The notes beneath the pieces are model-generated. The model saw only the letters and a list, made by a program, of their open reading frames with translations. It did no database searches and was not told the origin of the DNA. Both the position numbers and the translations under genes were made by a program. From Opitutales bacterium (lineage in GTDB: Bacteria > Verrucomicrobiota > Verrucomicrobiia > Opitutales > UBA2987): 64,000 nt of DNA. Location of the stretch: NCBI GenBank assembly GCA_965226885.1, contig CBDDEL010000010.1, positions 105,168-169,167 on the forward strand, given 5' to 3'. This document shows positions 1 through 64,000 of the stretch, in pieces (position 1 is the first letter of the stretch; each line of letters starts with the position of its first letter).

Positions 1-970
1 CGAAGGCTGCCACCAGTTTCTCCATTGTGAGAGGCCAGGCTGCTTCCGTTCCCGAAAAATATATTCCGCAAAAAAATGATACCACCAGCGCCGCCACCGG
101 GATTGCCGCCATCAGCCAATGCCCCTCCGAGGCCCCGTCTCCCTCCATTTCGTTGACCGAGCCGCCGCCGGCCACGGCCTTCCGGCGGGCCTGGGCCGCT
201 TTTTCGAACTTTTTCATGGCCCCGGGCAAAAAATTTCTATGAATGGACACAGCCAGCAGAATGAGGGTGAACCAGCAGTAAAAGTTATAAGGAATTGATC
301 TGAAAAAGAGGGCATAAGGGGCGGCCTCATCAAGCCTTCCGGCCAAGGCATATCCCTCCCGGATCATGGAAAGCTGGACCGCGATCCAGGTGGAGAGAAA
401 GGCCACGCAGGCCACCGCCGAACTGGTGGAATCTGCTAGGTAGGCCATCCTCGGGGCGGAAACGCCGCAGCGCCGGGCGGGCCCCCGCATCATGCGGCCC
501 ACCATCATGCTGTTGGCCAGCCCGTCAAAAAACAAAACGATTCCCATGCCGTAGGCGCACCACTGCAATCGGCGGGCTGGGGCCTTGCTGCGGATGAGAA
601 ATCCCTTCACCAGAGCCTGCATTCCCCCTCCTTTTTCCACCAGGGCGGAAAATCCACCCAGCATAAAGGTAAAAAGAATGGCGCCGATTTTCCACGGGCT
701 TTGCAGGGACGGAATGAGGTGGTCCCGGAAAAAAGAGACAAATGCCTCCAGAAGGTTGCCCTGGGCCAGAATAATGACTCCGGCCAGGCTTCCCGCCATC
801 AATCCCAAAAGGACCCGGCGCAGCAGCAGGGCCACGGCCAGAGTCACCACACTGGGCCAGATCGAGCGCAAGGGGCCGGCGCCCTCGAAAAATACCCATG
901 CAAAGGCTGATGCCACCAGCAGCCAGGCAATCCACGAACGCAATCTGGAATCAGGAAATCTCAATAGCAA
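1..970 (-). CDS. Na+/H+ antiporter NhaC-family membrane protein, partial (runs off the window start; absent from the ORF track)
   Basis: Manual minus-strand translation is open from a TTG near 964-970 to base 1: ...SIWPSVVTLAVALLLRRVLLGL...LFFDGLANSMMVG...AYLADSTSSAVACVAFLSTWIAVQ...SIPYNFY..., a hydrophobic pattern typical of the NhaC family. Start codon uncertain. Confidence 0.75.
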   Translation of the reverse strand, partial: MLLRFPDSRLRSWIAWLLVASAFAWVFFEGAGPLRSIWPSVVTLAVALLLRRVLLGLMAGSLAGVIILAQGNLLEAFVSFFRDHLIPSLQSPWKIGAILFTFMLGGFSALVEKGGGMQALVKGFLIRSKAPARRLQWCAYGMGIVLFFDGLANSMMVGRMMRGPARRCGVSAPRMAYLADSTSSAVACVAFLSTWIAVQLSMIREGYALAGRLDEAAPYALFFRSIPYNFYCWFTLILLAVSIHRNFLPGAMKKFEKAAQARRKAVAGGGSVNEMEGDGASEGHWLMAAIPVAALVVSFFCGIYFSGTEAAWPLTMEKLVAAF

Positions 971-2125
971 AAAGGAGGCACACTATATATAGAGGCTGTC
1001 CCAAAAGGGTGATTTTTGCGAGGGCTTTTGATAGGCGCTCATTTTAGAGGTATTTGCATTTGGGAGAGTATCAACTTTGCTCTCCTATGACGTTAGGATA
1101 CTGGTTTTGGGGTCCGGTTGCCTGGTTTTCTTTGTATGAGCCGACAGTAAGGCTGTGAAAAAGTATTGTCCTTGCTTTTCCGCTCTCTAGGCCGCCGCTT
1201 TGGTTTTTAGTTCGTCTTGCTGGGCCAGCATCTTGGCTACTTTCCATAGGTTGTGCGAGAGTACCGACCAGGCTACGCTGATCGAGCGGTTGGCAAAGCC
1301 TTTGCTGCGCAACCGCCCGGCCTGCCAGCGATTCTTCAATACCCCGATCCGCCCTTCGGTGCTGGCCCGGCGCTTTTGCAATTGTCTGAACAGTGGCTCC
1401 TCCATCCGTTTTTTCAACTGCTTCGGATCGCGTGGACAGAGCGCGTCGTAGATTCCCTCCTGGGCTAACTGCCGGCGGGCCCGCTGGGAGGCAAATCCCC
1501 GGTCCGCGCACATGGCCGCTATGGGTTCTTCCAGGTTGAAGCGGTTCTGTCTTTGCAAACTCTCTTGCATTTGTTCATTTTCGCTTGGAGTTCGGCTGCC
1601 GTAGAGTTTCCAGTCCAGCAGGTACCCTTCAACGCTTTCTCCCAAAAACAGGGTGTTGCCGAACTCGACCTCTTGGCCCGCTTTACCTCGCACAATCACC
1701 TGCCCATCGAGTTCGTAAACACTCAAGACTTTCTCTGCGTTTTTCACCTGGCGGCCGCCAATGATCCGCTCGTGCGCCTGTTTGATGACCACCGGGATTT
1801 GCTCGCTCATGCGCTCCATCCGGGCGAGGATCTGTTGGACCTGTTTTTCGCTGTAATCGCTTTGCTCCCAGCAGGCTTGCAATAATTCCCGGTGACTGCG
1901 GGCATGCTCCCCGATCCGTTTGAGCAGCTTTTTCATCTGCCTCAAGATACCCTTGCGCTGCCGCGCGCTGTCCTTTCGCCGCCGGCTGTGGGTCATCTGT
2001 ATGCACAGCCGATTCATCTGCCGAGCCAAGGGCTCCGGTTCGATCGGCATGCGATGGCGCAAACCGGCCTTCTCGCGGATCAGCCGGATCGCTTTGAGCA
2101 ACGTGCCGGCTACATCCTTGAGTAA

Positions 2126-3256
2126 TACCAAATCGCAAAAGGATTGATAAAGATTAAAAAACAGCTATAAAGGCGGAATGAGAAGATATATGGGAACCGA
2201 TGAAGACCGTGAACGTATCAAGAAATTGCTCAACAAAGAGGCTGTCGGCTGGCGTAAAGAGCGTTTGGTGGCATTAAAAATGGGCTTCCAGCCGCACCAC
2301 AGCATTGATGAAATTGGAGCCATCGTGGGCCGAGGCAAAGCGACGATCCAGCGTTGGTTTGACAAATATCGTGCTGCAGGGCTCGGGGCGGTGCTTACAC
2401 GCGCCTACAAAGGCGGGATCAAAAGCCGTTGCGACAAAGAGGTGGAGGCCTTCTTGCTCAATGGTTTGAAGGTCGCGCGCTGGAACACAGCCGTTCAGGC
2501 GGGGCAAGAGCTGGAGCGACATTTCGGGCGCTCCTTCGCCTACAAGACGGTGTGGCGATGGCTAAAAAAATGCGCCGGGGTGCTTCGAGTCCCTCGCCCC
2601 GTGCATGAGAAACGGGACTCGGCAAAAGCGGAAGCGTTCAAGCGAGACTTTTCTAAGATCCTCCAGGAGCTTTCCCTCACCCGAGGCAATCGGATTCGGG
2701 TGTGGTTTGCCGATGAAAGCCGTTTTGGTTTGCTTCCGGTGTACCGCCGGTGCTGGACGCAAAGAGGGCTTCGGCCGCACAAAAAATATCAGACAAGATA
2801 CCAGTGGAGCTACTGTTACGGAGCCCTCGACGTGGTCAACGGCGAGATGGTATGCATCCAAACCCCTAGCACGAATCTACAGTGGACGGAGGCTTTCCTC
2901 CAACAGATCAAAAAGCAATATCCTGAGGAGGAACATGTGGTTGTATGGGACGGGGCAGGCTTCCATCCGCACGACTCGGAGCACCCCAACGTCCCCCCGG
3001 GCATACATATCGTGAATTTGCCGCCGTATAGTCCTGAACTCAACCCGATTGAAAGACTTTGGGATATGATACAGGATCAAACGGCCAACAAACTGTGGCC
3101 GAGCATTGAGCGACTCGAAGAAGTCGTCGCAACCCATCTCAAAGACTGGTGGGAGGACACTGAAAAAGTCCTCTCTTTAGTTGGCGGAGGCTGGCAGCAC
3201 ATTCAAGCAAACGCTTCTGCCAAATAACTTATTATCATACCTAATGAGATTTGGTA
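2126..3256 (+). mobile_element. IS630-family element
   Basis: IRs TACCAAATC / GATTTGGTA. TAA on both sides (2123-2125, 3257-3259). The empty site GAGTAATACCCAG is present in copy 2 of element A. Confidence 0.9.
2178..3227 (+). CDS. IS630-family transposase (single intact ORF, 349 aa)
   Basis: HTH N-terminus; DDE motifs WFADESRFG, VVWDGAGFH, LPPYSPELNPIERLW. Confidence 0.93.
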   Translation: MRRYMGTDEDRERIKKLLNKEAVGWRKERLVALKMGFQPHHSIDEIGAIVGRGKATIQRWFDKYRAAGLGAVLTRAYKGGIKSRCDKEVEAFLLNGLKVARWNTAVQAGQELERHFGRSFAYKTVWRWLKKCAGVLRVPRPVHEKRDSAKAEAFKRDFSKILQELSLTRGNRIRVWFADESRFGLLPVYRRCWTQRGLRPHKKYQTRYQWSYCYGALDVVNGEMVCIQTPSTNLQWTEAFLQQIKKQYPEEEHVVVWDGAGFHPHDSEHPNVPPGIHIVNLPPYSPELNPIERLWDMIQDQTANKLWPSIERLEEVVATHLKDWWEDTEKVLSLVGGGWQHIQANASAK

Positions 3257-3628
3257 TAATACCCAGTCCGTCGGCCAATGAATGTTAGCCTCCAAACAGG
3301 TGCCGTCGATCAGGCAAATGGTGGTGTCAATCGGCTTGTCCAATCCCACCTGCCGGGCCAGAAGGGCATCGGCCACCACCTCAGTCAAGGTCCGGTGCAA
3401 GGCCCTCAACTGCTCTTCGCTGAAAAACTTCGAGGCCCGCTCCAGGGTGCTTCTGGAGATGCCCCTGATGCCATCGATCTGCCGGACACGGCAAAAGTCG
3501 GCCAACAGATCGCTGCTGCCCAGAGCCCGCGACAAATGCCGAAACGAAATCCCTCCGAGCAGACGGCCCAGCGTATCCATGCGCAGTGCCTTGATGGCAA
3601 AACTGGCCCGCTGCCGCCGGGCCTTTAG

Positions 3629-5195
3629 CCCGGATATTTCGTAAAAAAAGTATCGTTGATATGCTTAACTGCTGATATACAGCAGGATAGATCAATAATT
3701 AAAGCAATATCAGCGATGACAAAAGGTAAACAATTAAAGCTACAGTTGACAAGGGTAAAAGGCCGCCGTGTGCGGGTTGATTTCAAGGGCGGAGAGGTTA
3801 CTTCGGATGCCGGACTGCTTTTGATCCGGGAAGTGGATCGGCAGTTGGGCTTGACCGAACGAGCGGCCCGACAGTTAGTGGACAAACGGCAGAAGGGCAA
3901 AGTACGCCATGAGGTATTGGGGATGCTGCGGCAGCGCGTTTACGGGCTGGTGGCGGGCTATGAGGATTTGAACGACTTTGATACCCTGCGCCACGATCCA
4001 TTGTTGCCAACGGTAACGGGGCGCATTGAAACGTTGGCCAGCGCGCCGACTTTGTGTCGTTTTGAAAACGGGCAGGATCGGCGGGCGGCCTTTGCGGTAA
4101 ACGAGCTGTTGGTCGAACAGTTCATGGGCTCCTTTGCCGAGGAACCCGAAGAGATCATCCTGGACTTTGACGCCACCGACAATCCGGTGCACGGGCTCCA
4201 GGAGGGACGTTTTTTCCACGGTTATTATGATCATTACTGTTTTCTGCCGCTATATGTTTTTTGCGGTGATCAGCTGCTGGTGGCCTACCTGCGGCCGAGC
4301 AAGATCGATGCCAGCAAGCATGCCGGGGCCATCCTCAAATTGCTGGTTAAACGGATTCGCCAAAGCTGGCCCCGTACGCGGATTATTTGGCGCGCCGACA
4401 GTGGATTTTGTCGAGACCGGATACTCTCTTGGTGCGACCGCAACGAAGTTAGTTACATCGTGGGGATGGCTCGCAATGCACGCTTGCAGCAAGACGCCCA
4501 GCAGTTGCAAAAGCAGGCCAAAGAATGGTTCGAACTAAGGGGTAAAAAACAACGGTTATTCCAGGACTTCGTCTATGCTGCCGATTCGTGGCGATGGCTG
4601 CGGTTGGTCATCCATAAAGCCGAACACACCGCACAGGGGTCCAACCCGCGCTTCGTGGTGACGAACCTGCCGGGCGATCCCCAGGAGCTTTACGACAAGG
4701 TATACTGTGGCCGCGGTGAAATGGAGAACCGAATCAAGGAACAGATGCAATTGTTCAGCGAGCGCACCAGCGCCCATCAATGATGGGCCAATCAGTGGCG
4801 ATTGCTCTTGTCGGCGCTGGCCTACACCTTGATGGAAGCCATGCGCCGGTTAGCCTTAAAAGGGACGAAGTGGGCGCGGGCCCAATGCCACACCCTGCGG
4901 CTCAAATTAATCAAGATCGGAGCGGTCATCGTGCGCAACACCCGAACGATTCACTTTCACCTAAGTGAGAGTTATCCTTGGGCCAGTCTTTTCAACCATG
5001 CGGCCCGCCGATTGGTGCCAACCTAAAGGGTGCATTGGTGCTGCCCCCGGCACTACCGAACCAATGGGGGAAAGGGGGCAGTGTCTCTACACCCTGAAAA
5101 ACACCTAAAAATCAAGACGATCTGCTCAAAATACAAAGAAATCCATCTCCAATAGCAATAACGAGCCAAACTTTACCCTTCATGAAATATCCGGG
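3629..5195 (+). mobile_element. IS1380-family element type 1
   Basis: IRs CCCGGATATTTC / GAAATATCCGGG; TSD TTAG at 3625-3628 and 5196-5199. Confidence 0.93.
3716..5026 (+). pseudogene. IS1380 type 1 transposase with a premature stop
   Basis: TGG changed to TGA at 4781-4783 relative to intact copies; motifs TSDAGLLL, LDFDATD, RADSGF, RGEMENRIKE. Confidence 0.9.
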
Positions 5196-5547
5196 TTAGA
5201 CCCATTGGCTGCCACCCCTCCAAGGCCAGCTCAATGGCCTGCGATTCCACCTCCGAGTCGATCAGCAGCCGATCGATTCGATCAATGGTGGCGCGGAAGT
5301 TATCGTAATCGAGGCACCGGTCGACCACAGTTAAAGCTGGACGCAGGAGGCATTGGATGGCTATATTTTTCATAGAAAGGGCTATATTGATTTTCGCTAA
5401 CTCAATTATAGAACCCTTTTTTGGCCGGATCGAGCAAAAACTTGCTCTTTCCGGCTCTTTTTATCAACGTCATCCAGTTGACTATAAAATCTTTATATTT
5501 TTGGGACAGCCTCTATATAAGATAGAATATTAAGATTAAAGAACAAT

Positions 5548-5584
5548 AAAAAGGGCGTCCCGATTGAATCGAGACGCCCTTTTT
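5548..5584 (-). terminator. Intrinsic terminator downstream of groEL
   Basis: AAAAAGGGCGTCCCGATTGAATCGAGACGCCCTTTTT: GC-rich hairpin with A/T tracts on both sides. Confidence 0.8.
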
Positions 5585-5623
5585 AACTGCGTTAAATGTT
5601 TTAGTTATGCGTTCGGGAACGGC

Positions 5624-7297
<1,674 letters not shown>

Positions 7298-7304
7298 TTA
7301 AGTG

Positions 7305-7598
7305 TTATTCTACGATTCCAAGAATGTCGTCCTCGCGCACCAGAGTATAGGTCACGTCGTCGAGCTTGACTTCCGTTCCTCCATACTTGCTGACGATTAC
7401 GCGGTCGCCCACTTTGACGGAAAATTCGATCACATTGCCGTCATCATCCTTTTTTCCCGTGCCCAGGGCTACCACTTCGGCCTCCTGCGGTTTTTCCTTG
7501 GCGGTATCTGGAATGATAATTCCGCCCTTTACTTGTTCGTCTTCTTCAATCGCTTTGATGAGAACACGATCTCCGAGAGGTTTTATATTAACTTTCAT
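7305..7598 (-). CDS. groES: Co-chaperonin GroES
   Basis: [33 protein letters not shown]. Confidence 0.99.
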
Positions 7599-7706
7599 AA
7601 TGAGTCGTTTATTTTATACTTTATTTTTAGGTTTTGAGATATTGATTAAGGTTGTTAGCTTTATGCTATTCGTTTGAAAAGTCTGTTGCCCGAATGAAAT
7701 ACTAAT

Positions 7707-9674
7707 TTACTTTTTATCGTCGTCGACCATTTCAAAATCGGCATCGACGACATCATCATCGTCCGGCTTCTTGGCTCCGGCCTCGGCTGAAGAATCCTGG
7801 CCGCCTTCCTCTCCTGGCTGATCGGCACTGGGTGCTGCGTCTCCCTGGGCTTGGGCCTGGGACTGGGCATACATTTCCTTTACGGCCGCTTCCATGTCGG
7901 GGTCGTTTTGCAGTTTATCCAAGGCCGCCTTTATCTGATCCACATCATTGGATTCGAGAGCTTTCTTGGCCTCCGCAATCGTCGCTTCGATGGGGCCCTT
8001 TGTATCCTCGGAAATCTTATCGCCGCTTTCCTTGAGGAGTTTTTCGGTCTGGTAAATGGCGCTGTCCAGTTGATTGCGTGTTTCCACCGCTTCCTTGTTT
8101 TTGCGGTCTTCCTCTGCGTGGGTCTCCGCTTCCTGCTGCATGCGTTCGATCTCTTCCTGACTCAGGCCAGATGAGCCGCTGATGGTGATTTTCTGATCCC
8201 GGCCCGTGCCCAGATCTTTCGCCGTGACGTGCAATATGCCATTGGCGTCGATATCGAAAGTGACTTCGATTTGCGGCACACCCCGGGACGATGGGGGAAT
8301 CCCATCAAGCTTGAAATTACCCAGCATTTTATTGTCGCGGGCCATCGGGCGTTCGCCCTGCAAAACACGTATATCGACGCTCGGCTGGTTGTCCGAGGCG
8401 GTGGAAAAGGGTTGGGACTTTTTGGTCGGTATGGTGGTGTTGCGCTCGATCATGGGCGTCGAAATACCCCCTTCGGTCTCGATGTTGAGGGTCAATGGCG
8501 TAACATCGAGCAGCAGTACTGAATCCACTTCGCCACTCAAAACGGCTCCCTGGATGGCAGCGCCGATGGCCACCACTTCATCGGGGTTGACCCCCTTATG
8601 CGGTTCCCTTCCGGCCAATTCATGAGCCACTTCGAGAATCTTTGGGCTGCGCGTCATGCCGCCCACCAAAACGATGTTGCTGATATCGCCGACTTCGAGT
8701 TCGGCGTCCTTCAGGCACTCTTTGAACGGCCCTATTGTGCGCGCATAAAGATCATCGCAAAGCTGCTCCAGCTTGGCCCGTGTAAAGGTCACATTCAAGT
8801 GCTTGGGCCCGGTGGCGTCAGCCGTTATAAAAGGCAGGTTAATTTCAGTCTGCTGGGCCGAAGAAAGAGCGATTTTTGCTTTCTCAGCTTCTTCTTTGAG
8901 TCTTTGCAAGGCCATCGGGTCCTGTTTAAGGTCGATACCGTTTTCCTTTCTAAAATCATCCACCAGCCAATCGATGATGGCGGTGTCCCAGTTGTCGCCT
9001 CCCAGATGCGTGTCGCCCTTGGTGGCATGCACTTCAAAAACACTCTCCGCGATCTCCAGAATCGATATGTCGTAAGTGCCGCCGCCCAGGTCGTAAACGG
9101 CGATCGTTTCATCGGCCTTCTTTTCCAGCCCGTAAGCCAGGGAAGCTGCCGTCGGCTCGTTGATGATGCGTTTCACATCGAACCCGGCGATGGCCCCGGC
9201 GTCCTTGGTCGCCTGCCGCTGGGCGTCATTAAAATAAGCCGGCACGGTAATGACCGCTTCGATGATCTTTTCCCCCAGGTAGGCCTCGGCATCGGCCTTC
9301 ATTTTGCTCAAGATCATGGAAGAAATCTGCTCTGGGGAGAATTTTTCAGTTTTGCCACCGGACTGGCATTCAATCCAGGCATCACCATTTTTCCCCTCCA
9401 CTATCTTAAAAGGAATATTTCGGGACTCCTCTTGAACTTCGTTAAATTTGCGGCCAATGAGTCTTTTGGCGGAAAAAATCGTGTTTTGCGGGTTGGTCAC
9501 GGCCTGCCTTTTGGCTGCCTGGCCGACCAGCCGTTCACCCGTTTTACTAAAAGCCACCACCGACGGCGTAGTCCGGGCGCCCTCTGAATTGGGCACCACG
9601 ACCGGCTCTCCGCCCTCCATGATGGCCATACAGGAATTGGTGGTTCCCAAATCGATACCTAATACCTTGCTCAC
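7707..9674 (-). CDS. dnaK: Chaperone DnaK (Hsp70)
   Basis: [26 protein letters not shown], acidic C-terminus VVDADFE; GTG start. Confidence 0.99.
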
Positions 9675-9686
9675 GCCAACCCATAT

Positions 9687-9703
9687 AGCACTATACGTGC
9701 CAA
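9687..9703 (-). promoter_or_regulatory. Putative sigma-54 (-24/-12) promoter upstream of dnaK
   Basis: Minus strand TTGGCACGTATAGTGCT has the required GG-N10-GC spacing and one mismatch to TGGCACGNNNNTTGCW. Confidence 0.55.
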
Positions 9704-9881
9704 CGGTTATAATATACTCACAACTACTTGTTTACTAAGCAGTTATAAAATATTATCGACTATGTCGGAAACTTCGCTTTCCATGCAACCATGCCAAATT
9801 GTCCCATATTCTTGTCACAGTAAAGCGCCGCGCGCCCACTCTGTCACACTTGCACAAATTTCAATACGACCTGCTCAATAC

Positions 9882-10172
9882 GTGAGAACCTCCCAAAAAA
9901 AATCAAAAAAAGTTGACTACCAAGCCCTCAATTCCGGCTTGATGAAAATACCCCGCATCCAGGTAGCGGTCGTGCGCGACCTGCTTGATATTGGCTTCGA
10001 GGAAGTGGAAGAACTCAAAGGCCGCGCTCCCGAAGCTCTTTTTGAAGATTTGCGAAAAAAGAATCCCGAGGCCCCCAAAGACCGCCTTTACGCCTTCCGC
10101 ATGGCCGTTTACTACGCCGAAACACCCGACCCCGACCCCAAACGCCTCCACCCCTGGGCCTGGCAAGACTGA
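9882..10172 (+). CDS. Small helix-hairpin-helix protein (Cdd1/McrB-like family)
   Basis: DLLDIGFEEVEELKGRAPEALFEDL ... LYAFRMAVYYAETPDPDPKRLHPWAWQD matches the family pattern from memory. Start may be GTG 9882 or ATG near 9942. Confidence 0.75.
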   Translation: MRTSQKKSKKVDYQALNSGLMKIPRIQVAVVRDLLDIGFEEVEELKGRAPEALFEDLRKKNPEAPKDRLYAFRMAVYYAETPDPDPKRLHPWAWQD

Positions 10173-10375
10173 GGCGGGCAGTGGCAAATGCAATTGTCAG
10201 TCCGCAGTCAAAGTGCCCCCCATTGTTTCATAATTATTGAGTAGAAACATTCTGAATGCGGCATAAACAACCATAATAACGCTCTCTCAATCCATTTTTA
10301 CGATTTTCAGGTTATTTCATCCATTTCTTGAGTTTGTGAGCTTGTATTTCAGAATTAGATAGTTAGTTTCTCTAA

Positions 10376-10648
10376 ATGGCTTCTTCTCCCAAGTTGTCAC
10401 GACTTCTGCATTGGTGGTTCGCCATCATTTCAGGTTTTCTACTGCTCGCTTCCTCAATGAGAACAGAGTCTGAGGAATTTTCAGAACTCAAGGCGAGAGC
10501 GGTATCAAATGGAAATGTCACCTTAGGCTTTGAAGCAAATCTTGGCCAGATCCATGACGGCATCGATTTCCTTGCCCGGGGAAATGGATTATTCTGTATT
10601 TTTGAAACCTTCAGAAGCAGTAATCAAATCGCGGAAATCTCGGTTTAA
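10376..10648 (+). pseudogene. N-terminal fragment of a secreted protein (FEANxGQ module seen in SBBP/beta-propeller surface proteins)
   Basis: Signal-like N-terminus followed by LGFEANLGQIHDGIDFLARGNG, then the ORF ends early. Confidence 0.5.
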
Positions 10649-11055
10649 AAATCTGACATTAGATACAGTAAAACGCCGATAGCGGGAAAAGAATACGACC
10701 ATGCAGATAAAGATTCATATGTTCTTGCTTTTTGCATTCATGGCAGTCTTCGCCTCTATCGGGCACGTCGCCAACGCGCAGACGCCTATCCCGGATAGCG
10801 CTCTTGAGGTTGCTATTCGCAATTCTTTAGGGAAACCTACGGGCGATATTACCGCCGCCGACATGGAATCGCTGACCAACCTTTCGGCCTCCTTCAGTGG
10901 CATCTCCGACCTGACCGGCTTGGAGGCGGCCGTGAATCTGACCTCGCTAGACCTCCCCGGCACCCAGATCAGTGATATCGGCACCCTGAGCGGACTCACC
11001 AACCTGACATCTCTAAACCTCTCCGTCAATCAGATCAACGATATTAGCGCCCTAA

Positions 11056-12628
11056 CCCGGATATTTCATGAAGGGTAAAGTTTGGCTCGTTATTGCTATT
11101 GGAGATGGAGATGGATTTCTTTGTATTTTGAGCAGATCGTCTTGATTTTTAGGTGTTTTTCAGGGTGTAGAGACACTGCCCCCTTTCCCCCATTGGTTCG
11201 GTAGTGCCGGGGGCAGCACCAATGCACCCTTTAGGTTGGCACCAATCGGCGGGCCGCATGGTTGAAAAGACTGGCCCAAGGATAACTCTCACTTAGGTGA
11301 AAGTGAATCGTTCGGGTGTTGCGCACGATGACCGCTCCGATCTTGATTAATTTGAGCCGCAGGGTGTGCCATTGGGCCCGCGCCCACTTCGTCCCTTTTA
11401 AGGCTAACCGGCGCATGGCTTCCATCAAGGTGTAGGCCAGCGCCGACAAGAGCAATCGCCACTGATTGGCCCACCATTGATGGGCGCTGGTGCGCTCGCT
11501 GAACAATTGCATCTGTTCCTTGATTCGGTTCTCCATTTCACCGCGGCCACAGTATACCTTGTCGTAAAGCTCCTGGGGATCGCCCGGCAGGTTCGTCACC
11601 ACGAAGCGCGGGTTGGACCCCTGTGCGGTGTGTTCGGCTTTATGGATGACCAACCGCAGCCATCGCCACGAATCGACAGCATAGACGAAGTCCTGGAATA
11701 ACCGTTGTTTTTTACCCCTTAGTTCGAACCATTCTTTGGCCTGCTTTTGCAACTGCTGGGCGTCTTGCTGCAAGCGTGCATTGCGAGCCATCCCCACGAT
11801 GTAACTAACTTCGTAGCGGTCGCACCAAGAGAGTATCCGGTCTCGACAAAATCCACTGTCGGCGCGCCAAATAATCCGCGTACGGGGCCAGCTTTGGCGC
11901 ATCCGTTTAACCAGCAATTTGAGGATGGCCCCGGCATGCTTGCTGGCATCGATCTTGCTCGGCCGCAGGTAGGCCACCAGCAGCTGATCACCGCAAAAAA
12001 CATATAGCGGCAGAAAACAGTAATGATCATAATAACCGTGGAAAAAACGTCCCTCCTGGAGCCCGTGCACCGGATTGTCGGTGGCGTCAAAGTCCAGGAT
12101 GATCTCTTCGGGTTCCTCGGCAAAGGAGCCCATGAACTGTTCGACCAACAGCTCGTTTACCGCAAAGGCCGCCCGCCGATCCTGCCCGTTTTCAAAACGA
12201 CACACAGTCGGCGCGCTGGCCAACGTTTCAATGCGCCCCGTTACCGTTTGCAACAATGGATCGTGGCGCAGGGTATCAAAGTCGTTCAAATCCTCATAGC
12301 CCGCCACCAGCCCGTAAACGCGCTGCCGCAGCATCCCCAATACCTCATGGCGTACTTTGCCCTTCTGCCGTTTGTCCACTAACTGTCGGGCCGCTCGTTC
12401 GGTCAAGCCCAACTGCCGATCCACTTCCCGGATCAAAAGCAGTCCGGCATCCGAAGTAACCTCTCCGCCCTTGAAATCAACCCGCACACGGCGGCCTTTT
12501 ACCCTTGTCAACTGTAGCTTTAATTGTTTACCTTTTGTCATCGCTGATATTGCTTTAATTATTGATCTATCCTGCTGTATATCAGCAGTTAAGCATATCA
12601 ACGATACTTTTTTTACGAAATATCCGGG
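11056..12628 (-). mobile_element. IS1380 type 1
   Basis: CCCGGATATTTC ends; TSD CTAA at 11052-11055 and 12629-12632. Confidence 0.93.
11231..12601 (-). CDS. IS1380 type 1 transposase (intact; start probably the MTKGKQ ATG)
   Basis: 456-aa ORF with the IS1380 DDE motifs. Confidence 0.92.
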   Translation of the reverse strand: MICLTADIQQDRSIIKAISAMTKGKQLKLQLTRVKGRRVRVDFKGGEVTSDAGLLLIREVDRQLGLTERAARQLVDKRQKGKVRHEVLGMLRQRVYGLVAGYEDLNDFDTLRHDPLLQTVTGRIETLASAPTVCRFENGQDRRAAFAVNELLVEQFMGSFAEEPEEIILDFDATDNPVHGLQEGRFFHGYYDHYCFLPLYVFCGDQLLVAYLRPSKIDASKHAGAILKLLVKRMRQSWPRTRIIWRADSGFCRDRILSWCDRYEVSYIVGMARNARLQQDAQQLQKQAKEWFELRGKKQRLFQDFVYAVDSWRWLRLVIHKAEHTAQGSNPRFVVTNLPGDPQELYDKVYCGRGEMENRIKEQMQLFSERTSAHQWWANQWRLLLSALAYTLMEAMRRLALKGTKWARAQWHTLRLKLIKIGAVIVRNTRTIHFHLSESYPWASLFNHAARRLVPT

Positions 12629-13040
12629 CTAAGCGGGCTCACCAACCTGACATCTCTAAACCTCTCCGGCAACCAGCTCAACGATATTAGCGCCCTGAGC
12701 GGGCTCGCCAGCCTAACATTGCTATTCCTCAATTTCAGCCAGATCAGCGATATCAGCGCCCTGAGCGGGCTCACCAGCCTGATAGAGCTATACCTCTGGA
12801 ACAACCAGATCAGGGATATCACCGCCCTGAGCGGGCTCACCAGCCTGAAAACGTTACGCCTTGGCGACAATCAGATCAGCAATATTAGCGCCCTGAGCGG
12901 GCTCACCAGCCTGATAGAGCTAAACCTCGGCTACAACCAGAGCAACGATATCAGCGCCCTGAGCGGGCTCACCAGCCTGATAGAGCTATACCTCACCAAC
13001 AACCAGCTCAGTGATATTAGTGCATTATCTGAATTAACTA
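12629..13040 (+). repeat. 66-bp tandem repeats encoding the LRR units
   Basis: AGCGCCCTGAGCGGGCTCACCAGCCTG recurs with a 66-bp period. Confidence 0.9.
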
Positions 13041-13186
13041 ATCTTGTTTACCTGGATATTAGAACCAACTATCTCGATCTGCGGGAAGATTCGCGGGCAC
13101 GGCAAGTTGTTGATGGACTACAAGTCAATGGCACGGTAGTTGTTTATGACAATCAGCAGATTAAATTATCCCTACAAGTTCATTAG

Positions 13187-14753
13187 CCCGGATATTTCGT
13201 AAAAAAAGTATCGTTGATATGCTTAACTGCTGATATACAGCAGGATAGATCAATAATTAAAGCAATATCAGCGATGACAAAAGGTAAACAATTAAAGCTA
13301 CAGTTGACAAGGGTAAAAGGCCGCCGTGTGCGGGTTGATTTCAAGGGCGGAGAGGTTACTTCGGATGCCGGACTGCTTTTGATCCGGGAAGTGGATCGGC
13401 AGTTGGGCTTGACCGAACGAGCGGCCCGACAGTTAGTGGACAAACGGCAGAAGGGCAAAGTACGCCATGAGGTATTGGGGATGCTGCGGCAGCGCGTTTA
13501 CGGGCTGGTGGCGGGCTATGAGGATTTGAACGACTTTGATACCCTGCGCCACGATCCATTGTTGCAAACGGTAACGGGGCGCATTGAAACGTTGGCCAGC
13601 GCGCCGACTGTGTGTCGTTTTGAAAACGGGCAGGATCGGCGGGCGGCCTTTGCGGTAAACGAGCTGTTGGTCGAACAGTTCATGGGCTCCTTTGCCGAGG
13701 AACCCGAAGAGATCATCCTGGACTTTGACGCCACCGACAATCCGGTGCACGGGCTCCAGGAGGGACGTTTTTTCCACGGTTATTATGATCATTACTGTTT
13801 TCTGCCGCTATATGTTTTTTGCGGTGATCAGCTGCTGGTGGCCTACCTGCGGCCGAGCAAGATCGATGCCAGCAAGCATGCCGGGGCCATCCTCAAATTG
13901 CTGGTTAAACGGATTCGCCAAAGCTGGCCCCGTACGCGGATTATTTGGCGCGCCGACAGTGGATTTTGTCGAGACCGGATACTCTCTTGGTGCGACCGCA
14001 ACGAAGTTAGTTACATCGTGGGGATGGCTCGCAATGCACGCTTGCAGCAAGACGCCCAGCAGTTGCAAAAGCAGGCCAAAGAATGGTTCGAACTAAGGGG
14101 TAAAAAACAACGGTTATTCCAGGACTTCGTCTATGCTGCCGATTCGTGGCGATGGCTGCGGTTGGTCATCCATAAAGCCGAACACACCGCACAGGGGTCC
14201 AACCCGCGCTTCGTGGTGACGAACCTGCCGGGCGATCCCCAGGAGCTTTACGACAAGGTATACTGTGGCCGCGGTGAAATGGAGAACCGAATCAAGGAAC
14301 AGATGCAATTGTTCAGCGAGCGCACCAGCGCCCATCAATGGTGGGCCAATCAGTGCCGATTGCTCTTGTCGGCGCTGGCCTACACCTTGATGGAAGCCAT
14401 GCGCCGGTTAGCCTTAAAAGGGACGAAGTGGGCGCGGGCCCAATGCCACACCCTGCGGCTCAAATTAATCAAGATCGGAGCGGTCATCGTGCGCAACACC
14501 CGAACGATTCACTTTCACCTAAGTGAGAGTTATCCTTGGGCCAGTCTTTTCAACCATGCGGCCCGCCGATTGGTGCCAACCTAAAGGGTGCATTGGTGCT
14601 GCCCCCGGCACTACCGAACCAATGGGGGAAAGGGGGCAGTGTCTCTACACCCTGAAAAACACCTAAAAATCAAGACGATCTGCTCAAAATACAAAGAAAT
14701 CCATCTCCAATAGCAATAACGAGCCAAACTTTACCCTTCATGAAATATCCGGG
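13187..14753 (+). mobile_element. IS1380 type 1
   Basis: Same IRs; TSD TTAG at 13183-13186 and 14754-14757. Confidence 0.93.
13214..14584 (+). CDS. IS1380 type 1 transposase (intact)
   Basis: 456-aa ORF nearly identical to the other copies. Confidence 0.92.
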   Translation: MICLTADIQQDRSIIKAISAMTKGKQLKLQLTRVKGRRVRVDFKGGEVTSDAGLLLIREVDRQLGLTERAARQLVDKRQKGKVRHEVLGMLRQRVYGLVAGYEDLNDFDTLRHDPLLQTVTGRIETLASAPTVCRFENGQDRRAAFAVNELLVEQFMGSFAEEPEEIILDFDATDNPVHGLQEGRFFHGYYDHYCFLPLYVFCGDQLLVAYLRPSKIDASKHAGAILKLLVKRIRQSWPRTRIIWRADSGFCRDRILSWCDRNEVSYIVGMARNARLQQDAQQLQKQAKEWFELRGKKQRLFQDFVYAADSWRWLRLVIHKAEHTAQGSNPRFVVTNLPGDPQELYDKVYCGRGEMENRIKEQMQLFSERTSAHQWWANQCRLLLSALAYTLMEAMRRLALKGTKWARAQCHTLRLKLIKIGAVIVRNTRTIHFHLSESYPWASLFNHAARRLVPT

Positions 14754-14861
14754 TTAGGATCATGCTGGATGCCGCTATTTCTGAAATATTCATGCTTTCG
14801 TAGCCTTTTACGGCGGACGCTTCTTCCGGGGTTGGTTGGGTTTATTGAGTTTTGAGGGCGG

Positions 14862-15506
14862 TCAGTGGTTGAGCAGGCTGGAGCCTAGGTCCACTGCGAA
14901 GATGAGGATGAGGGCGTATAGGAGGAGGGCGAGGAGCCCGGCCAGGCAGGCCCCAGCGGCGAAGAGGCCGTCGTCTTCGGTCAGGCCGATGCCGATGAGG
15001 AAGATGACTCCGGCCGGGGCGGTGTTGGTCAGCGGGATGGGCAAAATCATGAGCAGGGACATGAGGATGACCAAGACGCCCATAAGCGGCAGACCCCAGG
15101 GGCCCGCGATCCAGGACAGGCGGGGGCGAATGAGGTGTTCGAAACGGGAAAAAACTTTATGCCCGGCGTGAAACATTTTAACGGCGAGAGTGCGGTTGAT
15201 ATTTTTTCGCCCGGCCCAGGCCGGCAGCCAGAGGGTTTTCCGCCCGAAGAGCATTTGCAGACCGATGATGGTCAAGAGCAGCCCGAAGGGTGTGCTATAA
15301 CCGGCGGCTGGAATGGGCAGGGCGCTGGGCAGTGAGAGGACGATGAGCAACAGCCCGTAACCCTTGTCCCCGATCTGGCGGATGATTTGACCGAGGGATA
15401 GGTCGCCTTTCTGCGAATAGGCGGCCATGCGTTGGAGAATGGCGGACAGGCTTTCCTGGTGCATAAGAATGGGGACTTTATTCGGTTTTGGGCCAGGGAT
15501 TGGCAA
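14862..15506 (-). CDS. exoD: Exopolysaccharide synthesis protein ExoD family
   Basis: LSLGQIIRQIGDKGYGLLLIVLSLPSALPIP ... LLMILPIPLTNTAPAGVIFLIGIGLTEDDG. Confidence 0.88.
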   Translation of the reverse strand: MPIPGPKPNKVPILMHQESLSAILQRMAAYSQKGDLSLGQIIRQIGDKGYGLLLIVLSLPSALPIPAAGYSTPFGLLLTIIGLQMLFGRKTLWLPAWAGRKNINRTLAVKMFHAGHKVFSRFEHLIRPRLSWIAGPWGLPLMGVLVILMSLLMILPIPLTNTAPAGVIFLIGIGLTEDDGLFAAGACLAGLLALLLYALILIFAVDLGSSLLNH

Positions 15507-15640
15507 GCCTTAAACGGGCATTGTTACCCTACCGCATGACGGCCTAAAGAAACGAGGGACGATTTCATATTGTCTCGCCTGGGGGAAGAGGTTGTTGCTA
15601 TTTTAACGAATATGAATGTTGAAAAGGCGTTGGCGCAGAC

Positions 15641-16219
15641 GTGAGAATCGGGTTTTTAGGTGGCACTTTTGACCCCGTGCATTGGGGGCATCTGATAAAG
15701 GCCCAGGATGCTTTGGAGGCATTGGGTCTGGAGCGTGTGTATTTTATTCCCGCGGCTGCCAATCCTTTAAAGGAGGAACCGCCGGTGGCCGCATCAAGTG
15801 AGCGCAGGGCCTTGCTGGAATTGGCCCTGGAAGGGGAAAAAAAATTCGAGCTGCTGGACCTGGAATTGGGCTCGACAGGGCCGAGCTATACCGTCGATAC
15901 GGTTCGGCGGCTGATTAGCCGGTTTCCCGGCGACCGGCTTTTCTGGATCATTGGATCGGATCAGTTGAAGGGATTGCAGCGCTGGCGGGCCATTGAGGAA
16001 CTGGCCGGATTGATTGAATTTGCCTGTCTGAGGCGGCCCGGTCATCCCTTTGAATATCCTGGCATTGCGGGATTGCGCCTGCATCCAATCGAAGGGCATG
16101 TCTGTGAGATCAGTTCCACCGAAATCCGGGAGCGGTCGAAAAAAGGGCAATACTTCGGCTTGTTTTTACCGAAAAAAGTCCTAAGTTATATAAAAAGTAA
16201 TAAAATTTATAGTTGTTAA
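15641..16219 (+). CDS. nadD: Nicotinate-nucleotide adenylyltransferase
   Basis: GGTFDPVHWGH, SYTVDTV, WIIGSDQ, ISSTEIR; directly upstream of rsfS. Confidence 0.96.
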   Translation: MRIGFLGGTFDPVHWGHLIKAQDALEALGLERVYFIPAAANPLKEEPPVAASSERRALLELALEGEKKFELLDLELGSTGPSYTVDTVRRLISRFPGDRLFWIIGSDQLKGLQRWRAIEELAGLIEFACLRRPGHPFEYPGIAGLRLHPIEGHVCEISSTEIRERSKKGQYFGLFLPKKVLSYIKSNKIYSC

Positions 16220-16234
16220 GTTAAGAACCACCGA

Positions 16235-16612
16235 ATGCCCGACGAGGAAATAAACGAAGAAATACTGGAGCAAGTCAGAACCTGCTGCCGGGCATTGGAC
16301 GATAAAAAAGCGGACGACCTGGTGGTTCTCGATCTACGAGAACGCTCCTCCATCACCGACTATTTCATTATAGCCTCGGGCAAGTCTTCACCCCACCTGA
16401 GGGCCTTGCAAAACAACCTGCGGGAAATCCTCAAGAAACGGAATATCGAGGTTTTGGGGACCGATTCAAACACGGACAGCGGGTGGGTCGTGGTCGATGC
16501 TTTCGATTTCATGGTCCACCTCTTCAACCCGGAAATGAGGGAGTATTACAGCCTGGAAAACCTGTGGAAGGATTCTCCCCGGGTTGCTGTCGAGGAGATC
16601 GTGGGCGTTTAA
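16235..16612 (+). CDS. rsfS: Ribosome silencing factor RsfS
   Basis: LDDKKADDLVVLDL, DYFIIASG, WVVVDAFDFMVHLF, YYSLENLW. Confidence 0.96.
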   Translation: MPDEEINEEILEQVRTCCRALDDKKADDLVVLDLRERSSITDYFIIASGKSSPHLRALQNNLREILKKRNIEVLGTDSNTDSGWVVVDAFDFMVHLFNPEMREYYSLENLWKDSPRVAVEEIVGV

Positions 16613-16617
16613 GGGAG

Positions 16618-16652
16618 ATTCGACCCGGCTTTTTATTAAAAATCGGGGTTGA
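16618..16652. terminator. Possible bidirectional terminator between convergent rsfS and tpl
   Basis: TTCGACCCGG...GGGGTTGAA imperfect hairpin. Confidence 0.45.
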
Positions 16653-16653
16653 A

Positions 16654-18045
16654 TCAAACGATGCGCTCGAATCGGGATTGAAAAAAGCGCAGGTATTTTG
16701 GCTCATAGGTCATCCGCAAGCCGCGAATTTTGTCCCGTTTGGAGCAAACCTCTTCCACCGATTCAGCCACTACGTCCATGTGGGCCTGAGTATAGACCCG
16801 GCGTGGAATCGTCAAACGAACCAATTCGAGTTTAGGGTAGTTGTGTGCTCCGGTTTCGGGGTTTCTGCCAGCCGAAACGACGCCCCGCTCCATCGCCCGC
16901 ACACCGGAATCGAGGTAGATTTCAGCTGCCAGTGTCTGCGCTGGAAAAGCATCCTGGGATAGATGCGGCAAGATTTTCCTGGCATTGAGAAAAACTCCGT
17001 GGCCGCCAATCGGCCTGACCACCGGGATACCTTTCGCCATTAACTGGTCACCCAAATACAGCACCTGGCCTACACGGGCGCGTATGTGGTCTTCGTCAAC
17101 CGATTCGGCAATGCCTATGGCGAGGGCCTCCATGTCTCGTCCGGCCATGCCGCCGTAGGTGTGCAAGCCCTCGAAGATCACGACCATATTTCTGGCTTTG
17201 TCGTAAAGGTCTTCGTCATTGACGGCCAGGAATCCGCCGATATTCACCATCGCGTCCTTTTTGGCGCTCATGGTTGCGCCATCGGTCAGCGAGCAGATTT
17301 CCTTTACAATGGCGGCCGAGGAGAGGTTTTCGCAGCCTTCTTCCCTTTGCCTTATAAAATAGGCGTTTTCCGTCACCCTGGTCATATCGTGCATGATCGG
17401 AATGCCGTGTTTCTGTGTCAGCTCGCGTAAATCTCTCAGATTCCGCAGGGAAATCGGCTGCCCGCCCGCCATATTGACGGCGGTCGCAATGCAAACGTAT
17501 GGAATCCTCTCCGGGCCGTATTTTTCGATAAGCGCTTCGAGCTTGTTCAAGTCCACATTGCCTTTAAAGGGGTGTTCGCTCTCTGGATCGTGCGCTTCGT
17601 CGATTATGATGTCGGCAAATTGACCGCCCGCCAACTCCTGATGCAGCTTCGTGGTGGTGAAATACATGTTGCCCGGGATGATGTCGCCTTGCTTGATCAT
17701 TATCTGTGAAATGATGTGCTCGGCGCCGCGACCCTGGTGGGTCGGCACGATATACTTGTAGCCATAGAAGTCCTGAACCGCTTTTTCCAGATGGTAGAAA
17801 TTGTCGCTGCCGGCATAGGACTCATCTCCTCTCATCATGCCGGCCCATTGCCGGTCGCTCATGGCGGAAGTGCCGCTGTCGGTAAGCAAATCAATATAAA
17901 CATCCTTTGATTTGAGGAGAAATGTATTAAAGCCGGCCTGGCAAATGGCGGCTTCACGTTCTTCCGCAGTGCTCATCTTGAGCAGCTCGACCATTTTGAT
18001 TTTAAAAGGCTCAGCCCAGGAACGCTTTCTTTGTTCAGATGCCAT
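16654..18045 (-). CDS. tpl: Tyrosine phenol-lyase (beta-eliminating lyase)
   Basis: AEPFKIKMVE, DLLTDSGT, PLP lysine in SAKKD. TPL-type signatures NMYFTTT, MERG and LRFF rather than the tryptophanase FDTT, EIG and RHF. Confidence 0.9.
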   Translation of the reverse strand: MASEQRKRSWAEPFKIKMVELLKMSTAEEREAAICQAGFNTFLLKSKDVYIDLLTDSGTSAMSDRQWAGMMRGDESYAGSDNFYHLEKAVQDFYGYKYIVPTHQGRGAEHIISQIMIKQGDIIPGNMYFTTTKLHQELAGGQFADIIIDEAHDPESEHPFKGNVDLNKLEALIEKYGPERIPYVCIATAVNMAGGQPISLRNLRDLRELTQKHGIPIMHDMTRVTENAYFIRQREEGCENLSSAAIVKEICSLTDGATMSAKKDAMVNIGGFLAVNDEDLYDKARNMVVIFEGLHTYGGMAGRDMEALAIGIAESVDEDHIRARVGQVLYLGDQLMAKGIPVVRPIGGHGVFLNARKILPHLSQDAFPAQTLAAEIYLDSGVRAMERGVVSAGRNPETGAHNYPKLELVRLTIPRRVYTQAHMDVVAESVEEVCSKRDKIRGLRMTYEPKYLRFFQSRFERIV

Positions 18046-18080
18046 GATATTTCTCCTTTCTTTCTACAAATCAAATGTAC

Positions 18081-18797
18081 TCAACGTTCATAATTCATAT
18101 TATCCAAGGATTGAAACAGTTCGATGTAGTTGTACAAAATTTTCACGTTGTTGTTGAATAGTTTGCTGCTGATTCTATCTTTGGTTTCGTATAGGCCACC
18201 CCACTTGTGGCCGGGTTTGATTTTGTAACGATTGTTTTTCAATATCCATCGACCGGCTTCATCCTGGGTTGAGATGACTTCACCGACTTCTTCTAGCGAA
18301 GCTTCCAGTTTTTCCAGAATCTCATCTTGGGAAAGCTTGCGGTCGCGCTGATTCAGATAAGCGTCTCTTTTCAATTCCGTTATGCGTGCAAATCTTTTTT
18401 CCGTTTGTTGTAACCGGTCGATCAAATCCGATTCGTATCCATATCCGGTGCGGCGTTCGGCGCTGAGTTCAGCAGTAGAATTGACGCGGATTCTACCCCT
18501 GTCATAATACAGAGGCCGGCCTGTCCCAATCTCGACAAACCTGGCCCATTTGCCGTTGGGTAATCGGCTTGAATACAGCCAGTCGATGGCATCCGGAATA
18601 GGTTCAAGATAGCGGTCCCGTCCCGTATAGAGGTAAAGATCCATCAGTGTGCCGATGTTGCGAACCGTTACCATTGGGCAAACTGCGGGCGGCTCAAACA
18701 CTCTGGCCCAGGCCGGCTGGAGGTAATCGTTATATTGCTGTATCCAACCGGTCTGAGGCGGGGGCAGTTGAGAGATCATGATGAACCAGCCGGCTTT
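18081..18797 (-). pseudogene. C-terminal part of a pectate-lyase-like (PL10-type) protein, 5' end lost at the IS1 junction
   Basis: GWIQQY...QPAWARVFEPPAV and LPNGKWARFVEIGT..P motifs; the upstream part is replaced by IS1. Confidence 0.6.
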
Positions 18798-18903
18798 GTT
18801 TATGGGGTAGTGTATAAAAAGTTTATGGGGTAGTGTATAAAAAAAGAATGTTATTTTGTATTTTTAGCTGTACAAATAGCGTTAGGCAGTTTATTCTTAG
18901 TGC

Positions 18904-19209
18904 ATGGTTACTAAAATTATTAATTGTCGGCACTGTGGAAGTGAAAATATCATTAAATTTGGCAAGACGCCCAACCATAAACAGCGCTACCGCTGCCATG
19001 ATTGTGGTAAACAAAGCCGCGAAAACCCCACAGTGAAATACACCGAAGAGCAAAAAGAAATGATCCTTCGAGTCTATCAGGAACGCAGCAGTCTACGCGG
19101 TTTACAGCGCGCCTTCGGGGTGAGTCCCAACACCGTTTTGAGTTGGTTAAAAAAAACGACAATCGCTGCGACCGCTCAAAAGCACGATTCTTGCGGCCCG
19201 CCGCCATGA
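18904..19209 (+). CDS. insA: IS1 InsA (Zn ribbon + HTH)
   Basis: CRHCGS...QRYRCHDCGK. Confidence 0.88.
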   Translation: MVTKIINCRHCGSENIIKFGKTPNHKQRYRCHDCGKQSRENPTVKYTEEQKEMILRVYQERSSLRGLQRAFGVSPNTVLSWLKKTTIAATAQKHDSCGPPP

Positions 19210-19240
19210 TGTCATTGAACTGGACGAACTGTGGTCTTTT

Positions 19241-19555
19241 GTGGGGCGCAAGAGCGATGCCCAATGGGTTTGGATCGCTCTTTGCCGACGCACCCGTCAA
19301 ATCCTCTCCTATGCCATTGGGCCTCGGGATTGGTATCGTTGCCGGGAACTTTACGAGCGTCTGCCACGGGCCTACAAAAGATGTGCCACCTACAGCGACT
19401 TTTGGAGCACTTATGATGAAGTCTTTCCTCATAACCGATCCGTGGGAAAAGAAACCGGTGAAACGGCCCATGTGGAACGATGGAACAATACCCTGCGCCA
19501 ACGACTGGGTCGTTTCACACGCAAAACCCTCTCCTTTTCCAAGCTTAAGAGTATG
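19241..19555 (+). pseudogene. insB: IS1 InsB, truncated
   Basis: DELWSFVG, YSDFWSTY, TAHVERWNNTLRQRL; cut by IS21. Confidence 0.85.
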
Positions 19556-19728
19556 TGTAAACGCCGGGATGAAACCGGTAAGGGGGTCGGGGTAAAACCG
19601 GTACGCTTGGAATAAGGTTTAGGTTAGTAATTGCAGGTACGTCAAGGTTTAGGGTTTGGGAGTTGGTTTTGGGGATTGGCTTGGGGTCGGTGAGGAGGCC
19701 GGAGGCCGACGAGCCGGGCCCAAGGCGT

Positions 19729-20496
19729 TTATTGTTTTGTGCCACGGCGACGGCGTCGAGCATCGCGCAAGCGGTAGCTTTGCCCGTTGGCTTCGAGGAT
19801 ATGCACCCGATGGGTGAGTCGGTCCAGCAGAGCTCCGGTGAGCCGTTCGGAACCGAGCACTTCGATCCAGTTCTCAAAGGGCAGGTTGGTGGTGACGATG
19901 AGACTGGTGCGCTCGTAAGCGCGGCTGACCACGTCGAAGAGCAGTTCGGAACCGGTCTTGGAAAAAGGGACGTAACCGAGTTCGTCGAGGATGAGTAGGT
20001 CGAGCCTTTCGAGTTGCTTCATGAAGCGCTGCAGGTCGTGGTTGTCGCGTTGCTCGAGCATATGGGTAACCAGGGCGGTGACCCCGAAGAAACGGATCCG
20101 CCGGCCCTGGGCACAGGCGGCAAAGCCCAGGGCGGTGGCCAGGTGCGTTTTACCGGTACCGGCGTTACCGAGGAGCAGCACGTTTTCGCGCTGGTCGACA
20201 TACTCCCCGCGCATGAGCTCTCGGATGAGCGCTTCGTTGATCGAGGGCTGCGCTTCAAAGGCGAAGCTCTCGAGGGTCTTGAGCACGGGGAAACGGGCGT
20301 TTTTGATCCGCCGCTGGGCGGCCCGCTGTTCGCGTTCAATGAGCTCCCGTTCGACCAGATGCAACAAAAAGGCGGCGTAATCGAGCCGGTCCCGGGAACA
20401 AGCCGCGGCCACCGCCGGCCATTCGCGCAGGATGGTGGGCAACTTCAGTTTCTTGAGGTGATGGTGTAACAGCAGCTGGTTTTTTTCTTCCTTCAT
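19729..20496 (-). CDS. istB: IS21 helper ATPase IstB
   Basis: [25 protein letters not shown]. Confidence 0.95.
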   Translation of the reverse strand: MKEEKNQLLLHHHLKKLKLPTILREWPAVAAACSRDRLDYAAFLLHLVERELIEREQRAAQRRIKNARFPVLKTLESFAFEAQPSINEALIRELMRGEYVDQRENVLLLGNAGTGKTHLATALGFAACAQGRRIRFFGVTALVTHMLEQRDNHDLQRFMKQLERLDLLILDELGYVPFSKTGSELLFDVVSRAYERTSLIVTTNLPFENWIEVLGSERLTGALLDRLTHRVHILEANGQSYRLRDARRRRRGTKQ

Positions 20497-21998
20497 AAAG
20501 CCCCTCCTGGAATCTTGAGCAGTTCGCTGTAGGCACCGAGGTCAGGGGCGGCCACACGGACGTGACGCAGGTGTGGATGGCCGTCCAGCCGGAAGGTTCT
20601 GCTCCCGTAGTCTTCCTGAGGATAGAGATACTGGGCGATGGCCTCACGAGTCAGTCCCCCCACCCGCAGGGCCGAGACGACGGCCTGCTGCAAGGCCGCC
20701 ATGGGGTGTTTCTCCAACAGCCGCAGCACCCGGATATACTCCCGGGTGCCTTCGCCCCCGCATTGGCTTTCGAGCCGGCGTCTGAGGACCTGCAGGCACT
20801 GCGGCAACTGCCAGCCCGAGAGTGGGCGGGCGAAGTCCAAAGCGCCCGGTTTTTTCTCCAGCAAAGCCAGGTAGTGCACCGGCTCGAAAGAGACTTGCTC
20901 TTTATCCCAAATGCGGCGGTGCCGGGCCACCTCTTGGCCCCCACAGAAGATCACCACCTGCCGACAGGACCCTTCCACCACCACCGGATGGTGGGCGCAG
21001 CGCACCGGCACCGAATAGTCGTTGCACTCGAAGCGCACCAGCGAGAGGCTGCTGACGCAGGTCGAGCGTTTGCGGCTCGCTTCAAAGGGTATGGGCGGCA
21101 ACGCCAGCATGACGGCGCGCTCCTCGGCCAGCAGTTCCTTTTTCACCGCCCTTTTCCCGCGTAATTTACGCTCCATGTCCCGCTCACATGCCTCCAACAG
21201 CTTTGCGTTGAGTTCCTCCAGGTCCCGAACCTGCGGTACCGGTACCAGGAAGTTGGCCCGGGCATAACGCACGATCCCCTCGACCACGCCCTTCTCGTTG
21301 GGCCGGGCGGGCAGACAGAAGTGTTCCTCGAACAGGTAATGGCTCTGTAGCTGCAGAAACCCGTCGGTCAGCTTGCGTTCACGCGAACCGATAATCTTAC
21401 CCACCGCCACCTTCGAGTTGTCATAGCTGATGCGCCGGGGCACCGCCCCGAAAAACTCAAAAGCTCGCAGGTGCCCCTCCCAGAAGCTCTCCGTGCACTC
21501 CCGTTCGAACACCTGCACGAAAAAGGCATCGCTGTAGGGCAGGCTCATGGCAAAAAATGGCCGCCTACGCAATTGCCCCGCCTCCTTCACCAGGGCATGA
21601 CCGAAGTCCACCTGTCCCTCCCCGGGGCGGTGCTCCAGCGGCACGAACACTTCCCGCCGCCTCGCTCGCAGCTCGGCCACCACCTCCTTGACCGCCGTGT
21701 AGCCCCCTTGGTAGCCCTTCTCCCGACCCAAACGCTGGTAGATCCGTTTGGCCGTATGGCGCTGCTTCTTGGGCACGTTCCGGTCCGCTTTGAGCACCTC
21801 CTCGATCCAGCCCACATACGGATCGATCTTGCGCTCTCGCCTCTTCTTGCGCCGGTATCCCGGCGGCTGGGAATAGGCCAGCATCTTTCCCAGGGTCTCC
21901 CAGTGCAGTCCCTCTTCTCGCATTACAGAGCGCTTGCTCTGCTTGTCCCGCAGCACTTTGTGCCGCACTCTTGTCCATTGCTTCATATCTCGATACAC
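20493..21998 (-). CDS. istA: IS21 transposase IstA
   Basis: GQVDFG, ISYDN, NEKGVVEG. Confidence 0.95.
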   Translation of the reverse strand: MYRDMKQWTRVRHKVLRDKQSKRSVMREEGLHWETLGKMLAYSQPPGYRRKKRRERKIDPYVGWIEEVLKADRNVPKKQRHTAKRIYQRLGREKGYQGGYTAVKEVVAELRARRREVFVPLEHRPGEGQVDFGHALVKEAGQLRRRPFFAMSLPYSDAFFVQVFERECTESFWEGHLRAFEFFGAVPRRISYDNSKVAVGKIIGSRERKLTDGFLQLQSHYLFEEHFCLPARPNEKGVVEGIVRYARANFLVPVPQVRDLEELNAKLLEACERDMERKLRGKRAVKKELLAEERAVMLALPPIPFEASRKRSTCVSSLSLVRFECNDYSVPVRCAHHPVVVEGSCRQVVIFCGGQEVARHRRIWDKEQVSFEPVHYLALLEKKPGALDFARPLSGWQLPQCLQVLRRRLESQCGGEGTREYIRVLRLLEKHPMAALQQAVVSALRVGGLTREAIAQYLYPQEDYGSRTFRLDGHPHLRHVRVAAPDLGAYSELLKIPGGAL

Positions 21999-22072
21999 TC
22001 CTCCTTTCTAGGATAAGCGTACCGGTTTTAAAGCGCCCTCTTTACCGTACCGGTTTTTCCCCGGCGTTTACA

Positions 22073-22493
22073 CTTCGTCCCTTTTAAGGCTAACCGGCGC
22101 ATGGCTTCCATCAAGGTGTAGGCCAGCGCCGACAAGAGCAATCGCCACTGATTGGCCCACCATTGATGGGCGCTGGTGCGCTCGCTGAACAATTGCATCT
22201 GTTCCTTGATTCGGTTCTCCATTTCACCGCGGCCACAGTATACCTTGTCGTAAAGCTCCTGGGGATCGCCCGGCAGGTTCGTCACCACGAAGCGCGGGTT
22301 GGACCCCTGTGCGGTGTGTTCGGCTTTATGGATGACCAACCGCAGCCATCGCCACGAATCGGCAGCATAGACGAAGTCCTGGAATAACCGTTGTTTTTTA
22401 CCCCTTAGTTCGAACCATTCTTTGGCCTGCTTTTGCAACTGCTGGGCGTCTTGCTGCAAGCGTGCATTGCGAGCCATCCCCACGATGTAACTA
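22073..22493 (-). mobile_element. Internal fragment of IS1380 type 1
   Basis: Identical to the transposase interior, bounded by IS21 and element A. Confidence 0.9.
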
Positions 22494-22688
22494 GAGGCTG
22501 TCCCAAAAGGGTGATTTTTGCGAGGGCTTTTGATAGGCGCTCATTTTAGAGGTATTTGCATTTGGGAGAGTATCAACTTTGCTCTCCTATGACGTTAGGA
22601 TACTGGTTTTGGGGTCCGGTTGCCTGGTTTTCTTTGTATGAGCCGACAGTAAGGCTGTGAAAAAGTATTGTCCTTGCTTTTCCGCTCT

Positions 22689-24170
22689 CTAGGCCGCCGC
22701 TTTGGTTTTTAGTTCGTCTTGCTGGGCCAGCATCTTGGCTACTTTCCATAGGTTGTGCGAGAGTACCGACCAGGCTACGCTGATCGAGCGGTTGGCAAAG
22801 CCTTTGCTGCGCAACCGCCCGGCCTGCCAGCGATTCTTCAATACCCCGATCCGCCCTTCGGTGCTGGCCCGGCGCTTTTGCAATTGTCTGAACAGTGGTT
22901 CCTCCATCCGGTTTTTCAACTGCTTCGGATCGCGTGGACAGAGCGCGTCGTAGATTCCCTCCTGGGCTAACTGCCGGCGGGCCCGCTGGGAGGCAAATCC
23001 CCGGTCCGCGCACATGGCCGCTATGGGTTCTTCCAGGTTGAAGCGGTTCTGTCTTTGCAAACTCTCTTGCATTTGTTCATTTTCGCTTGGAGTTCGGCTG
23101 CCGTAGAGTTTCCAGTCCAGCAGGTACCCTTCAACGCTTTCTCCCAAAAACAGGGTGTTGCCGAACTCGACCTCTTGGCCCGCTTTACCTCGCACAATCA
23201 CCTGCCCATCGAGTTCGTAAACACTCAAGACTTTCTCTGCGTTTTTCACCTGGCGGCCGCCAATGATCCGCTCGTGCGCCTGTTTGATGACCACCGGGAT
23301 TTGCTCGCTCATGCGCTCCATCCGGGCGAGGATCTGTTGGACCTGTTTTTCGCTGTAATCGCTTTGCTCCCAGCAGGCTTGCAATAATTCCCGGTGACTG
23401 CGGGCATGCTCCCCGAGCCGTTTGAGCAGCTTTTTCATCTGCCTCAAGATACCCTTGCGCTGCCGCGCGCTGTCCTTTCGCCGCCGGCTGTGGGTCATCT
23501 GTATGCACAGCCGATTCATCTGCCGAGCCAAGGGCTCCGGTTCGATCGGCATGCGATGGCGCACACCGGCCTTCTCGCGGATCAGCCGGATCGCTTTGAG
23601 CAACGTGCCGGCTACATCCTTGAGTAATACCCAGTCCGTCGGCCAATGAATGTTAGCCTCCAAACAGGTGCCGTCGATCAGGCAAATGGTGGTGTCAATC
23701 GGCTTGTCCAATCCCACCTGCCGGGCCAGAAGGGCATCGCCCACCACCTCAGTCAAGGTCCGGTGCAAGGCCCTCAACTGCTCTTCGCTGAAAAACTTCG
23801 AGGCCCGCTCCAGGGTGCTTTTGGAGATGCCCCTGATGCCATCGATCTGCCGGACACGGCAAAAGTCGGCCAACAGATCGCTGCTGCCCAGAGCCCGCGA
23901 CAAATGCCGAAACGAAATCCCTCCGAGCAGACGGCCCAGCGTATCCATGCGCAGTGCCTTGATGGCAAAACTGGCCCGCTGCCGCCGGGCCTTTAGACCC
24001 ATTGGCGGCCACCCCTCCAAGGCCAGCTCAATGGCCTGCGATTCCACCTCCGAGTCGATCAGCAGCCGATCGATTCGATCAATGGTGGCGCGGAAGTTAT
24101 CGTAATCGAGGCACCGGTCGACCACAGTTAAAGCTGGACGCAGGAGGCATTGGATGGCTATATTTTTCAT
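22689..24170 (-). CDS. Transposase of IS element A (493 aa from the native ATG)
   Basis: DGTCLEANIHWPTD, GKAGQEVEFG, ADRGF, RASTEGRIG, HNL. The extension to 24275 in the ORF track is read-through from inserted DNA. Confidence 0.88.
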   Translation of the reverse strand: MKNIAIQCLLRPALTVVDRCLDYDNFRATIDRIDRLLIDSEVESQAIELALEGWPPMGLKARRQRASFAIKALRMDTLGRLLGGISFRHLSRALGSSDLLADFCRVRQIDGIRGISKSTLERASKFFSEEQLRALHRTLTEVVGDALLARQVGLDKPIDTTICLIDGTCLEANIHWPTDWVLLKDVAGTLLKAIRLIREKAGVRHRMPIEPEPLARQMNRLCIQMTHSRRRKDSARQRKGILRQMKKLLKRLGEHARSHRELLQACWEQSDYSEKQVQQILARMERMSEQIPVVIKQAHERIIGGRQVKNAEKVLSVYELDGQVIVRGKAGQEVEFGNTLFLGESVEGYLLDWKLYGSRTPSENEQMQESLQRQNRFNLEEPIAAMCADRGFASQRARRQLAQEGIYDALCPRDPKQLKNRMEEPLFRQLQKRRASTEGRIGVLKNRWQAGRLRSKGFANRSISVAWSVLSHNLWKVAKMLAQQDELKTKAAA

Positions 24171-24183
24171 AGAAAGGGCTATA

Positions 24184-24375
24184 GGCGGATCCTCCAGCAG
24201 TTGGTCTTCGAGCCCCTGCCGGAACTCTCCGTCCCAGGCATTTTCTCCGGGCAGGCACTTGATCCGCTCCACCAAAAACTCCCCGCCCTGCGCGCGAGAT
24301 CAAGCATGAGTTCAGGCCCCACCTGACTCTTCATCGCTCCGCGTCGAGTCCGTATGACGTTTCTCGTCTTCTATA
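24184..24375 (-). pseudogene. N-terminal fragment of a gene cut at the unit boundary, possibly a PLP-dependent decarboxylase
   Basis: MLDLARRAG / EFLVERIKCLPGENAWDGEFRQGLEDQLLEDPP across a frameshift. Resemblance recalled, not verified. Confidence 0.35.
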
Positions 24376-24388
24376 TTCGGTGTCACAA

Positions 24389-24658
24389 CTAACTGCGGCG
24401 TGATGCTTTAGATAACACAACAGAATTTTCGATGGGTTTCGTTTCCCATGGCCCGTTTCTCGAACTGCCTTTCGACCCGCTCACTCCTCCTTCGTCGAGC
24501 CGCCCCGCCCAATACGAACCGTCCCGGACTGTCGCAAAGATAAACGGCCACCTGGGCCACCTGATGAGCACTCGTCCCCTGGCTACCAACAATAGGCCAT
24601 GAAGGCGATGCTCGTAGGAAGATTGCTCGCTTCGACGGATTTCACCTTGCAAGACCAA
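24389..24658 (-). pseudogene. Degenerate transposase N-terminus (IS630-like HTH)
   Basis: LQGEIRRSEQSSYEHRLHGLLLVARG. Confidence 0.5.
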
Positions 24659-24779
24659 GCTAGGGGCGCGCCACGGGCAGCCATCCCTGCACCGGCGTGC
24701 CCAACCGGATAGCGCCCCGCGTCTTCAGCGATGCGGCTTGCGATACGGTTGGCGGCGGCCTTGAGGGAACCGTAGGCGA

Positions 24780-24908
24780 GGTGGGTGTAGCGGCGGCGGT
24801 CTGCACCTTGTTGTGCCGGAGCAGGTTTCCAATCATGGGCAGCGCCTCGCCGACCGGAAACCCGTTTCTGGCATAGCTATGTCCAAAAGGTCGTAAATGC
24901 GCTACCAA
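24780..24908 (-). pseudogene. Tyrosine recombinase C-terminal remnant
   Basis: HSYA...GEALPMIGNLLRHNKVQT resembles box II of phage integrases. Confidence 0.55.
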
Positions 24909-24996
24909 AGCTCACGAAAAGAGGCGTGCCGCGCTTGAAGTCGGGCATCACCCGGGGGGGTTGCCTTCCTAAAGTGCGCCGCGGCGCTGAAGCTCT

Positions 24997-27558
24997 TCAA
25001 AAACTGTAGCCGAGCTTTCCGTACCAGAAGGCGCCATCAAACCCAAAGGGGCAGAACTGGCCGTATTTGTTGCCAGTAGTCGCGGCGGACTTCGGATTTT
25101 CGTCAGGGTAATTGTTGAAGACGTTCTGAGCGCCCGCCGTTAAGGTGATTCGATCCGTAAGGGAGTAGTTGACTTCGAAATCAACGAGGAATTCGTCTCC
25201 GTAGGTTTGACTATCCTCGGAATCATGCCAGGAACTATAGTAACGGCCGCGGCCCAGCAGATTCCAGCGATCCAGCATGGGCTGCGTCAGGGTTATGGTT
25301 GCCCGATGCCTGGGAAGACCCTCCTGTAATTCCCGGATGCGGACGTCGTTTATCGTCTCGGGGCTGAACTGGGTGACTTCCGTATTCGTGTAGTTATAAC
25401 CGAGGCTCAGTTCACCCTCCCGCACTCCGGTCGACAGAACGACGTCGATGCCGCGGGTTTCCGTGTCAAAGTCATTGATGAAAAAGACGTACTCCACCAG
25501 ATTGTAGGCGTCGGTGATGCCCGTAGCGAACAATTGATCGCGCTCTGCATCCGTAAACTCGAAGTCCTGTGAGAGCGACATGCGGTTCTTCACGTCGATG
25601 CCGAAATAATCGACCGTGATTACCGTATTGCCCATATCGACAACGAAGCCGATACTGAAGTTGGTCGATTTTTCAGGCGTGAGCGCCTCGCCGCCCCTCC
25701 CCATCGCAACGGGATTGGTGGGAGGAATCACGGCCCTGGTGATTAGTTCCATTCGGTCCGCTTGAAATTCAGTGGTTACGTTGAAAGCGTTTTGCTGACC
25801 GGGAGTGGGGGCCCGGAAACCGGTGTTGAAGCTCCCGCGCACCTTCAGATTCTCGTTGATGCCGTAGGTGGTCGCCAGCTTATAGTTGATTGTGCCTCCG
25901 AAATCATTGAATTCTTCATAGCGCAAAGCGGCGGCAACCAACCAGTCGTCGGTCAGCTCGTATTCCGCGTCCACGTAGACGGCATAGTTGGAGCGGTCCC
26001 ATATACCGGCGGCGCTATCACCGAAACCCGAGAAACCGTTGGAAGCACCCCTGAATCCCTGCTGATGCAGAGCCTGGCCGATCGCATATGACTCGGGTTG
26101 CCCCCTCACGATTTCAAACTCCTCGACACGGTATTCGAAGCCACTGGCGAGGAACAACTGCTCGCTTAGCGGATAGGTCACGCCAAAGTTGAGGTTGATT
26201 TCGGTCTGAATATAATCACCGGGATCGAAATAAGTCGGAGTATCGGGGCCGAGAGAGGCGTTGACGGTATTAAAGATAAAGAAATCAGTGTGATGACGCC
26301 CGTAAGCAGCGCTGAAATCCAAGCCGAGTTTCGATCCGGTTGTTCTCACCCCGGCGACAATGGATTGGTCCTTCGCGTACCCGCCAAAGCGGGGCGTGAA
26401 ACCGCCGGGGAAGAGTTCCTGAAAGGTGAACAGATTGGGATCGTCGAACACCTGTTGCAAAGCGACGGGGTCCGGCACATGGTTAGTTATCGTTACCACA
26501 GGGACCTTGGACTCATCGCCATCCAAAGCGCCCACCAGCAACGTTTTTCCGGCGTCATTACTGAATACGCCGCGTCGCGTATTGGGATTGCGGTAATAGA
26601 ACCCGCCCTCCACTTCCTTGCTCGCGTAGTTGGCATGACCGTAGAACTCGAGGTTCCCGCCTATGGCGGCGCCGTAATTGGCAAACAATTTGAGATCGTC
26701 CCGAACGAAGGGTTGACCCCAGATTTGAGCGGGATTCGCCACCTCGCTGTTTCCCACCGCGATCAGAGCAGCGGCGTCATCTCGCTGCACGGAGCGGATG
26801 GTCTCGCCAGAGTTGCCGTACTCCCCGCTGAGATTGATCCAGGCCTTTTCGCTGCCCAAGCCGATATTGCCGGCGATGGAAACTGCTTCGCCGCCACCGT
26901 CCTGGTAAATCCCCGTTCGAACGATGAGAGACCCTCCTTCGTAACTGTCGTTGAGCTCGAAGTTCAACACCCCCGCAATGGCATCGGAACCGTACTGCGC
27001 CGAAGCTCCGTCGCGCAGCACTTCAATCCGTTTCAGAGCGAGCGCGGGAATGGGGGCTACATCGGGCCCCTGTGCGCCATCGGCGACGCCGTTGCCCAAC
27101 CAGTGAATCACGGACGCGCGGTGGCGGCGCTTGCCGTTGATGAGCACCAGCGTATGGTCCGGCGGCAGCCCGCGTATATTGAGCGGCCGAACGATCGTCG
27201 AGGAGTCGCTGATCGGCTGGGTATTGACGTTGTAAGAGGGGATGACGTTCCTCAATAGATCCTGTAAATCAGTGAAGCCTTGCATGGTGAGGGATTCGCC
27301 GGCGAATGTATCGACGGGCACCGCTGAATCAACCACCGAACGCGGCTCCGCCCGCGAACCGATGATGACCAGTTCTTCGAGGACCTGCAGATTCTCGGAG
27401 TCGTCCCGGGGCTCGGACGGGGCTGGGGTCGAGTGAACGCTTTCGGGCTGCAGCACCTCCTGCGCGAAGGCATTTAAAGGAAGCAATGCAAGTATGGTAA
27501 GAGTAATTGTAGAAAGTCTCATTGGTATCTGAATATGACCATTACACCACTCAACCAA
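24997..27558 (-). CDS. TonB-dependent outer-membrane receptor (intact)
   Basis: Signal peptide, LEELVIIGSR TonB box, plug motifs LVLINGKR and RIEVLRDGASAQYGSDAIAGVLN, C-terminal LGYSF. Start may be MRLSTIT. Confidence 0.95.
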   Translation of the reverse strand: MVEWCNGHIQIPMRLSTITLTILALLPLNAFAQEVLQPESVHSTPAPSEPRDDSENLQVLEELVIIGSRAEPRSVVDSAVPVDTFAGESLTMQGFTDLQDLLRNVIPSYNVNTQPISDSSTIVRPLNIRGLPPDHTLVLINGKRRHRASVIHWLGNGVADGAQGPDVAPIPALALKRIEVLRDGASAQYGSDAIAGVLNFELNDSYEGGSLIVRTGIYQDGGGEAVSIAGNIGLGSEKAWINLSGEYGNSGETIRSVQRDDAAALIAVGNSEVANPAQIWGQPFVRDDLKLFANYGAAIGGNLEFYGHANYASKEVEGGFYYRNPNTRRGVFSNDAGKTLLVGALDGDESKVPVVTITNHVPDPVALQQVFDDPNLFTFQELFPGGFTPRFGGYAKDQSIVAGVRTTGSKLGLDFSAAYGRHHTDFFIFNTVNASLGPDTPTYFDPGDYIQTEINLNFGVTYPLSEQLFLASGFEYRVEEFEIVRGQPESYAIGQALHQQGFRGASNGFSGFGDSAAGIWDRSNYAVYVDAEYELTDDWLVAAALRYEEFNDFGGTINYKLATTYGINENLKVRGSFNTGFRAPTPGQQNAFNVTTEFQADRMELITRAVIPPTNPVAMGRGGEALTPEKSTNFSIGFVVDMGNTVITVDYFGIDVKNRMSLSQDFEFTDAERDQLFATGITDAYNLVEYVFFINDFDTETRGIDVVLSTGVREGELSLGYNYTNTEVTQFSPETINDVRIRELQEGLPRHRATITLTQPMLDRWNLLGRGRYYSSWHDSEDSQTYGDEFLVDFEVNYSLTDRITLTAGAQNVFNNYPDENPKSAATTGNKYGQFCPFGFDGAFWYGKLGYSF

Positions 27559-27603
27559 CTCGAGGTCAAGTCCGGATTCTACTGCCAGGGTAGAAAGATT
27601 CTA

Positions 27604-27947
27604 GGTTCCTCGACGTTTTCAGTGGTACATTGCGGAGGGGATGTTGAGTTTACCGACGGCGAAGTGGAGCATGGTGATTAGCTTCTTTAGTGGTGTGATG
27701 GCCTCTGGCTTTGCGTTTGGTTGCGCTAAAGACACTGTTGAGTTCTTCAATGCAGGTATTGGTGAAGTGCGATTCCCAGTGGGCGAGGGTTTCCTCTTGG
27801 TGATTTTCGATTATGTTGGCCCATGGGTTTAAGGAAGCCTCGCCATGATGCTTACACATTGCGGTAATAACGTTCGAAATAGGTACTCAGGTTGCGTCTT
27901 CTCAGTAAAGGATATTGTGCCAGTACCACTGAAAACGTCGAGGAACC
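27604..27947 (-). mobile_element. ISL3-derived miniature element (344 bp)
   Basis: Perfect 25-bp IRs GGTTCCTCGACGTTTTCAGTGGTAC; 8-bp TSD AGATTCTA (27596-27603, 27948-27955); residual ISL3 C-terminal peptide TNTCIEELNSVFSATKRKARG. Confidence 0.88.
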
Positions 27948-28050
27948 AGATTCTAAGACGCAACTAGCTGATAAGCAGCTGATAAGCAAAAAGATAAAAA
28001 AAGAGCTAGACAATCCCGAATAAATCAGTCATGTTAAGATGGTATGAAAG

Positions 28051-29750
28051 CCGAGATTTCCCATATGAACATTCGTAATCGTTGAAAATAGCTACTTTCT
28101 AATATTTCGATCCAATTTTCTGCTTTCAATGTGATTTTGCAATCCTTTCCTTGGTTATTTGATGATCAAATCGGCAGTATTTAACAATTATTGCTGATTT
28201 TCCCTTTGCTTGGTCAAATCAGGGAAAGATATTTCCTTCTGTTGGAGGTTTCCACAGCACTGATTCCCACAGCACTGATTCCTTTTGTATCGAAAAATCT
28301 TCTTACTCACCCCGTATCAGGTGCGAGTCGCAGTCGCTCTACTCGCTTGAGCATGGTTCGAAACATTTCTCTTGGGATGGCCACCTCAGCCATCTGGAAA
28401 GTGATATACTTGGCATGGTGGATCACCTTTGCTCCGATTTTGATGAGTTTCTCCCGCAAAGAGCTCAGCATCTAGTGCTTCACCTTGCCAGGAAGAATCA
28501 ACCGGCGCATGAAGTTGCCCAGATTGTAGGCTAAGCCGAAGAGCTGAAGCCGAACGGCATTGTCCTCAAAGTCATGGCAGGACAAGCGGGTCCAGTGGAT
28601 GGCATGTTTGCCCTCTTTGATCCACTGCTCTGCGGTGCCCCGGTGGTTGTAAAATTTCACTACCTTCCTGGGTGGCCAGTTCAGATTTGTCACGATGAAA
28701 CCGACCCGCGCAAATAACTCTCCGGCCTGCCACTCGACCTTGGCCACCACCCGGCGAGGTCTCTGCCAACTAGCGGCTTGATACGGAAAACTGGCATAAA
28801 ACACCTTGGGTGCCCACGAGGGTCGCCCCACTGGCCGAGTGAGTAAAGGGGCGATATGTTTTTGTAAAATCGTGTTGCTCTGCAGCCGAATGGCATAGGA
28901 GAAGTTCTCTTGCTCAAGGTAACCGTAGAGGTCCGGATTGGCGAAGGCTGCGTCACCTCGGAAAAATCGTTTCAGGGGACAGTCACGATAGCGGGCAACG
29001 ACCGGTTGGAGCACCGACAACCAATCGTCGGCACTGTGCACATTGCCTTTACGCAGGTTGGCCCGTTCCAGATCACCAAACTGGTTGAAGCAGAACAGGG
29101 GATGGTAACAGGTGCAGCCGAAATGACCGTTGAAGGCTGAGCCTTCCTGCTTCCCGTAAGTAGGGCTCTCCGAACTATCCATATCGAGAATCAATTTTTT
29201 CATCCCCACTCGCCTATTCACCTGGTCGATCCATTGACCACTCATGTCCATCAGTGCGCTCAGATTCGCAGGCTTGGTTAACATCTGTGTTTCAAAGCGG
29301 CTCATTTCACTGGGCGAAGCCGCCGGTTGCCAATCGGCACGACCCCCGACAATCTGCCTCATGACCGGATCAAAGCGCAGGCGCTCCGCATCGTTCGTAT
29401 CTTTGTATCCTGCCAGGCGACTAAAGACAGACTGCCGAAGCAGAGCCGTTCTGCCGTGCTGGATATTTTTGCCCGTGCGCTCCTCCACCACATTTTTGCT
29501 TCCTATTGCAGTCAGCCCGAAAGCCTCATCGAGTTCCCGGTAGAGTAACAATCCTGCATCACTGGTAACCTTCGCACCGTGGAACTCCAACTTGATTCGG
29601 CGGTTGAATTGAACCCGAAAACTGCTCTTTTTTGCGTCACCCATTGGATTTTAAGAATTTGCTCGTTATAAGTATATTTAAGTAACTTATTATTAAACAC
29701 ATAGCGCTTATTTCAAGCTAATTTTCTTATGATGAAATGGGAAATATGGG
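28051..29750 (-). mobile_element. IS1380 type 2 element
   Basis: IRR CCGAGATTTCCCAT at 28051; IRL CCCATATTTCCCAT (reverse strand) ending at 29750; 12 of 14 positions match. Confidence 0.9.
28307..29644 (-). pseudogene. IS1380 type 2 transposase with a premature stop
   Basis: TAG at 28472 where copy 2 has TGG; motifs TSDAGLLL, LDMDSS, RGDAAF, RGTAEQWIKEGK. Confidence 0.88.
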
Positions 29751-29882
29751 CTATATTGATTTTCGCTAACTCAATTATAGAACCCTTTTTTGGCCGGATC
29801 GAGCAAAAACTTGCTCTTTCCGGCTCTTTTTATCAACGTCATCCAGTTGACTATAAAATCTTTATATTTTTGGGACAGCCTC

Positions 29883-29976
29883 TAGGTACAGATTGTTTTG
29901 CGTTCCGACTGCAAGACGTTAGGGAACCGGTTAAAATGGCACATAAGCAAAGACTGCTTACTATTCGAGTATTCAT
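29883..29976 (-). pseudogene. Truncated lipoprotein gene, putative first integron cassette
   Basis: MNTRIVSSLCLCAILTGSLTSCSRNAKQSVP: signal peptide with an LTSC lipobox, cut by element A. Confidence 0.6.
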
Positions 29977-30000
29977 AATGTTCCACCTGTTGTTATTTTC

Positions 30001-30035
30001 ATCTAACTATATGTAGGCGGCAAATACGCCGCGAC
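30001..30035 (-). other. attI: Putative attI recombination site
   Basis: Minus strand GCCGCCTACATATAGTTAGAT contains a GTTRRRY core, lies upstream of and divergent from intI, and is followed by an RBS-like sequence and ATG. Confidence 0.55.
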
Positions 30036-30203
30036 AATTATGTACATTATCCTTTCGGCCAATTTATTCAATAATATTCGTAAATCTATGATAAACAACA
30101 GGATCACAAGGTTATGCCTGAAAAGGAGCAAAATGATATGCGTCATTTCTGCCGCCTAATTGAAAACAATTACGCCGCCTATTAAATAAATTAATTAAAT
30201 GCG

Positions 30204-30230
30204 TTGACGCATCATTTTATATATATACAT
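30204..30230 (+). promoter_or_regulatory. Putative sigma-70 promoter of intI
   Basis: TTGACG followed by an AT-rich -10-like TATATA/TATACA about 17 bp downstream. Confidence 0.45.
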
Positions 30231-30912
30231 TTGTTCACTTATTATGCAATTTACTTCTCCAAAATTGAAATTTCTCGACCTTCTACGACATGAGATTCGC
30301 GGCCGGCACTACAGCTACAGAACCGAGCAAGCCTATGTTTACTGGACCAAAAGGTATATCCTGCACCATCACAAAAGACATCCTAAGGATATGGTGGCCA
30401 AAGAGATAAAGGAATTCCTAGCTTATTTAAGCGTCAATAAGCATGTTTCGGCAAGCACACAAAACCAGGCTTTCAGCGCCCTAATTTTCCTCTACCGGGA
30501 ATTCCTTAAGGTCGATCCGGAGCGAATTGAAGGGGTGATACGTTCAAAAAGACCAAAGCGAATACCTACAGTATTGTCACGCGAAGAGGTTCAAGCGATT
30601 TTCAGCAGTATGGAAGGAGTTCCACAGTTGATTGCCAAATTGTTGTATGGTAGCGGATTGCGTCTGAGGGAGGCTCTCTGTTTAAGAATTAAAGATGTCG
30701 ACTGGCACCTGAATCAAATCACCATAATCGACGGCAAAGTGTAAACGCCGGGATGAAACCGGTACGGGGGTCGGGGTAAAACCGGTACGCTTGGAATAAG
30801 GTTTAGGTTAGTAATTGCAGGTACGTCAAGGTTTAGGGTTTGGGAGTTGGTTTTGGGGATTGGCTTGGGGTCGGTGAGGAGGCCGGAGGCCGACGAGCCG
30901 GGCCCAAGGCGT

Positions 30913-31680
30913 TTATTGTTTTGTGCCACGGCGACGGCGTCGAGCATCGCGCAAGCGGTAGCTTTGCCCGTTGGCTTCGAGGATATGCACCCGATGGGTG
31001 AGTCGGTCCAGCAGAGCTCCGGTGAGCCGTTCGGAACCGAGCACTTCGATCCAGTTCTCAAAGGGCAGGTTGGTGGTGACGATGAGACTGGTGCGCTCGT
31101 AAGCGCGGCTGACCACGTCGAAGAGCAGTTCGGAACCGGTCTTGGAAAAAGGGACGTAACCGAGTTCGTCGAGGATGAGTAGGTCGAGCCTTTCGAGTTG
31201 CTTCATGAAGCGCTGCAGGTCGTGGTTGTCGCGTTGCTCGAGCATATGGGTAACCAGGGCGGTGACCCCGAAGAAACGGATCCGCCGGCCCTGGGCACAG
31301 GCGGCAAAGCCCAGGGCGGTGGCCAGGTGCGTTTTACCGGTACCGGCGTTACCGAGGAGCAGCACGTTTTCGCGCTGGTCGACATACTCCCCGCGCATGA
31401 GCTCTCGGATGAGCGCTTCGTTGATCGAGGGCTGCGCTTCAAAGGCGAAGCTCTCGAGGGTCTTGAGCACGGGGAAACGGGCGTTTTTGATCCGCCGCTG
31501 GGCGGCCCGCTGTTCGCGTTCAATGAGCTCCCGTTCGACCAGATGCAACAAAAAGGCGGCGTAATCGAGCCGGTCCCGGGAACAAGCCGCGGCCACCGCC
31601 GGCCATTCGCGCAGGATGGTGGGCAACTTCAGTTTCTTGAGGTGATGGTGTAACAGCAGCTGGTTTTTTTCTTCCTTCAT
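30913..31680 (-). CDS. istB: IstB
   Basis: Identical protein to copy 1. Confidence 0.95.
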   Translation of the reverse strand: MKEEKNQLLLHHHLKKLKLPTILREWPAVAAACSRDRLDYAAFLLHLVERELIEREQRAAQRRIKNARFPVLKTLESFAFEAQPSINEALIRELMRGEYVDQRENVLLLGNAGTGKTHLATALGFAACAQGRRIRFFGVTALVTHMLEQRDNHDLQRFMKQLERLDLLILDELGYVPFSKTGSELLFDVVSRAYERTSLIVTTNLPFENWIEVLGSERLTGALLDRLTHRVHILEANGQSYRLRDARRRRRGTKQ

Positions 31681-33184
31681 AAAGCCCCTCCTGGAATCTT
31701 GAGCAGTTCGCTGTAGGCACCGAGGTCAGGGGCGGCCACACGGACGTGACGCAGGTGTGGATGGCCGTCCAGCCGGAAGGTTCTGCTCCCGTAGTCTTCC
31801 TGAGGATAGAGATACTGGGCGATGGCCTCACGAGTCAGTCCCCCCCCACCCGCAGGGCCGAGACGACGGCCTGCTGCAAGGCCGCCATGGGGTGTTTCTC
31901 CAACAGCCGCAGCACCCGGATATACTCCCGGGTGCCTTCGCCCCCGCATTGGCTTTCGAGCCGGCGTCTGAGGACCTGCAGGCACTGCGGCAACTGCCAG
32001 CCCGAGAGTGGGCGGGCGAAGTCCAAAGCGCCCGGTTTTTTCTCCAGCAAAGCCAGGTAGTGCACCGGCTCGAAAGAGACTTGCTCTTTATCCCAAATGC
32101 GGCGGTGCCGGGCCACCTCTTGGCCCCCACAGAAGATCACCACCTGCCGACAGGACCCTTCCACCACCACCGGATGGTGGGCGCAGCGCACCGGCACCGA
32201 ATAGTCGTTGCACTCGAAGCGCACCAGCGAGAGGCTGCTGACGCAGGTCGAGCGTTTGCGGCTCGCTTCAAAGGGTATGGGCGGCAACGCCAGCATGACG
32301 GCGCGCTCCTCGGCCAGCAGTTCCTTTTTCACCGCCCTTTTCCCGCGTAATTTACGCTCCATGTCCCGCTCACATGCCTCCAACAGCTTTGCGTTGAGTT
32401 CCTCCAGGTCCCGAACCTGCGGTACCGGTACCAGGAAGTTGGCCCGGGCATAACGCACGATCCCCTCGACCACGCCCTTCTCGTTGGGCCGGGCGGGCAG
32501 ACAGAAGTGTTCCTCGAACAGGTAATGGCTCTGTAGCTGCAGAAACCCGTCGGTCAGCTTGCGTTCACGCGAACCGATAATCTTACCCACCGCCACCTTC
32601 GAGTTGTCATAGCTGATGCGCCGGGGCACCGCCCCGAAAAACTCAAAAGCTCGCAGGGGCCCCTCCCAGAAGCTCTCCGTGCACTCCCGTTCGAACACCT
32701 GCACGAAAAAGGCATCGCTGTAGGGCAGGCTCATGGCAAAAAATGGCCGCCTACGCAATTGCCCCGCCTCCTTCACCAGGGCATGACCGAAGTCCACCTG
32801 TCCCTCCCCGGGGCGGTGCTCCAGCGGCACGAACACTTCCCGCCGCCTCGCTCGCAGCTCGGCCACCACCTCCTTGACCGCCGTGTAGCCCCCTTGGTAG
32901 CCCTTCTCCCGACCCAAACGCTGGTAGATCCGTTTGGCCGTATGGCGCTGCTTCTTGGGCACGTTCCGGTCCGCTTTGAGCACCTCCTCGATCCAGCCCA
33001 CATACGGATCGATCTTGCGCTCTCGCCTCTTCTTGCGCCGGTCTCCCGGCGGCTGGGAATAGGCCAGCATCTTTCCCAGGGTCTCCCAGTGCAGTCCCTC
33101 TTCTCGCATTACAGAGCGCTTGCTCTGCTTGTCCCGCAGCACTTTGTGCCGCACTCTTGTCCATTGCTTCATATCTCGATACAC
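31677..33184 (-). pseudogene. istA: IstA, frameshifted in a C-run
   Basis: The C6 run of the other copies is C8 here (about 31840-31847). Could be an assembly error. Confidence 0.8.
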
Positions 33185-34457
33185 TCCTCCTTTCTAGGAT
33201 AAGCGTACCGGTTTTAAAGCGCCCTCTTTACCGTACCGGTTTTTCCCCGGCGTTTACAGCAAAGGCATGAAAAGCCGGGTCACCGTGCTGCCGGACCCGC
33301 TCAAACCCCCATTGCTAGAACATATTGATCGGGCGAGGTTACTTTATCAATTGGACCAGAGTAAGAAACATCCGGGGGTTCAAGTTCCATTCGCGCTGGA
33401 TAGGAAATATCCGAATCTTGGTAAAGAATGGGGATGGTTCTGGCTTTTCCCGGCCAGAACATTATCCCGAGACCCGGTGAGCGGAATCATTCGAAGACAC
33501 CACTTTCATCCCACAACCCTCCAGAGGGCGGTAAAGAGAGCCTCACAGTTGGCTGGGATTATTAAACATATTAGCTGTCACACATTTCGGCACAGCTTTG
33601 CCACCCATCTACTTGAGGACGGCTACGATATTAGAACGGTTCAGGAACTGCTGGGACATAGCAATGTCACCACGACGATGATCTACACCCATGTTCTGAA
33701 TCGCGGCGGACTATGCGTGAAGAGTCCGCTGAGGGTTTGATTAACCGGTGATGGCTGCCTTCGATCAGATAGCCCAAAACGGAGTGCCAAAAAAGCTTGA
33801 ATAAGGAGTCGCACCATTCATTGCAAACCCCTGAGACATTCCCAACAGTCAAGACCAATGATTAACGTCAAATAGGTCGGATCGGGCTCAAGAGGCTGGC
33901 GTAGTGCTTCTCAGTGGTGACGGTGACATAGGAGTCGCCGAGGAACTGTGCTGCCGTCAGGAGTCCATCCCGCGTTGCGATAACGCTGCCGGCGTGTTTA
34001 CGCAACTCGTGCAACCGTTTAACTCGATCCGGTATGAAACGCGCAATCCAGACGCACGCCTCTCGCTGGATTGCTTTCCGCCGATCTGTTGGCGTGTACC
34101 CAGGCACGATGTAATCCCAAGCCTTCTTAGGCGGACAGAGTTCCTTCCAATCTTCCACTCTCTTCTCCGATACGGGAATCCACCGGTCCCGGCTTTTTGG
34201 AGCAAAGTCCTGCACTTCGGCCGAAGGTGTACCGGCCGACCGTGCCACTACACCGAGTTGATACCAACCTTTCTGCTTTTCAATCCAATGCCAACGTGCC
34301 GCCAGGATCTCCGCTGATCGCATCCCCAGGTAAAACGCCATCTCAAAAATAACGAAAAGCCGCGGATTCTCCGTCCGTAATTTCGTGCGCGCCTCCTGCT
34401 CCATTTGTTCTAGCACATTGATGTGCACTGGAAAAAGTGGACACGAGATTCTCCTAA

Positions 34458-34769
34458 ATGGAGAATCGAAGCATGGGAAGAAGACGCTTTAGTATAGAGT
34501 TCAAAAATGAGGCAGTTCAACTGATGATACTCGATGGTCTGAGCGCCACCGAGGTATCGACCAAACTTGGGGTCAACACCAACCAATTGTATAGGTGGAA
34601 GAGGCTCTATCTGGACGATCAGCAGGGCGAAGCCACCTCAAAGCGACAGAGCAGTCCGAAGGAGATGGCGGCCGAGATAGATCGTCTTCGCAAAGAGCTG
34701 CGCCGCTCGGAGCGGATCAACCAGATACTAAAAAAAACGGTGGGCTACTTTGCCAAGGACGAACAATGA
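34458..34769 (+). CDS. IS3 OrfA
   Basis: RRRFSIEFKNEAV HTH. Confidence 0.85.
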   Translation: MENRSMGRRRFSIEFKNEAVQLMILDGLSATEVSTKLGVNTNQLYRWKRLYLDDQQGEATSKRQSSPKEMAAEIDRLRKELRRSERINQILKKTVGYFAKDEQ

Positions 34770-35691
34770 AGTACCAGTTTGTCAAAGACAACGAGGGGCG
34801 CTTCAAGATCGAGGAAATATGCTCGGCGATGGGGATTTGTCGCAGTGGCTATTACTGCTGGAGGCACCGAGCGCCCTCGGCCCGGCGGATCGAGGACGAG
34901 GGAATCAAGGGGGCGATCCTGATCCTGAAGGTACACAAAGAGGCCAAGGGCCGCTATGGGCATCGGCCAATGCACCGCCATCTGAAGGATGATGAGGGCA
35001 TCGATTGCGGCCGTGACCGGGCTCTGCGTCTGATGCGTGAAATGGGAATCAAAAGCACCCAGAGTAAACGCTTTAAGCCATTAAAAACCAACAGTAACCA
35101 TCCCCCTATGGTTACAGCCCCAATGTGCTTAAAAAGCATGGCCAGCCGACCCATATCGACGAGGTCTGGGTGGCGGACACGACCTACCTACGGACCCTGG
35201 CCGGTTGGATGTACTTGGCCACGGTGATGGACCTGTTCAGCCGACGCCTGCTGGGCTGGAGCGTTTCCAACCACAACGACGCGAAGCTGGTTGGCAAGGC
35301 CCTCAAAGCCGCGGCCATGACCCGCGGCACACTGCGCACCGGGATTATTCATCACAGCGATCGGGGCAGCCCCTACGCCAGCGACGACTATCAGAGGCTG
35401 GTCTCTGAACTAGGCATGAAGCCGAGCATGAGCGCCCAAGGCAACTGCTACGACAACGCGGCCATGGAATCGTTCTACGGCCGCTTCAAGACCAGCACGA
35501 TTCGAGGCCGCCACTTTGCCGACGAGCGCGAACTGCGATCAACTGTCTTCGAATACGTGGAAATCTTCTACAACCGATATCGCAAACATTCCTCTCTGAG
35601 TTACCAAAGCCCAGTCCAATTCGAGGAAAATATTTGCCCCCCATGGGGGGCAACGAGAAAACAAAACCCTTTACCAAAACAAGCCGCCTGA
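34766..35691 (+). pseudogene. IS3 OrfB, frameshifted near 35105
   Basis: WVADTTY, HHSDRGSPY, CYDNAAMESF; two extra C relative to copy 2. Confidence 0.8.
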
Positions 35692-36455
35692 CACACTAAT
35701 CAATAAACAATGAATATAAGAGAATCCCGTGTCCAACAAATCCAGTACACGTCACATCCGACTCGATCGGTGCGTAGTGGGTTTTGTGCACCTTCAGCTT
35801 GGATACCCCCAAAAATCCCCTCAAATCTGGCAAATGCAACTCTCCGTAGAGATTCTCCCGCGCAGCCTTGCTAAAAACACTCTGCGCCTGCCGCAAAGTG
35901 GAGTTGAGCGAATAGTTGTGCCGTAGATCACCTTTAGGAGAAATTCCTTTTCTCTTTCTCCTCTGACGGCGAAATTCGATCACAAAATCGCGGGTGAGGA
36001 CATCTCAACGTAAATCCCGCGCCTCCTTGCGCGGGTAAACCTCGCGCGCCATGGCCAGCAAATTGCCCACATTGCGCTGCATCGAATCGGGCTGGATGGA
36101 GGTATAATCGGCAATCCCCTTCATATAAATATCGCAAATCTTCCCTAGGGATGGGTAGAGGTTGCGCCTTAACGCCGGAGCCGGACCTATCCCTTGTCCG
36201 CTCTCATGTAAGGTAAGAAAATCTGCCAAGCCTGGTCCCGGGCTTCGCGCTCATGGAATTTTCCGGTGGATCTTCGGATCTCCCTCCTGTTGGTACGAAA
36301 CCGCACATGGTAAACACCTCTTTTGCCGTGTCGAAAAACATTCAAATCTCTCTTGGATCGAATCATTAGAAGTTCAAAATTCTTTTAAGATTGCCAATCT
36401 TTGAGGCATGTATTTGAATTGAAAATGAAGCAGATGACCTAAAATCAACTGTTTA

Positions 36456-36510
36456 TTTATCCCGTTTTTTATCCCATTTCATTTGACACACTTTAGCTTT
36501 TAAGACACAC
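36456..36510. repeat. Paired short direct repeats next to the tRNA, possible integrase arm-type sites
   Basis: TTTATCCC at 36456 and 36468; GACACAC at 36485 and 36504. Confidence 0.4.
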
Positions 36511-36587
36511 CTTGAAATCGAAAATAGCAAGACAAAATTGCCTTAATCCGCATAATAAAGCGGTAAACAATTATTTATCAAGGGAAT

Positions 36588-36664
<77 letters not shown>

Positions 36665-36714
36665 TATTAATATCTTATTGTTTTTCAATATTTTACACAT
36701 TTGATTCAATCAAA

Positions 36715-36730
36715 TCTTTAATATTAAAGA
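36715..36730. repeat. 16-bp palindrome TCTTTAATATTAAAGA, copy 1 of 6
   Basis: Exact copies at 36715, 39750, 40334, 41560 and 59225; one-mismatch copy at 42601. Confidence 0.9.
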
Positions 36731-36797
36731 ATAAAAGTAAGAATAGACTCGCGAATAATCGTCAATGACGCCGAGTTAAATTATCCCTGATTATTTC

Positions 36798-37526
36798 TTG
36801 CCTATCAGCCTGTCAGAGCAAACATCTTCTCTTGTGTCCTCTCCCCCTCAAAAGAGAATTCGACTAAGTGATTATAAGGGAATTCCCGAGCAAGGGATAA
36901 GGGATTATTTTAATTACTCGGGTATAATAGACAAAAGTTTCCTAAAAAAGTCTGTTTGGTGGTGGCGAAGCATCGATGGAGTGCTCAAAAAATACAAAAT
37001 TGGAACCTGCAAAGATTTTCAGAACCCTGATGAATTTTTTTGCGGATTTCCTTTACGTTTCCTTGAGGACCTCAAAATACAACAGGAATACAATAGGATC
37101 GAACCTATAATGGATTTTATCTTTTATTTTGAGCTTTCGGGGAGGATCGACCCTCCAAAAAACTGGGGTCCCGCAATCTCTGAACTTCCTTATACCCGCA
37201 AAGGTGTTCCTCTCGTTGATGCTCGATTTTCCGAAAGAGAATTTGAATACATCTCCTGCGAAGATTTAAACATTTGCCTCAGTAGCCCCGATTCATATCT
37301 AAAAAAGCAATTTCTTGCCTTTGTTGACAGAAAACAGAAAGAGTATGGGATTGAAAAAACCAAATGGAATAAAGGGCAAGCGAACCGCACAAAATACAAC
37401 ATATCCTCTAAATTTCAAGTCCTTGAGATTTTCGATAAAATAACGATTCTCGGGCAAAATAAAGACATCGGTAACGACAAAAAAGCAAATCTTCGGAAGG
37501 CTATTCGCAAGTTTTATCAGGGCTGA
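36798..37526 (+). CDS. Hypothetical island protein (242 aa)
   Basis: Long AT-rich ORF in the position typical of satellite islands, upstream of the xis/AlpA-like gene. Confidence 0.65.
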   Translation: MPISLSEQTSSLVSSPPQKRIRLSDYKGIPEQGIRDYFNYSGIIDKSFLKKSVWWWRSIDGVLKKYKIGTCKDFQNPDEFFCGFPLRFLEDLKIQQEYNRIEPIMDFIFYFELSGRIDPPKNWGPAISELPYTRKGVPLVDARFSEREFEYISCEDLNICLSSPDSYLKKQFLAFVDRKQKEYGIEKTKWNKGQANRTKYNISSKFQVLEIFDKITILGQNKDIGNDKKANLRKAIRKFYQG

Positions 37527-37583
37527 TAAATTTTCTTACTTATACCCGTTGAACATGCCGCATGAAATGTTTTTCGTGGTGGC

Positions 37584-37841
37584 ATGAACCGAGAAAACTT
37601 AAGGTATGCGAGAGGGGTAGGGAAGCCTGAATGGATACGTTTGCCGCGTCCAGGCGGACGCTGTGAGCACACAGGTCTTTCAAGAACAACCCTTACAGAG
37701 CTGACTGTTCCTTCACCGGCGAATCAATCCTCACCGCCTGTGAAATCCAGATATCTTAGGAAAAGAAATGCTCGGCGAGGAATCCGGCTAATCAATTACG
37801 ATTCCCTAATGGAATACATTGAAAAACAAGGTGTACTATAG
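37584..37841 (+). CDS. Small DNA-binding protein, AlpA/excisionase-like
   Basis: WIRLP...TGLSRTTLTEL...RLINYDSLMEYI. Confidence 0.7.
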   Translation: MNRENLRYARGVGKPEWIRLPRPGGRCEHTGLSRTTLTELTVPSPANQSSPPVKSRYLRKRNARRGIRLINYDSLMEYIEKQGVL

Positions 37842-37849
37842 GGCTGTAA

Positions 37850-39376
37850 TTGCAGAAAGGTAAATTCATGAAAGTTAAAAGACTTTATCCTTCTAAAAGG
37901 AAAAGGGCTATAAAAAGCAGGTTTCCGAGGAAAAAGAAGGTAAAAAGGAAATCTAAATCCTGTAATTTTCCTCGGCAAAAAGTTCTCGATAAAATTGAAG
38001 CCAAGGTTAGCTCTGCTGTCTATTTTAATAAAAAAAGCGGGACTGTAAGAAAGCTCAATGATAGATACTTCGCGAGGTTATTTACTAAAGTCCACTCGAT
38101 TTTATTTGAGCCATCATTAAATGGATTTTACCGTTATAATGCAGCGAACGGGGTTTGGGGAAATACCACAGAGACGAAACTGCTCAACCAGATTGGCTCA
38201 GTGATCAAGATGTATGCGGATAATCAGGGTAAACCTGAGATAAACGAGAAAAACGACACAAATTTTCAACGTAATGTTTTAACCCAATTGAAGGGAAATA
38301 CTGAAAAAAAGGATGCCTTCAAAACCAAAAATGGAATCCTACACCTTGATAATTGCATGTTGGATATCAATGAATATCCGCCGTCTGAGAAAAAGTTTTC
38401 AAAAAAATATTATTCAACTTATCAGGTGCCTATTCGCTATGATCCTAAAGCGATATGTCCGAAATTCATCGATAAACTTCTTATACCAGTCCTGTTAGCC
38501 TATGATCTCGACCTTCTTCAGAGAGTATCAGGGGCTATTTTGTATGGGGGAAATAAGGCTCAACGAGTAGAAATCATTGAAGGTTCGGGCGGAACCGGTA
38601 AATCTCAATTTGTTGAAATTTTGGAGGTAATAATTGGAAAGGAGAAATGCCATGAACTTCGAATTCAAAATATGGATTCACGTTTTGAAATTTCACGACT
38701 ACTGGGGAAGACACTTTTGGTGGGGGAGGATGTTCCAGGTGATTTCCTTAATCGCAAATTTTCACACAAAATCAAAGCATTAACAGGGGGAGGCCACCAT
38801 TCAGTAGAATCGAAAAACTCAAATGCCACCCTCCAAATTCAAGGTAAATTCAATATCCTAATTACTTGCAACAGCGAACTTCAGGTCAAGTTAGATGGGG
38901 ATTACTCCGCATGGGAGAGAAGATTGATAATAATTCCGTTTCAATCTCATAAGCCAAAAAAGCGAATCCCAAATTTTGCGCAAATGCTTTTGCGCGAAGA
39001 AGGCCCCGGAATCCTGAACTGGATGATTGAAGGGTATAAAAAACATCGAACAGAATTGAAATCTTTTGCAGACTTCAATCTCAATATAACCCAAAAACGA
39101 AGGGTAAAGAATCTTTTGAATGAGAGTACCCCCCTACAGATATTCGGCCAAACCTGTGTAAAGAAAGCTAAAGGAGATGTGACAACCGATGAATTGGTTA
39201 ATGCCTATTTCAAATTCAAATTTTCTCAAAATCGTAAATGGGAGGAATTGACTCGACGACAAGTAGAACGGGGCCTACCCGGTATCATACTAGAGCTGTT
39301 TCATGTAATTCGACGCAAAGACATTAAAAGGGGAGGCAAGGCTCGCCGTGGCTATAAAGGGATCAAGTTGAAGTAA
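37850..39376 (+). CDS. P4-family/D5-like SF3 helicase (phage/plasmid primase C-terminal type)
   Basis: D5_N-like YRYN..GVW, Walker A GSGGTGKS, Walker B LLVGEDV, motif C LITCN, AWERRL, EGPGILNW. No obvious primase domain. Confidence 0.88.
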   Translation: MQKGKFMKVKRLYPSKRKRAIKSRFPRKKKVKRKSKSCNFPRQKVLDKIEAKVSSAVYFNKKSGTVRKLNDRYFARLFTKVHSILFEPSLNGFYRYNAANGVWGNTTETKLLNQIGSVIKMYADNQGKPEINEKNDTNFQRNVLTQLKGNTEKKDAFKTKNGILHLDNCMLDINEYPPSEKKFSKKYYSTYQVPIRYDPKAICPKFIDKLLIPVLLAYDLDLLQRVSGAILYGGNKAQRVEIIEGSGGTGKSQFVEILEVIIGKEKCHELRIQNMDSRFEISRLLGKTLLVGEDVPGDFLNRKFSHKIKALTGGGHHSVESKNSNATLQIQGKFNILITCNSELQVKLDGDYSAWERRLIIIPFQSHKPKKRIPNFAQMLLREEGPGILNWMIEGYKKHRTELKSFADFNLNITQKRRVKNLLNESTPLQIFGQTCVKKAKGDVTTDELVNAYFKFKFSQNRKWEELTRRQVERGLPGIILELFHVIRRKDIKRGGKARRGYKGIKLK

Positions 39377-40499
39377 TGTCTTATTTCTCCACCTCTTGGG
39401 CATTTCAGCCAATAAAATAGGCCATAATGTCCACTTGGTAGTTTAGACCATGATGAATACAACAATAACAAAAGAAGCGTCCGAAGCGTCCGAGATGCCA
39501 CATTTTTTAGTCCATCGACTAGGAAGGACAGTTCTGAGAGCAATATTTTTATCGATTCAGACCCTAAACATACACACGCTTGCTCCTAGTTTCCTTAATG
39601 AACCGACGGCCTGCCGGAAAACCGGTTTTGGTTCCAGTATTGTGTATAGGGTTAATAACATACATACGTTTATTCCCTGCTCTTTTGGCTACCGTCGTAG
39701 CACTTCCTTCCTATTCTCTCCTGGATATCTTTTACTACTCTACTTACTATCTTTAATATTAAAGACTTTCTTTTCCGCCCTCTTTTTTAATTTTTCTAGG
39801 AACTCTGCGTACTCTTCATCGGAACTAAAGTGCACTTAACATACCGATCTCCCCTATCTAGCTCTTTAAGAAATCCGCCTGTCTTAATTTCCATCAATAA
39901 TCATAAAAAAACTATCATCCATCTCCGCGCATTTTGGGCAAAAAAGCCCTTCCCTCATACGGGGCCTTCTTAGCTCAATATGGCCGGTTTTTCTTCTCAG
40001 ATTGATCGTCGTCCTCATTTTGTCTAAACCGCCCATTCTGGGGTCTCCGTTTAATTGTGTATAAGGTTATAATCCAAAAATTGCCTATTTTTCGACTATT
40101 TTGGTCGTTTGAAGTATTTTTTGCTTTTGTTGGCCTTATGTTAGAACGATTCTGTCGACCTCGAATTTTACTCTTAATTTTAACACAATTTTATAGCCAG
40201 GCCCTAGAGAAAAATTTCCGCGTTAAGTATGGGATGACTACAAGGACGGCACGACCTATGGTTTTAAGGCTGGCACATACTCGTCCAATAGGCAATCTAT
40301 CATATCCTAAGGTAAGTATGTTAAATTCAATAATCTTTAATATTAAAGACTCGATTCAAGGATTTTTAAAAATGGCCCAGAAATTGTTTTATGTAGAAAC
40401 AGGCACTTGGCTAGGGCTGGGCAATGAAAACGATTTCTGGGGGCATATGAAGAGCTTTAGCGCATCATTTATAAGGCAATTAAACTGCATTCATTAACT

Positions 40500-41186
40500 A
40501 TGAAGAAAAAACAATTAAATGATACCGCTGCGGCGAATAAGATACTGAGAAGGTTCAACAATAAATATTTGAAGCAGGCAAGAGAACGCCATACTAACCT
40601 CAGGCGATTAATTGACCACAGAACGGAAGACCATGTTCTGGAGCTTACCCTGACCTTTCCCAAAAGTTCTCAGCCGATAAGCCCACAAGAACTTGGCAAA
40701 AGATTTAACAGCTTTGCTACAAATCATCTTGATAGAAAAACTTATCGGGGGAAAAAAATGTTTCCAGAATGGATTCGGTTTATTGAACCACACTCAAATG
40801 ATTCAAAGAAAACGAGGTATACGAAAACTCTTCCCAGGAAATCTCTCCACGTCCATGTAATTCTTGGAGTTTCACCCAGTGTCAATCATCCTATGCGGGA
40901 ATTTGAGGATTATGACGATTTCGATGCAGCATATACGCCTCCTCAATGGTTGACTGATTGGATTGAGGAATTGAAAAAGGTTTTACCTAGATACGGATTT
41001 GGATTACAGTACTCGGTAAATCCCATAAAGAGTAATAGACGTTCGTTTGGAAAATACTTTGTAAAAACGATCCGAAAGTATGCTGGGAAAAATGGAAGAC
41101 CTAAATACCTAAAGAGAGTACATCTTGTTACCTACGGTGGTGGTTTTAAAAATAATATTACTTCTAAGTTGTGTTATCCTTTTTAG
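40500..41186 (+). CDS. Rolling-circle replication HUH endonuclease (Rep-like)
   Basis: Motif I LTLTF, motif II LHVHVIL, RYGFG, motif III YFVK. Confidence 0.7.
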   Translation: MKKKQLNDTAAANKILRRFNNKYLKQARERHTNLRRLIDHRTEDHVLELTLTFPKSSQPISPQELGKRFNSFATNHLDRKTYRGKKMFPEWIRFIEPHSNDSKKTRYTKTLPRKSLHVHVILGVSPSVNHPMREFEDYDDFDAAYTPPQWLTDWIEELKKVLPRYGFGLQYSVNPIKSNRRSFGKYFVKTIRKYAGKNGRPKYLKRVHLVTYGGGFKNNITSKLCYPF

Positions 41187-41638
41187 AACGAGATATCATT
41201 TCTAATATTTTAACATACACACCATTATCTCTCTTGGATAGTGTATTTCAAGGATTGGCTTTTAAGCGGGGTAAGACAAGGAATATAATATATATATACG
41301 CGAGGGAAATTTTTATGATTTTGGGCACATTCCCTCAGGCAGAATCATAGCAATTGGATACTTTGTGAGTGGATGACTATGGGGGTCAGCATTTATAATA
41401 CCTTATCAGTCAGCCTTATAAGATAGCTTAGGGGCCTTTTTCTAAATTTCAATCGGTAACCTTAAGAGGTTCACTGTGTAACGTGTGTATGTCCCAAAAT
41501 ACTCCATTTTTGATTGAGTTGTTTCAAAATATGGGTTTCCTGCATTTTTATCGTTAGCTTCTTTAATATTAAAGAAATTCTACAAAACAGGGGGCAGAAT
41601 GAGATTTTTTTTTGCCCATTCCGTGTGCAAGGCACCCC

Positions 41639-41857
41639 TTAGTCATGCCTCAGCCTGTCATAAACCACTTGGTGGCACCGCGTCAAATACTCTGAAACAC
41701 TTAACCGGCACATTTGAGCCGCCTGCTTCATTTCTGCTTTATCGTCCGCCGTCACTCGCATTTGCACGGTCTCCTCTTTTACCAGTGCCGCCCGAATTTT
41801 TTCCTCCGGGGTTCTGGAAAGTAGCTTTGATAGTTTTTCTTTCTTTTTTGCGCTCAT
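41639..41857 (-). CDS. Ribbon-helix-helix (MobC/DUF1778-like) protein
   Basis: ETVQMRVTADDKAEMKQAAQMCRLSVSEYL; its ATG overlaps the recombinase stop codon (ATGA). Confidence 0.7.
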   Translation of the reverse strand: MSAKKKEKLSKLLSRTPEEKIRAALVKEETVQMRVTADDKAEMKQAAQMCRLSVSEYLTRCHQVVYDRLRHD

Positions 41858-42540
41858 GCTAATATTTTCTCCTGCCGGTCCAGGATGCCTTTGATTGTTC
41901 TGGCTCTCCATTGCCCGCCCTTCTTCGTTTTAACATTTCGGCTTTCAAGGTGACGGGCAATTTTACGGAAACTTTTTCCGGCCCCCCTGAGCTTTTGAAT
42001 CAAATATATTGCTTCCTCTTCGGCAGGGTTTCTGGTAAGTGTTCTCTTGTCGGGAGAGAGGTCATAGCCGAAAGGCACCTTGCTGGATATCCTGCGATTT
42101 TGTCTGCGTAAATGCTCCATAGCCGCTGTTGTCCGTTCACTGATTTGATCCCTCTCGAATTCGGCTAAAACAGCGAGCATACGGAATATCATTTTCCCGG
42201 CGGCGCTGGTGGTATCGATTTTCTCCGAGAGGCTTACTAAATCAGCCCCAGCTTTGTCTAGGCGCTCGCTGATAAGGATAGCATCCTTGGTTGAGCGGGC
42301 TAAACGGCTTAATGAGTAAACAATCAGGGCTCCTTTGGATTGGCAGACTTGTTGAATGGCTTTTTGAAGCTTTGGTCGATTGTCAGCCCTGCCGCCGCTC
42401 ATGGTCTCAATGTATAGGCCTTCTAAGGTGCTTTCATTGGCTACACACCATGCCCTGATTTTAGCTTCCTGAGCCTCCAGACTTATTCCGTCTTTTGCCT
42501 GTCCCTTTGTGGAGACTCGTATATATCCTATTACTGTCAC
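41854..42540 (-). CDS. Serine recombinase (resolvase/invertase type with C-terminal recombinase DNA-binding domain)
   Basis: GYIRVST catalytic serine, VYSLSRLARS, AEFERDQISERT, VPFGYD. Confidence 0.93.
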   Translation of the reverse strand: MTVIGYIRVSTKGQAKDGISLEAQEAKIRAWCVANESTLEGLYIETMSGGRADNRPKLQKAIQQVCQSKGALIVYSLSRLARSTKDAILISERLDKAGADLVSLSEKIDTTSAAGKMIFRMLAVLAEFERDQISERTTAAMEHLRRQNRRISSKVPFGYDLSPDKRTLTRNPAEEEAIYLIQKLRGAGKSFRKIARHLESRNVKTKKGGQWRARTIKGILDRQEKILA

Positions 42541-42649
42541 TTCTCATAAAGTAATGCCCTTAATCAATACAGTCAATGTGATTTTTGGAAGCGAGCTATG
42601 TCTTTAATGTTAAAGACGCATATTGTTCGCGTCATTTGGGCAAAACCGC

Positions 42650-42928
42650 TATATTCTTGATTCAGCCAGCGGATTAACTTCAACAGAGGCCGAGAATGCC
42701 TTTGCCTTGTCAATAATCGAGTGTGGAAAATTATCCCCTCAGATTGTTGCACGGGAAAAGGCTGAGGAAGTCAAAAAGAACGGCCTTTTGGAAATTGTCT
42801 CTACACCTGAATCCTTAAAAAGTATCGGTGGCCTGGAACTTCTCAAAGAATGGCTCCTTCAACGGAGAGATGCTTTTGGAAAGGAGGCCAGAGAATACGG
42901 CCTGCCAGCGCCCAAAGGAATTCTTCTT
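42650..42928 (+). pseudogene. Internal fragment of a Ycf46-like AAA ATPase
   Basis: GLTSTEAENAF...EK...KKNGLLE...IGGLELLKEWL...YGLPAPKGILL, cut just before Walker A. Confidence 0.75.
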
Positions 42929-44323
42929 TCATCCATCAAACCGGAACGAAAACATATCTGCGTTCTTGAGCGTGAAACGCAACTGAATAACGCCCTGTTT
43001 GAAACCTGGATCTTGAGCCCAATCCACGCGAGCATCAACGGCGTCTCCCCTCAGCGGCTGTGATTTACCGACGACTTGCCCGGACTTGTTCAGGGCTTCG
43101 ATCGTCAACGTGCCGTCGGCTCGTACGACGTAGTTGACAAGCAGACGCTGGCCCTCGTAACGCAGCGGCTTGGTCGTCATCTGTCCGCCGTCGCTACCCC
43201 CGCACAAAGCGACGAACCCGTCCACGCGATAGACGAATCGCCGGACTCGGCCCGGTGTCGGTTCGAAGAAATTCTCCGTTGCGTAGACCGAGATTTCGTT
43301 CGGCTTGCCGGGCAGTTGGAACATGCCCCAGGCCATGTAATTGCTGCGGTTGTGGTTGCGGTCCTTGGGAGCCGTGCGCGGAATGACCGCTTCGGCGTAA
43401 CGGTGGAATTCCGTCCCGTCGCGGCTGGTCATCAGGATCGGCTCGACCTGCTGGCTCTTGGGTTCGTAACGAGTGGGAAATCCGATGAACAAATGCGGCG
43501 CACGGAAATACTTCTGAATCGCATTTGTGTAAAGATGCTCGTTGGCCGTGCCTTGCGGATAAGTCAGCTCGGCTTCGTTCTCCCAGGTAATGAAGTCTTT
43601 GGAGGTCGCGGTGCGGATCGCTCGCACGCCGTTGCCGAAATAACGCCAGTAGGCGCGGTACTCGCCGCGGTCGGTATCCCAGAACGCGAGGTTCTGCGAG
43701 TCGAACGCTCCGTGGGTGATCACGGGTTCCTCCTGCATAAGCTTCCAGTTAATGCCGTCGGGAGACTGAAACGCATACAGGCCGAGCCGGTAGCTCTGGT
43801 CGCCTTGTGACCGCGCCAGCGCCTTATAGCGCGCTTCGGGTTGGCAGTCCGGGTTGGCATCTTTAAAAGGAGTGAAATTGTGGCTGAACATGCCGTCCCA
43901 GATGATATTGTTTGCCTTGGAGCCGTTAAACTCGACCAAGCCGAGGTTCGGTTTCGTCCACCGGATGCCGTCTTTGCTTTCGGCATAGCAGGTGACTTCC
44001 TCATGAGCGGCCTTCTGCTGCTCGTCGTGCTGCCAGCCGCGATAGATCATGCGGTAAACGCCGCCGTCTTGGAAAAAGGTGTAATAGCCGCTGCTGTTTC
44101 CCTCCCACGGCTGGTCGGCGACAAACACGACCTCTTTCGGTTCGGGCCTCATCAACTGCTGCTGAACGTCGCCCGTGATTTCGCCTATTACATGGTCGTC
44201 AACGAACAACTCCAGCCGGTTGTCAACGTCGATCGGCTCTGCGGACTCAGCCAACGTGATCGTGCAGAGTGCGAGTACAAAAGCAGACACGGGAGTGTTC
44301 AAGAATTGGATGCAACGGAGCAT
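42929..44323 (-). CDS. Secreted beta-propeller glycoside-hydrolase-like protein (GH32/43-like)
   Basis: Signal peptide, RLELFVDD, YAESKDGIRWTKP, FDSQNLAFWD, R.DGFVAL; likely start MLRCIQ at 44323. Confidence 0.7.
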   Translation of the reverse strand: MLRCIQFLNTPVSAFVLALCTITLAESAEPIDVDNRLELFVDDHVIGEITGDVQQQLMRPEPKEVVFVADQPWEGNSSGYYTFFQDGGVYRMIYRGWQHDEQQKAAHEEVTCYAESKDGIRWTKPNLGLVEFNGSKANNIIWDGMFSHNFTPFKDANPDCQPEARYKALARSQGDQSYRLGLYAFQSPDGINWKLMQEEPVITHGAFDSQNLAFWDTDRGEYRAYWRYFGNGVRAIRTATSKDFITWENEAELTYPQGTANEHLYTNAIQKYFRAPHLFIGFPTRYEPKSQQVEPILMTSRDGTEFHRYAEAVIPRTAPKDRNHNRSNYMAWGMFQLPGKPNEISVYATENFFEPTPGRVRRFVYRVDGFVALCGGSDGGQMTTKPLRYEGQRLLVNYVVRADGTLTIEALNKSGQVVGKSQPLRGDAVDARVDWAQDPGFKQGVIQLRFTLKNADMFSFRFDG

Positions 44324-44387
44324 GTTGTGTCCCTGCTGGTTGGAGTGTACACGAGACGGGCAGCAACAACGCAAAGATTGATATTGA

Positions 44388-45815
44388 CCGAGATTTCCCA
44401 TATGAACATTCATAATCGTTGAAAATAGCTACTTTCTAATATTTCGATCCAATTTTTTGCTTTCATTGTGATTTGGCAATCCTTTCCTACATTATTTGAT
44501 GATCAAATCGGCAGTATTTAACAATTATTGCTGATTTTCCCTTTGCCCGGTAAAATCAGGGAAAGATCTTTCCTTCTGTTGGAGGTTTCCACAGCACTGA
44601 TTCCTTTTGTATCGAAAAATCTTCTTACTCACCCCGTATCAGGTGCGAGTCGCAGTCGCTCTACTCGCTTGAGCATGGTTCGAAACATTTCCCTTGGGAT
44701 GGCCACCTCAGCCATCTGGAAAGTGATATACTTGGCATGGTGGACCACCTTCGCTCCGATTTTGATGAGTTTCTCCCGTAAAGAGCTCAGCATCCAGTGC
44801 TTCACCTTTAGGGGAAGGATCAACCGGCGCATGAAGTTGCCCAGATTGTAGGCTAAGCCGAAGAGCTGAAGCCGAACGGCGTTGTCCTCAAAGTCATGGC
44901 AGGACAAGCGGGTCCAGTGGATGGCATGTTTGCCCTCTTTAATCCACTGCTCTGCGGTGCCCCGGTGGTTGTAAAATTTCACTATCTTCCTGGGTGGCCA
45001 GTTCAGATTCGTCACGATGAGACCGACCCGCGCAAATAACTCTCCGGCCTGCCACTCGACCTTGGCCACCACCCGGCGAGCTCTCTGCCAACTGGCGGCT
45101 TGATACGAAAAACTCGCATAAAACACCTTGGGTGCCCGCGAGGGCCGCCCCACTGGCCGAGGGGCGATCTGTTTTTGTAAAATCGTGTTGCTCTTCAGTC
45201 GGATGGCGAAGAAAAAGTTCTCTTCCTCAAGGTAACTGTAGAGGCCCGGATTGGCGAAGGCGGCGTCACCTCGGAAAAAACGTTTCAAGGGACGCTCACG
45301 ATAGCGGGCAACGACCAGTTGGAGCACCGACAACCAATCGTCGGCACTGTGCACGTTGCCTTTACGCAGGTTGGCCCGTTCCAGATCGCCAAACTGGTTG
45401 AAACAGAACAGGGGATGATAACAGGTGCAGCCGAAATGACCGTTGAAGGCCGAGCCTTCCTGCTTCCCGTAAGTAGGGCTCTCCGAACTATCCATATCGA
45501 GAATCAGTTTCTTCATCCCCACTCGCCTATTCACCCGGTCTATCCATTGACCGCTCATGTCCGTCAGTGCGCTCAGATTCTCAGGTTTGGTTAACATCTG
45601 TGTTTCAAAGCGGCTCATTTCACTGGTCGAAGCCGCCGGTTGCCAATCGGCACGACCCCCCACAATCTGCCTCATAGCGGGATCAAACCGCAGGCGCTCC
45701 GCATCATTCGTGTCTTCGTAACCCGCCAGGCGACTGAAGACAGACTGGCGAAGCAGAGCGGCTCTGCCGTGCTGGATATTTTTGCCCGTGCGCTCCTCCA
45801 CGACATTTTCGCTTC
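44388..45815 (-). mobile_element. IS1380 type 2 isoform, 5' end removed by IS3
   Basis: IRR CCGAGATTTCCCAT at 44388; transposase 44629-45801 lacks its N-terminus. Confidence 0.88.
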
Positions 45816-45842
45816 TGATCGGACCCCATCTTTGCTACCACT

Positions 45843-46772
45843 TTAAGTGAGAGTATTTCCGTAGGTTTGGTATTGTAGGTTTTGCAGCGGGTGGCGCAAT
45901 GAGGCCGTAGGCCGAATGGAGCCAGCCGCTGCTTTGTTGATTGTTCGCCAGAGTCTGGCAAATGTATTTGGGGAGAGAAAGCCTAATCGGCTGTGGGGGT
46001 GTTTCGCGTTGTATTTGTGTCGCCATTGTTCGACCACCACACGCGCTTCGGTCACGCTCAGGAACAGTTCCTGGTTAAGGCATTCATCGCGCAAACGATT
46101 ATGAAAGGATTCTATATGTCCATTCTGCCAAGGGCTTCCTGGATCAATGTATGCGATGGCAATTTCCTGTCGCTGCAGTTCTTCTTTGACTTGGTGGGCT
46201 ATAAACTCCGATCCGTTGTCCGAGCGGATGCACTGAGGTTTGCCGTTCTCTCTTATGGCATCGTTCAATACCTCTACCACATCGGCACTTTTCAGTGAGC
46301 GCGCAACCTTAATGGCCAGGCATTGACGGGTATGTTCATCGATCAGTGTCAAGAGCCTGAGCGGACCGCCCCGGTCGGTGCGATCCGCCACGAAGTCCCA
46401 ACTCCACACATGGTTGGGCTGCACTGCTCGGGTCGGGGTAGCCGTGGATTGGCCCTGCCGGCGACGGCGCTTGCCAGACGGGCGCACACCCAGTCCTTCG
46501 AAACGACGCACTTTTTGGACGAATTTGCGACTCACGGGCCAACCTTCATGGGCCAACAAAGCGCGGATCCGACGATAGCCATAGCGCGGATGCTTCTTCG
46601 AAAAGGCAATGATGCGTGCCACCAGTTTATGCCTATACTCAGTAGCTTTCTTGGGTTCATACAGGTAGGTTGAGCGGTGCAACCCAAAATACTGACAGGC
46701 CCGACGCAGCGAGCACGACCCTTGGGCCAATACATGCTTCACCGCTTCCTTTTTCTGCTTCGGGCCTACCAT
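45843..46772 (-). CDS. IS3 OrfB integrase-core transposase
   Basis: WSWDF, RSDNGSEF, PWQNGHIESF. Confidence 0.92.
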   Translation of the reverse strand: MVGPKQKKEAVKHVLAQGSCSLRRACQYFGLHRSTYLYEPKKATEYRHKLVARIIAFSKKHPRYGYRRIRALLAHEGWPVSRKFVQKVRRFEGLGVRPSGKRRRRQGQSTATPTRAVQPNHVWSWDFVADRTDRGGPLRLLTLIDEHTRQCLAIKVARSLKSADVVEVLNDAIRENGKPQCIRSDNGSEFIAHQVKEELQRQEIAIAYIDPGSPWQNGHIESFHNRLRDECLNQELFLSVTEARVVVEQWRHKYNAKHPHSRLGFLSPNTFARLWRTINKAAAGSIRPTASLRHPLQNLQYQTYGNTLT

Positions 46773-47032
46773 TTTTTTGCGTTCACCTCCTTGAGCACAC
46801 GGTTCTCCAGCATCTGCTCGGCTACTATCTTCTTAAGCTGCGTGTTTTCGCGCTCCAGCTCCTTCAGCCGCTTGGCGCCACGCAGCTCCATGCGGCCATA
46901 CTTTTTACGCCAACGATGGTAGCTTTGAGGACTGATATTGTGGGACCGACAGACATCCTGAATGCCTTTGCCTGCGTCTACTTCGCGCAGTATCGTTATG
47001 ATTTGTTCAGGGGTGTATCTTTTTTGCTTCAT
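46766..47032 (-). CDS. IS3 OrfA
   Basis: MKQKRYTPEQII...LKELERENTQLKKIVA. Confidence 0.88.
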   Translation of the reverse strand: MKQKRYTPEQIITILREVDAGKGIQDVCRSHNISPQSYHRWRKKYGRMELRGAKRLKELERENTQLKKIVAEQMLENRVLKEVNAKKW

Positions 47033-47100
47033 AGGTCTTTCCGGTAATTTCTCCAGAAAGACTCTCACTGGCAATGGTAGTGTTTTCGGCGGTCACATCA

Positions 47101-47299
47101 GAGGCTGTCCCAAAAGGGTGATTTTTGCGAGGGCTTTTGATAGGCGCTCATTTTAGAGGTATTTGCATTTGGGAGAGTATCAACTTTGCTCTCCTATGAC
47201 GTTAGGATACTGGTTTTGGGGTCCGGTTGCCTAGTTTTCTTTGTATGAGCCGACAGTAAGGCTGTGAAAAAGTATTGTCCTTGCTTTTCCGCTCTCTAG
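47101..47299 (-). mobile_element. Right-end remnant of IS element A
   Basis: Matches 992-1190; IS1380 inserted at the transposase stop (CTAG). Confidence 0.88.
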
Positions 47300-48752
47300 C
47301 CCGGATATTTCATGAAGGGTAAAGTTTGGCTCGTTATTGCTATTGGAGATGGATTTCTTTGTATTTTGAGCAGATCGTCTTGATTTTTAGGTGTTTTTCA
47401 GGGTGTAGAGACACTGCCCCCTTTCCCCCATTGGTTCGGTAGTGCCGGGGGCAGCACCAATGCACCCTTTAGGTTGGCACCAATCGGCGGGCCGCATGGT
47501 TGAAAAGACTGGCCCAAGGATAACTCTCACTTAGGTGAAAGTGAATCGTTCGGGTGTTGCGCACGATGACCGCTCCGATCTTGATTAATTTGAGCCGCAG
47601 GGTGTGGCATTGGGCCCGCGCCCACTTCGTCCCTTTTAAGGCTAACCGGCGCATGGCTTCCATCAAGGTGTAGGCCAGCGCCGACAAGAGCAATCGCCAC
47701 TGATTGGCCCACCATTGATGGGCGCTGGTGCGCTCGCTGAACAATTGCATCTGTTCCTTGATTCGGTTCTCCATTTCACCGCGGCCACAGTATACCTTGT
47801 CGTAAAGCTCCTGGGGATCGCCCGGCAGGTTCGTCACCACGAAGCGCGGGTTGGACCCCTGTGCGGTGTGTTCGGCTTTATGGATGACCAACCGCAGCCA
47901 TCGCCACGAATCGGCAGCATAGACGAAGTCCTGGAATAACCGTTGTTTTTTACCCCTTAGTTCGAACCATTCTTTGGCCTGCTTTTGCAACTGCTGGGCG
48001 TCTTGCTGCAAGCGTGCATTGCGAGCCATCCCCACGATGTAACTAACTTCGTTGCGGTCGCACCAAGAGAGTATCCGGTCTCGACAAAATCCACTGTCGG
48101 CGCGCCAAATAATCCGCGTACGGGGCCAGCTTTGGCGAATCCGTTTAACCAGCAATTTGAGGATGGCCCCGGCATGCTTGCTGGCATCGATCTTGCTCGG
48201 CCGCAGGTAGGCCACCAGCAGCTGATCACCGCAAAAAACATATAGCGGCAGAAAACAGTAATGATCATAATAACCGTGGAAAAAACGTCCCTCCTGGAGC
48301 CCGTGCACCGGATTGTCGGTGGCGTCAAAGTCCAGGATGATCTCTTCGGGTTCCTCGGCAAAGGAGCCCATGAACTGTTCGACCAACAGCTCGTTTACCG
48401 CAAAGGCCGCCCGCCGATCCTGCCCGTTTTCAAAACGACACAAAGTCGGCGCGCTGGCCAACGTTTCAATGCGCCCCGTTACCGTTTGCAACAATGGATC
48501 GTGGCGCAGGGTATCAAAGTCGTTCAAATCCTCATAGCCCGCCACCAGCCCGTAAACGCGCTGCCGCAGCATCCCCAATACCTCATGGCGTACTTTGCCC
48601 TTCTGCCGTTTGTCCACTAACTGTCGGGCCGCTCGTTCGGTCAAGCCCAACTGCCGATCCACTTCCCGGATCAAAAGCAGTCCGGCATCCGAAGTAACCT
48701 CTCCGCCCTTGAAATCAACCCGCACACGGCGGCCTTTTACCCTTGTCAACTG
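47300..48752 (-). mobile_element. IS1380 type 1, 5' end truncated by IS1
   Basis: IRR at 47300; ORF 47469-48749 lacks the native start. Confidence 0.9.
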
Positions 48753-49554
48753 GGTAGTGTATTAAGTAGGAATGGTGGCTAATTCTTGATTATATTGATG
48801 AATGAAAAGTCTCAGACAGGTTTCATGCATACTCTTAAGCTTGGAAAAGGAGAGGGTTTTGCGTGTGAAACGACCCAGTCGTTGGCGCAGGGTATTGTTC
48901 CATCGTTCCACATGGGCCGTTTCACCGGTTTCTTTTCCCACGGATCGGTTATGAGGAAAGACTTCATCATAAGTGCTCCAAAAGTCGCTGTAGGTGGCAC
49001 ATCTTTTGTAGGCCCGTGGCAGACGCTCGTAAAGTTCCCGGCAACGATACCAATCCCGAGGCCCAATGGCATAGGAGAGGATTTGACGGGTGCGTCGGCA
49101 AAGAGCGATCCAAACCCATTGGGCATCGCTCTTGCGCCCCACAAAAGACCACAGTTCGTCCAGTTCAATGACATCATGGCGGCGGGCCGCAAGAATCGTG
49201 CTTTTGAGCGGTCGCAGCGATTGTCGTTTTTTTTAACCAACTCAAAACGGTGTTGGGACTCACCCCGAAGGCGCGCTGTAAACCGCGTAGACTGCTGCGT
49301 TCCTGATAGACTCGAAGGATCATTTCTTTTTGCTCTTCGGTGTATTTCACTGTGGGGTTTTCGCGGCTTTGTTTACCACAATCATGGCAGCGGTAGCGCT
49401 GTTTATGGTTGGGCGTCTTGCCAAATTTAATGATATTTTCACTTCCACAGTGCCGACAATTAATAATTTTAGTAACCATGCACTAAGAATAAACTGCCTA
49501 ACGCTATTTGTACAGCTAAAAATACAAAATAACATTCTTTTTTTATACACTACC
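48753..49554 (-). mobile_element. IS1-family element (complete; insA 49174-49479, insB 48762-49142)
   Basis: GGTAGTGTAT IRs at both ends; flanks do not match. Confidence 0.92.
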
Positions 49555-50787
49555 AAAATACCAATCCGGCAAATGCGATTAATACGCCGGTAGTGTATTA
49601 AGTAGGAATGGTGGCTAATTCTTGATTATATTGATGAATGAAAAGTCTCAGACAGGTTTCATGCATACTCTTAAAAGCTTGGAAAAGGAGAGGGTTTTGC
49701 GTGTGAAACGACCCAGTCGTTGGCGCAGGGTATTGTTCCATCGTTCCACATGGGCCGTTTCACCGGTTTCTTTTCCCACGGATCGGTTATGAGGAAAGAC
49801 TTCATCATAAGTGCTCCAAAAGTCGCTGTAGGTGGCACATCTTTTGTAGGCCCGTGGCAGACGCTCGTAAAGTTCCCGGCAACGATACCAATCCCGAGGC
49901 CCAATGGCATAGGAGAGGATTTGACGGGTGCGTCGGCAAAGAGCGATCCAAACCCATTGGGCATCGCTCTTGCGCCCCACAAAAGACCACAGTTCGTCCA
50001 GTTCAATGACATCATGGCGGCGGGCCGCAAGAATCGTGCTTTTGAGCGGTCGCAGCGATTGTCGTTTTTTTTAACCAACTCAAAACGGTGCTGGGACTCA
50101 CCCCGAAGGCGCGCTGTAAACCGCGTAGACTGCTGCGTTCCTGATAGACTCGAAGGATCATTTCTTTTTGCTCTTCGGTGTATTTCACTGTGGGGTTTTC
50201 GCGGCTTTGTTTACCACAATCATGGCAGCGGTAGCGCTGTTTATGGTTGGGCGTCTTGCCAAATTTAATGATATTTTCACTTCCACAGTGCCGACAATTA
50301 ATAATTTTAGTAACCATGCACTAAGAATAAACTGCCTAACGCTATTTGTACAGCTAAAAATACAAAATAACATTCTTTTTTTATACACTACCAATACGCC
50401 CAACCATTCTGTTATATGCAAACGAATTCCAGTAAAAAGGGATAATATAATTATGGTAATTTGTACTGAACCAAATAGAATGAGCGCACCTGTTCCAGTA
50501 TCCAGCGTGGTATAGGCATAAGAGAAGGTAATGGCGTAAAGAAAGATCATGATGCTGGCAAACCAACTGCCTTTAGAGGACAAGTTCTTTTTATTGTTAC
50601 TTATCTTTAATATGGCTAAAAAAACAAGGGCGCCTGAAAGTAAGCGTAGAACAGTAAAACTTGGTGCATCAATGGAATTTTCACCAAGCGCTAATCGGCA
50701 CAACACAGAATTTGCTGCGAACGCAATTAGCGCCAAAGTAGTAAAAATCAGCGTTCTTTTAATGGTATGCCTTGATTTATCAATCAT
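49555..50787 (-). pseudogene. DMT/EamA-family transporter disrupted by IS1
   Basis: LIAFAANSVLCRLAL, FSYAYTTLDTGTGALILFGSVQ; continues as GVLIAFAGLVF in 49555-49588. Confidence 0.85.
49589..50392 (-). mobile_element. IS1-family element (insA 50012-50317; insB frameshifted near its 3' end)
   Basis: 8-bp TSD AATACGCC at 49581-49588 and 50393-50400. Confidence 0.93.
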
Positions 50788-50799
50788 TTAAAATCTCAT

Positions 50800-50989
50800 T
50801 TCGCAGATCAAAATGTACCATCTTGAGGGCAAGAATAGATACGTTATTGATTTTATGGACGTCAAGGTTTGATTTGGGTATTTTTGATTCTTCCCCTAGC
50901 CGGGGTGTAGGGGCGGGATCGGCTTGATGCTCACTAAAATGAACGCGCATCAAAATCTTCCCGTAAAATCATCTTTTTGGGACAACCTC
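50800..50989 (+). mobile_element. Diverged right-end remnant of an element-A relative, inverted
   Basis: Reverse complement GAGGTTGTCCCAAAAAGATGATTTT...TCATTTTAG aligns with the A right end. Left boundary approximate. Confidence 0.6.
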
Positions 50990-50998
50990 TAATCTAGA

Positions 50999-52323
50999 TG
51001 ACGTGTACTGGATTTGTTGGACACGGGATTCTCTTATATTCATTGTTTATTGATTAGTGTGTCAGGCGGCTTGTTTTGGTAAAGGGTTTTGTTTTCTCGT
51101 TGCCCCCCATGGGGGGCAAATATTTTCCTCGAATTGGACTGGGCTTTGGTAACTCAGAGAGGAATGTTTGCGATATCGGTTGTAGAAGATTTCCACGTAT
51201 TCGAAGACAGTTGATCGCAGTTCGCGCTCGTCGGCAAAGTGGCGGCCTCGAATCGTGCTGGTCTTGAAGCGGCCGTAGAACGATTCCATGGCCGCGTTGT
51301 CGTAGCAGTTGCCTTGGGCGCTCATGCTCGGCTTCATGCCTAGTTCAGAGACCAGCCTCTGATAGTCGTCGCTGGCGTAGGGGCTGCCCCGATCGCTGTG
51401 ATGAATAATCCCGGTGCGCAGTGTGCCGCGGGTCATGGCCGCGGCTTTGAGGGCCTTGCCAACCAGCTTCGCGTCGTTGTGGTTGGAAACGCTCCAGCCC
51501 AGCAGGCGTCGGCTGAACAGGTCCATCACCGTGGCCAAGTACATCCAACCGGCCAGGGTCCGTAGGTAGGTCGTGTCCGCCACCCAGACCTCGTCGATAT
51601 GGGTCGGCTGGCCATGCTTTTTAAGCACATTGGGGCTGTAACCATAGGGATGGTTACTGTTGGTTTTTAATGGCTTAAAGCGTTTACTCTGGGTGCTTTT
51701 GATTCCCATTTCACGCATCAGACGCAGAGCCCGGTCACGGCCGCAATCGATGCCCTCATCATCCTTCAGATGGCGGTGCATTGGCCGATGCCCATAGCGG
51801 CCCTTGGCCTCTTTGTGTACCTTCAGGATCGCCCCCTTGATTCCCTCGTCCTCGATCCGCCGGGCCGAGGGCGCTCGGTGCCTCCAGCAGTAATAGCCAC
51901 TGCGACAAATCCCCATCGCCGAGCATATTTCCTCGATCTTGAAGCGCCCCTCGTTGTCTTTGACAAACTGGTACTTCATTGTTCGTCCTTGGCAAAGTAG
52001 CCCACCGTTTTTTTTAGTATCTGGTTGATCCGCTCCGAGCGGCGCAGCTCTTTGCGAAGACGATCTATCTCGGCCGCCATCTCCTTCGGACTGCTCTGTC
52101 GCTTTGAGGTGGCTTCGCCCTGCTGATCGTCCAGATAGAGCCTCTTCCACCTATACAATTGGTTGGTGTTGACCCCAAGTTTGGTCGATACCTCGGTGGC
52201 GCTCAGACCATCGAGTATCATCAGTTGAACTGCCTCATTTTTGAACTCTATACTGCGTCTTCTTCCCATGCTTCGATTCTCCATTTAGGAGAATCTCGTG
52301 TCCACTTTTTCCAGTGCACATCA
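50999..52323 (-). mobile_element. IS3-family element type 2, copy 2 (orfA 51976-52284, orfB 51062-51979)
   Basis: Same ends as 34419-35754; 4-bp TSD TAGA. Confidence 0.92.
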
Positions 52324-53189
52324 TAGAGGCATTGGGGCAACTGGCGAAGGGCGGTGATTATAACGTCTGGAATGAGGCCTTGGCAGTGGGGGTGATTTTC
52401 CCGAATCCTCAATGAACGCTTGTCGCCAGCATAGAGGGCGGTGCGAAAACCGGTTTGTGCGGCGGGGAGAATGTCGTTGAGAAGGTCGTTGCCGAGGTAG
52501 AGGGTTTGCTTTGGAGCTATCTGTCTTTTGGCAAGTTCATTTCTTAATTTGGCAAAGAGGCTAACTGAGGGTTTGGCTTCGCGCTCAAGGTAAGACCACA
52601 CGCAGAGGGTGGGGTCGAAACATTGGGCCAGGTTTTCTTTTTCCCTGAAATATTCGAGCATCAAGGGGGTGTAAAATTGGGCGTTGGAAACGATGCCGAG
52701 GGGCAATCCCGACGCCCGAAGTTTAGACAGGGCTTGATGAATTCCCGGCATGGGCCAGACGGGGTTGGCTTTGCATTCGTAGGTGAGGGCAAGGGCTTCA
52801 ATGGCGTCCGGAGGGATGTTTTGGTGTAGGCTGTGGAGGAAATCTTGCCAGACATCCCGTATTTCCACTTCTGGATGCTCAATGCATTGGGATCTGCGGC
52901 GCTGCCAGGCGGCCTTGATTTGAGCCTGAAAGCGGTTGGACAGTGCGGCGGAATTTTCGTCAGGGTTGAGGCCAACGCTTTGCAGGCTGGAGCGCATGGC
53001 TTCGGCCTTAGCGGGGTCATTTTTTTGGTGCGTTCCGATGTCGCCGGAGCCTGAAATGAGAAGCGTTCCATAAATATCGAAGGCGACCGCCCGGATGTTG
53101 GGCAATTTTTTCAGACGGGGCTCCAGGCCGGTCGGGATGGGCTGGAGGGGGAAGCAATTTTCTTTGATGATGGCCGACTGGTCGCTCAT
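52248..53189 (-). CDS. HAD-family phosphatase (candidate MggB/GpgP-like); C-terminus extended into IS3
   Basis: FDIYGTL, VSNAQFYT, KPS, GNDLLNDI motifs. Confidence 0.8.
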   Translation of the reverse strand: MSDQSAIIKENCFPLQPIPTGLEPRLKKLPNIRAVAFDIYGTLLISGSGDIGTHQKNDPAKAEAMRSSLQSVGLNPDENSAALSNRFQAQIKAAWQRRRSQCIEHPEVEIRDVWQDFLHSLHQNIPPDAIEALALTYECKANPVWPMPGIHQALSKLRASGLPLGIVSNAQFYTPLMLEYFREKENLAQCFDPTLCVWSYLEREAKPSVSLFAKLRNELAKRQIAPKQTLYLGNDLLNDILPAAQTGFRTALYAGDKRSLRIRENHPHCQGLIPDVIITALRQLPQCLYDVHWKKWTRDSPKWRIEAWEEDAV

Positions 53190-53192
53190 CTT

Positions 53193-54677
53193 TCAATTGC
53201 GCAAGAGGGAGAAGGATTCAGGGGCGAGAAAACCGTCGAGCAGTTTTTTGGGGTCGAGGGCGTCGATTTTTTCGACGGGCTGCTCAAGGAGGTTTCGATA
53301 AAGCATTTCGAGGCGGACGCCGTAGGAATCCAGGCTGTAATTTTCCGTTACGATCCGTTTGTTTTCATGGAGGCGTTTTTCGCCCGGGCCGTCGCCGAGA
53401 ATGGATGGGCATAATTCGGTGCGGAGTGGCGGATTTTCGAGGAGGGTTTTAATGACTATTTCCTGCAACGATTCGTCGAGCCGTCCGAAATCGACACGGT
53501 CTTTTTTGACAATTTCATTCAATGCTCGTTCGAGAGCCTGTTCGGGCGGATTTCTACCGTAGGCTGGATAAAAATTCTCAATGGCCGTCTGGAGGCGTTG
53601 GCGGAGTTGTTGCCGGCCCACCCATGGCAGGGGAATATCGAGCCGTTGATAGAGATTTGAAAGGTCGATGCCGAAATCTGCAGTGATATCCGGCAGGTTG
53701 CGGCCCACGAGCGGCTTAGACAGAAGGCAGGGTTCCAAAAAGGCCATGCCGAAGCCCTCCGCAACACTGGTGGTGATCAGGCGGTGGGAGGATTCGAGCC
53801 ATTCCGAAAATGAACCGCCGTGGCTTTCGATTAATCCGAAATGGGCGGGCAGACAGAGTTCGTGACTGAACTGCACCCAGCGATTGTGGCAAGATTGCCA
53901 GATGGGATTATCGGGAACCAGGGTGGTGGCGAAAGATTCGTCTTTTTCGGCCAGGGCAGCCCAGAGGAGAAATTCGCCGAGGTTTTTACGCCTGATGCCG
54001 CGTGTTGGGTAGAGGGTGAGGCGCATTCCTTGGAAGGCTTGCAGGGCATCCTTTTTCCCACCGTGGCCGAGTTGGGATGGTGGCAGGGAGACAGGATTGG
54101 GCAAGACATGCAATTGTTCTTTGGTCAATCCGGCCTTGGACAAGATTCCGGCGTCTCGGGGGTTGAGAACGGCGTAGTGGATTTGGGGGGCCGAGGGGTA
54201 GGGTATTTTGGCCGGTTTTTGATCCCATTTAATTAACAGATCGAAAAGGTGTCGGTAATTGGCGGGTCGGCCGTCCTCTGGAAAATCATGCATCTGCAGG
54301 AGGAGGCGATGCCCATTTTCGGCCAGTAAACGGCAGGCGGCGGGGAGGGCGGGATTTTTGCCCAGGGAATGGTTGTGGAAGTGCCAGAGGTCGGGCGGGC
54401 CTTCCAGCCGGGCGCAGGCGGATTGTTGGAGGGCATTATAAAGTTCCCGGGGAGCGGGCGTGGCGGAATTTTCGGTATAACCGAGCCCTTCGACATATTG
54501 CGACTGGGACAGGCAGGATGTTGGGGCGGGTTCACCATGAAGAACTACGGCATGAATATTCCGCCGGGCGAGGGCGGCGACGGCGTTTTCGATCACCCGT
54601 GAGACCCCGCCCGGTCTGAGGTGATAATGGACAATGGCGACCTTTGGAGACATGCCCTTAAGAATCCGGCAATCCAA
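53193..54677 (-). CDS. GT-B (GT4-like) glycosyltransferase, candidate MggA
   Basis: HYHLRPGGVSRVI, YPTRGIRRKNLGE, EGFGMAFLEP. Confidence 0.75.
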   Translation of the reverse strand: MDCRILKGMSPKVAIVHYHLRPGGVSRVIENAVAALARRNIHAVVLHGEPAPTSCLSQSQYVEGLGYTENSATPAPRELYNALQQSACARLEGPPDLWHFHNHSLGKNPALPAACRLLAENGHRLLLQMHDFPEDGRPANYRHLFDLLIKWDQKPAKIPYPSAPQIHYAVLNPRDAGILSKAGLTKEQLHVLPNPVSLPPSQLGHGGKKDALQAFQGMRLTLYPTRGIRRKNLGEFLLWAALAEKDESFATTLVPDNPIWQSCHNRWVQFSHELCLPAHFGLIESHGGSFSEWLESSHRLITTSVAEGFGMAFLEPCLLSKPLVGRNLPDITADFGIDLSNLYQRLDIPLPWVGRQQLRQRLQTAIENFYPAYGRNPPEQALERALNEIVKKDRVDFGRLDESLQEIVIKTLLENPPLRTELCPSILGDGPGEKRLHENKRIVTENYSLDSYGVRLEMLYRNLLEQPVEKIDALDPKKLLDGFLAPESFSLLRN

Positions 54678-55638
54678 ATTTACGGCGGTAGGCGGGAATC
54701 GTGATCATGGGCGGGCGCTCCTCCTCTACGATTTCATTGACGACCTGTTTGTAATGGCGGTGTTGGGCCTGAAAATGCCTGTAAAGGGTGCTTATTTCCG
54801 AATCTTTTCCAACAAAATCGTCTTTCTCCAAGCGTTTGAAAAAAGTTTGGAGGATGCCGAAAGACATTTTGCCGAGGGCTTCCACGGGCTGATGGCGGTG
54901 AATCCTTTGATCGAGGTCGGTTTGGCCGAATGCATCCAGTCCCCATTGGCGGTAAACATCAATCAGGTGGGAAGTTTCGACACCATAGCCGACTGGAAAA
55001 GGAATACGTTCCAAAACCTCCCGGCGAACCGCGTATTCTCCCGAAAGGGGCTGCAAAATGGCGGCCAGATGGGGGAAAAAGAGAGAGAAGAGCGGGCGGA
55101 CGAGGATTTCCGTGACACGGCCGCCGCCGGAGGGCCTTATTTTATGGGAGTAGGCCAGGGGACGGTCATAAAATGCTTTCACGTATTTTATCTCATCGCG
55201 GTAGATGAGCGGGGCGACGAGGCCATAGACAAAGCGGGGGTGGATGTTTTTGATGTCCGCATCGACATAGCAGATGATGTCGCCCTGGAGTTGATAAATG
55301 GCTTTCCAGAGGTTTTCCCCTTTGCCTGGTTTGTCTCCCACTTCGGGAAGGATTTCGGAGGCGAGGTATACATCGGCCCCAAAGGCGGCGGCCACCTCTC
55401 TGGTTTTATCGGTCGAACCGGAATCGATGACGGCGATTTCGTCGAGTAGGGGGTATCTTTTTTTTAGCTCGGAAATAAAAAGGACGACCACTTTGCCGAT
55501 GGTTTTTTCCTCGTTGAGGGTGGGGATGCAAAGCGAGATTTTGAGGTTTTTTTCTTCCTTTGCCTCGATCAGTTTTAGGCGGTCCCAAAAATCCTCGTGG
55601 TGGAAGGTGTTGCGCTGAAGCCAATCGTCAATCTTCAT
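54658..55638 (-). CDS. gpgS: Glucosyl-3-phosphoglycerate synthase
   Basis: IPTLNEE, IDSGSTD, GKGENLWK, DADI, GGRVTEILVRPL, QPLSGEYA, YGVE. Confidence 0.88.
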   Translation of the reverse strand: MKIDDWLQRNTFHHEDFWDRLKLIEAKEEKNLKISLCIPTLNEEKTIGKVVVLFISELKKRYPLLDEIAVIDSGSTDKTREVAAAFGADVYLASEILPEVGDKPGKGENLWKAIYQLQGDIICYVDADIKNIHPRFVYGLVAPLIYRDEIKYVKAFYDRPLAYSHKIRPSGGGRVTEILVRPLFSLFFPHLAAILQPLSGEYAVRREVLERIPFPVGYGVETSHLIDVYRQWGLDAFGQTDLDQRIHRHQPVEALGKMSFGILQTFFKRLEKDDFVGKDSEISTLYRHFQAQHRHYKQVVNEIVEEERPPMITIPAYRRKFGLPDS

Positions 55639-56809
55639 GGCCGATGCCTTGGTCGATCATTTGCAGGACCCCGATCAGTTGAGCGATGCCTGTAAAGATG
55701 GGTTCAATCTGGATTTGTTCGTCAAATTCGTGAAGGTGCTGGCCGGAAGTCAGGCCCAGGGTGATGCCGGGGATTTTTTTTGCGATGAGGGCCGAAAGGG
55801 CGCCTACGCTGGGCGCGATTTTGGACTCAATGCCGAGGGTATCCATGATGGCGCGGGCTCCTTCAATCATCGGGTGGTATTTCCTGATACCGCCGGGTTT
55901 TCTGCGGGTGATAATGTGGAGCTTGGCTTGAGCCGCTGAATCCTCGGCCGTGGCGTGTAGAATTTCTTCGATTTGGCGGTGGATAGAGGTAATTTTTCCG
56001 CGCACTTTACTGCGCAGCTCGAACCGGAGGAGGGCCTTGGATGGGATGGTGTTGAAGGCATTTCCGGCGTTGATGGAACCGAGTATGAGCGAAGTGCCGG
56101 GCTCATCCAGCTCTGCAATGGCTAGTATGCGGGTGAGGATGTCATTGAGGTTTACGATCGCTCCGGCGGCGTTCGATCGTTCCCAGAAGGTTTCCGGCGG
56201 GGTTTTGCAGACGATCTCCCCGCGCAGCATGCCCAGACAGGAATAACTCAATCTGCCCAAGTGGATGCCAGCCAGGCATACGCCGGCATGGATGGGCCTA
56301 TGGACGTGATTGAGAAAAAACCTGAAGCCGCCGAGGTCGCCGCGGCCCTGGCTTTGCACTGCGCCCAATAATATTAGGTTGTTGGAAAACCGGATGCCTA
56401 ATTTTTCCAACAAGAGGGGCAATATGGATATGACGGCCGCACCGATGCTGTTGTCGGCTATGCCGGGCCCCGCCAGCACGTCGGTGCCCAGCGTCACGGA
56501 GTGGTCAACAGAGCGGTCGAAAACGGTATCCACGTGAGCTTCGAGGAGAATATTTTTTTTACGCCCGCCACCTTGGCCGGGAAGGACAGCGGTGGCATTG
56601 CCGGCTTCGTCGATGGAAATATTTTGCAGCCCGCATTCATTGAAACGGTCGCTTAAAAACTGTATGCGCTCCTCTTCTGCATGGGTGGGGGCGGGAATTT
56701 CGCCCATCATGACGCTGCTGGCCAGTATAATTTCCCGATAGCGGCGCAGGGCCTGCCTTAGTTCTGGCAGGGATTCGACGATGCTCTCTGTTTGAAATGC
56801 GAGTGACAT
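55628..56809 (-). CDS. M20/M25/M40 metallopeptidase-fold protein with an altered catalytic motif
   Basis: AHVDTVF, GIADN and HEFDE are present, but the usual EE motif reads VQSQG. Confidence 0.75.
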   Translation of the reverse strand: MSLAFQTESIVESLPELRQALRRYREIILASSVMMGEIPAPTHAEEERIQFLSDRFNECGLQNISIDEAGNATAVLPGQGGGRKKNILLEAHVDTVFDRSVDHSVTLGTDVLAGPGIADNSIGAAVISILPLLLEKLGIRFSNNLILLGAVQSQGRGDLGGFRFFLNHVHRPIHAGVCLAGIHLGRLSYSCLGMLRGEIVCKTPPETFWERSNAAGAIVNLNDILTRILAIAELDEPGTSLILGSINAGNAFNTIPSKALLRFELRSKVRGKITSIHRQIEEILHATAEDSAAQAKLHIITRRKPGGIRKYHPMIEGARAIMDTLGIESKIAPSVGALSALIAKKIPGITLGLTSGQHLHEFDEQIQIEPIFTGIAQLIGVLQMIDQGIGHED

Positions 56810-57015
56810 TACATGCTGATTCAAGAAATAGTATTGGGCACAAGGGAATAGCTGCCAATCCTTTAATTTTTTCACTCATTTACTAAAAATGCGCGGATGG
56901 ACGCGGATTTTTTGAGTGAGAGCCGGCGAGCCGCACTATTTATCTGTATTCACGCGTTGGCATCAACTCCTTGGCTCAATGCCATCGTGGGAGCCAGTAT
57001 TCCCGATGCCTGGTG

Positions 57016-57038
57016 TCAAATATGAATTATGAACGTTG
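57016..57038 (+). repeat. 23-bp direct repeat, second copy at 58812-58834
   Basis: TCAAATATGAATTATGAACGTTG versus TCAAATGTGAATTATGAACGTTG. Confidence 0.85.
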
Positions 57039-57044
57039 ACCCCT

Positions 57045-57698
57045 TTAGATTTGTGAAATTTGATATGCGCAGCGCCGGTCTCCCGATAAAATGTGCTCCG
57101 TGCGTTCGAGGCGCACTTGCTTTCCTAAAATCGATCGAAAAAAGCATAACTCCGCCTCGCACACTGCATTGCAGGCTGTCGCTGCTTCGCAAATTGGACA
57201 ATGGTTTTCCACAAATAGAAAGGAAGCTCTGTCTTTCGAACCGACTTCGGCCATGTAACCCTCTGCCGTTCGAAGCTCGGCAAGGTGGGTCAGTTTTTTT
57301 TGCAAGGATGCATTTTTCGAAATTTTATCACGATAGGTGGAAATTTGATTTCCAATGGCACTCTTGAGGATTCCTTGAAGCGCCTTGGTTCCGTATTTCG
57401 ATCCCATTGCTTCGATTAATTTGACCACAAAAGACGAGTGATCGTCGGGGAAAAAACGGTTTGCGTATTGCGTCAAGGCCCAGAATTTTTCCGGACGTCC
57501 AACACCTTGCGCCCTTTCCCTGCAATTTACGCTTCCTTCATCCTGAAGTTTATATAGGTGCTGGCGGACGGCCATGGGAGATATTTTTAAGCGTAGCGCC
57601 AGGGTGGTGGCATCAGTTGAGCCAAGAGTTTTCAATAGCTTGAGAATAGCTAAACGGGTTCGACCCTGCCGGTTCCTGCTTCCTTTCGGTTGTTTCAT
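57045..57698 (-). CDS. SufR-like HTH metalloregulator
   Basis: N-terminal HTH (AVRQHLYKL, GVGRP) and Cys motif ENHCPI...CNAVCEAE...C. Confidence 0.8.
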   Translation of the reverse strand: MKQPKGSRNRQGRTRLAILKLLKTLGSTDATTLALRLKISPMAVRQHLYKLQDEGSVNCRERAQGVGRPEKFWALTQYANRFFPDDHSSFVVKLIEAMGSKYGTKALQGILKSAIGNQISTYRDKISKNASLQKKLTHLAELRTAEGYMAEVGSKDRASFLFVENHCPICEAATACNAVCEAELCFFRSILGKQVRLERTEHILSGDRRCAYQISQI

Positions 57699-57783
57699 CG
57701 TAGGTATAATTATAGATTATGCTTTACAATCAAGGTGTAATTGGTCTTTTTAATAAATAAAGTAAAATCTTTAATTATTTGCC

Positions 57784-58806
57784 ATGATAAACAGCGATCT
57801 CAGCAGTTCGGGCCGAAAACGGGGACGCCCGAAAAAAGGGGCAAAGGTTTATCCCAGGATATCGCATCTCGATTCTGAAATGGGGCTGAATTCCTCTCGA
57901 AGCAGCTCCTTGGAGCTTTTCTATGAGCGGATAAAGGATATCCCTTTATTGAGTGTTGATGAAGAAGTTACCCTTGCCCAACAAATCCAGAGAGGCGATG
58001 AAAAGGCCCGCCATAAAATGATCCTTTCTAATCTGCGGCTGGTTTTCAAGATCGCTTTGCATTATAACAATCTTGGGCTTTCGTCCGAAGATCTGGTGAG
58101 TGAAGGCATGGTGGGATTGGTTCATGCTAGCGAGCATTTTTTGCCCCATAAAGCAAAGTTCAGCTCCTACTCTTCGTGGTGGATCCGAAGATTCATGCAT
58201 GAGGCCATCGCTCGCAATAGTGGGGCTGTCAGCGTGAGCACTTATACCGCAAACAAGATGATCGTGATGAGCAAAGTCGCCAATGACTTGCATGAGAAAA
58301 TAGGTAGTGAGGCAAGCGATATGGAAATCGCGTTAGAGATGAAAATGCCCGAACATAAAGTTGCTTCCCTGCGCATGGTCAGGAAAATTCCAATCTCCTT
58401 GCAAGCGTCGGTTAATGATGATTTATCCACTCAGTTTGTCGAAATTCTGGCGGACCATAGCGCTCCTATCCCGTCTAAGATCTTCGAGCAAAATGCGCTT
58501 AAGCGGGAACTTGAAGAGTCTCTTCAATTGCTCAAGGGGCGTGAAGCCGAGATCCTTCGTCACCGTTTTGGATTGAATGGCTACTGTCCGAAAACCCTCG
58601 TGGATGTGGGTGAAATCTATACACTTACGCGAGAACGCATCCGCCAAATTCAAAACTCGGCGTTGATAAAACTTCGCAAAATATTTAACGAAAAAGCAAA
58701 ACTGCGTAGCGCCCAAGAACTGGATGAAAATAGACTGGAGAGAATTCGATCAGAAATGCTCAAGGAGTTTTTAGAGACCCGGCTTCATGACGTATCTTCT
58801 AATTAA
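57784..58806 (+). CDS. RNA polymerase sigma-70 factor, RpoD/RpoS-like, lacking region 1.1
   Basis: Region 1.2 PLLSVDEE, NLRLV, DLVSEG, FSSYSSWWIR, region 4 TRERIRQI. Confidence 0.88.
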   Translation: MINSDLSSSGRKRGRPKKGAKVYPRISHLDSEMGLNSSRSSSLELFYERIKDIPLLSVDEEVTLAQQIQRGDEKARHKMILSNLRLVFKIALHYNNLGLSSEDLVSEGMVGLVHASEHFLPHKAKFSSYSSWWIRRFMHEAIARNSGAVSVSTYTANKMIVMSKVANDLHEKIGSEASDMEIALEMKMPEHKVASLRMVRKIPISLQASVNDDLSTQFVEILADHSAPIPSKIFEQNALKRELEESLQLLKGREAEILRHRFGLNGYCPKTLVDVGEIYTLTRERIRQIQNSALIKLRKIFNEKAKLRSAQELDENRLERIRSEMLKEFLETRLHDVSSN

Positions 58807-58843
58807 TGGCTTCAAATGTGAATTATGAACGTTGGTTTTGTAT

Positions 58844-59014
58844 GATCAACGAAGCGTTCATCCGAGAGTTCAATACGCGGGGAGTATGTCCAAGAGCGCG
58901 AAAACGTGCTGCTCCTTGGTAATGCCGGTACCGGTAAAACACACTTGGCCACCGCTCTGGGCTTTGCTGCCTGCGGCCAGGGCCGACGGGTCCGCTTTTT
59001 CGGGGTCACCGCCC
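58844..59014 (+). pseudogene. Diverged istB fragment
   Basis: [21 protein letters not shown] with several changes relative to the intact copies. Confidence 0.8.
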
Positions 59015-59349
59015 AAGCGGCTGAAGGATCTGGAGTGGCGTCAGCACTCAAAGTGGATTCACCGGGCTTTATCAGTGACCTATCGAAAAAGCTGAGGAAG
59101 TAGGGGACTATTGAGTTGGAAACCCATTTGAGTAAGTAGGCTTGGCCGTCGGTTTTTCCAAAGTTTCGATGGCAGTCTATTCAGCGTCCCGGCGGGTTTG
59201 CTGGTTGAGTAGGGATTTACAGAGTCTTTAATATTAAAGACGGATTCTTTTCAATGATTGCCCGGTATGCTCGAATAGGAATCGGATTACTGGGCCTCCA
59301 GACTGGGTCCTTCCCTTGCCTGTCCTTCAGTGGAAACTCGTATAAATCC

Positions 59350-59619
59350 AATTTCGACTGGCACCCGATACGGGATGAGGAAGAAAATTTTTCGATACAA
59401 AAGGAACCAATGCTGTGGGAACCCCCAACAGAAGGAAAGACCTTTCCAAGCTTTGACACAGCAAAGGGAAAATCAGCAATAATTGTTTAATACTGCCGAT
59501 TTGATCATTAAATATTGTAGGAAAGGATTGCCATATCACATTGAAAGCAAAAAATTGGATCAAAATATTAGGAAGTAGCTATTTTCAACGATTATCAATG
59601 TTCATATGGGCAATCTCGG
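59350..59619 (+). mobile_element. IS1380 type 2 right-end remnant
   Basis: RLAPDTG-stop followed by the 3' region and an IRR variant ending CAATCTCGG. Confidence 0.8.
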
Positions 59620-59813
59620 TTAAAGTACTATTTCGGGGGAAACTACTTGAATTCAATGACTTATCAATTTAGACCGGTTGATTTGCAAGACATATCCGGT
59701 GAACTAATGATGAAGTCTGCTGCCGTCGTAACATCTGTAAACAGTTTCCCAACGGATGAAAATTTACTGGGCGAAAAATCTGATTAAGTAGCAGTTGAAG
59801 AGAAATCACCCTG

Positions 59814-59991
59814 ATGACGAAAATCTCGGAAAATTTGCGCTCTACCCTTGATTTGCTTAAAATCTCTCCCCGCGCTTTCGTAATACCCGGGTTTTTGGGC
59901 ATTGTGGATTCCATAATGCACCTGGTTGTCCTTGGATTACTCTTACCCCTTTCACGGTTGCTTCTCTCCGGTGGTGAAAAAACAGGTTTAG
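59814..59991 (+). pseudogene. N-terminal fragment of a membrane protein (possibly an ABC exporter), cut by IS1380
   Basis: Hydrophobic GFLGIVDSIMHLVVLGLLLPLSRLL helix ends at the IS. Confidence 0.4.
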
Positions 59992-60738
59992 CCCGGATAT
60001 TTCATGAAGGGTAAAGTTTGGCTCGTTATTGCTATTGGAGATGGATTTCTTTGTATTTTGAGCAGATCGTCTTGATTTTTAGGTGTTTTTCAGGGTGTAG
60101 AGACACTGCCCCCTTTCCCCCATTGGTTCGGTAGTGCCGGGGGCAGCACCAATGCACCCTTTAGGTTGGCACCAATCGGCGGGCCGCATGGTTGAAAAGA
60201 CTGGCCCAAGGATAACTCTCACTTAGGTGAAAGTGAATCGTTCGGGTGTTGCGCACGATGACCGCTCCGATCTTGATTAATTTGAGCCGCAGGGTGTGGC
60301 ATTGGGCCCGCGCCCACTTCGTCCCTTTTAAGGCTAACCGGCGCATGGCTTCCATCAAGGTGTAGGCCAGCGCCGACAAGAGCAATCGCCACTGATTGGC
60401 CCACCATTGATGGGCGCTGGTGCGCTCGCTGAACAATTGCATCTGTTCCTTGATTCGGTTCTCCATTTCACCGCGGCCACAGTATACCTTGTCGTAAAGC
60501 TCCTGGGGATCGCCCGGCAGGTTCGTCACCACGAAGCGCGGGTTGGACCCCTGTGCGGTGTGTTCGGCTTTATGGATGACCAACCGCAGCCATCGCCACG
60601 AATCGGCAGCATAGACGAAGTCCTGGAATAGCCGTTGTTTTTTACCCCTTAGTTCGAACCATTCTTTGGCCTGCTTTTGCAACTGCTGGGCGTCTTGCTG
60701 CAAGCGTGCATTGCGAGCCATCCCCACGATGTAACTAA
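59992..60738 (-). mobile_element. IS1380 type 1, 3' half
   Basis: IRR after TTAG (59988-59991); cut at CTAA by another IS1380. Confidence 0.9.
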
Positions 60739-61061
60739 CCCGGATATTTCGTAAAAAAAGTATCGTTGATATGCTTAACTGCTGATATACAGCAGGATAG
60801 ATCAATAATTAAAGCAATATCAGCGATGACAAAAGGTAAACAATTAAAGCTACAGTTGACAAGGGTAAAAGGCCGCCGTGTGCGGGTTGATTTCAAGGGC
60901 GGAGAGGTTACTTCGGATGCCGGACTGCTTTTGATCCGGGAAGTGGATCGGCAGTTGGGCTTGACCGAACGAGCGGCCCGACAGTTAGTGGACAAACGGC
61001 AGAAGGGCAAAGTACGCCATGAGGTATTGGGGATGCTGCGGCAGCGCGTTTACGGGCTGGT
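60739..61061 (+). mobile_element. IS1380 type 1, 5' part, cut by IS21
   Basis: IRL CCCGGATATTTCG; ORF truncated after VYGLV. Confidence 0.9.
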
Positions 61062-61234
61062 TGTAAACGCCGGGATGAAACCGGTACGGGGGTCGGGGTA
61101 AAACCGGTACGCTTGGAATAAGGTTTAGGTTAGTAATTGCAGGTACGTCAAGGTTTAGGGTTTGGGAGTTGGTTTTGGGGATTGGCTTGGGGTCGGTGAG
61201 GAGGCCGGAGGCCGACGAGCCGGGCCCAAGGCGT

Positions 61235-62002
61235 TTATTGTTTTGTGCCACGGCGACGGCGTCGAGCATCGCGCAAGCGGTAGCTTTGCCCGTTGGCTTC
61301 GAGGATATGCACCCGATGGGTGAGTCGGTCCAGCAGAGCTCCGGTGAGCCGTTCGGAACCGAGCACTTCGATCCAGTTCTCAAAGGGCAGGTTGGTGGTG
61401 ACGATGAGACTGGTGCGCTCGTAAGCGCGGCTGACCACGTCGAAGAGCAGTTCGGAACCGGTCTTGGAAAAAGGGACGTAACCGAGTTCGTCGAGGATGA
61501 GTAGGTCGAGCCTTTCGAGTTGCTTCATGAAGCGCTGCAGGTCGTGGTTGTCGCGTTGCTCGAGCATATGGGTAACCAGGGCGGTGACCCCGAAGAAACG
61601 GATCCGCCGGCCCTGGGCACAGGCGGCAAAGCCCAGGGCGGTGGCCAGGTGCGTTTTACCGGTACCGGCGTTACCGAGGAGCAGCACGTTTTCGCGCTGG
61701 TCGACATACTCCCCGCGCATGAGCTCTCGGATGAGCGCTTCGTTGATCGAGGGCTGCGCTTCAAAGGCGAAGCTCTCGAGGGTCTTGAGCACGGGGAAAC
61801 GGGCGTTTTTGATCCGCCGCTGGGCGGCCCGCTGTTCGCGTTCAATGAGCTCCCGTTCGACCAGATGCAACAAAAAGGCGGCGTAATCGAGCCGGTCCCG
61901 GGAACAAGCCGCGGCCACCGCCGGCCATTCGCGCAGGATGGTGGGCAACTTCAGTTTCTTGAGGTGATGGTGTAACAGCAGCTGGTTTTTTTCTTCCTTC
62001 AT
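61235..62002 (-). CDS. istB: IstB
   Basis: Identical protein to copy 1. Confidence 0.95.
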   Translation of the reverse strand: MKEEKNQLLLHHHLKKLKLPTILREWPAVAAACSRDRLDYAAFLLHLVERELIEREQRAAQRRIKNARFPVLKTLESFAFEAQPSINEALIRELMRGEYVDQRENVLLLGNAGTGKTHLATALGFAACAQGRRIRFFGVTALVTHMLEQRDNHDLQRFMKQLERLDLLILDELGYVPFSKTGSELLFDVVSRAYERTSLIVTTNLPFENWIEVLGSERLTGALLDRLTHRVHILEANGQSYRLRDARRRRRGTKQ

Positions 62003-63504
62003 AAAGCCCCTCCTGGAATCTTGAGCAGTTCGCTGTAGGCACCGAGGTCAGGGGCGGCCACACGGACGTGACGCAGGTGTGGATGGCCGTCCAGCCGGAA
62101 GGTTCTGCTCCCGTAGTCTTCCTGAGGATAGAGATACTGGGCGATGGCCTCACGAGTCAGTCCCCCCACCCGCAGGGCCGAGACGACGGCCTGCTGCAAG
62201 GCCGCCATGGGGTGTTTCTCCAACAGCCGCAGCACCCGGATATACTCCCGGGTGCCTTCGCCCCCGCATTGGCTTTCGAGCCGGCGTCTGAGGACCTGCA
62301 GGCACTGCGGCAACTGCCAGCCCGAGAGTGGGCGGGCGAAGTCCAAAGCGCCCGGTTTTTTCTCCAGCAAAGCCAGGTAGTGCACCGGCTCGAAAGAGAC
62401 TTGCTCTTTATCCCAAATGCGGCGGTGCCGGGCCACCTCTTGGCCCCCACAGAAGATCACCACCTGCCGACAGGACCCTTCCACCACCACCGGATGGTGG
62501 GCGCAGCGCACCGGCACCGAATAGTCGTTGCACTCGAAGCGCACCAGCGAGAGGCTGCTGACGCAGGTCGAGCGTTTGCGGCTCGCTTCAAAGGGTATGG
62601 GCGGCAACGCCAGCATGACGGCGCGCTCCTCGGCCAGCAGTTCCTTTTTCACCGCCCTTTTCCCGCGTAATTTACGCTCCATGTCCCGCTCACATGCCTC
62701 CAACAGCTTTGCGTTGAGTTCCTCCAGGTCCCGAACCTGCGGTACCGGTACCAGGAAGTTGGCCCGGGCATAACGCACGATCCCCTCGACCACGCCCTTC
62801 TCGTTGGGCCGGGCGGGCAGACAGAAGTGTTCCTCGAACAGGTAATGGCTCTGTAGCTGCAGAAACCCGTCGGTCAGCTTGCGTTCACGCGAACCGATAA
62901 TCTTACCCACCGCCACCTTCGAGTTGTCATAGCTGATGCGCCGGGGCACCGCCCCGAAAAACTCAAAAGCTCGCAGGTGCCCCTCCCAGAAGCTCTCCGT
63001 GCACTCCCGTTCGAACACCTGCACGAAAAAGGCATCGCTGTAGGGCAGGCTCATGGCAAAAAATGGCCGCCTACGCAATTGCCCCGCCTCCTTCACCAGG
63101 GCATGACCGAAGTCCACCTGTCCCTCCCCGGGGCGGTGCTCCAGCGGCACGAACACTTCCCGCCGCCTCGCTCGCAGCTCGGCCACCACCTCCTTGACCG
63201 CCGTGTAGCCCCCTTGGTAGCCCTTCTCCCGACCCAAACGCTGGTAGATCCGTTTGGCCGTATGGCGCTGCTTCTTGGGCACGTTCCGGTCCGCTTTGAG
63301 CACCTCCTCGATCCAGCCCACATACGGATCGATCTTGCGCTCTCGCCTCTTCTTGCGCCGGTATCCCGGCGGCTGGGAATAGGCCAGCATCTTTCCCAGG
63401 GTCTCCCAGTGCAGTCCCTCTTCTCGCATTACAGAGCGCTTGCTCTGCTTGTCCCGCAGCACTTTGTGCCGCACTCTTGTCCATTGCTTCATATCTCGAT
63501 ACAC
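61999..63504 (-). CDS. istA: IstA
   Basis: Identical protein to copy 1. Confidence 0.95.
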   Translation of the reverse strand: MYRDMKQWTRVRHKVLRDKQSKRSVMREEGLHWETLGKMLAYSQPPGYRRKKRRERKIDPYVGWIEEVLKADRNVPKKQRHTAKRIYQRLGREKGYQGGYTAVKEVVAELRARRREVFVPLEHRPGEGQVDFGHALVKEAGQLRRRPFFAMSLPYSDAFFVQVFERECTESFWEGHLRAFEFFGAVPRRISYDNSKVAVGKIIGSRERKLTDGFLQLQSHYLFEEHFCLPARPNEKGVVEGIVRYARANFLVPVPQVRDLEELNAKLLEACERDMERKLRGKRAVKKELLAEERAVMLALPPIPFEASRKRSTCVSSLSLVRFECNDYSVPVRCAHHPVVVEGSCRQVVIFCGGQEVARHRRIWDKEQVSFEPVHYLALLEKKPGALDFARPLSGWQLPQCLQVLRRRLESQCGGEGTREYIRVLRLLEKHPMAALQQAVVSALRVGGLTREAIAQYLYPQEDYGSRTFRLDGHPHLRHVRVAAPDLGAYSELLKIPGGAL

Positions 63505-63710
63505 TCCTCCTTTCTAGGATAAGCGTACCGGTTTTAAAGCGCCCTCTTTACCGTACCGGTTTTTCCCCGGCGTTTACAACCATCAATCCGTTGGGTAAGG
63601 GAAATGCAGAAACGACAGACCTTCCCATTTCGAAAAATTGGCCACCTTGTTCGTTTCGACCCAGCCGAGGTAGCAAAATATCTGTCGGCCCGGAATACTG
63701 TGGAGGCTAG

Positions 63711-64000
63711 CCCGGATATTTCGTAAAAAAGTATCGTTGATATGCTTAACTGCTGATATACAGCAGAATAGATCAATAATTAAAGCAATATCAGCGATGA
63801 CAAAAGGTAAACAATTAAAGCTACAGTTGACAAGGGTAAAAGGCCGCCGTGTGCGGGTTGATTTCAAGGGCGGAGAGGTTACTTCGGATGCCGGACTGCT
63901 TTTGATCCGGGAAGTGGATCGGCAGTTGGGCTTGACCGAACGAGCGGCCCGACAGTTAGTGGACAAACGGCAGAAGGGCAAAGTACGCCATGAGGTATTG
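63711..64000 (+). mobile_element. IS1380 type 1, 5' part (runs off the window)
   Basis: IRL after CTAG at 63707-63710. Confidence 0.9.

Follow-up and report, generated by a model that had tools for sequence, protein, structure and literature searches.

Work on one-ended capture of adjoining DNA by IS1380-family elements has dealt almost exclusively with ISEcp1 and resistance genes, along with a few captures on Paracoccus trap plasmids. Members of the family are ~1.7 kb long, have one transposase ORF and carry short terminal inverted repeats (IRs) starting CC. They generate duplications of 4-5 bp and are capable of one-ended mobilisation in which weakly related surrogate ends are used (PMC12116815, PMC3281130). 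In the case of ISEcp1 a 5-bp duplication surrounds the unit as a whole and the distal end, which lies in unrelated DNA, is weakly IRR-like, with a terminal G (C in the inward reading) that is reported to be crucial or conserved in the surrogate ends of ISEcp1B and ISEcp1 (PMC12116815). In Paracoccus ISPme1 and IS1247a make transposable modules (TMos), recognisable only on landing in a known sequence context, and in Xanthobacter IS1247 mobilises a haloacetate dehalogenase gene (PMC3281130).

Here we describe a 5,567-bp insert at positions 24184-29750 of a 64,000-nucleotide stretch of DNA, the whole of which was analysed and is referred to below as the window. We consider it likely that this insert represents a transposition unit of the ISEcp1/ISPme1 type ('transposable module'), made up of one IS copy and bounded by the IRL on one side and a surrogate distal end on the other, with a 5-bp duplication. 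Like the ISEcp1 (ISEc9) units that carry blaCTX-M, blaCMY and blaOXA-181 in Enterobacterales, it contains a single IS of the IS1380 family with the IRL as a boundary, cargo that lies past a retained IRR in the orientation of the transposase gene, and a 5-bp duplication round the unit. It differs in that its transposase is only ~24% identical to that of ISEcp1 and is now a pseudogene, the host is Opitutales-like, and, in place of a resistance gene, the cargo consists of a TonB-dependent receptor gene, a MITE and fragments of genes; the surrogate end also lacks the conserved terminal G, a rule established for ISEcp1 only and not for the family. The likeness to TMos lies in the combination of a single IS1380-family copy with adjacent genomic DNA (of variable length in TMos) and in the non-resistance cargo, and the unit described here, too, can be recognised by its known context, having landed in an IS that is present in multiple copies. 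TMos, however, were caught experimentally on trap plasmids in Alphaproteobacteria, whereas the present case comes from another phylum and is a single unit seen in sequence alone. An earlier note on this DNA had stressed that a nutrient-uptake gene rather than a resistance gene was moved; as a claim of novelty this was overstated, since IS1247 and ISPme1 already move non-resistance DNA (PMC3281130).

Results

The insertion into element A. The features referred to below are as follows.

5382-5386, no strand: uninterrupted CTATA in element A copy 1 (copy 1 = 990-5515)
22492-24183, minus strand: element A copy 2, larger part; ISNCY/IS5-like IS with terminal IR AGAGGCTGTCCC
24179-24183, no strand: left CTATA of the 5-bp target-site duplication (direct reading)
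24184-24197, no strand: putative surrogate distal end GGCGGATCCTCCAG, 6/14 match to IRR
24184-24334, minus strand: 5' fragment (~62 codons) of a PLP-dependent decarboxylase gene, truncated by the left end of the unit
24660-24908, minus strand: short conserved hypothetical ORF that follows the receptor gene; its versions in relatives have 91-95 aa
24997-27522, minus strand: intact TonB-dependent receptor gene, 841 aa from ATG, with Plug and TonB_dep_Rec_b-barrel domains
27604-27947, no strand: ISL3-derived MITE, 344 bp, part of the cargo, with 25-bp perfect terminal IRs and a PF01610 fragment
27956-28050, plus strand: native intergenic DNA and ORF stub (comparison with relatives)
28051-29750, minus strand: IS1380-family element 'type 2', 1,700 bp (IRR 28051-28064, IRL 29737-29750)
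29751-29755, no strand: right CTATA of the 5-bp target-site duplication (direct reading)
29756-29884, minus strand: smaller part of element A copy 2, comprising the end that precedes its transposase gene (self-BLAST)

The ends of element A were set from three copies in the window and from the related locus L081 described below. Self-BLAST and direct reading agree that, as the earlier note had it, copy 2 is split at a duplicated CTATA: the insert lies between two CTATA, and in copy 1 the motif occurs once, within the uninterrupted sequence ...catagaaagggCTATAttgattttcgc.... With the junction marked by a slash, the left side of the insertion (24179-24184) reads ...aaagggCTATA/GGCGGATCC... and the right side (29750-29756) reads ...GGAAATATGGG/CTATAttgattttcgc.... 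The insertion point is 8 bp upstream of the ATG of the element A transposase (ORF 22689-24170; match to NF033593, ISNCY, E 5e-61). Copy 1 does supply the uninterrupted target that had been described as an empty site in the same window, but it is a paralogous copy of element A and not the pre-insertion locus itself; it is also interrupted elsewhere by two other insertions.

Strictly, 8 bp (GGGCTATA) are common to both junction sides, the right-hand GGG being the terminal CCC of the IS1380 element and the extra match a 1-in-64 coincidence. The probability that a blunt insertion would repeat the next five target bases by chance is ~0.001 and the right edge is the IS terminus to the base, so that chance is not the issue.

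The IS1380-family element. The element at 28051-29750 is a member of the IS1380 family, with a transposase that matches NF033539 at 334.9 bits (cut-off 180) and PF13701 at 385 bits (cut-off 34.7, E 4e-115), and it has the size, the single ORF and the CC-terminal IRs expected of the family. Its IRL (CCCATATTTCCCAT) and IRR (CCGAGATTTCCCAT) agree at 12 of 14 positions and, over a longer span, at 15 of 20. The IRR end at 28051 reads CCGAGATTTCCC and its position was set by comparing three window copies with different flanks (28051, 44388 and 59619); being identical to that of the two other copies, the IRR at 28051 is intact and internal to the unit. Two type 2 copies from outside the window (L125, 92%; L126, 94%) start at CCCATATTTCCC in unrelated flanks, and the right edge of the unit is thus the IRL terminus to the base, exactly where the earlier note had placed it.

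A TAG nonsense codon breaks the type 2 transposase gene (28307-29644) at 28472-28474, codon 391 of 445, where type 2 copy 2 and the 445-aa relatives have TGG. Given this nonsense codon in its own transposase, the unit is probably immobile now unless transposase comes from another copy. A second IS1380 type in the window shows a 4-bp duplication, TTAG, in three copies. For simple type 2 insertions a clean 5-bp duplication was not found in the two outside copies, the flanks of L125 being TTCAA/TTAAA (4/5 matching) and no duplication being seen around the copy in L126, a 1.9-kb short-read scaffold.

The cargo and its native counterparts. Placed beyond the IRR by the earlier note, the cargo does occupy the ~3.9 kb on the far side of the retained IRR (24184-28050), downstream of the type 2 transposase gene and in the same orientation. 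The foreign gene said to be cut by the left edge is that of a PLP-dependent decarboxylase, as established from its counterpart in the related locus L122 (gene 13148-13681, PF00282, E 5.5e-11); the fragment in the window has a 25-bp deletion relative to relatives. The receptor is 94-96% identical to Opitutales MAG proteins, and an exact-protein look-up returned no record of the window protein. Relatives also have the same receptor gene on plasmid-like contigs and within a composite transposon bounded by MITEs. The receptor start codon is ~530 bp away from the IRR, a distance that includes the MITE, which is flanked by an 8-bp duplication (AGATTCTA, 27596-27603 and 27948-27955) and for which L122 has the empty site. 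The last 7 bp before the IRR, ATGAAAG (28044-28050), are the start of a 453-aa transposase-like ORF with DruA, DDE_Tnp_1_assoc and DDE_Tnp_1 domains.

The cargo is native in origin and its native gene order is unbroken. The same order is found in IS-free native loci of close relatives, with identities of 97-99.5% (L122), 96.7% (L119/L120) and 95.7% (L001), and all of these loci extend past the left edge seen in the window or past the IRR junction. Outside the cargo span the relatives have the decarboxylase gene and the 453-aa ORF, not element A, which answers the concern that the cargo might be native and colinear with the sequence beyond 24184. A 499-aa transposase downstream in L001 was considered as a counterpart of element A, which would have made the adjacency of receptor and element A ancestral, and was rejected as it is only 21% identical and differently placed.

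An independent assembly (ENA ERZ21829562, ctg245453l; L081) has a counterpart of the entire 7.4-kb structure, 99.7% identical and including the two junctions. Its type 2 IS is 100% identical to that of the window, while the locus has differences of its own (11 bp inserted and several SNPs), a frameshift in the receptor gene that is intact in the window, and different flanks of the element A::unit structure. Among the 124 fetched loci the type 2 IS and element A were present only in L081/L082.

The search by cargo for a donor locus, which the earlier note had recommended, did recover native loci where the cut decarboxylase gene continues, but none of them carries the IS. No donor with the IS beside the receptor was found among eight native or related receptor loci recovered, and six close receptor variants in native, MITE-composite and plasmid-like contexts have no IS1380 element. 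A metagenome scan with the receptor protein gave a best full-length match of 51% (and one partial match of 72%), and no donor.

The distal edge. In L119, L120 and L122 the sequence reads through the breakpoint inside the decarboxylase gene (...GGAGGATCCGCC/CGAGGACGG... and also ...GGATCCGCC/CGAGGACGG...). Since the relatives continue through this position in ordinary coding DNA, the left edge conceals no IS end, in keeping with what had been read from the window; self-BLAST of the window and BLAST of the fetched loci likewise found no repeat or IS end at 24184. The match of 6 of 14 positions between this edge and the IRR was reproduced, but the resemblance is no better than background, as 11% of cargo positions equal it and 42 are better. 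A more IRR-like site, CCGAGCTTTCCGTA at 25010 (10/14), was passed over. Read inward, the terminal base of the unit is G, and the IRR has C.

Discussion

Origin of the unit. One-ended capture in the manner of ISEcp1 by a distant IS1380 element, as the earlier note proposed, is supported by the anatomy in all that could be predicted and checked except the terminal G: there is a single IS copy, the IRL forms the outer boundary, the IRR lies inside, the cargo lies on the downstream side of the transposase gene, the distal boundary falls in ordinary coding sequence where there is no IS end, the unit is surrounded by a 5-bp duplication and an uninterrupted paralogous target is at hand. We infer from this arrangement that an IS1380 transposase did the cutting and joining and chose the distal end, and that events took the following order. 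The 1.7-kb element would have entered a native chromosomal locus 7 bp into the 453-aa ORF, with its IRR toward the receptor gene, in whose upstream region the 344-bp MITE was presumably already present. The transposase would then have paired the IRL with a point 3,867 bp beyond the IRR, inside the PLP-decarboxylase gene, and the whole piece would have been inserted into a copy of element A just upstream of that element's transposase start codon, with CTATA duplicated. A donor locus is predicted to have the IRL joined to the rest of the 453-aa ORF, with the junctions ...CCCATATTT and GAAAG-ACAAAAAATC. Counted against this reading are the donor that was not found, the distal end at background resemblance, the missing terminal G, the GGG coincidence and the lack of clean 5-bp duplications for simple type 2 insertions.

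The cargo could also have come to lie between the IRR and the left CTATA in two steps and without one-ended transposition, through a simple IS1380 insertion at CTATA followed by recombination with a receptor-adjoining IS1380 copy and an illegitimate join on the far side. The genome is repeat-rich and exchange of flanks between IS copies is evident when the window and L081 are compared, yet the illegitimate join would have had to hit the boundary of the 5-bp duplication exactly, with no base lost or gained, between a decarboxylase fragment and an element A that share no homology, and we regard this course of events as improbable.

A unit bounded at 24184 by a second, degraded IS end, the alternative named in the earlier note, has no positive support and is very improbable: from the left edge inward the initial 143 bp code for the decarboxylase and are uninterrupted in three relatives, the left-edge sequence is not repeated in the window, and BLAST finds no other IS1380 element or element A there. 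A composite transposon has IS or MITE copies at both ends, and with none at 24184 this class was rejected.

ISL3 elements produce 8-bp duplications, as do the MITEs here, and mobilisation by an ISL3-type transposase could be read from the 8 bp common to the two junctions, from GGATCCTCCAGC, 3 bp inside the left edge, which matches the MITE IR GGTTCCTCGACG at 8 of 12 positions, and from the full-length ISL3 transposases present in the population. The pseudo-IR is, however, 3 bp off the junction, and an 8/12 match would arise by chance at some offset ~5% of the time. Moreover, the right edge has no ISL3 IR and is the IS1380 IRL to the base, GGG being part of the IS; an ISL3 event predicts IS1380 copies that end ...GGAAATAT without CCC, whereas L125 and L126 keep CCC. 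Such an event was rejected on the identity of the right boundary and is, in our judgment, highly unlikely. An assembly chimera from repeat collapse in an IS-rich metagenome, which an extremely repeat-rich window might bring to mind, is the least credible reading, as the 7.4-kb structure recurs in L081 alongside private differences and assembly errors do not produce a precise duplication at the junctions.

Mobility of the receptor gene. A composite transposon of 6.1 kb was seen in the related assembly ERZ28763718, where two 344-bp MITEs in direct orientation enclose the same receptor gene; it occupies two sites, and the 8-bp duplication is perfect at both. The window unit, in contrast, has one MITE only, well inside, and its boundaries are not MITE ends. 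A wider and rather doubtful reading joins two proposals. The first is that, in an IS-expanded symbiont lineage, one receptor gene may have travelled repeatedly on three or more unrelated vehicles, namely the IS1380 one-ended unit, the MITE-bounded composite transposon (8-bp duplications, two sites) and plasmid-like replicons; if true, it would follow that selection has favoured the moving or copying of this gene. The second is that this IS1380 clade may pick its distal end independently of any IRR-like sequence or conserved terminal base, which, if true, would point to one-ended transposition in an end-independent mode (run-off or free-end) and not to surrogate-IR recognition as proposed for ISEcp1. 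The IS-expanded bacteria that host the unit are probably host-associated.

Significance. No new mechanism is revealed here, capture of this kind being well known for IS1380-family elements. What the locus offers is a clean natural case in Verrucomicrobiota-like DNA, by an element this distant from ISEcp1, in which an uninterrupted target, IS-free native loci and an independent assembly with the same junctions, rarely found together in genome data, are all present. A distal end with no detectable resemblance to the IRR bears on how IS1380 transposases choose their second end. If the unit arose by one-ended transposition, as we consider likely, such capture would be spread across the IS1380 family and could move outer-membrane uptake genes.

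The interrupted element and its insert

Insertion sequences form a mosaic across the window. One of them, element A, is 1.82 kb long, has the terminal repeats AGAGGCTGTCCC and encodes a 493-aa ISNCY/IS5-like transposase. The features that define the insertion are as follows.

990-5515, element A copy 1, interrupted by two other insertions and reading unbroken ...aaagggCTATAttgattttcgc... at 5382-5386
22492-24183 and 29756-29884, element A copy 2, its halves 5,567 bp apart, CTATA flanking the insert on either side
28051-29750, minus strand, IS1380-family element (type 2), 1,700 bp, the right-hand part of the unit

The split of copy 2 by 5,567 bp with duplication of CTATA, described in the earlier note, is borne out by the repeat on both sides and by the uninterrupted copy 1; the insert lies 8 bp upstream of the ATG of the element A transposase. 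All defining IS1380-family features that were tested are present in the right-hand element, whose transposase scores 335 bits on profile NF033539 (cut-off 180 bits) and matches PF13701 with an E-value of 4e-115. A TAG at 28472-28474 ends this protein at residue 390; the corresponding codon is TGG in the second type 2 copy of the window, and close relatives encode 445 aa. That second copy (44388-45815) is without ~250 bp at its IRL end, which adjoins an rve-family transposase gene (45843-46772), and a mechanical 494-aa ORF (42929-44413) begins within its IRR and extends outward into the flank, with a weak GH32-like match.

The IRR terminus CCGAGATTTCCC at 28051 is common to three in-window copies with unrelated flanks, while the IRL terminus occurs only once in the window. 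That the right edge is the type 2 IRL, as had been claimed, is confirmed by two copies outside the window (L125 and L126), which start at the same CCCATATTTCCC and have unrelated flanks. GGG at 29748-29750 is therefore part of the IS, which makes the duplication 5 bp long rather than 8 bp. An ISL3-mediated event could draw on the 8 bp shared at the junctions and on an 8/12 pseudo-IR, but it fails because GGG belongs to the IS.

Other repeats in the window

Two further families are repeated in the window, the first of them in many copies.

3625-5199, 11052-12632, 13183-14757 and 47295-48752, type-1 IS1380-family element, ~1.57 kb, IR CCCGGATATTTC
22071-22493, 59985-60739, 60735-61061 and 63707-64000, fragments of the type-1 element
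19555-22072, 30739-33258 and 61062-63578, IS21-like element, 2.5 kb, three copies 99.8-99.96% identical

The type-1 element is flanked by 4-bp TTAG duplications, suggesting a target preference for TTAG/CTAG, and inverted copies of it break 66-nt tandem repeats at 10920-13078 that are typical of a leucine-rich-repeat protein gene. The IS21-like element encodes a protein of 501 aa, which has a Mu-transposase C-terminal domain, and a 255-aa IstB; its copy at 30739 cuts short a tyrosine recombinase gene (30244-30744).

Cargo and native locus

The cargo, 24184-28050, lies beyond the IRR and includes a TonB-dependent receptor gene, whose 841-aa product (Plug and barrel) shares 94-96% identity with proteins from Opitutales MAGs. 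A related locus, L122 (ENA ERZ21829562 contig ctg257232l), contains in order:

453-aa ORF, minus strand, with DruA, DDE_Tnp_1_assoc and DDE_Tnp_1 domains
receptor gene
94-aa ORF
PLP-decarboxylase gene

In alignment the cargo is colinear with L122 13335..9835 at 97-99.5% identity, the sole exception being a 344-bp element at 27604-27947 that is missing from L122. The cargo is thus a segment taken from a native locus of the chromosome. On the IRR side, homology with L122 and with the related locus L001 extends to the very base that adjoins the IRR (...GGTATGAAAG|) and takes in 7 bp from the start of the 453-aa ORF; the source locus therefore had the IS within that ORF. Neither eight related loci nor a metagenome scan yielded a donor locus with the IS.

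At the left edge, L122 and two further receptor loci (L119 and L120) continue uninterrupted, ...CTGGAGGATCCGCC|CGAGGACGG..., ~62 codons into the decarboxylase gene, upholding the view that this edge cuts a foreign gene; it is not an IS end. A composite transposon fails on this observation, and self-comparison of the window revealed no second occurrence of the left-edge sequence. The segment was probably inserted as a single unit, and the evidence for this is weakened neither by the missing donor locus nor by the poor match of the distal end to the IRR and its differing terminal base; formation through recombination and an illegitimate join likewise fails on a specific observation.

An independent assembly

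L081 (ERZ21829562 contig ctg245453l) contains element A with the same insert at 99.7% identity over 7,409 bp, including both junctions and a 100% identical IS. Private differences include an 11-bp insertion, at the equivalent of window position 26462, that frameshifts the receptor gene into ORFs of 395 aa and 450 aa, while the window's copy is intact. An assembly chimera is therefore unlikely and fails on these shared junctions. In neither assembly do the 4-bp flanks of element A plus insert match each other (window 22487-22493 and 29884-29890; L081 9755-9762 and 17161-17168): element A had inserted at AACT into a copy of the type-1 IS1380 element, and the window keeps one side of that insertion and L081 the complementary side. 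The two thus go back to one ancestral event followed by flank exchange, probably via recombination between IS copies.

Mobility of the receptor gene

The 344-bp element within the cargo is a MITE.

27604-27947 (27596-27955 with duplications), ISL3-derived MITE, 344 bp, 25-bp perfect IRs GGTTCCTCGACGTTTTCAGTGGTAC, 8-bp duplication AGATTCTA

Of the ISL3 transposase it still encodes a C-terminal remnant, and its copies, with 8-bp duplications AGATTCTA, AAAATCGG and GACTTTTT, are 100% identical across assemblies. L122 has a single, unduplicated AGATTCTA upstream of the receptor gene; MITE coordinates are also given for L122 at 13993-14337 and 16664-17008. In the Opitutales MAG contig L001 (CAXXSV010000001) a MITE upstream of the receptor gene at 9563-9910, 99.4% identical to that of the window and with flanks 90-96% identical, occupies the same site as window 27604-27950 in inverted orientation, and L001 has a gene for a tyrosine recombinase at a distance of 2.5 kb; inversion between the MITE IRs or an invertible switch could account for the orientation.

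L119 and L120 (ENA ERZ28763718, each 9562-15665) hold a 6.1-kb module between two direct MITE copies. Besides the receptor gene and an ORF of 91 aa, the module contains what remains of a decarboxylase gene and a DDE transposase of 516 aa. This composite transposon, bounded by MITEs and bearing the same receptor gene, occupies two chromosomal sites that are unrelated to each other, and at both of them the 8-bp duplication is perfect (AAACTCGA, TCGGCGGC). A 3.9-kb MITE-receptor-MITE module occurs on three ParA-bearing contigs (L121, L123 and L124), L124 also having RepA_C and both L123 and L124 restriction-enzyme genes. By ORF-level comparison a 46-kb contig (L128), possibly circular as its name (..._c) suggests, has the receptor with the same MITE-type small flanking ORFs. 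In some populations plasmids appear to carry the receptor gene, which is unusually mobile in the lineage, via several routes.

Mechanism and novelty

One edge of the unit is exactly the IRL, an intact IRR lies inside it, the cargo is found downstream of the transposase gene, the far edge falls in ordinary coding DNA, and the unit as a whole is enclosed by the 5-bp duplication typical of the family; taken together, this is the signature of ISEcp1 transposition units. ISEcp1/ISEc9 is reported to generate 5-bp direct repeats, use surrogate IRRs with 3-12 identities and mobilize downstream genes in a one-ended manner (PMC12116815); the 'transposable modules' of ISPme1 and IS1247a have the same signature (PMC3281130). 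The ISEcp1 transposase is only ~24% identical to that of the unit.

The left end does match the IRR at 6/14 positions, as reported earlier, but 11% of all cargo positions do equally well, and 42 positions matching at 8/14 or better were passed over, including CCGAGCTTTCCGTA (10/14) at 25010. Surrogate ends of ISEcp1 have a conserved G at the terminus (PMC12116815), whereas the terminal base of the unit differs. The boundaries of the unit are seen directly, and the IS1380 transposase would have been their maker. The observation in the earlier note is confirmed and its interpretation, ISEcp1-style one-ended capture, is supported, with the action of the transposase inferred from sequence.

The mechanism itself is already known. 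Cargo other than resistance genes has been described for the IS1380 family, in that IS1247 moved a dehalogenase and ISPme1 various pieces of genomic DNA (PMC3281130), and the unit operates in the same way as an ISEcp1 unit or ISPme1 module; the kind of event is therefore known, and the phylum and the class of cargo are new.

Follow-up and report, generated by a model that had tools for sequence, protein, structure and literature searches.

Introduction

Integrated rolling-circle plasmids are already well documented, both as the AICEs of Actinobacteria and as pCRESS plasmids with fused HUH-SF3 Reps. AICEs, e.g. pSAM2, are integrated in tRNA genes and undergo rolling-circle replication via RepSA (PMC2440964), and the fused HUH-SF3 Reps have been described from integrated pCRESS plasmids (Kazlauskas et al., 2019, PMC6668415). 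A third point of reference is gpII of the filamentous phages, for which the M13 cleavage site is GTTCTTTAATAGTGGACTC (10.1101/2023.12.22.573028).

Here, we analyse a block of DNA that lies directly after a tRNA-Thr(TGT) gene of an Opitutales bacterium, within a window of 64,000 nucleotides, which is the whole stretch that was analysed and to which all unlabelled positions refer. Like the AICEs, it is integrated at a tRNA gene with a long att repeat and has, besides a small HTH gene, an HUH Rep that would replicate the excised circle, but it differs in its Opitutales host, in having no integrase inside it and no FtsK-like Tra (Pfam and PHROG searches) or other conjugation genes, and in carrying an extra operon for a serine recombinase and a ribbon-helix-helix (RHH) protein as well as an extra SF3 helicase. 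Like the pCRESS plasmids, it is plasmid-like, capsid-less and site-specifically integrated in a bacterial chromosome, and it combines HUH nuclease with SF3 helicase functions; here, however, the two functions reside on different genes, spaced by 1.1 kb and belonging to unrelated lineages (the gpII/Arp and P4/D5 clades), which were never together elsewhere in the loci sampled. As in P4-family primase-helicase modules, a D5_N, DUF5906 and TIGR01613 C-terminal region is preceded by a small HTH gene, whereas a Prim-Pol or Toprim domain is missing, as are int, cos and capsid-size genes of the P4 kind.

The Rep itself falls in the same family (PF23343) as phasyl Arp and filamentous-phage gpII, with aligning LTLTF, HxHUUU and YxxK motifs. 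Moreover, 9 nt of the gpII cleavage site, TCTTTAATA, recur in a palindrome of the block, TCTTTAATATTAAAGA, and a phasyl-like plasmid of 1284 bp (L004) has a near-identical gpII-like site after arp. Unlike its relatives, the Rep of the block is chromosomal and 228 aa long rather than 290–430 aa, with a single Tyr and neither the N-terminal motif nor the C-terminal domain; the Arp-type members of PF23343 are otherwise mostly found on contigs of 1.2–2.8 kb, two of them with terminal overlaps indicating circles. A further difference is that the putative nick motif is set in a perfect palindrome that is repeated five times.

Results

The block (36665–42928) has a GC content of 40.3%, compared to 53.3% in the rest of the window, and its features are collected in Table 1. 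Our re-derivation of gene order, strands and coordinates agrees with the initial annotation of this sequence, and so do the AT-rich spacer of about 1.1 kb and the convergent recombinase-RHH pair that it had described, the latter now backed by a Resolvase and a NikA-like match. It had also reported a 6-kb stretch free of IS and of capsid genes, and no capsid, packaging or transposase genes were detected in the block by ORF, Pfam and PHROG searches. The ORFs of the spacer had no family match, and the spacer gave none in Rfam.

Table 1. Features of the block and of one relic outside it (positions in the window).
Feature	Position	Strand	Remarks
tRNA-Thr(TGT)	36588..36664	+	ARAGORN, Rfam; its 3′ 49 nt are the attL of the former island
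Palindrome copy 1	36715..36730		50 bp past tRNA; small palindrome TTGATTCAATCAA precedes
Orphan ORF, 242 aa	36798..37526	+	Function not assignable from searches
Small ORF, 85 aa	37584..37841	+	Possibly AlpA/HTH_17-like regulator (weak)
D5_N + DUF5906 SF3 helicase, P4 family, primase-less	37850..39376	+	508 aa
Spacer, 1.1 kb, AT-rich, non-coding	39377..40499		Contains iterons and palindrome copies 2 and 3
Iteron block, GAAGCGTCC x2	39468..39493	+	Kept in related element L006
Palindrome copy 2	39750..39765		In spacer
Palindrome copy 3	40334..40349		Ends 150 bp before rep
Motif ATGAAAACGnTTTCTnGGGGGCAT, upstream of rep	40424..40446	+	Kept in L006
HUH rolling-circle Rep, phasyl-Arp/gpII family (PF23343-like), 228 aa	40500..41186	+	
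Palindrome copy 4	41560..41575		Between convergent rep and RHH genes
NikA-like RHH gene, 90 aa	41639..41911	-	PF21983 E=3.9e-7
Small serine recombinase, 228 aa	41854..42540	-	Resolvase E=9e-40
Palindrome copy 5, one mismatch	42601..42616		Separated by 60 bp from the 5′ end of recombinase
AAA ATPase gene, internal fragment	42614..42941	+	phrog_8638 positions 214–314 of 568
Relic outside block	59225..59353		Sixth palindrome copy, then 67-bp fragment of recombinase 5′ coding region

The helicase matches PF08706 (D5_N), PF19263 (DUF5906) and TIGR01613 (primase_Cterm) above cut-offs and carries the Walker A sequence GSGGTGKS; its alignment with PHROG primases is confined to their C-terminal two thirds. 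Most of its 42%-identical relatives have an N-terminal Prim-Pol domain; against one of these, the 663-aa protein P0153, it aligns from its residue 63 onward with residue 214 onward, past the Prim-Pol domain, and its own residues 1–62 are basic and of low complexity. No N-terminal primase domain, either Prim-Pol or Toprim, was found, in keeping with the primase-less D5_N and SF3 helicase that had been proposed at this position. Neither ORF upstream of the helicase shows similarity to prim-pol proteins. The 242-aa ORF, which had no match in Pfam, PHROG, NCBIfam or PDB, could conceal a priming function; its AF2 model was unusable (pLDDT 38). The 85-aa ORF, previously labelled AlpA/xis-like, has a fitting place directly 5′ of the helicase, but its HTH_17 match is below threshold (E=0.072). 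HTH_17 genes likewise precede the helicase in L200 and rep in L231, and their products have no pairwise similarity to the 85-aa ORF.

ORF 40500 had no direct match in Pfam, NCBIfam or PHROG at E≤0.1 and none in phage records, and its tblastn matches were enterobacterial plasmids of 1.2–1.5 kb annotated 'phasyl DNA replicon protein arp' (pairwise E=8e-13). Its homologues comprise 33 representatives at E<1e-3, and since 21 of 23 aligned relatives match PF23343 (REP_ORF2-G2P), we assign it to that family by transitive homology; PF20199 (RepSA) is also matched by 7 of the 23. Residues T50, H117, H119, Y186 and K189 are conserved in both the 23- and the 33-sequence alignment, and motifs I (LELTLTF), II (LHVHVILGV) and III (GKYFVKT) fall on the columns that are invariant at T50, H117/H119 and Y186/K189, respectively. 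All three catalytic motifs are intact, with a single catalytic Tyr, the second Tyr of most members being Thr here. The AF2 model (pLDDT 79, pTM 0.77) had circovirus Rep nuclease domains as its best PDB matches (probability 0.97, E=0.015) and matched 31 viral structures at E<1e-3, the best of them including microvirus and G2P-type Reps. Judged by homology, motifs and predicted fold, ORF 40500 is a genuine, very divergent HUH Rep of the phasyl-Arp/filamentous-phage gpII family, as the initial annotation had claimed in calling it an HUH Rep. It may nevertheless be inactive, because it lacks three features of most relatives, namely a second Tyr, the LPCLxxNNS motif at the N-terminus and 100–200 aa at the C-terminus.

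The recombinase covers positions 1–144 of the 145 of PF00239, followed by the start of a Recombinase domain, and it is full length for its family because 160 relatives of ~225 aa match it over about residues 1–223; the same agreement in length excludes a truncated large serine recombinase. The RHH protein, which has an MbpA/MobA-like match too, is 60% identical to its L006 homologue in an alignment beginning at residue 23, and its true start is probably a Met codon inside the ORF (about 41857), which overlaps the stop of the recombinase gene. On the far side of the operon, the ATPase frame opens right after a stop codon lying within palindrome copy 5. This gene is cut at both ends, 5′ at copy 5 and on the right at about 42929–42941, where the low-GC block ends and a convergent glycoside-hydrolase-like gene terminates (42929). 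The right end of the block is a rearrangement joint within the ATPase gene.

The palindrome TCTTTAATATTAAAGA (16 bp) stands at module boundaries in five copies and bounds a helicase block of 3.0 kb, a rep-only block of 1.2 kb, as large as a phasyl mini-replicon, and a recombinase-RHH block of 1.0 kb. There are 6 copies in the window, where 0.02 are expected, and 12 in the genome; the genomes of 8 other family members contained none, nor did 160 recombinase loci. The motif TCTTTAATA is absent from the other Arp-type mini-replicons (L005, L170–L174), and repeated palindromes are not general across PF23343 loci. The palindrome covaries with a related element, the metagenomic contig L006, in which three variants, CTTTAAC(A/G)TTAAAG, cluster upstream of rep. 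We infer that TCTTTAATATTAAAGA is a candidate Rep nick site, with Rep, RHH protein and recombinase not separable as its users from sequence alone. Elsewhere in the genome, the arrangement of TTGATTCAATCAA followed by TCTTTAATATTAAAGA also occurs after two tRNA-Leu genes, and relics homologous to 59225..59353 are present at C16:380378-380533 and C16:77742-77896.

L006 carries the closest relative of the Rep together with recombinase and RHH genes in the same convergent layout, and no helicase. Its recombinase is 76.5% identical to that of the block, and while the Reps are only 32–35% identical, the iteron, which is unique in the genome as a block, is 92% identical over 26 bp (L006 1742–1767). 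The ATGAAAACGnTTTCTnGGGGGCAT motif (about 24 bp) likewise has 92% identity with L006 836–859, and its placement with respect to rep is the same. The association of Rep, RHH, recombinase and palindrome therefore rests on n=2, the block and L006. Among the Rep loci of the order, none of 20 sampled contained the helicase or the recombinase; Rep was absent from all 13 helicase loci, the helicase relatives L199 and L200 have no Rep, and neither Rep nor helicase was present in any of 160 recombinase loci. Of 401 genomes of the order, 48 (12%) encode PF23343 Reps, a tRNA gene lies within 10 kb in 17 of the 20 sampled Rep loci, many of which have a tyrosine integrase, and in a congener int, HTH_17, Rep and defence cargo adjoin tRNA-Thr.

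The 3′ half of the tRNA-Thr gene recurs as a 96% identical copy of 49 bp, located outside any tRNA gene, at C17:692821-692869. This copy adjoins the ancestral downstream flank, an Mla operon that in two congeners lies 4–9 kb 3′ of tRNA-Thr. This repeat is likely the attR of the former island, but it could also derive from an older, unrelated integration. A search for an integrase within the block found none, and 5′ of the tRNA there is a disrupted integrase-like gene with no Pfam match.

Discussion

The best reading of the block is that of an incomplete, tRNA-proximal, broken-off end of an integrated plasmid-like element. We think it somewhat probable that this element was a mosaic integrated rolling-circle plasmid, once situated between attL in tRNA-Thr and the 49-bp attR, which has since decayed and been torn apart in an IS-ridden genome, and whose two replication modules are of separate origin. 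The first would be a P4-type unit of orphan gene, small HTH gene and SF3 helicase, and the second a rolling-circle backbone of iterons, Arp/gpII-type HUH Rep and a putatively translationally coupled operon of recombinase and NikA-like RHH protein. In the intact ancestor, a tyrosine integrase would have excised the element at the tRNA repeats; Rep would then have bound the iterons and nicked within TCTTTAATATTAAAGA to start rolling-circle replication, and the circle would have been closed at the next TCTTTAATATTAAAGA copy, with the recombinase resolving multimers and the RHH protein serving as regulator or nicking accessory. We have shown the identities, motifs and fold of the proteins, the repeat at the att site, the truncations, which genes co-occur and where the palindrome is found; for the protein acting on the palindrome and for any present function of the parts, we offer inferences. 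The initial annotation had offered two nested mini-elements as one option, of which the composite of two elements holds, while 'nested' is too simple for a truncated remnant that has its attR probably on another contig and a rearrangement joint at its right end.

Alternatively, the palindromes may be sites of the serine recombinase, the RHH protein or both (crossover, res or operator), in which case the island would be an array of recombinase-shuffled cassettes and Rep would not be involved in the palindrome at all. A perfect 16-bp palindrome with an AT centre would suit binding by a dimer and looks like a crossover site of serine recombinases, and NikA-type RHH proteins bind inverted repeats adjoining nick sites. 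Copy 5 upstream and copy 4, 63 bp downstream of the recombinase operon, delimit a unit of 1041 bp, the relics elsewhere couple the palindrome with a recombinase 5′ fragment, and the break in the ATPase gene coincides exactly with copy 5. We nonetheless consider this explanation rather unlikely, as TCTTTAATATTAAAGA is found in 0 of 160 loci with 49–68% identical recombinases, of which 3 have any repeated 12-bp palindrome, as the L006 variants lie at least 3.4 kb from the recombinase with none flanking it, and as the conserved half-sites span 8 bp only, compared to the 12–13 bp typical of resolvase/invertase sites. A bolder proposal is that TCTTTAATATTAAAGA is an Arp-type Rep nick-and-join site readable on both strands, and that Rep strand transfer between copies excises, circularises and re-inserts palindrome-bounded blocks, i.e. 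a modular HUH-driven cassette system spreading within tRNA islands; we give it a small chance.

The initial annotation had further suggested a split Rep+SF3 replicon. In this reading, the HUH Rep would have the primase-less D5-type helicase as its dedicated partner for unwinding, and the pair would correspond, in bacteria and in trans, to the fused HUH-SF3 Reps known from CRESS-DNA viruses and pCRESS plasmids. Both genes are intact and on the same strand with only the iteron/palindrome spacer between them, neither the Walker motifs of the helicase nor any catalytic residue of Rep has been lost, and the domain lost by the helicase (prim-pol) is exactly what a nick-primed replicon can spare. However, the pairing is absent from the 20 Rep loci, the 13 helicase loci and L006, helicase-only members of the same family occur without Rep on long contigs (e.g. 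P0155, P0179 and P0230), and bacterial rolling-circle replicons normally rely on host SF1 helicases (reviewed in PMC5714925). Where co-occurrence elsewhere had been put forward as a test of the grouping, Rep, RHH and recombinase were found together once, in L006, and helicase and Rep never. A functional pair is in our opinion very doubtful; the loci sampled do not support co-evolution and suggest that mosaicism made the two genes neighbours. The label of a phage satellite, of P4, PICI or PLE type, is extremely improbable despite the tRNA-adjacent position, the low GC, the P4-family helicase with a small HTH gene before it and the lack of structural genes, given that the block has no integrase, no capsid-hijack, packaging-redirection, capsid-size or terminase genes (weak evidence either way in a truncated element) and no helper link, that its PHROG matches are the helicase, recombinase and ATPase fragment only, and that its relatives in viral contigs are distant helicases only, with Rep unmatched in phage records.

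Beyond the decayed mosaic plasmid that we favour, the operon of a ~225-aa serine recombinase and a NikA-like RHH protein is a two-gene unit that is widespread across many phyla and unstudied. The new aspects of the locus are that Arp/gpII-type Reps, otherwise mostly confined to mini-replicons of 1–3 kb, represent a recurrent replication module of Opitutales tRNA islands, and that in one of these islands a palindrome resembling a double-sided gpII nick site separates the parts. If Rep indeed acts on this palindrome, the island would be a tractable example of how HUH enzymes mediate the exchange of modules within genomic islands.

A probable remnant island beside tRNA-Thr

The low-GC block that begins directly after tRNA-Thr (36665 to about 42928) is best read as a detached portion of an element once integrated at a tRNA gene, the remnant of an integrated rolling-circle plasmid. 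Its GC content is 40.3%, against 53.3% in the remainder of the window, and it contains no transposase ORF within otherwise IS-rich surroundings. Each of its genes occurs only once in the 5.48-Mb genome. The gene content and order described in the initial annotation were borne out and are listed in the table.

Features of the low-GC block and the adjoining tRNA gene
Feature	Position	Strand	Remarks
tRNA-Thr(TGT)	36588-36664		
Orphan ORF	36798-37526	+	242 aa
ORF with sub-threshold HTH_17 match	37584-37841	+	85 aa; E=0.072
Helicase	37850-39376	+	508 aa; D5_N/DUF5906/TIGR01613
Non-coding spacer	between helicase and 228-aa ORF		1.1 kb
Rep ORF	40500-41186	+	228 aa
NikA-like ribbon-helix-helix (RHH) ORF	41639-41911	-	after recombinase
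Serine recombinase	41854-42540	-	228 aa
AAA ATPase gene fragment			last gene of block

The 228-aa ORF encodes an HUH Rep

Sequence searches of Pfam, NCBIfam, PHROG and the PDB gave no match to the 228-aa product, a word-indexed search returned only the protein itself, a scan of viral contigs found nothing, and the closest protein in large collections shares about 35% identity. By tblastn, the ORF matched enterobacterial plasmids of 1.2-1.5 kb whose sole gene is annotated "phasyl DNA replicon protein arp", with 28% identity to Arp in pairwise alignment (E=8e-13), and an exhaustive search collected 33 family representatives at E<1e-3. In alignments of 23 and 33 sequences, T50 (LTLTF), H117/H119 (HxHUUU) and Y186/K189 (YxxK) show little or no variation, and the block protein retains them all. 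No stretch of the family is conserved strongly enough to seed an alignment-based search for loci. PF23343 (REP_ORF2-G2P) was matched by 21 of the 23 aligned members, Phage_GPA by eight and RepSA of pSAM2 by seven. The AF2 model (pLDDT 79, pTM 0.77) has circovirus Rep nuclease domains as its best PDB matches (probability 0.97), and against a viral library it retrieved microvirus and G2P-type Reps, with 31 matches at E<1e-3. Homology, conserved motif columns, PF23343 relatives and predicted fold together settle that this ORF encodes an HUH Rep of the Arp/gpII family, as its initial assignment to the HUH class had anticipated. The protein is atypically short and lacks the second tyrosine, the N-terminal LPCLxxNNS motif and the C-terminal domain found in most members; its sole close relative, P0004, likewise has neither the second tyrosine nor the N-terminal motif.

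Metagenomic Arp/PF23343 Reps are found almost exclusively on contigs of 1.2-2.8 kb. Two such contigs that were checked, L173 and L174, carry terminal direct overlaps of 29 and 141 nt, indicating circles of about 2 kb that encode little besides Rep.

Rep probably travels with the recombinase, the helicase being a probable separate acquisition

P0004 is encoded on a 5,982-bp metagenomic contig, L006, which provides the most informative comparison. Its recombinase and RHH protein are 76.5% and 60% identical to those of the block and are likewise convergent with rep. Despite an identity of only 32-35% between the two Reps, the iteron block GAAGCGTCCGAAGCGTCCGA is common to the window (39468-39493) and L006 (1742-1767), and so is a motif of 24 bp that precedes rep by 50-90 bp. 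The cargo of L006 differs from that of the block, and the helicase is absent from it. Neither Rep nor a block-type helicase was found at any of 160 recombinase loci, no helicase or recombinase at 20 sampled PF23343-Rep loci of the same order, and no Rep at 13 helicase loci. Because of what L006 shares, set against this lack of co-occurrence of helicase and Rep, we propose that iterons, Rep, RHH and recombinase form one unit, seen twice (n=2), and that the helicase module is a separate acquisition. The block is thus composite, as had been suspected. The split Rep+SF3 replicon that the initial annotation also offered, with co-occurrence of the genes elsewhere as its own criterion, fails in view of the 20 sampled Rep loci, the 13 helicase loci and the helicase-free L006. 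At the end of L006 there is a perfect inverted duplication of 131 nt (5180-5310 and 5852-5982), most likely an assembly fold-back, and the end of this sequence is therefore no guide to topology.

The recombinase resembles the N-terminal half of CcrB-like enzymes. We considered whether it is a truncated large serine recombinase and rejected this, as the entire family measures about 225 aa: 160 relatives from many phyla, with identities of roughly 36-68% and in most cases 49-68%, terminate without exception near residue 223. At least 14 of them are followed by an RHH gene. The recombinase and RHH genes of the block are probably translationally coupled, since the RHH alignment begins at residue 23, with an internal methionine abutting the recombinase stop codon; in L006 the two genes overlap by 4 bp. 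Serine recombinases of about 225 aa, often with a NikA-like RHH gene next to them, are widespread in Planctomycetota, Nitrospirota, Acidobacteriota and many other phyla (L010-L169), frequently on contigs of 1-2.4 kb, as expected for a small repeated mobile unit.

That the helicase has no primase domain, as first noted, is upheld by its alignment to only the C-terminal two thirds of PHROG "DNA primase" families and by its pairing, from residue 63 onward, with residue 214 onward of P0153, a 663-aa relative; residues 1-62 form a basic tail. The nearest relatives are about 42% identical, one of them from an Oceanipulchritudo MAG (Opitutales), and most near relatives, at 600-870 aa, carry a Prim-Pol domain (PF09250) at the N terminus. 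Helicase-only versions of the family are not rare and occur on long contigs (P0155, P0179 and P0230); one lies behind an HTH_17 gene and adjoins a large serine recombinase. Sequence comparison gave no sign that the 242-aa ORF is a detached prim-pol. No homologues of this ORF were found, and its single-sequence AF2 prediction (pLDDT 38) is unusable.

A palindrome at the module boundaries

The perfect 16-bp palindrome TCTTTAATATTAAAGA occurs exactly at 36715, 39750, 40334 and 41560 (copies 1-4) and with one mismatch at 42601 (copy 5), with a further copy at 59225, against a chance expectation of 0.02 copies in the window. Within the island it marks every module boundary, lying on either side of the orphan-HTH-helicase unit, upstream of rep, in the gap where rep and the RHH gene converge, and upstream of the recombinase, where it coincides with the ATPase break. 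There are 12 copies in the genome and none in eight other genomes of the family, four of them of the same genus. That the palindrome belongs to the host, for instance as a terminator of tRNA genes, was rejected, given this absence and a sequence that is not terminator-like. Helicase stop and copy 2 (39376-39750) are separated by 374 bp, as are rep stop and copy 4 (41186-41560); the two stretches share no sequence similarity, and the matching distances are probably a coincidence.

Elsewhere in the genome, two tRNA-Leu genes are each followed, at a distance of 25 bp, by one palindrome copy whose flanks are conserved. At tRNA-Leu(TAA), a 5.9-kb island (C16:77082-83023; L001 9083-15024) is bounded by exact 60-bp att repeats and holds an intact 380-aa tyrosine integrase at its attR end, an IS21 insertion and four palindrome copies within 800 bp of attL. 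At tRNA-Leu(CAA) (C8:48663-48860; L003), the same arrangement of TTGATnATCAA, palindrome and a conserved flank of about 60 nt suggests a third related island end. Three copies lie in relics (window 59225-59353, C16:380378-380533 and C16:77742-77896) that share the flank CTGTAAATCCCTACTCAACC..., and in the window relic 67 bp from the 5' end of the recombinase coding region are retained as well. Judged from these sequences, the element family would once have been multi-copy in this genome.

Which protein acts on the palindrome can be weighed from related sites. The filamentous-phage initiator gpII nicks within CTTT^AATA. The palindrome has TCTTTAATA in common with the M13 gpII cleavage site GTTCTTTAATAGTGGACTCTTGTTCC (as used in 10.1101/2023.12.22.573028), and the chance that a 16-mer would match a site of about 40 nt over 9 nt is roughly estimated at near 0.002 before AT-richness is considered. 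In the phasyl-like plasmid L004, a near-identical site comes immediately after arp; of the Arp mini-replicons searched for the CTTTAAT motif, only this classical type has it. On account of this common stretch, the L004 site and the low chance estimate, we tentatively favour Rep as the protein acting on the palindrome, although we would put this at somewhat below an even chance. In L006, three covarying versions, CTTTAAC(A/G)TTAAAG, cluster 240-700 bp upstream of rep. Action by the RHH protein or the recombinase, the two taken together, is only slightly less probable; the island copies also flank these genes, and the motif is absent from all 160 recombinase loci. Repeated palindromes proved not to be a general trait of either recombinase loci or PF23343-Rep loci. 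If Rep is indeed the protein concerned, one idea is that the palindrome could serve as a double-sided nick site.

Probable integration and decay

Another contig (C17:692821-692869; L175 9822-9870) carries, outside any tRNA gene, a copy of the 3' half of tRNA-Thr that measures 49 bp and is 96% identical; an Mla-type operon ends 36 bp away. Two congeners have this operon on the 3' side of the identical tRNA-Thr gene, at a distance of 4-9 kb, and conservation with one congener also extends over the 200 bp preceding tRNA-Thr. Since the copy adjoins the operon that congeners have 3' of tRNA-Thr, it is likely the attR of the island, and block and copy together would represent the attL/attR signature of a tyrosine-integrase island whose ends were later separated. 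Their location on different contigs implies IS-mediated rearrangement.

The right end of the block is a rearrangement joint. Of the 568 positions of its profile, the ATPase fragment spans just 214-314; its reading frame opens straight after a stop codon inside palindrome copy 5, and its homology ends at about 42941, at the end of a GC-rich glycoside-hydrolase-like gene. The missing N-terminal half of the ATPase, which an insertion model predicts, was not found elsewhere in the island. Nearby there is a single integrase-like gene, which is disrupted and situated 5' of the tRNA (window 33868-36366). It has the same unusual geometry as in the Opitutales Rep islands L231, L236, L244, L247 and L250, in which the integrase begins beside the tRNA 5' end and is transcribed away from it.

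Relation to known elements

Of 401 genomes in the order, 48 have PF23343 Reps. One of the islands named above, L231 (G002:C30:138400-158399, positions 6400-13713), from a same-genus relative, has 31-43% GC, abuts the 5' end of tRNA-Thr and encodes, in order, an integrase, two orphan genes, HTH_17, a PF23343 Rep, a SIR2-like protein and Type ISP restriction genes; it is the intact local archetype beside tRNA-Thr. When compared with phage satellites and with fused HUH-SF3 Reps, the truncated block qualifies as neither, and the label of satellite-like island is not supported. Its functionally nearest analogues are AICEs of the pSAM2 type, which combine tRNA integration with rolling-circle replication by the HUH protein RepSA (PMC2440964), and integrated plasmids with viral-like Reps (Kazlauskas et al., PMC6668415). 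Integrated rolling-circle plasmids are known already; the block departs from them by a second, P4-type helicase module, by its recombinase-RHH operon and palindrome array, and by its truncation.
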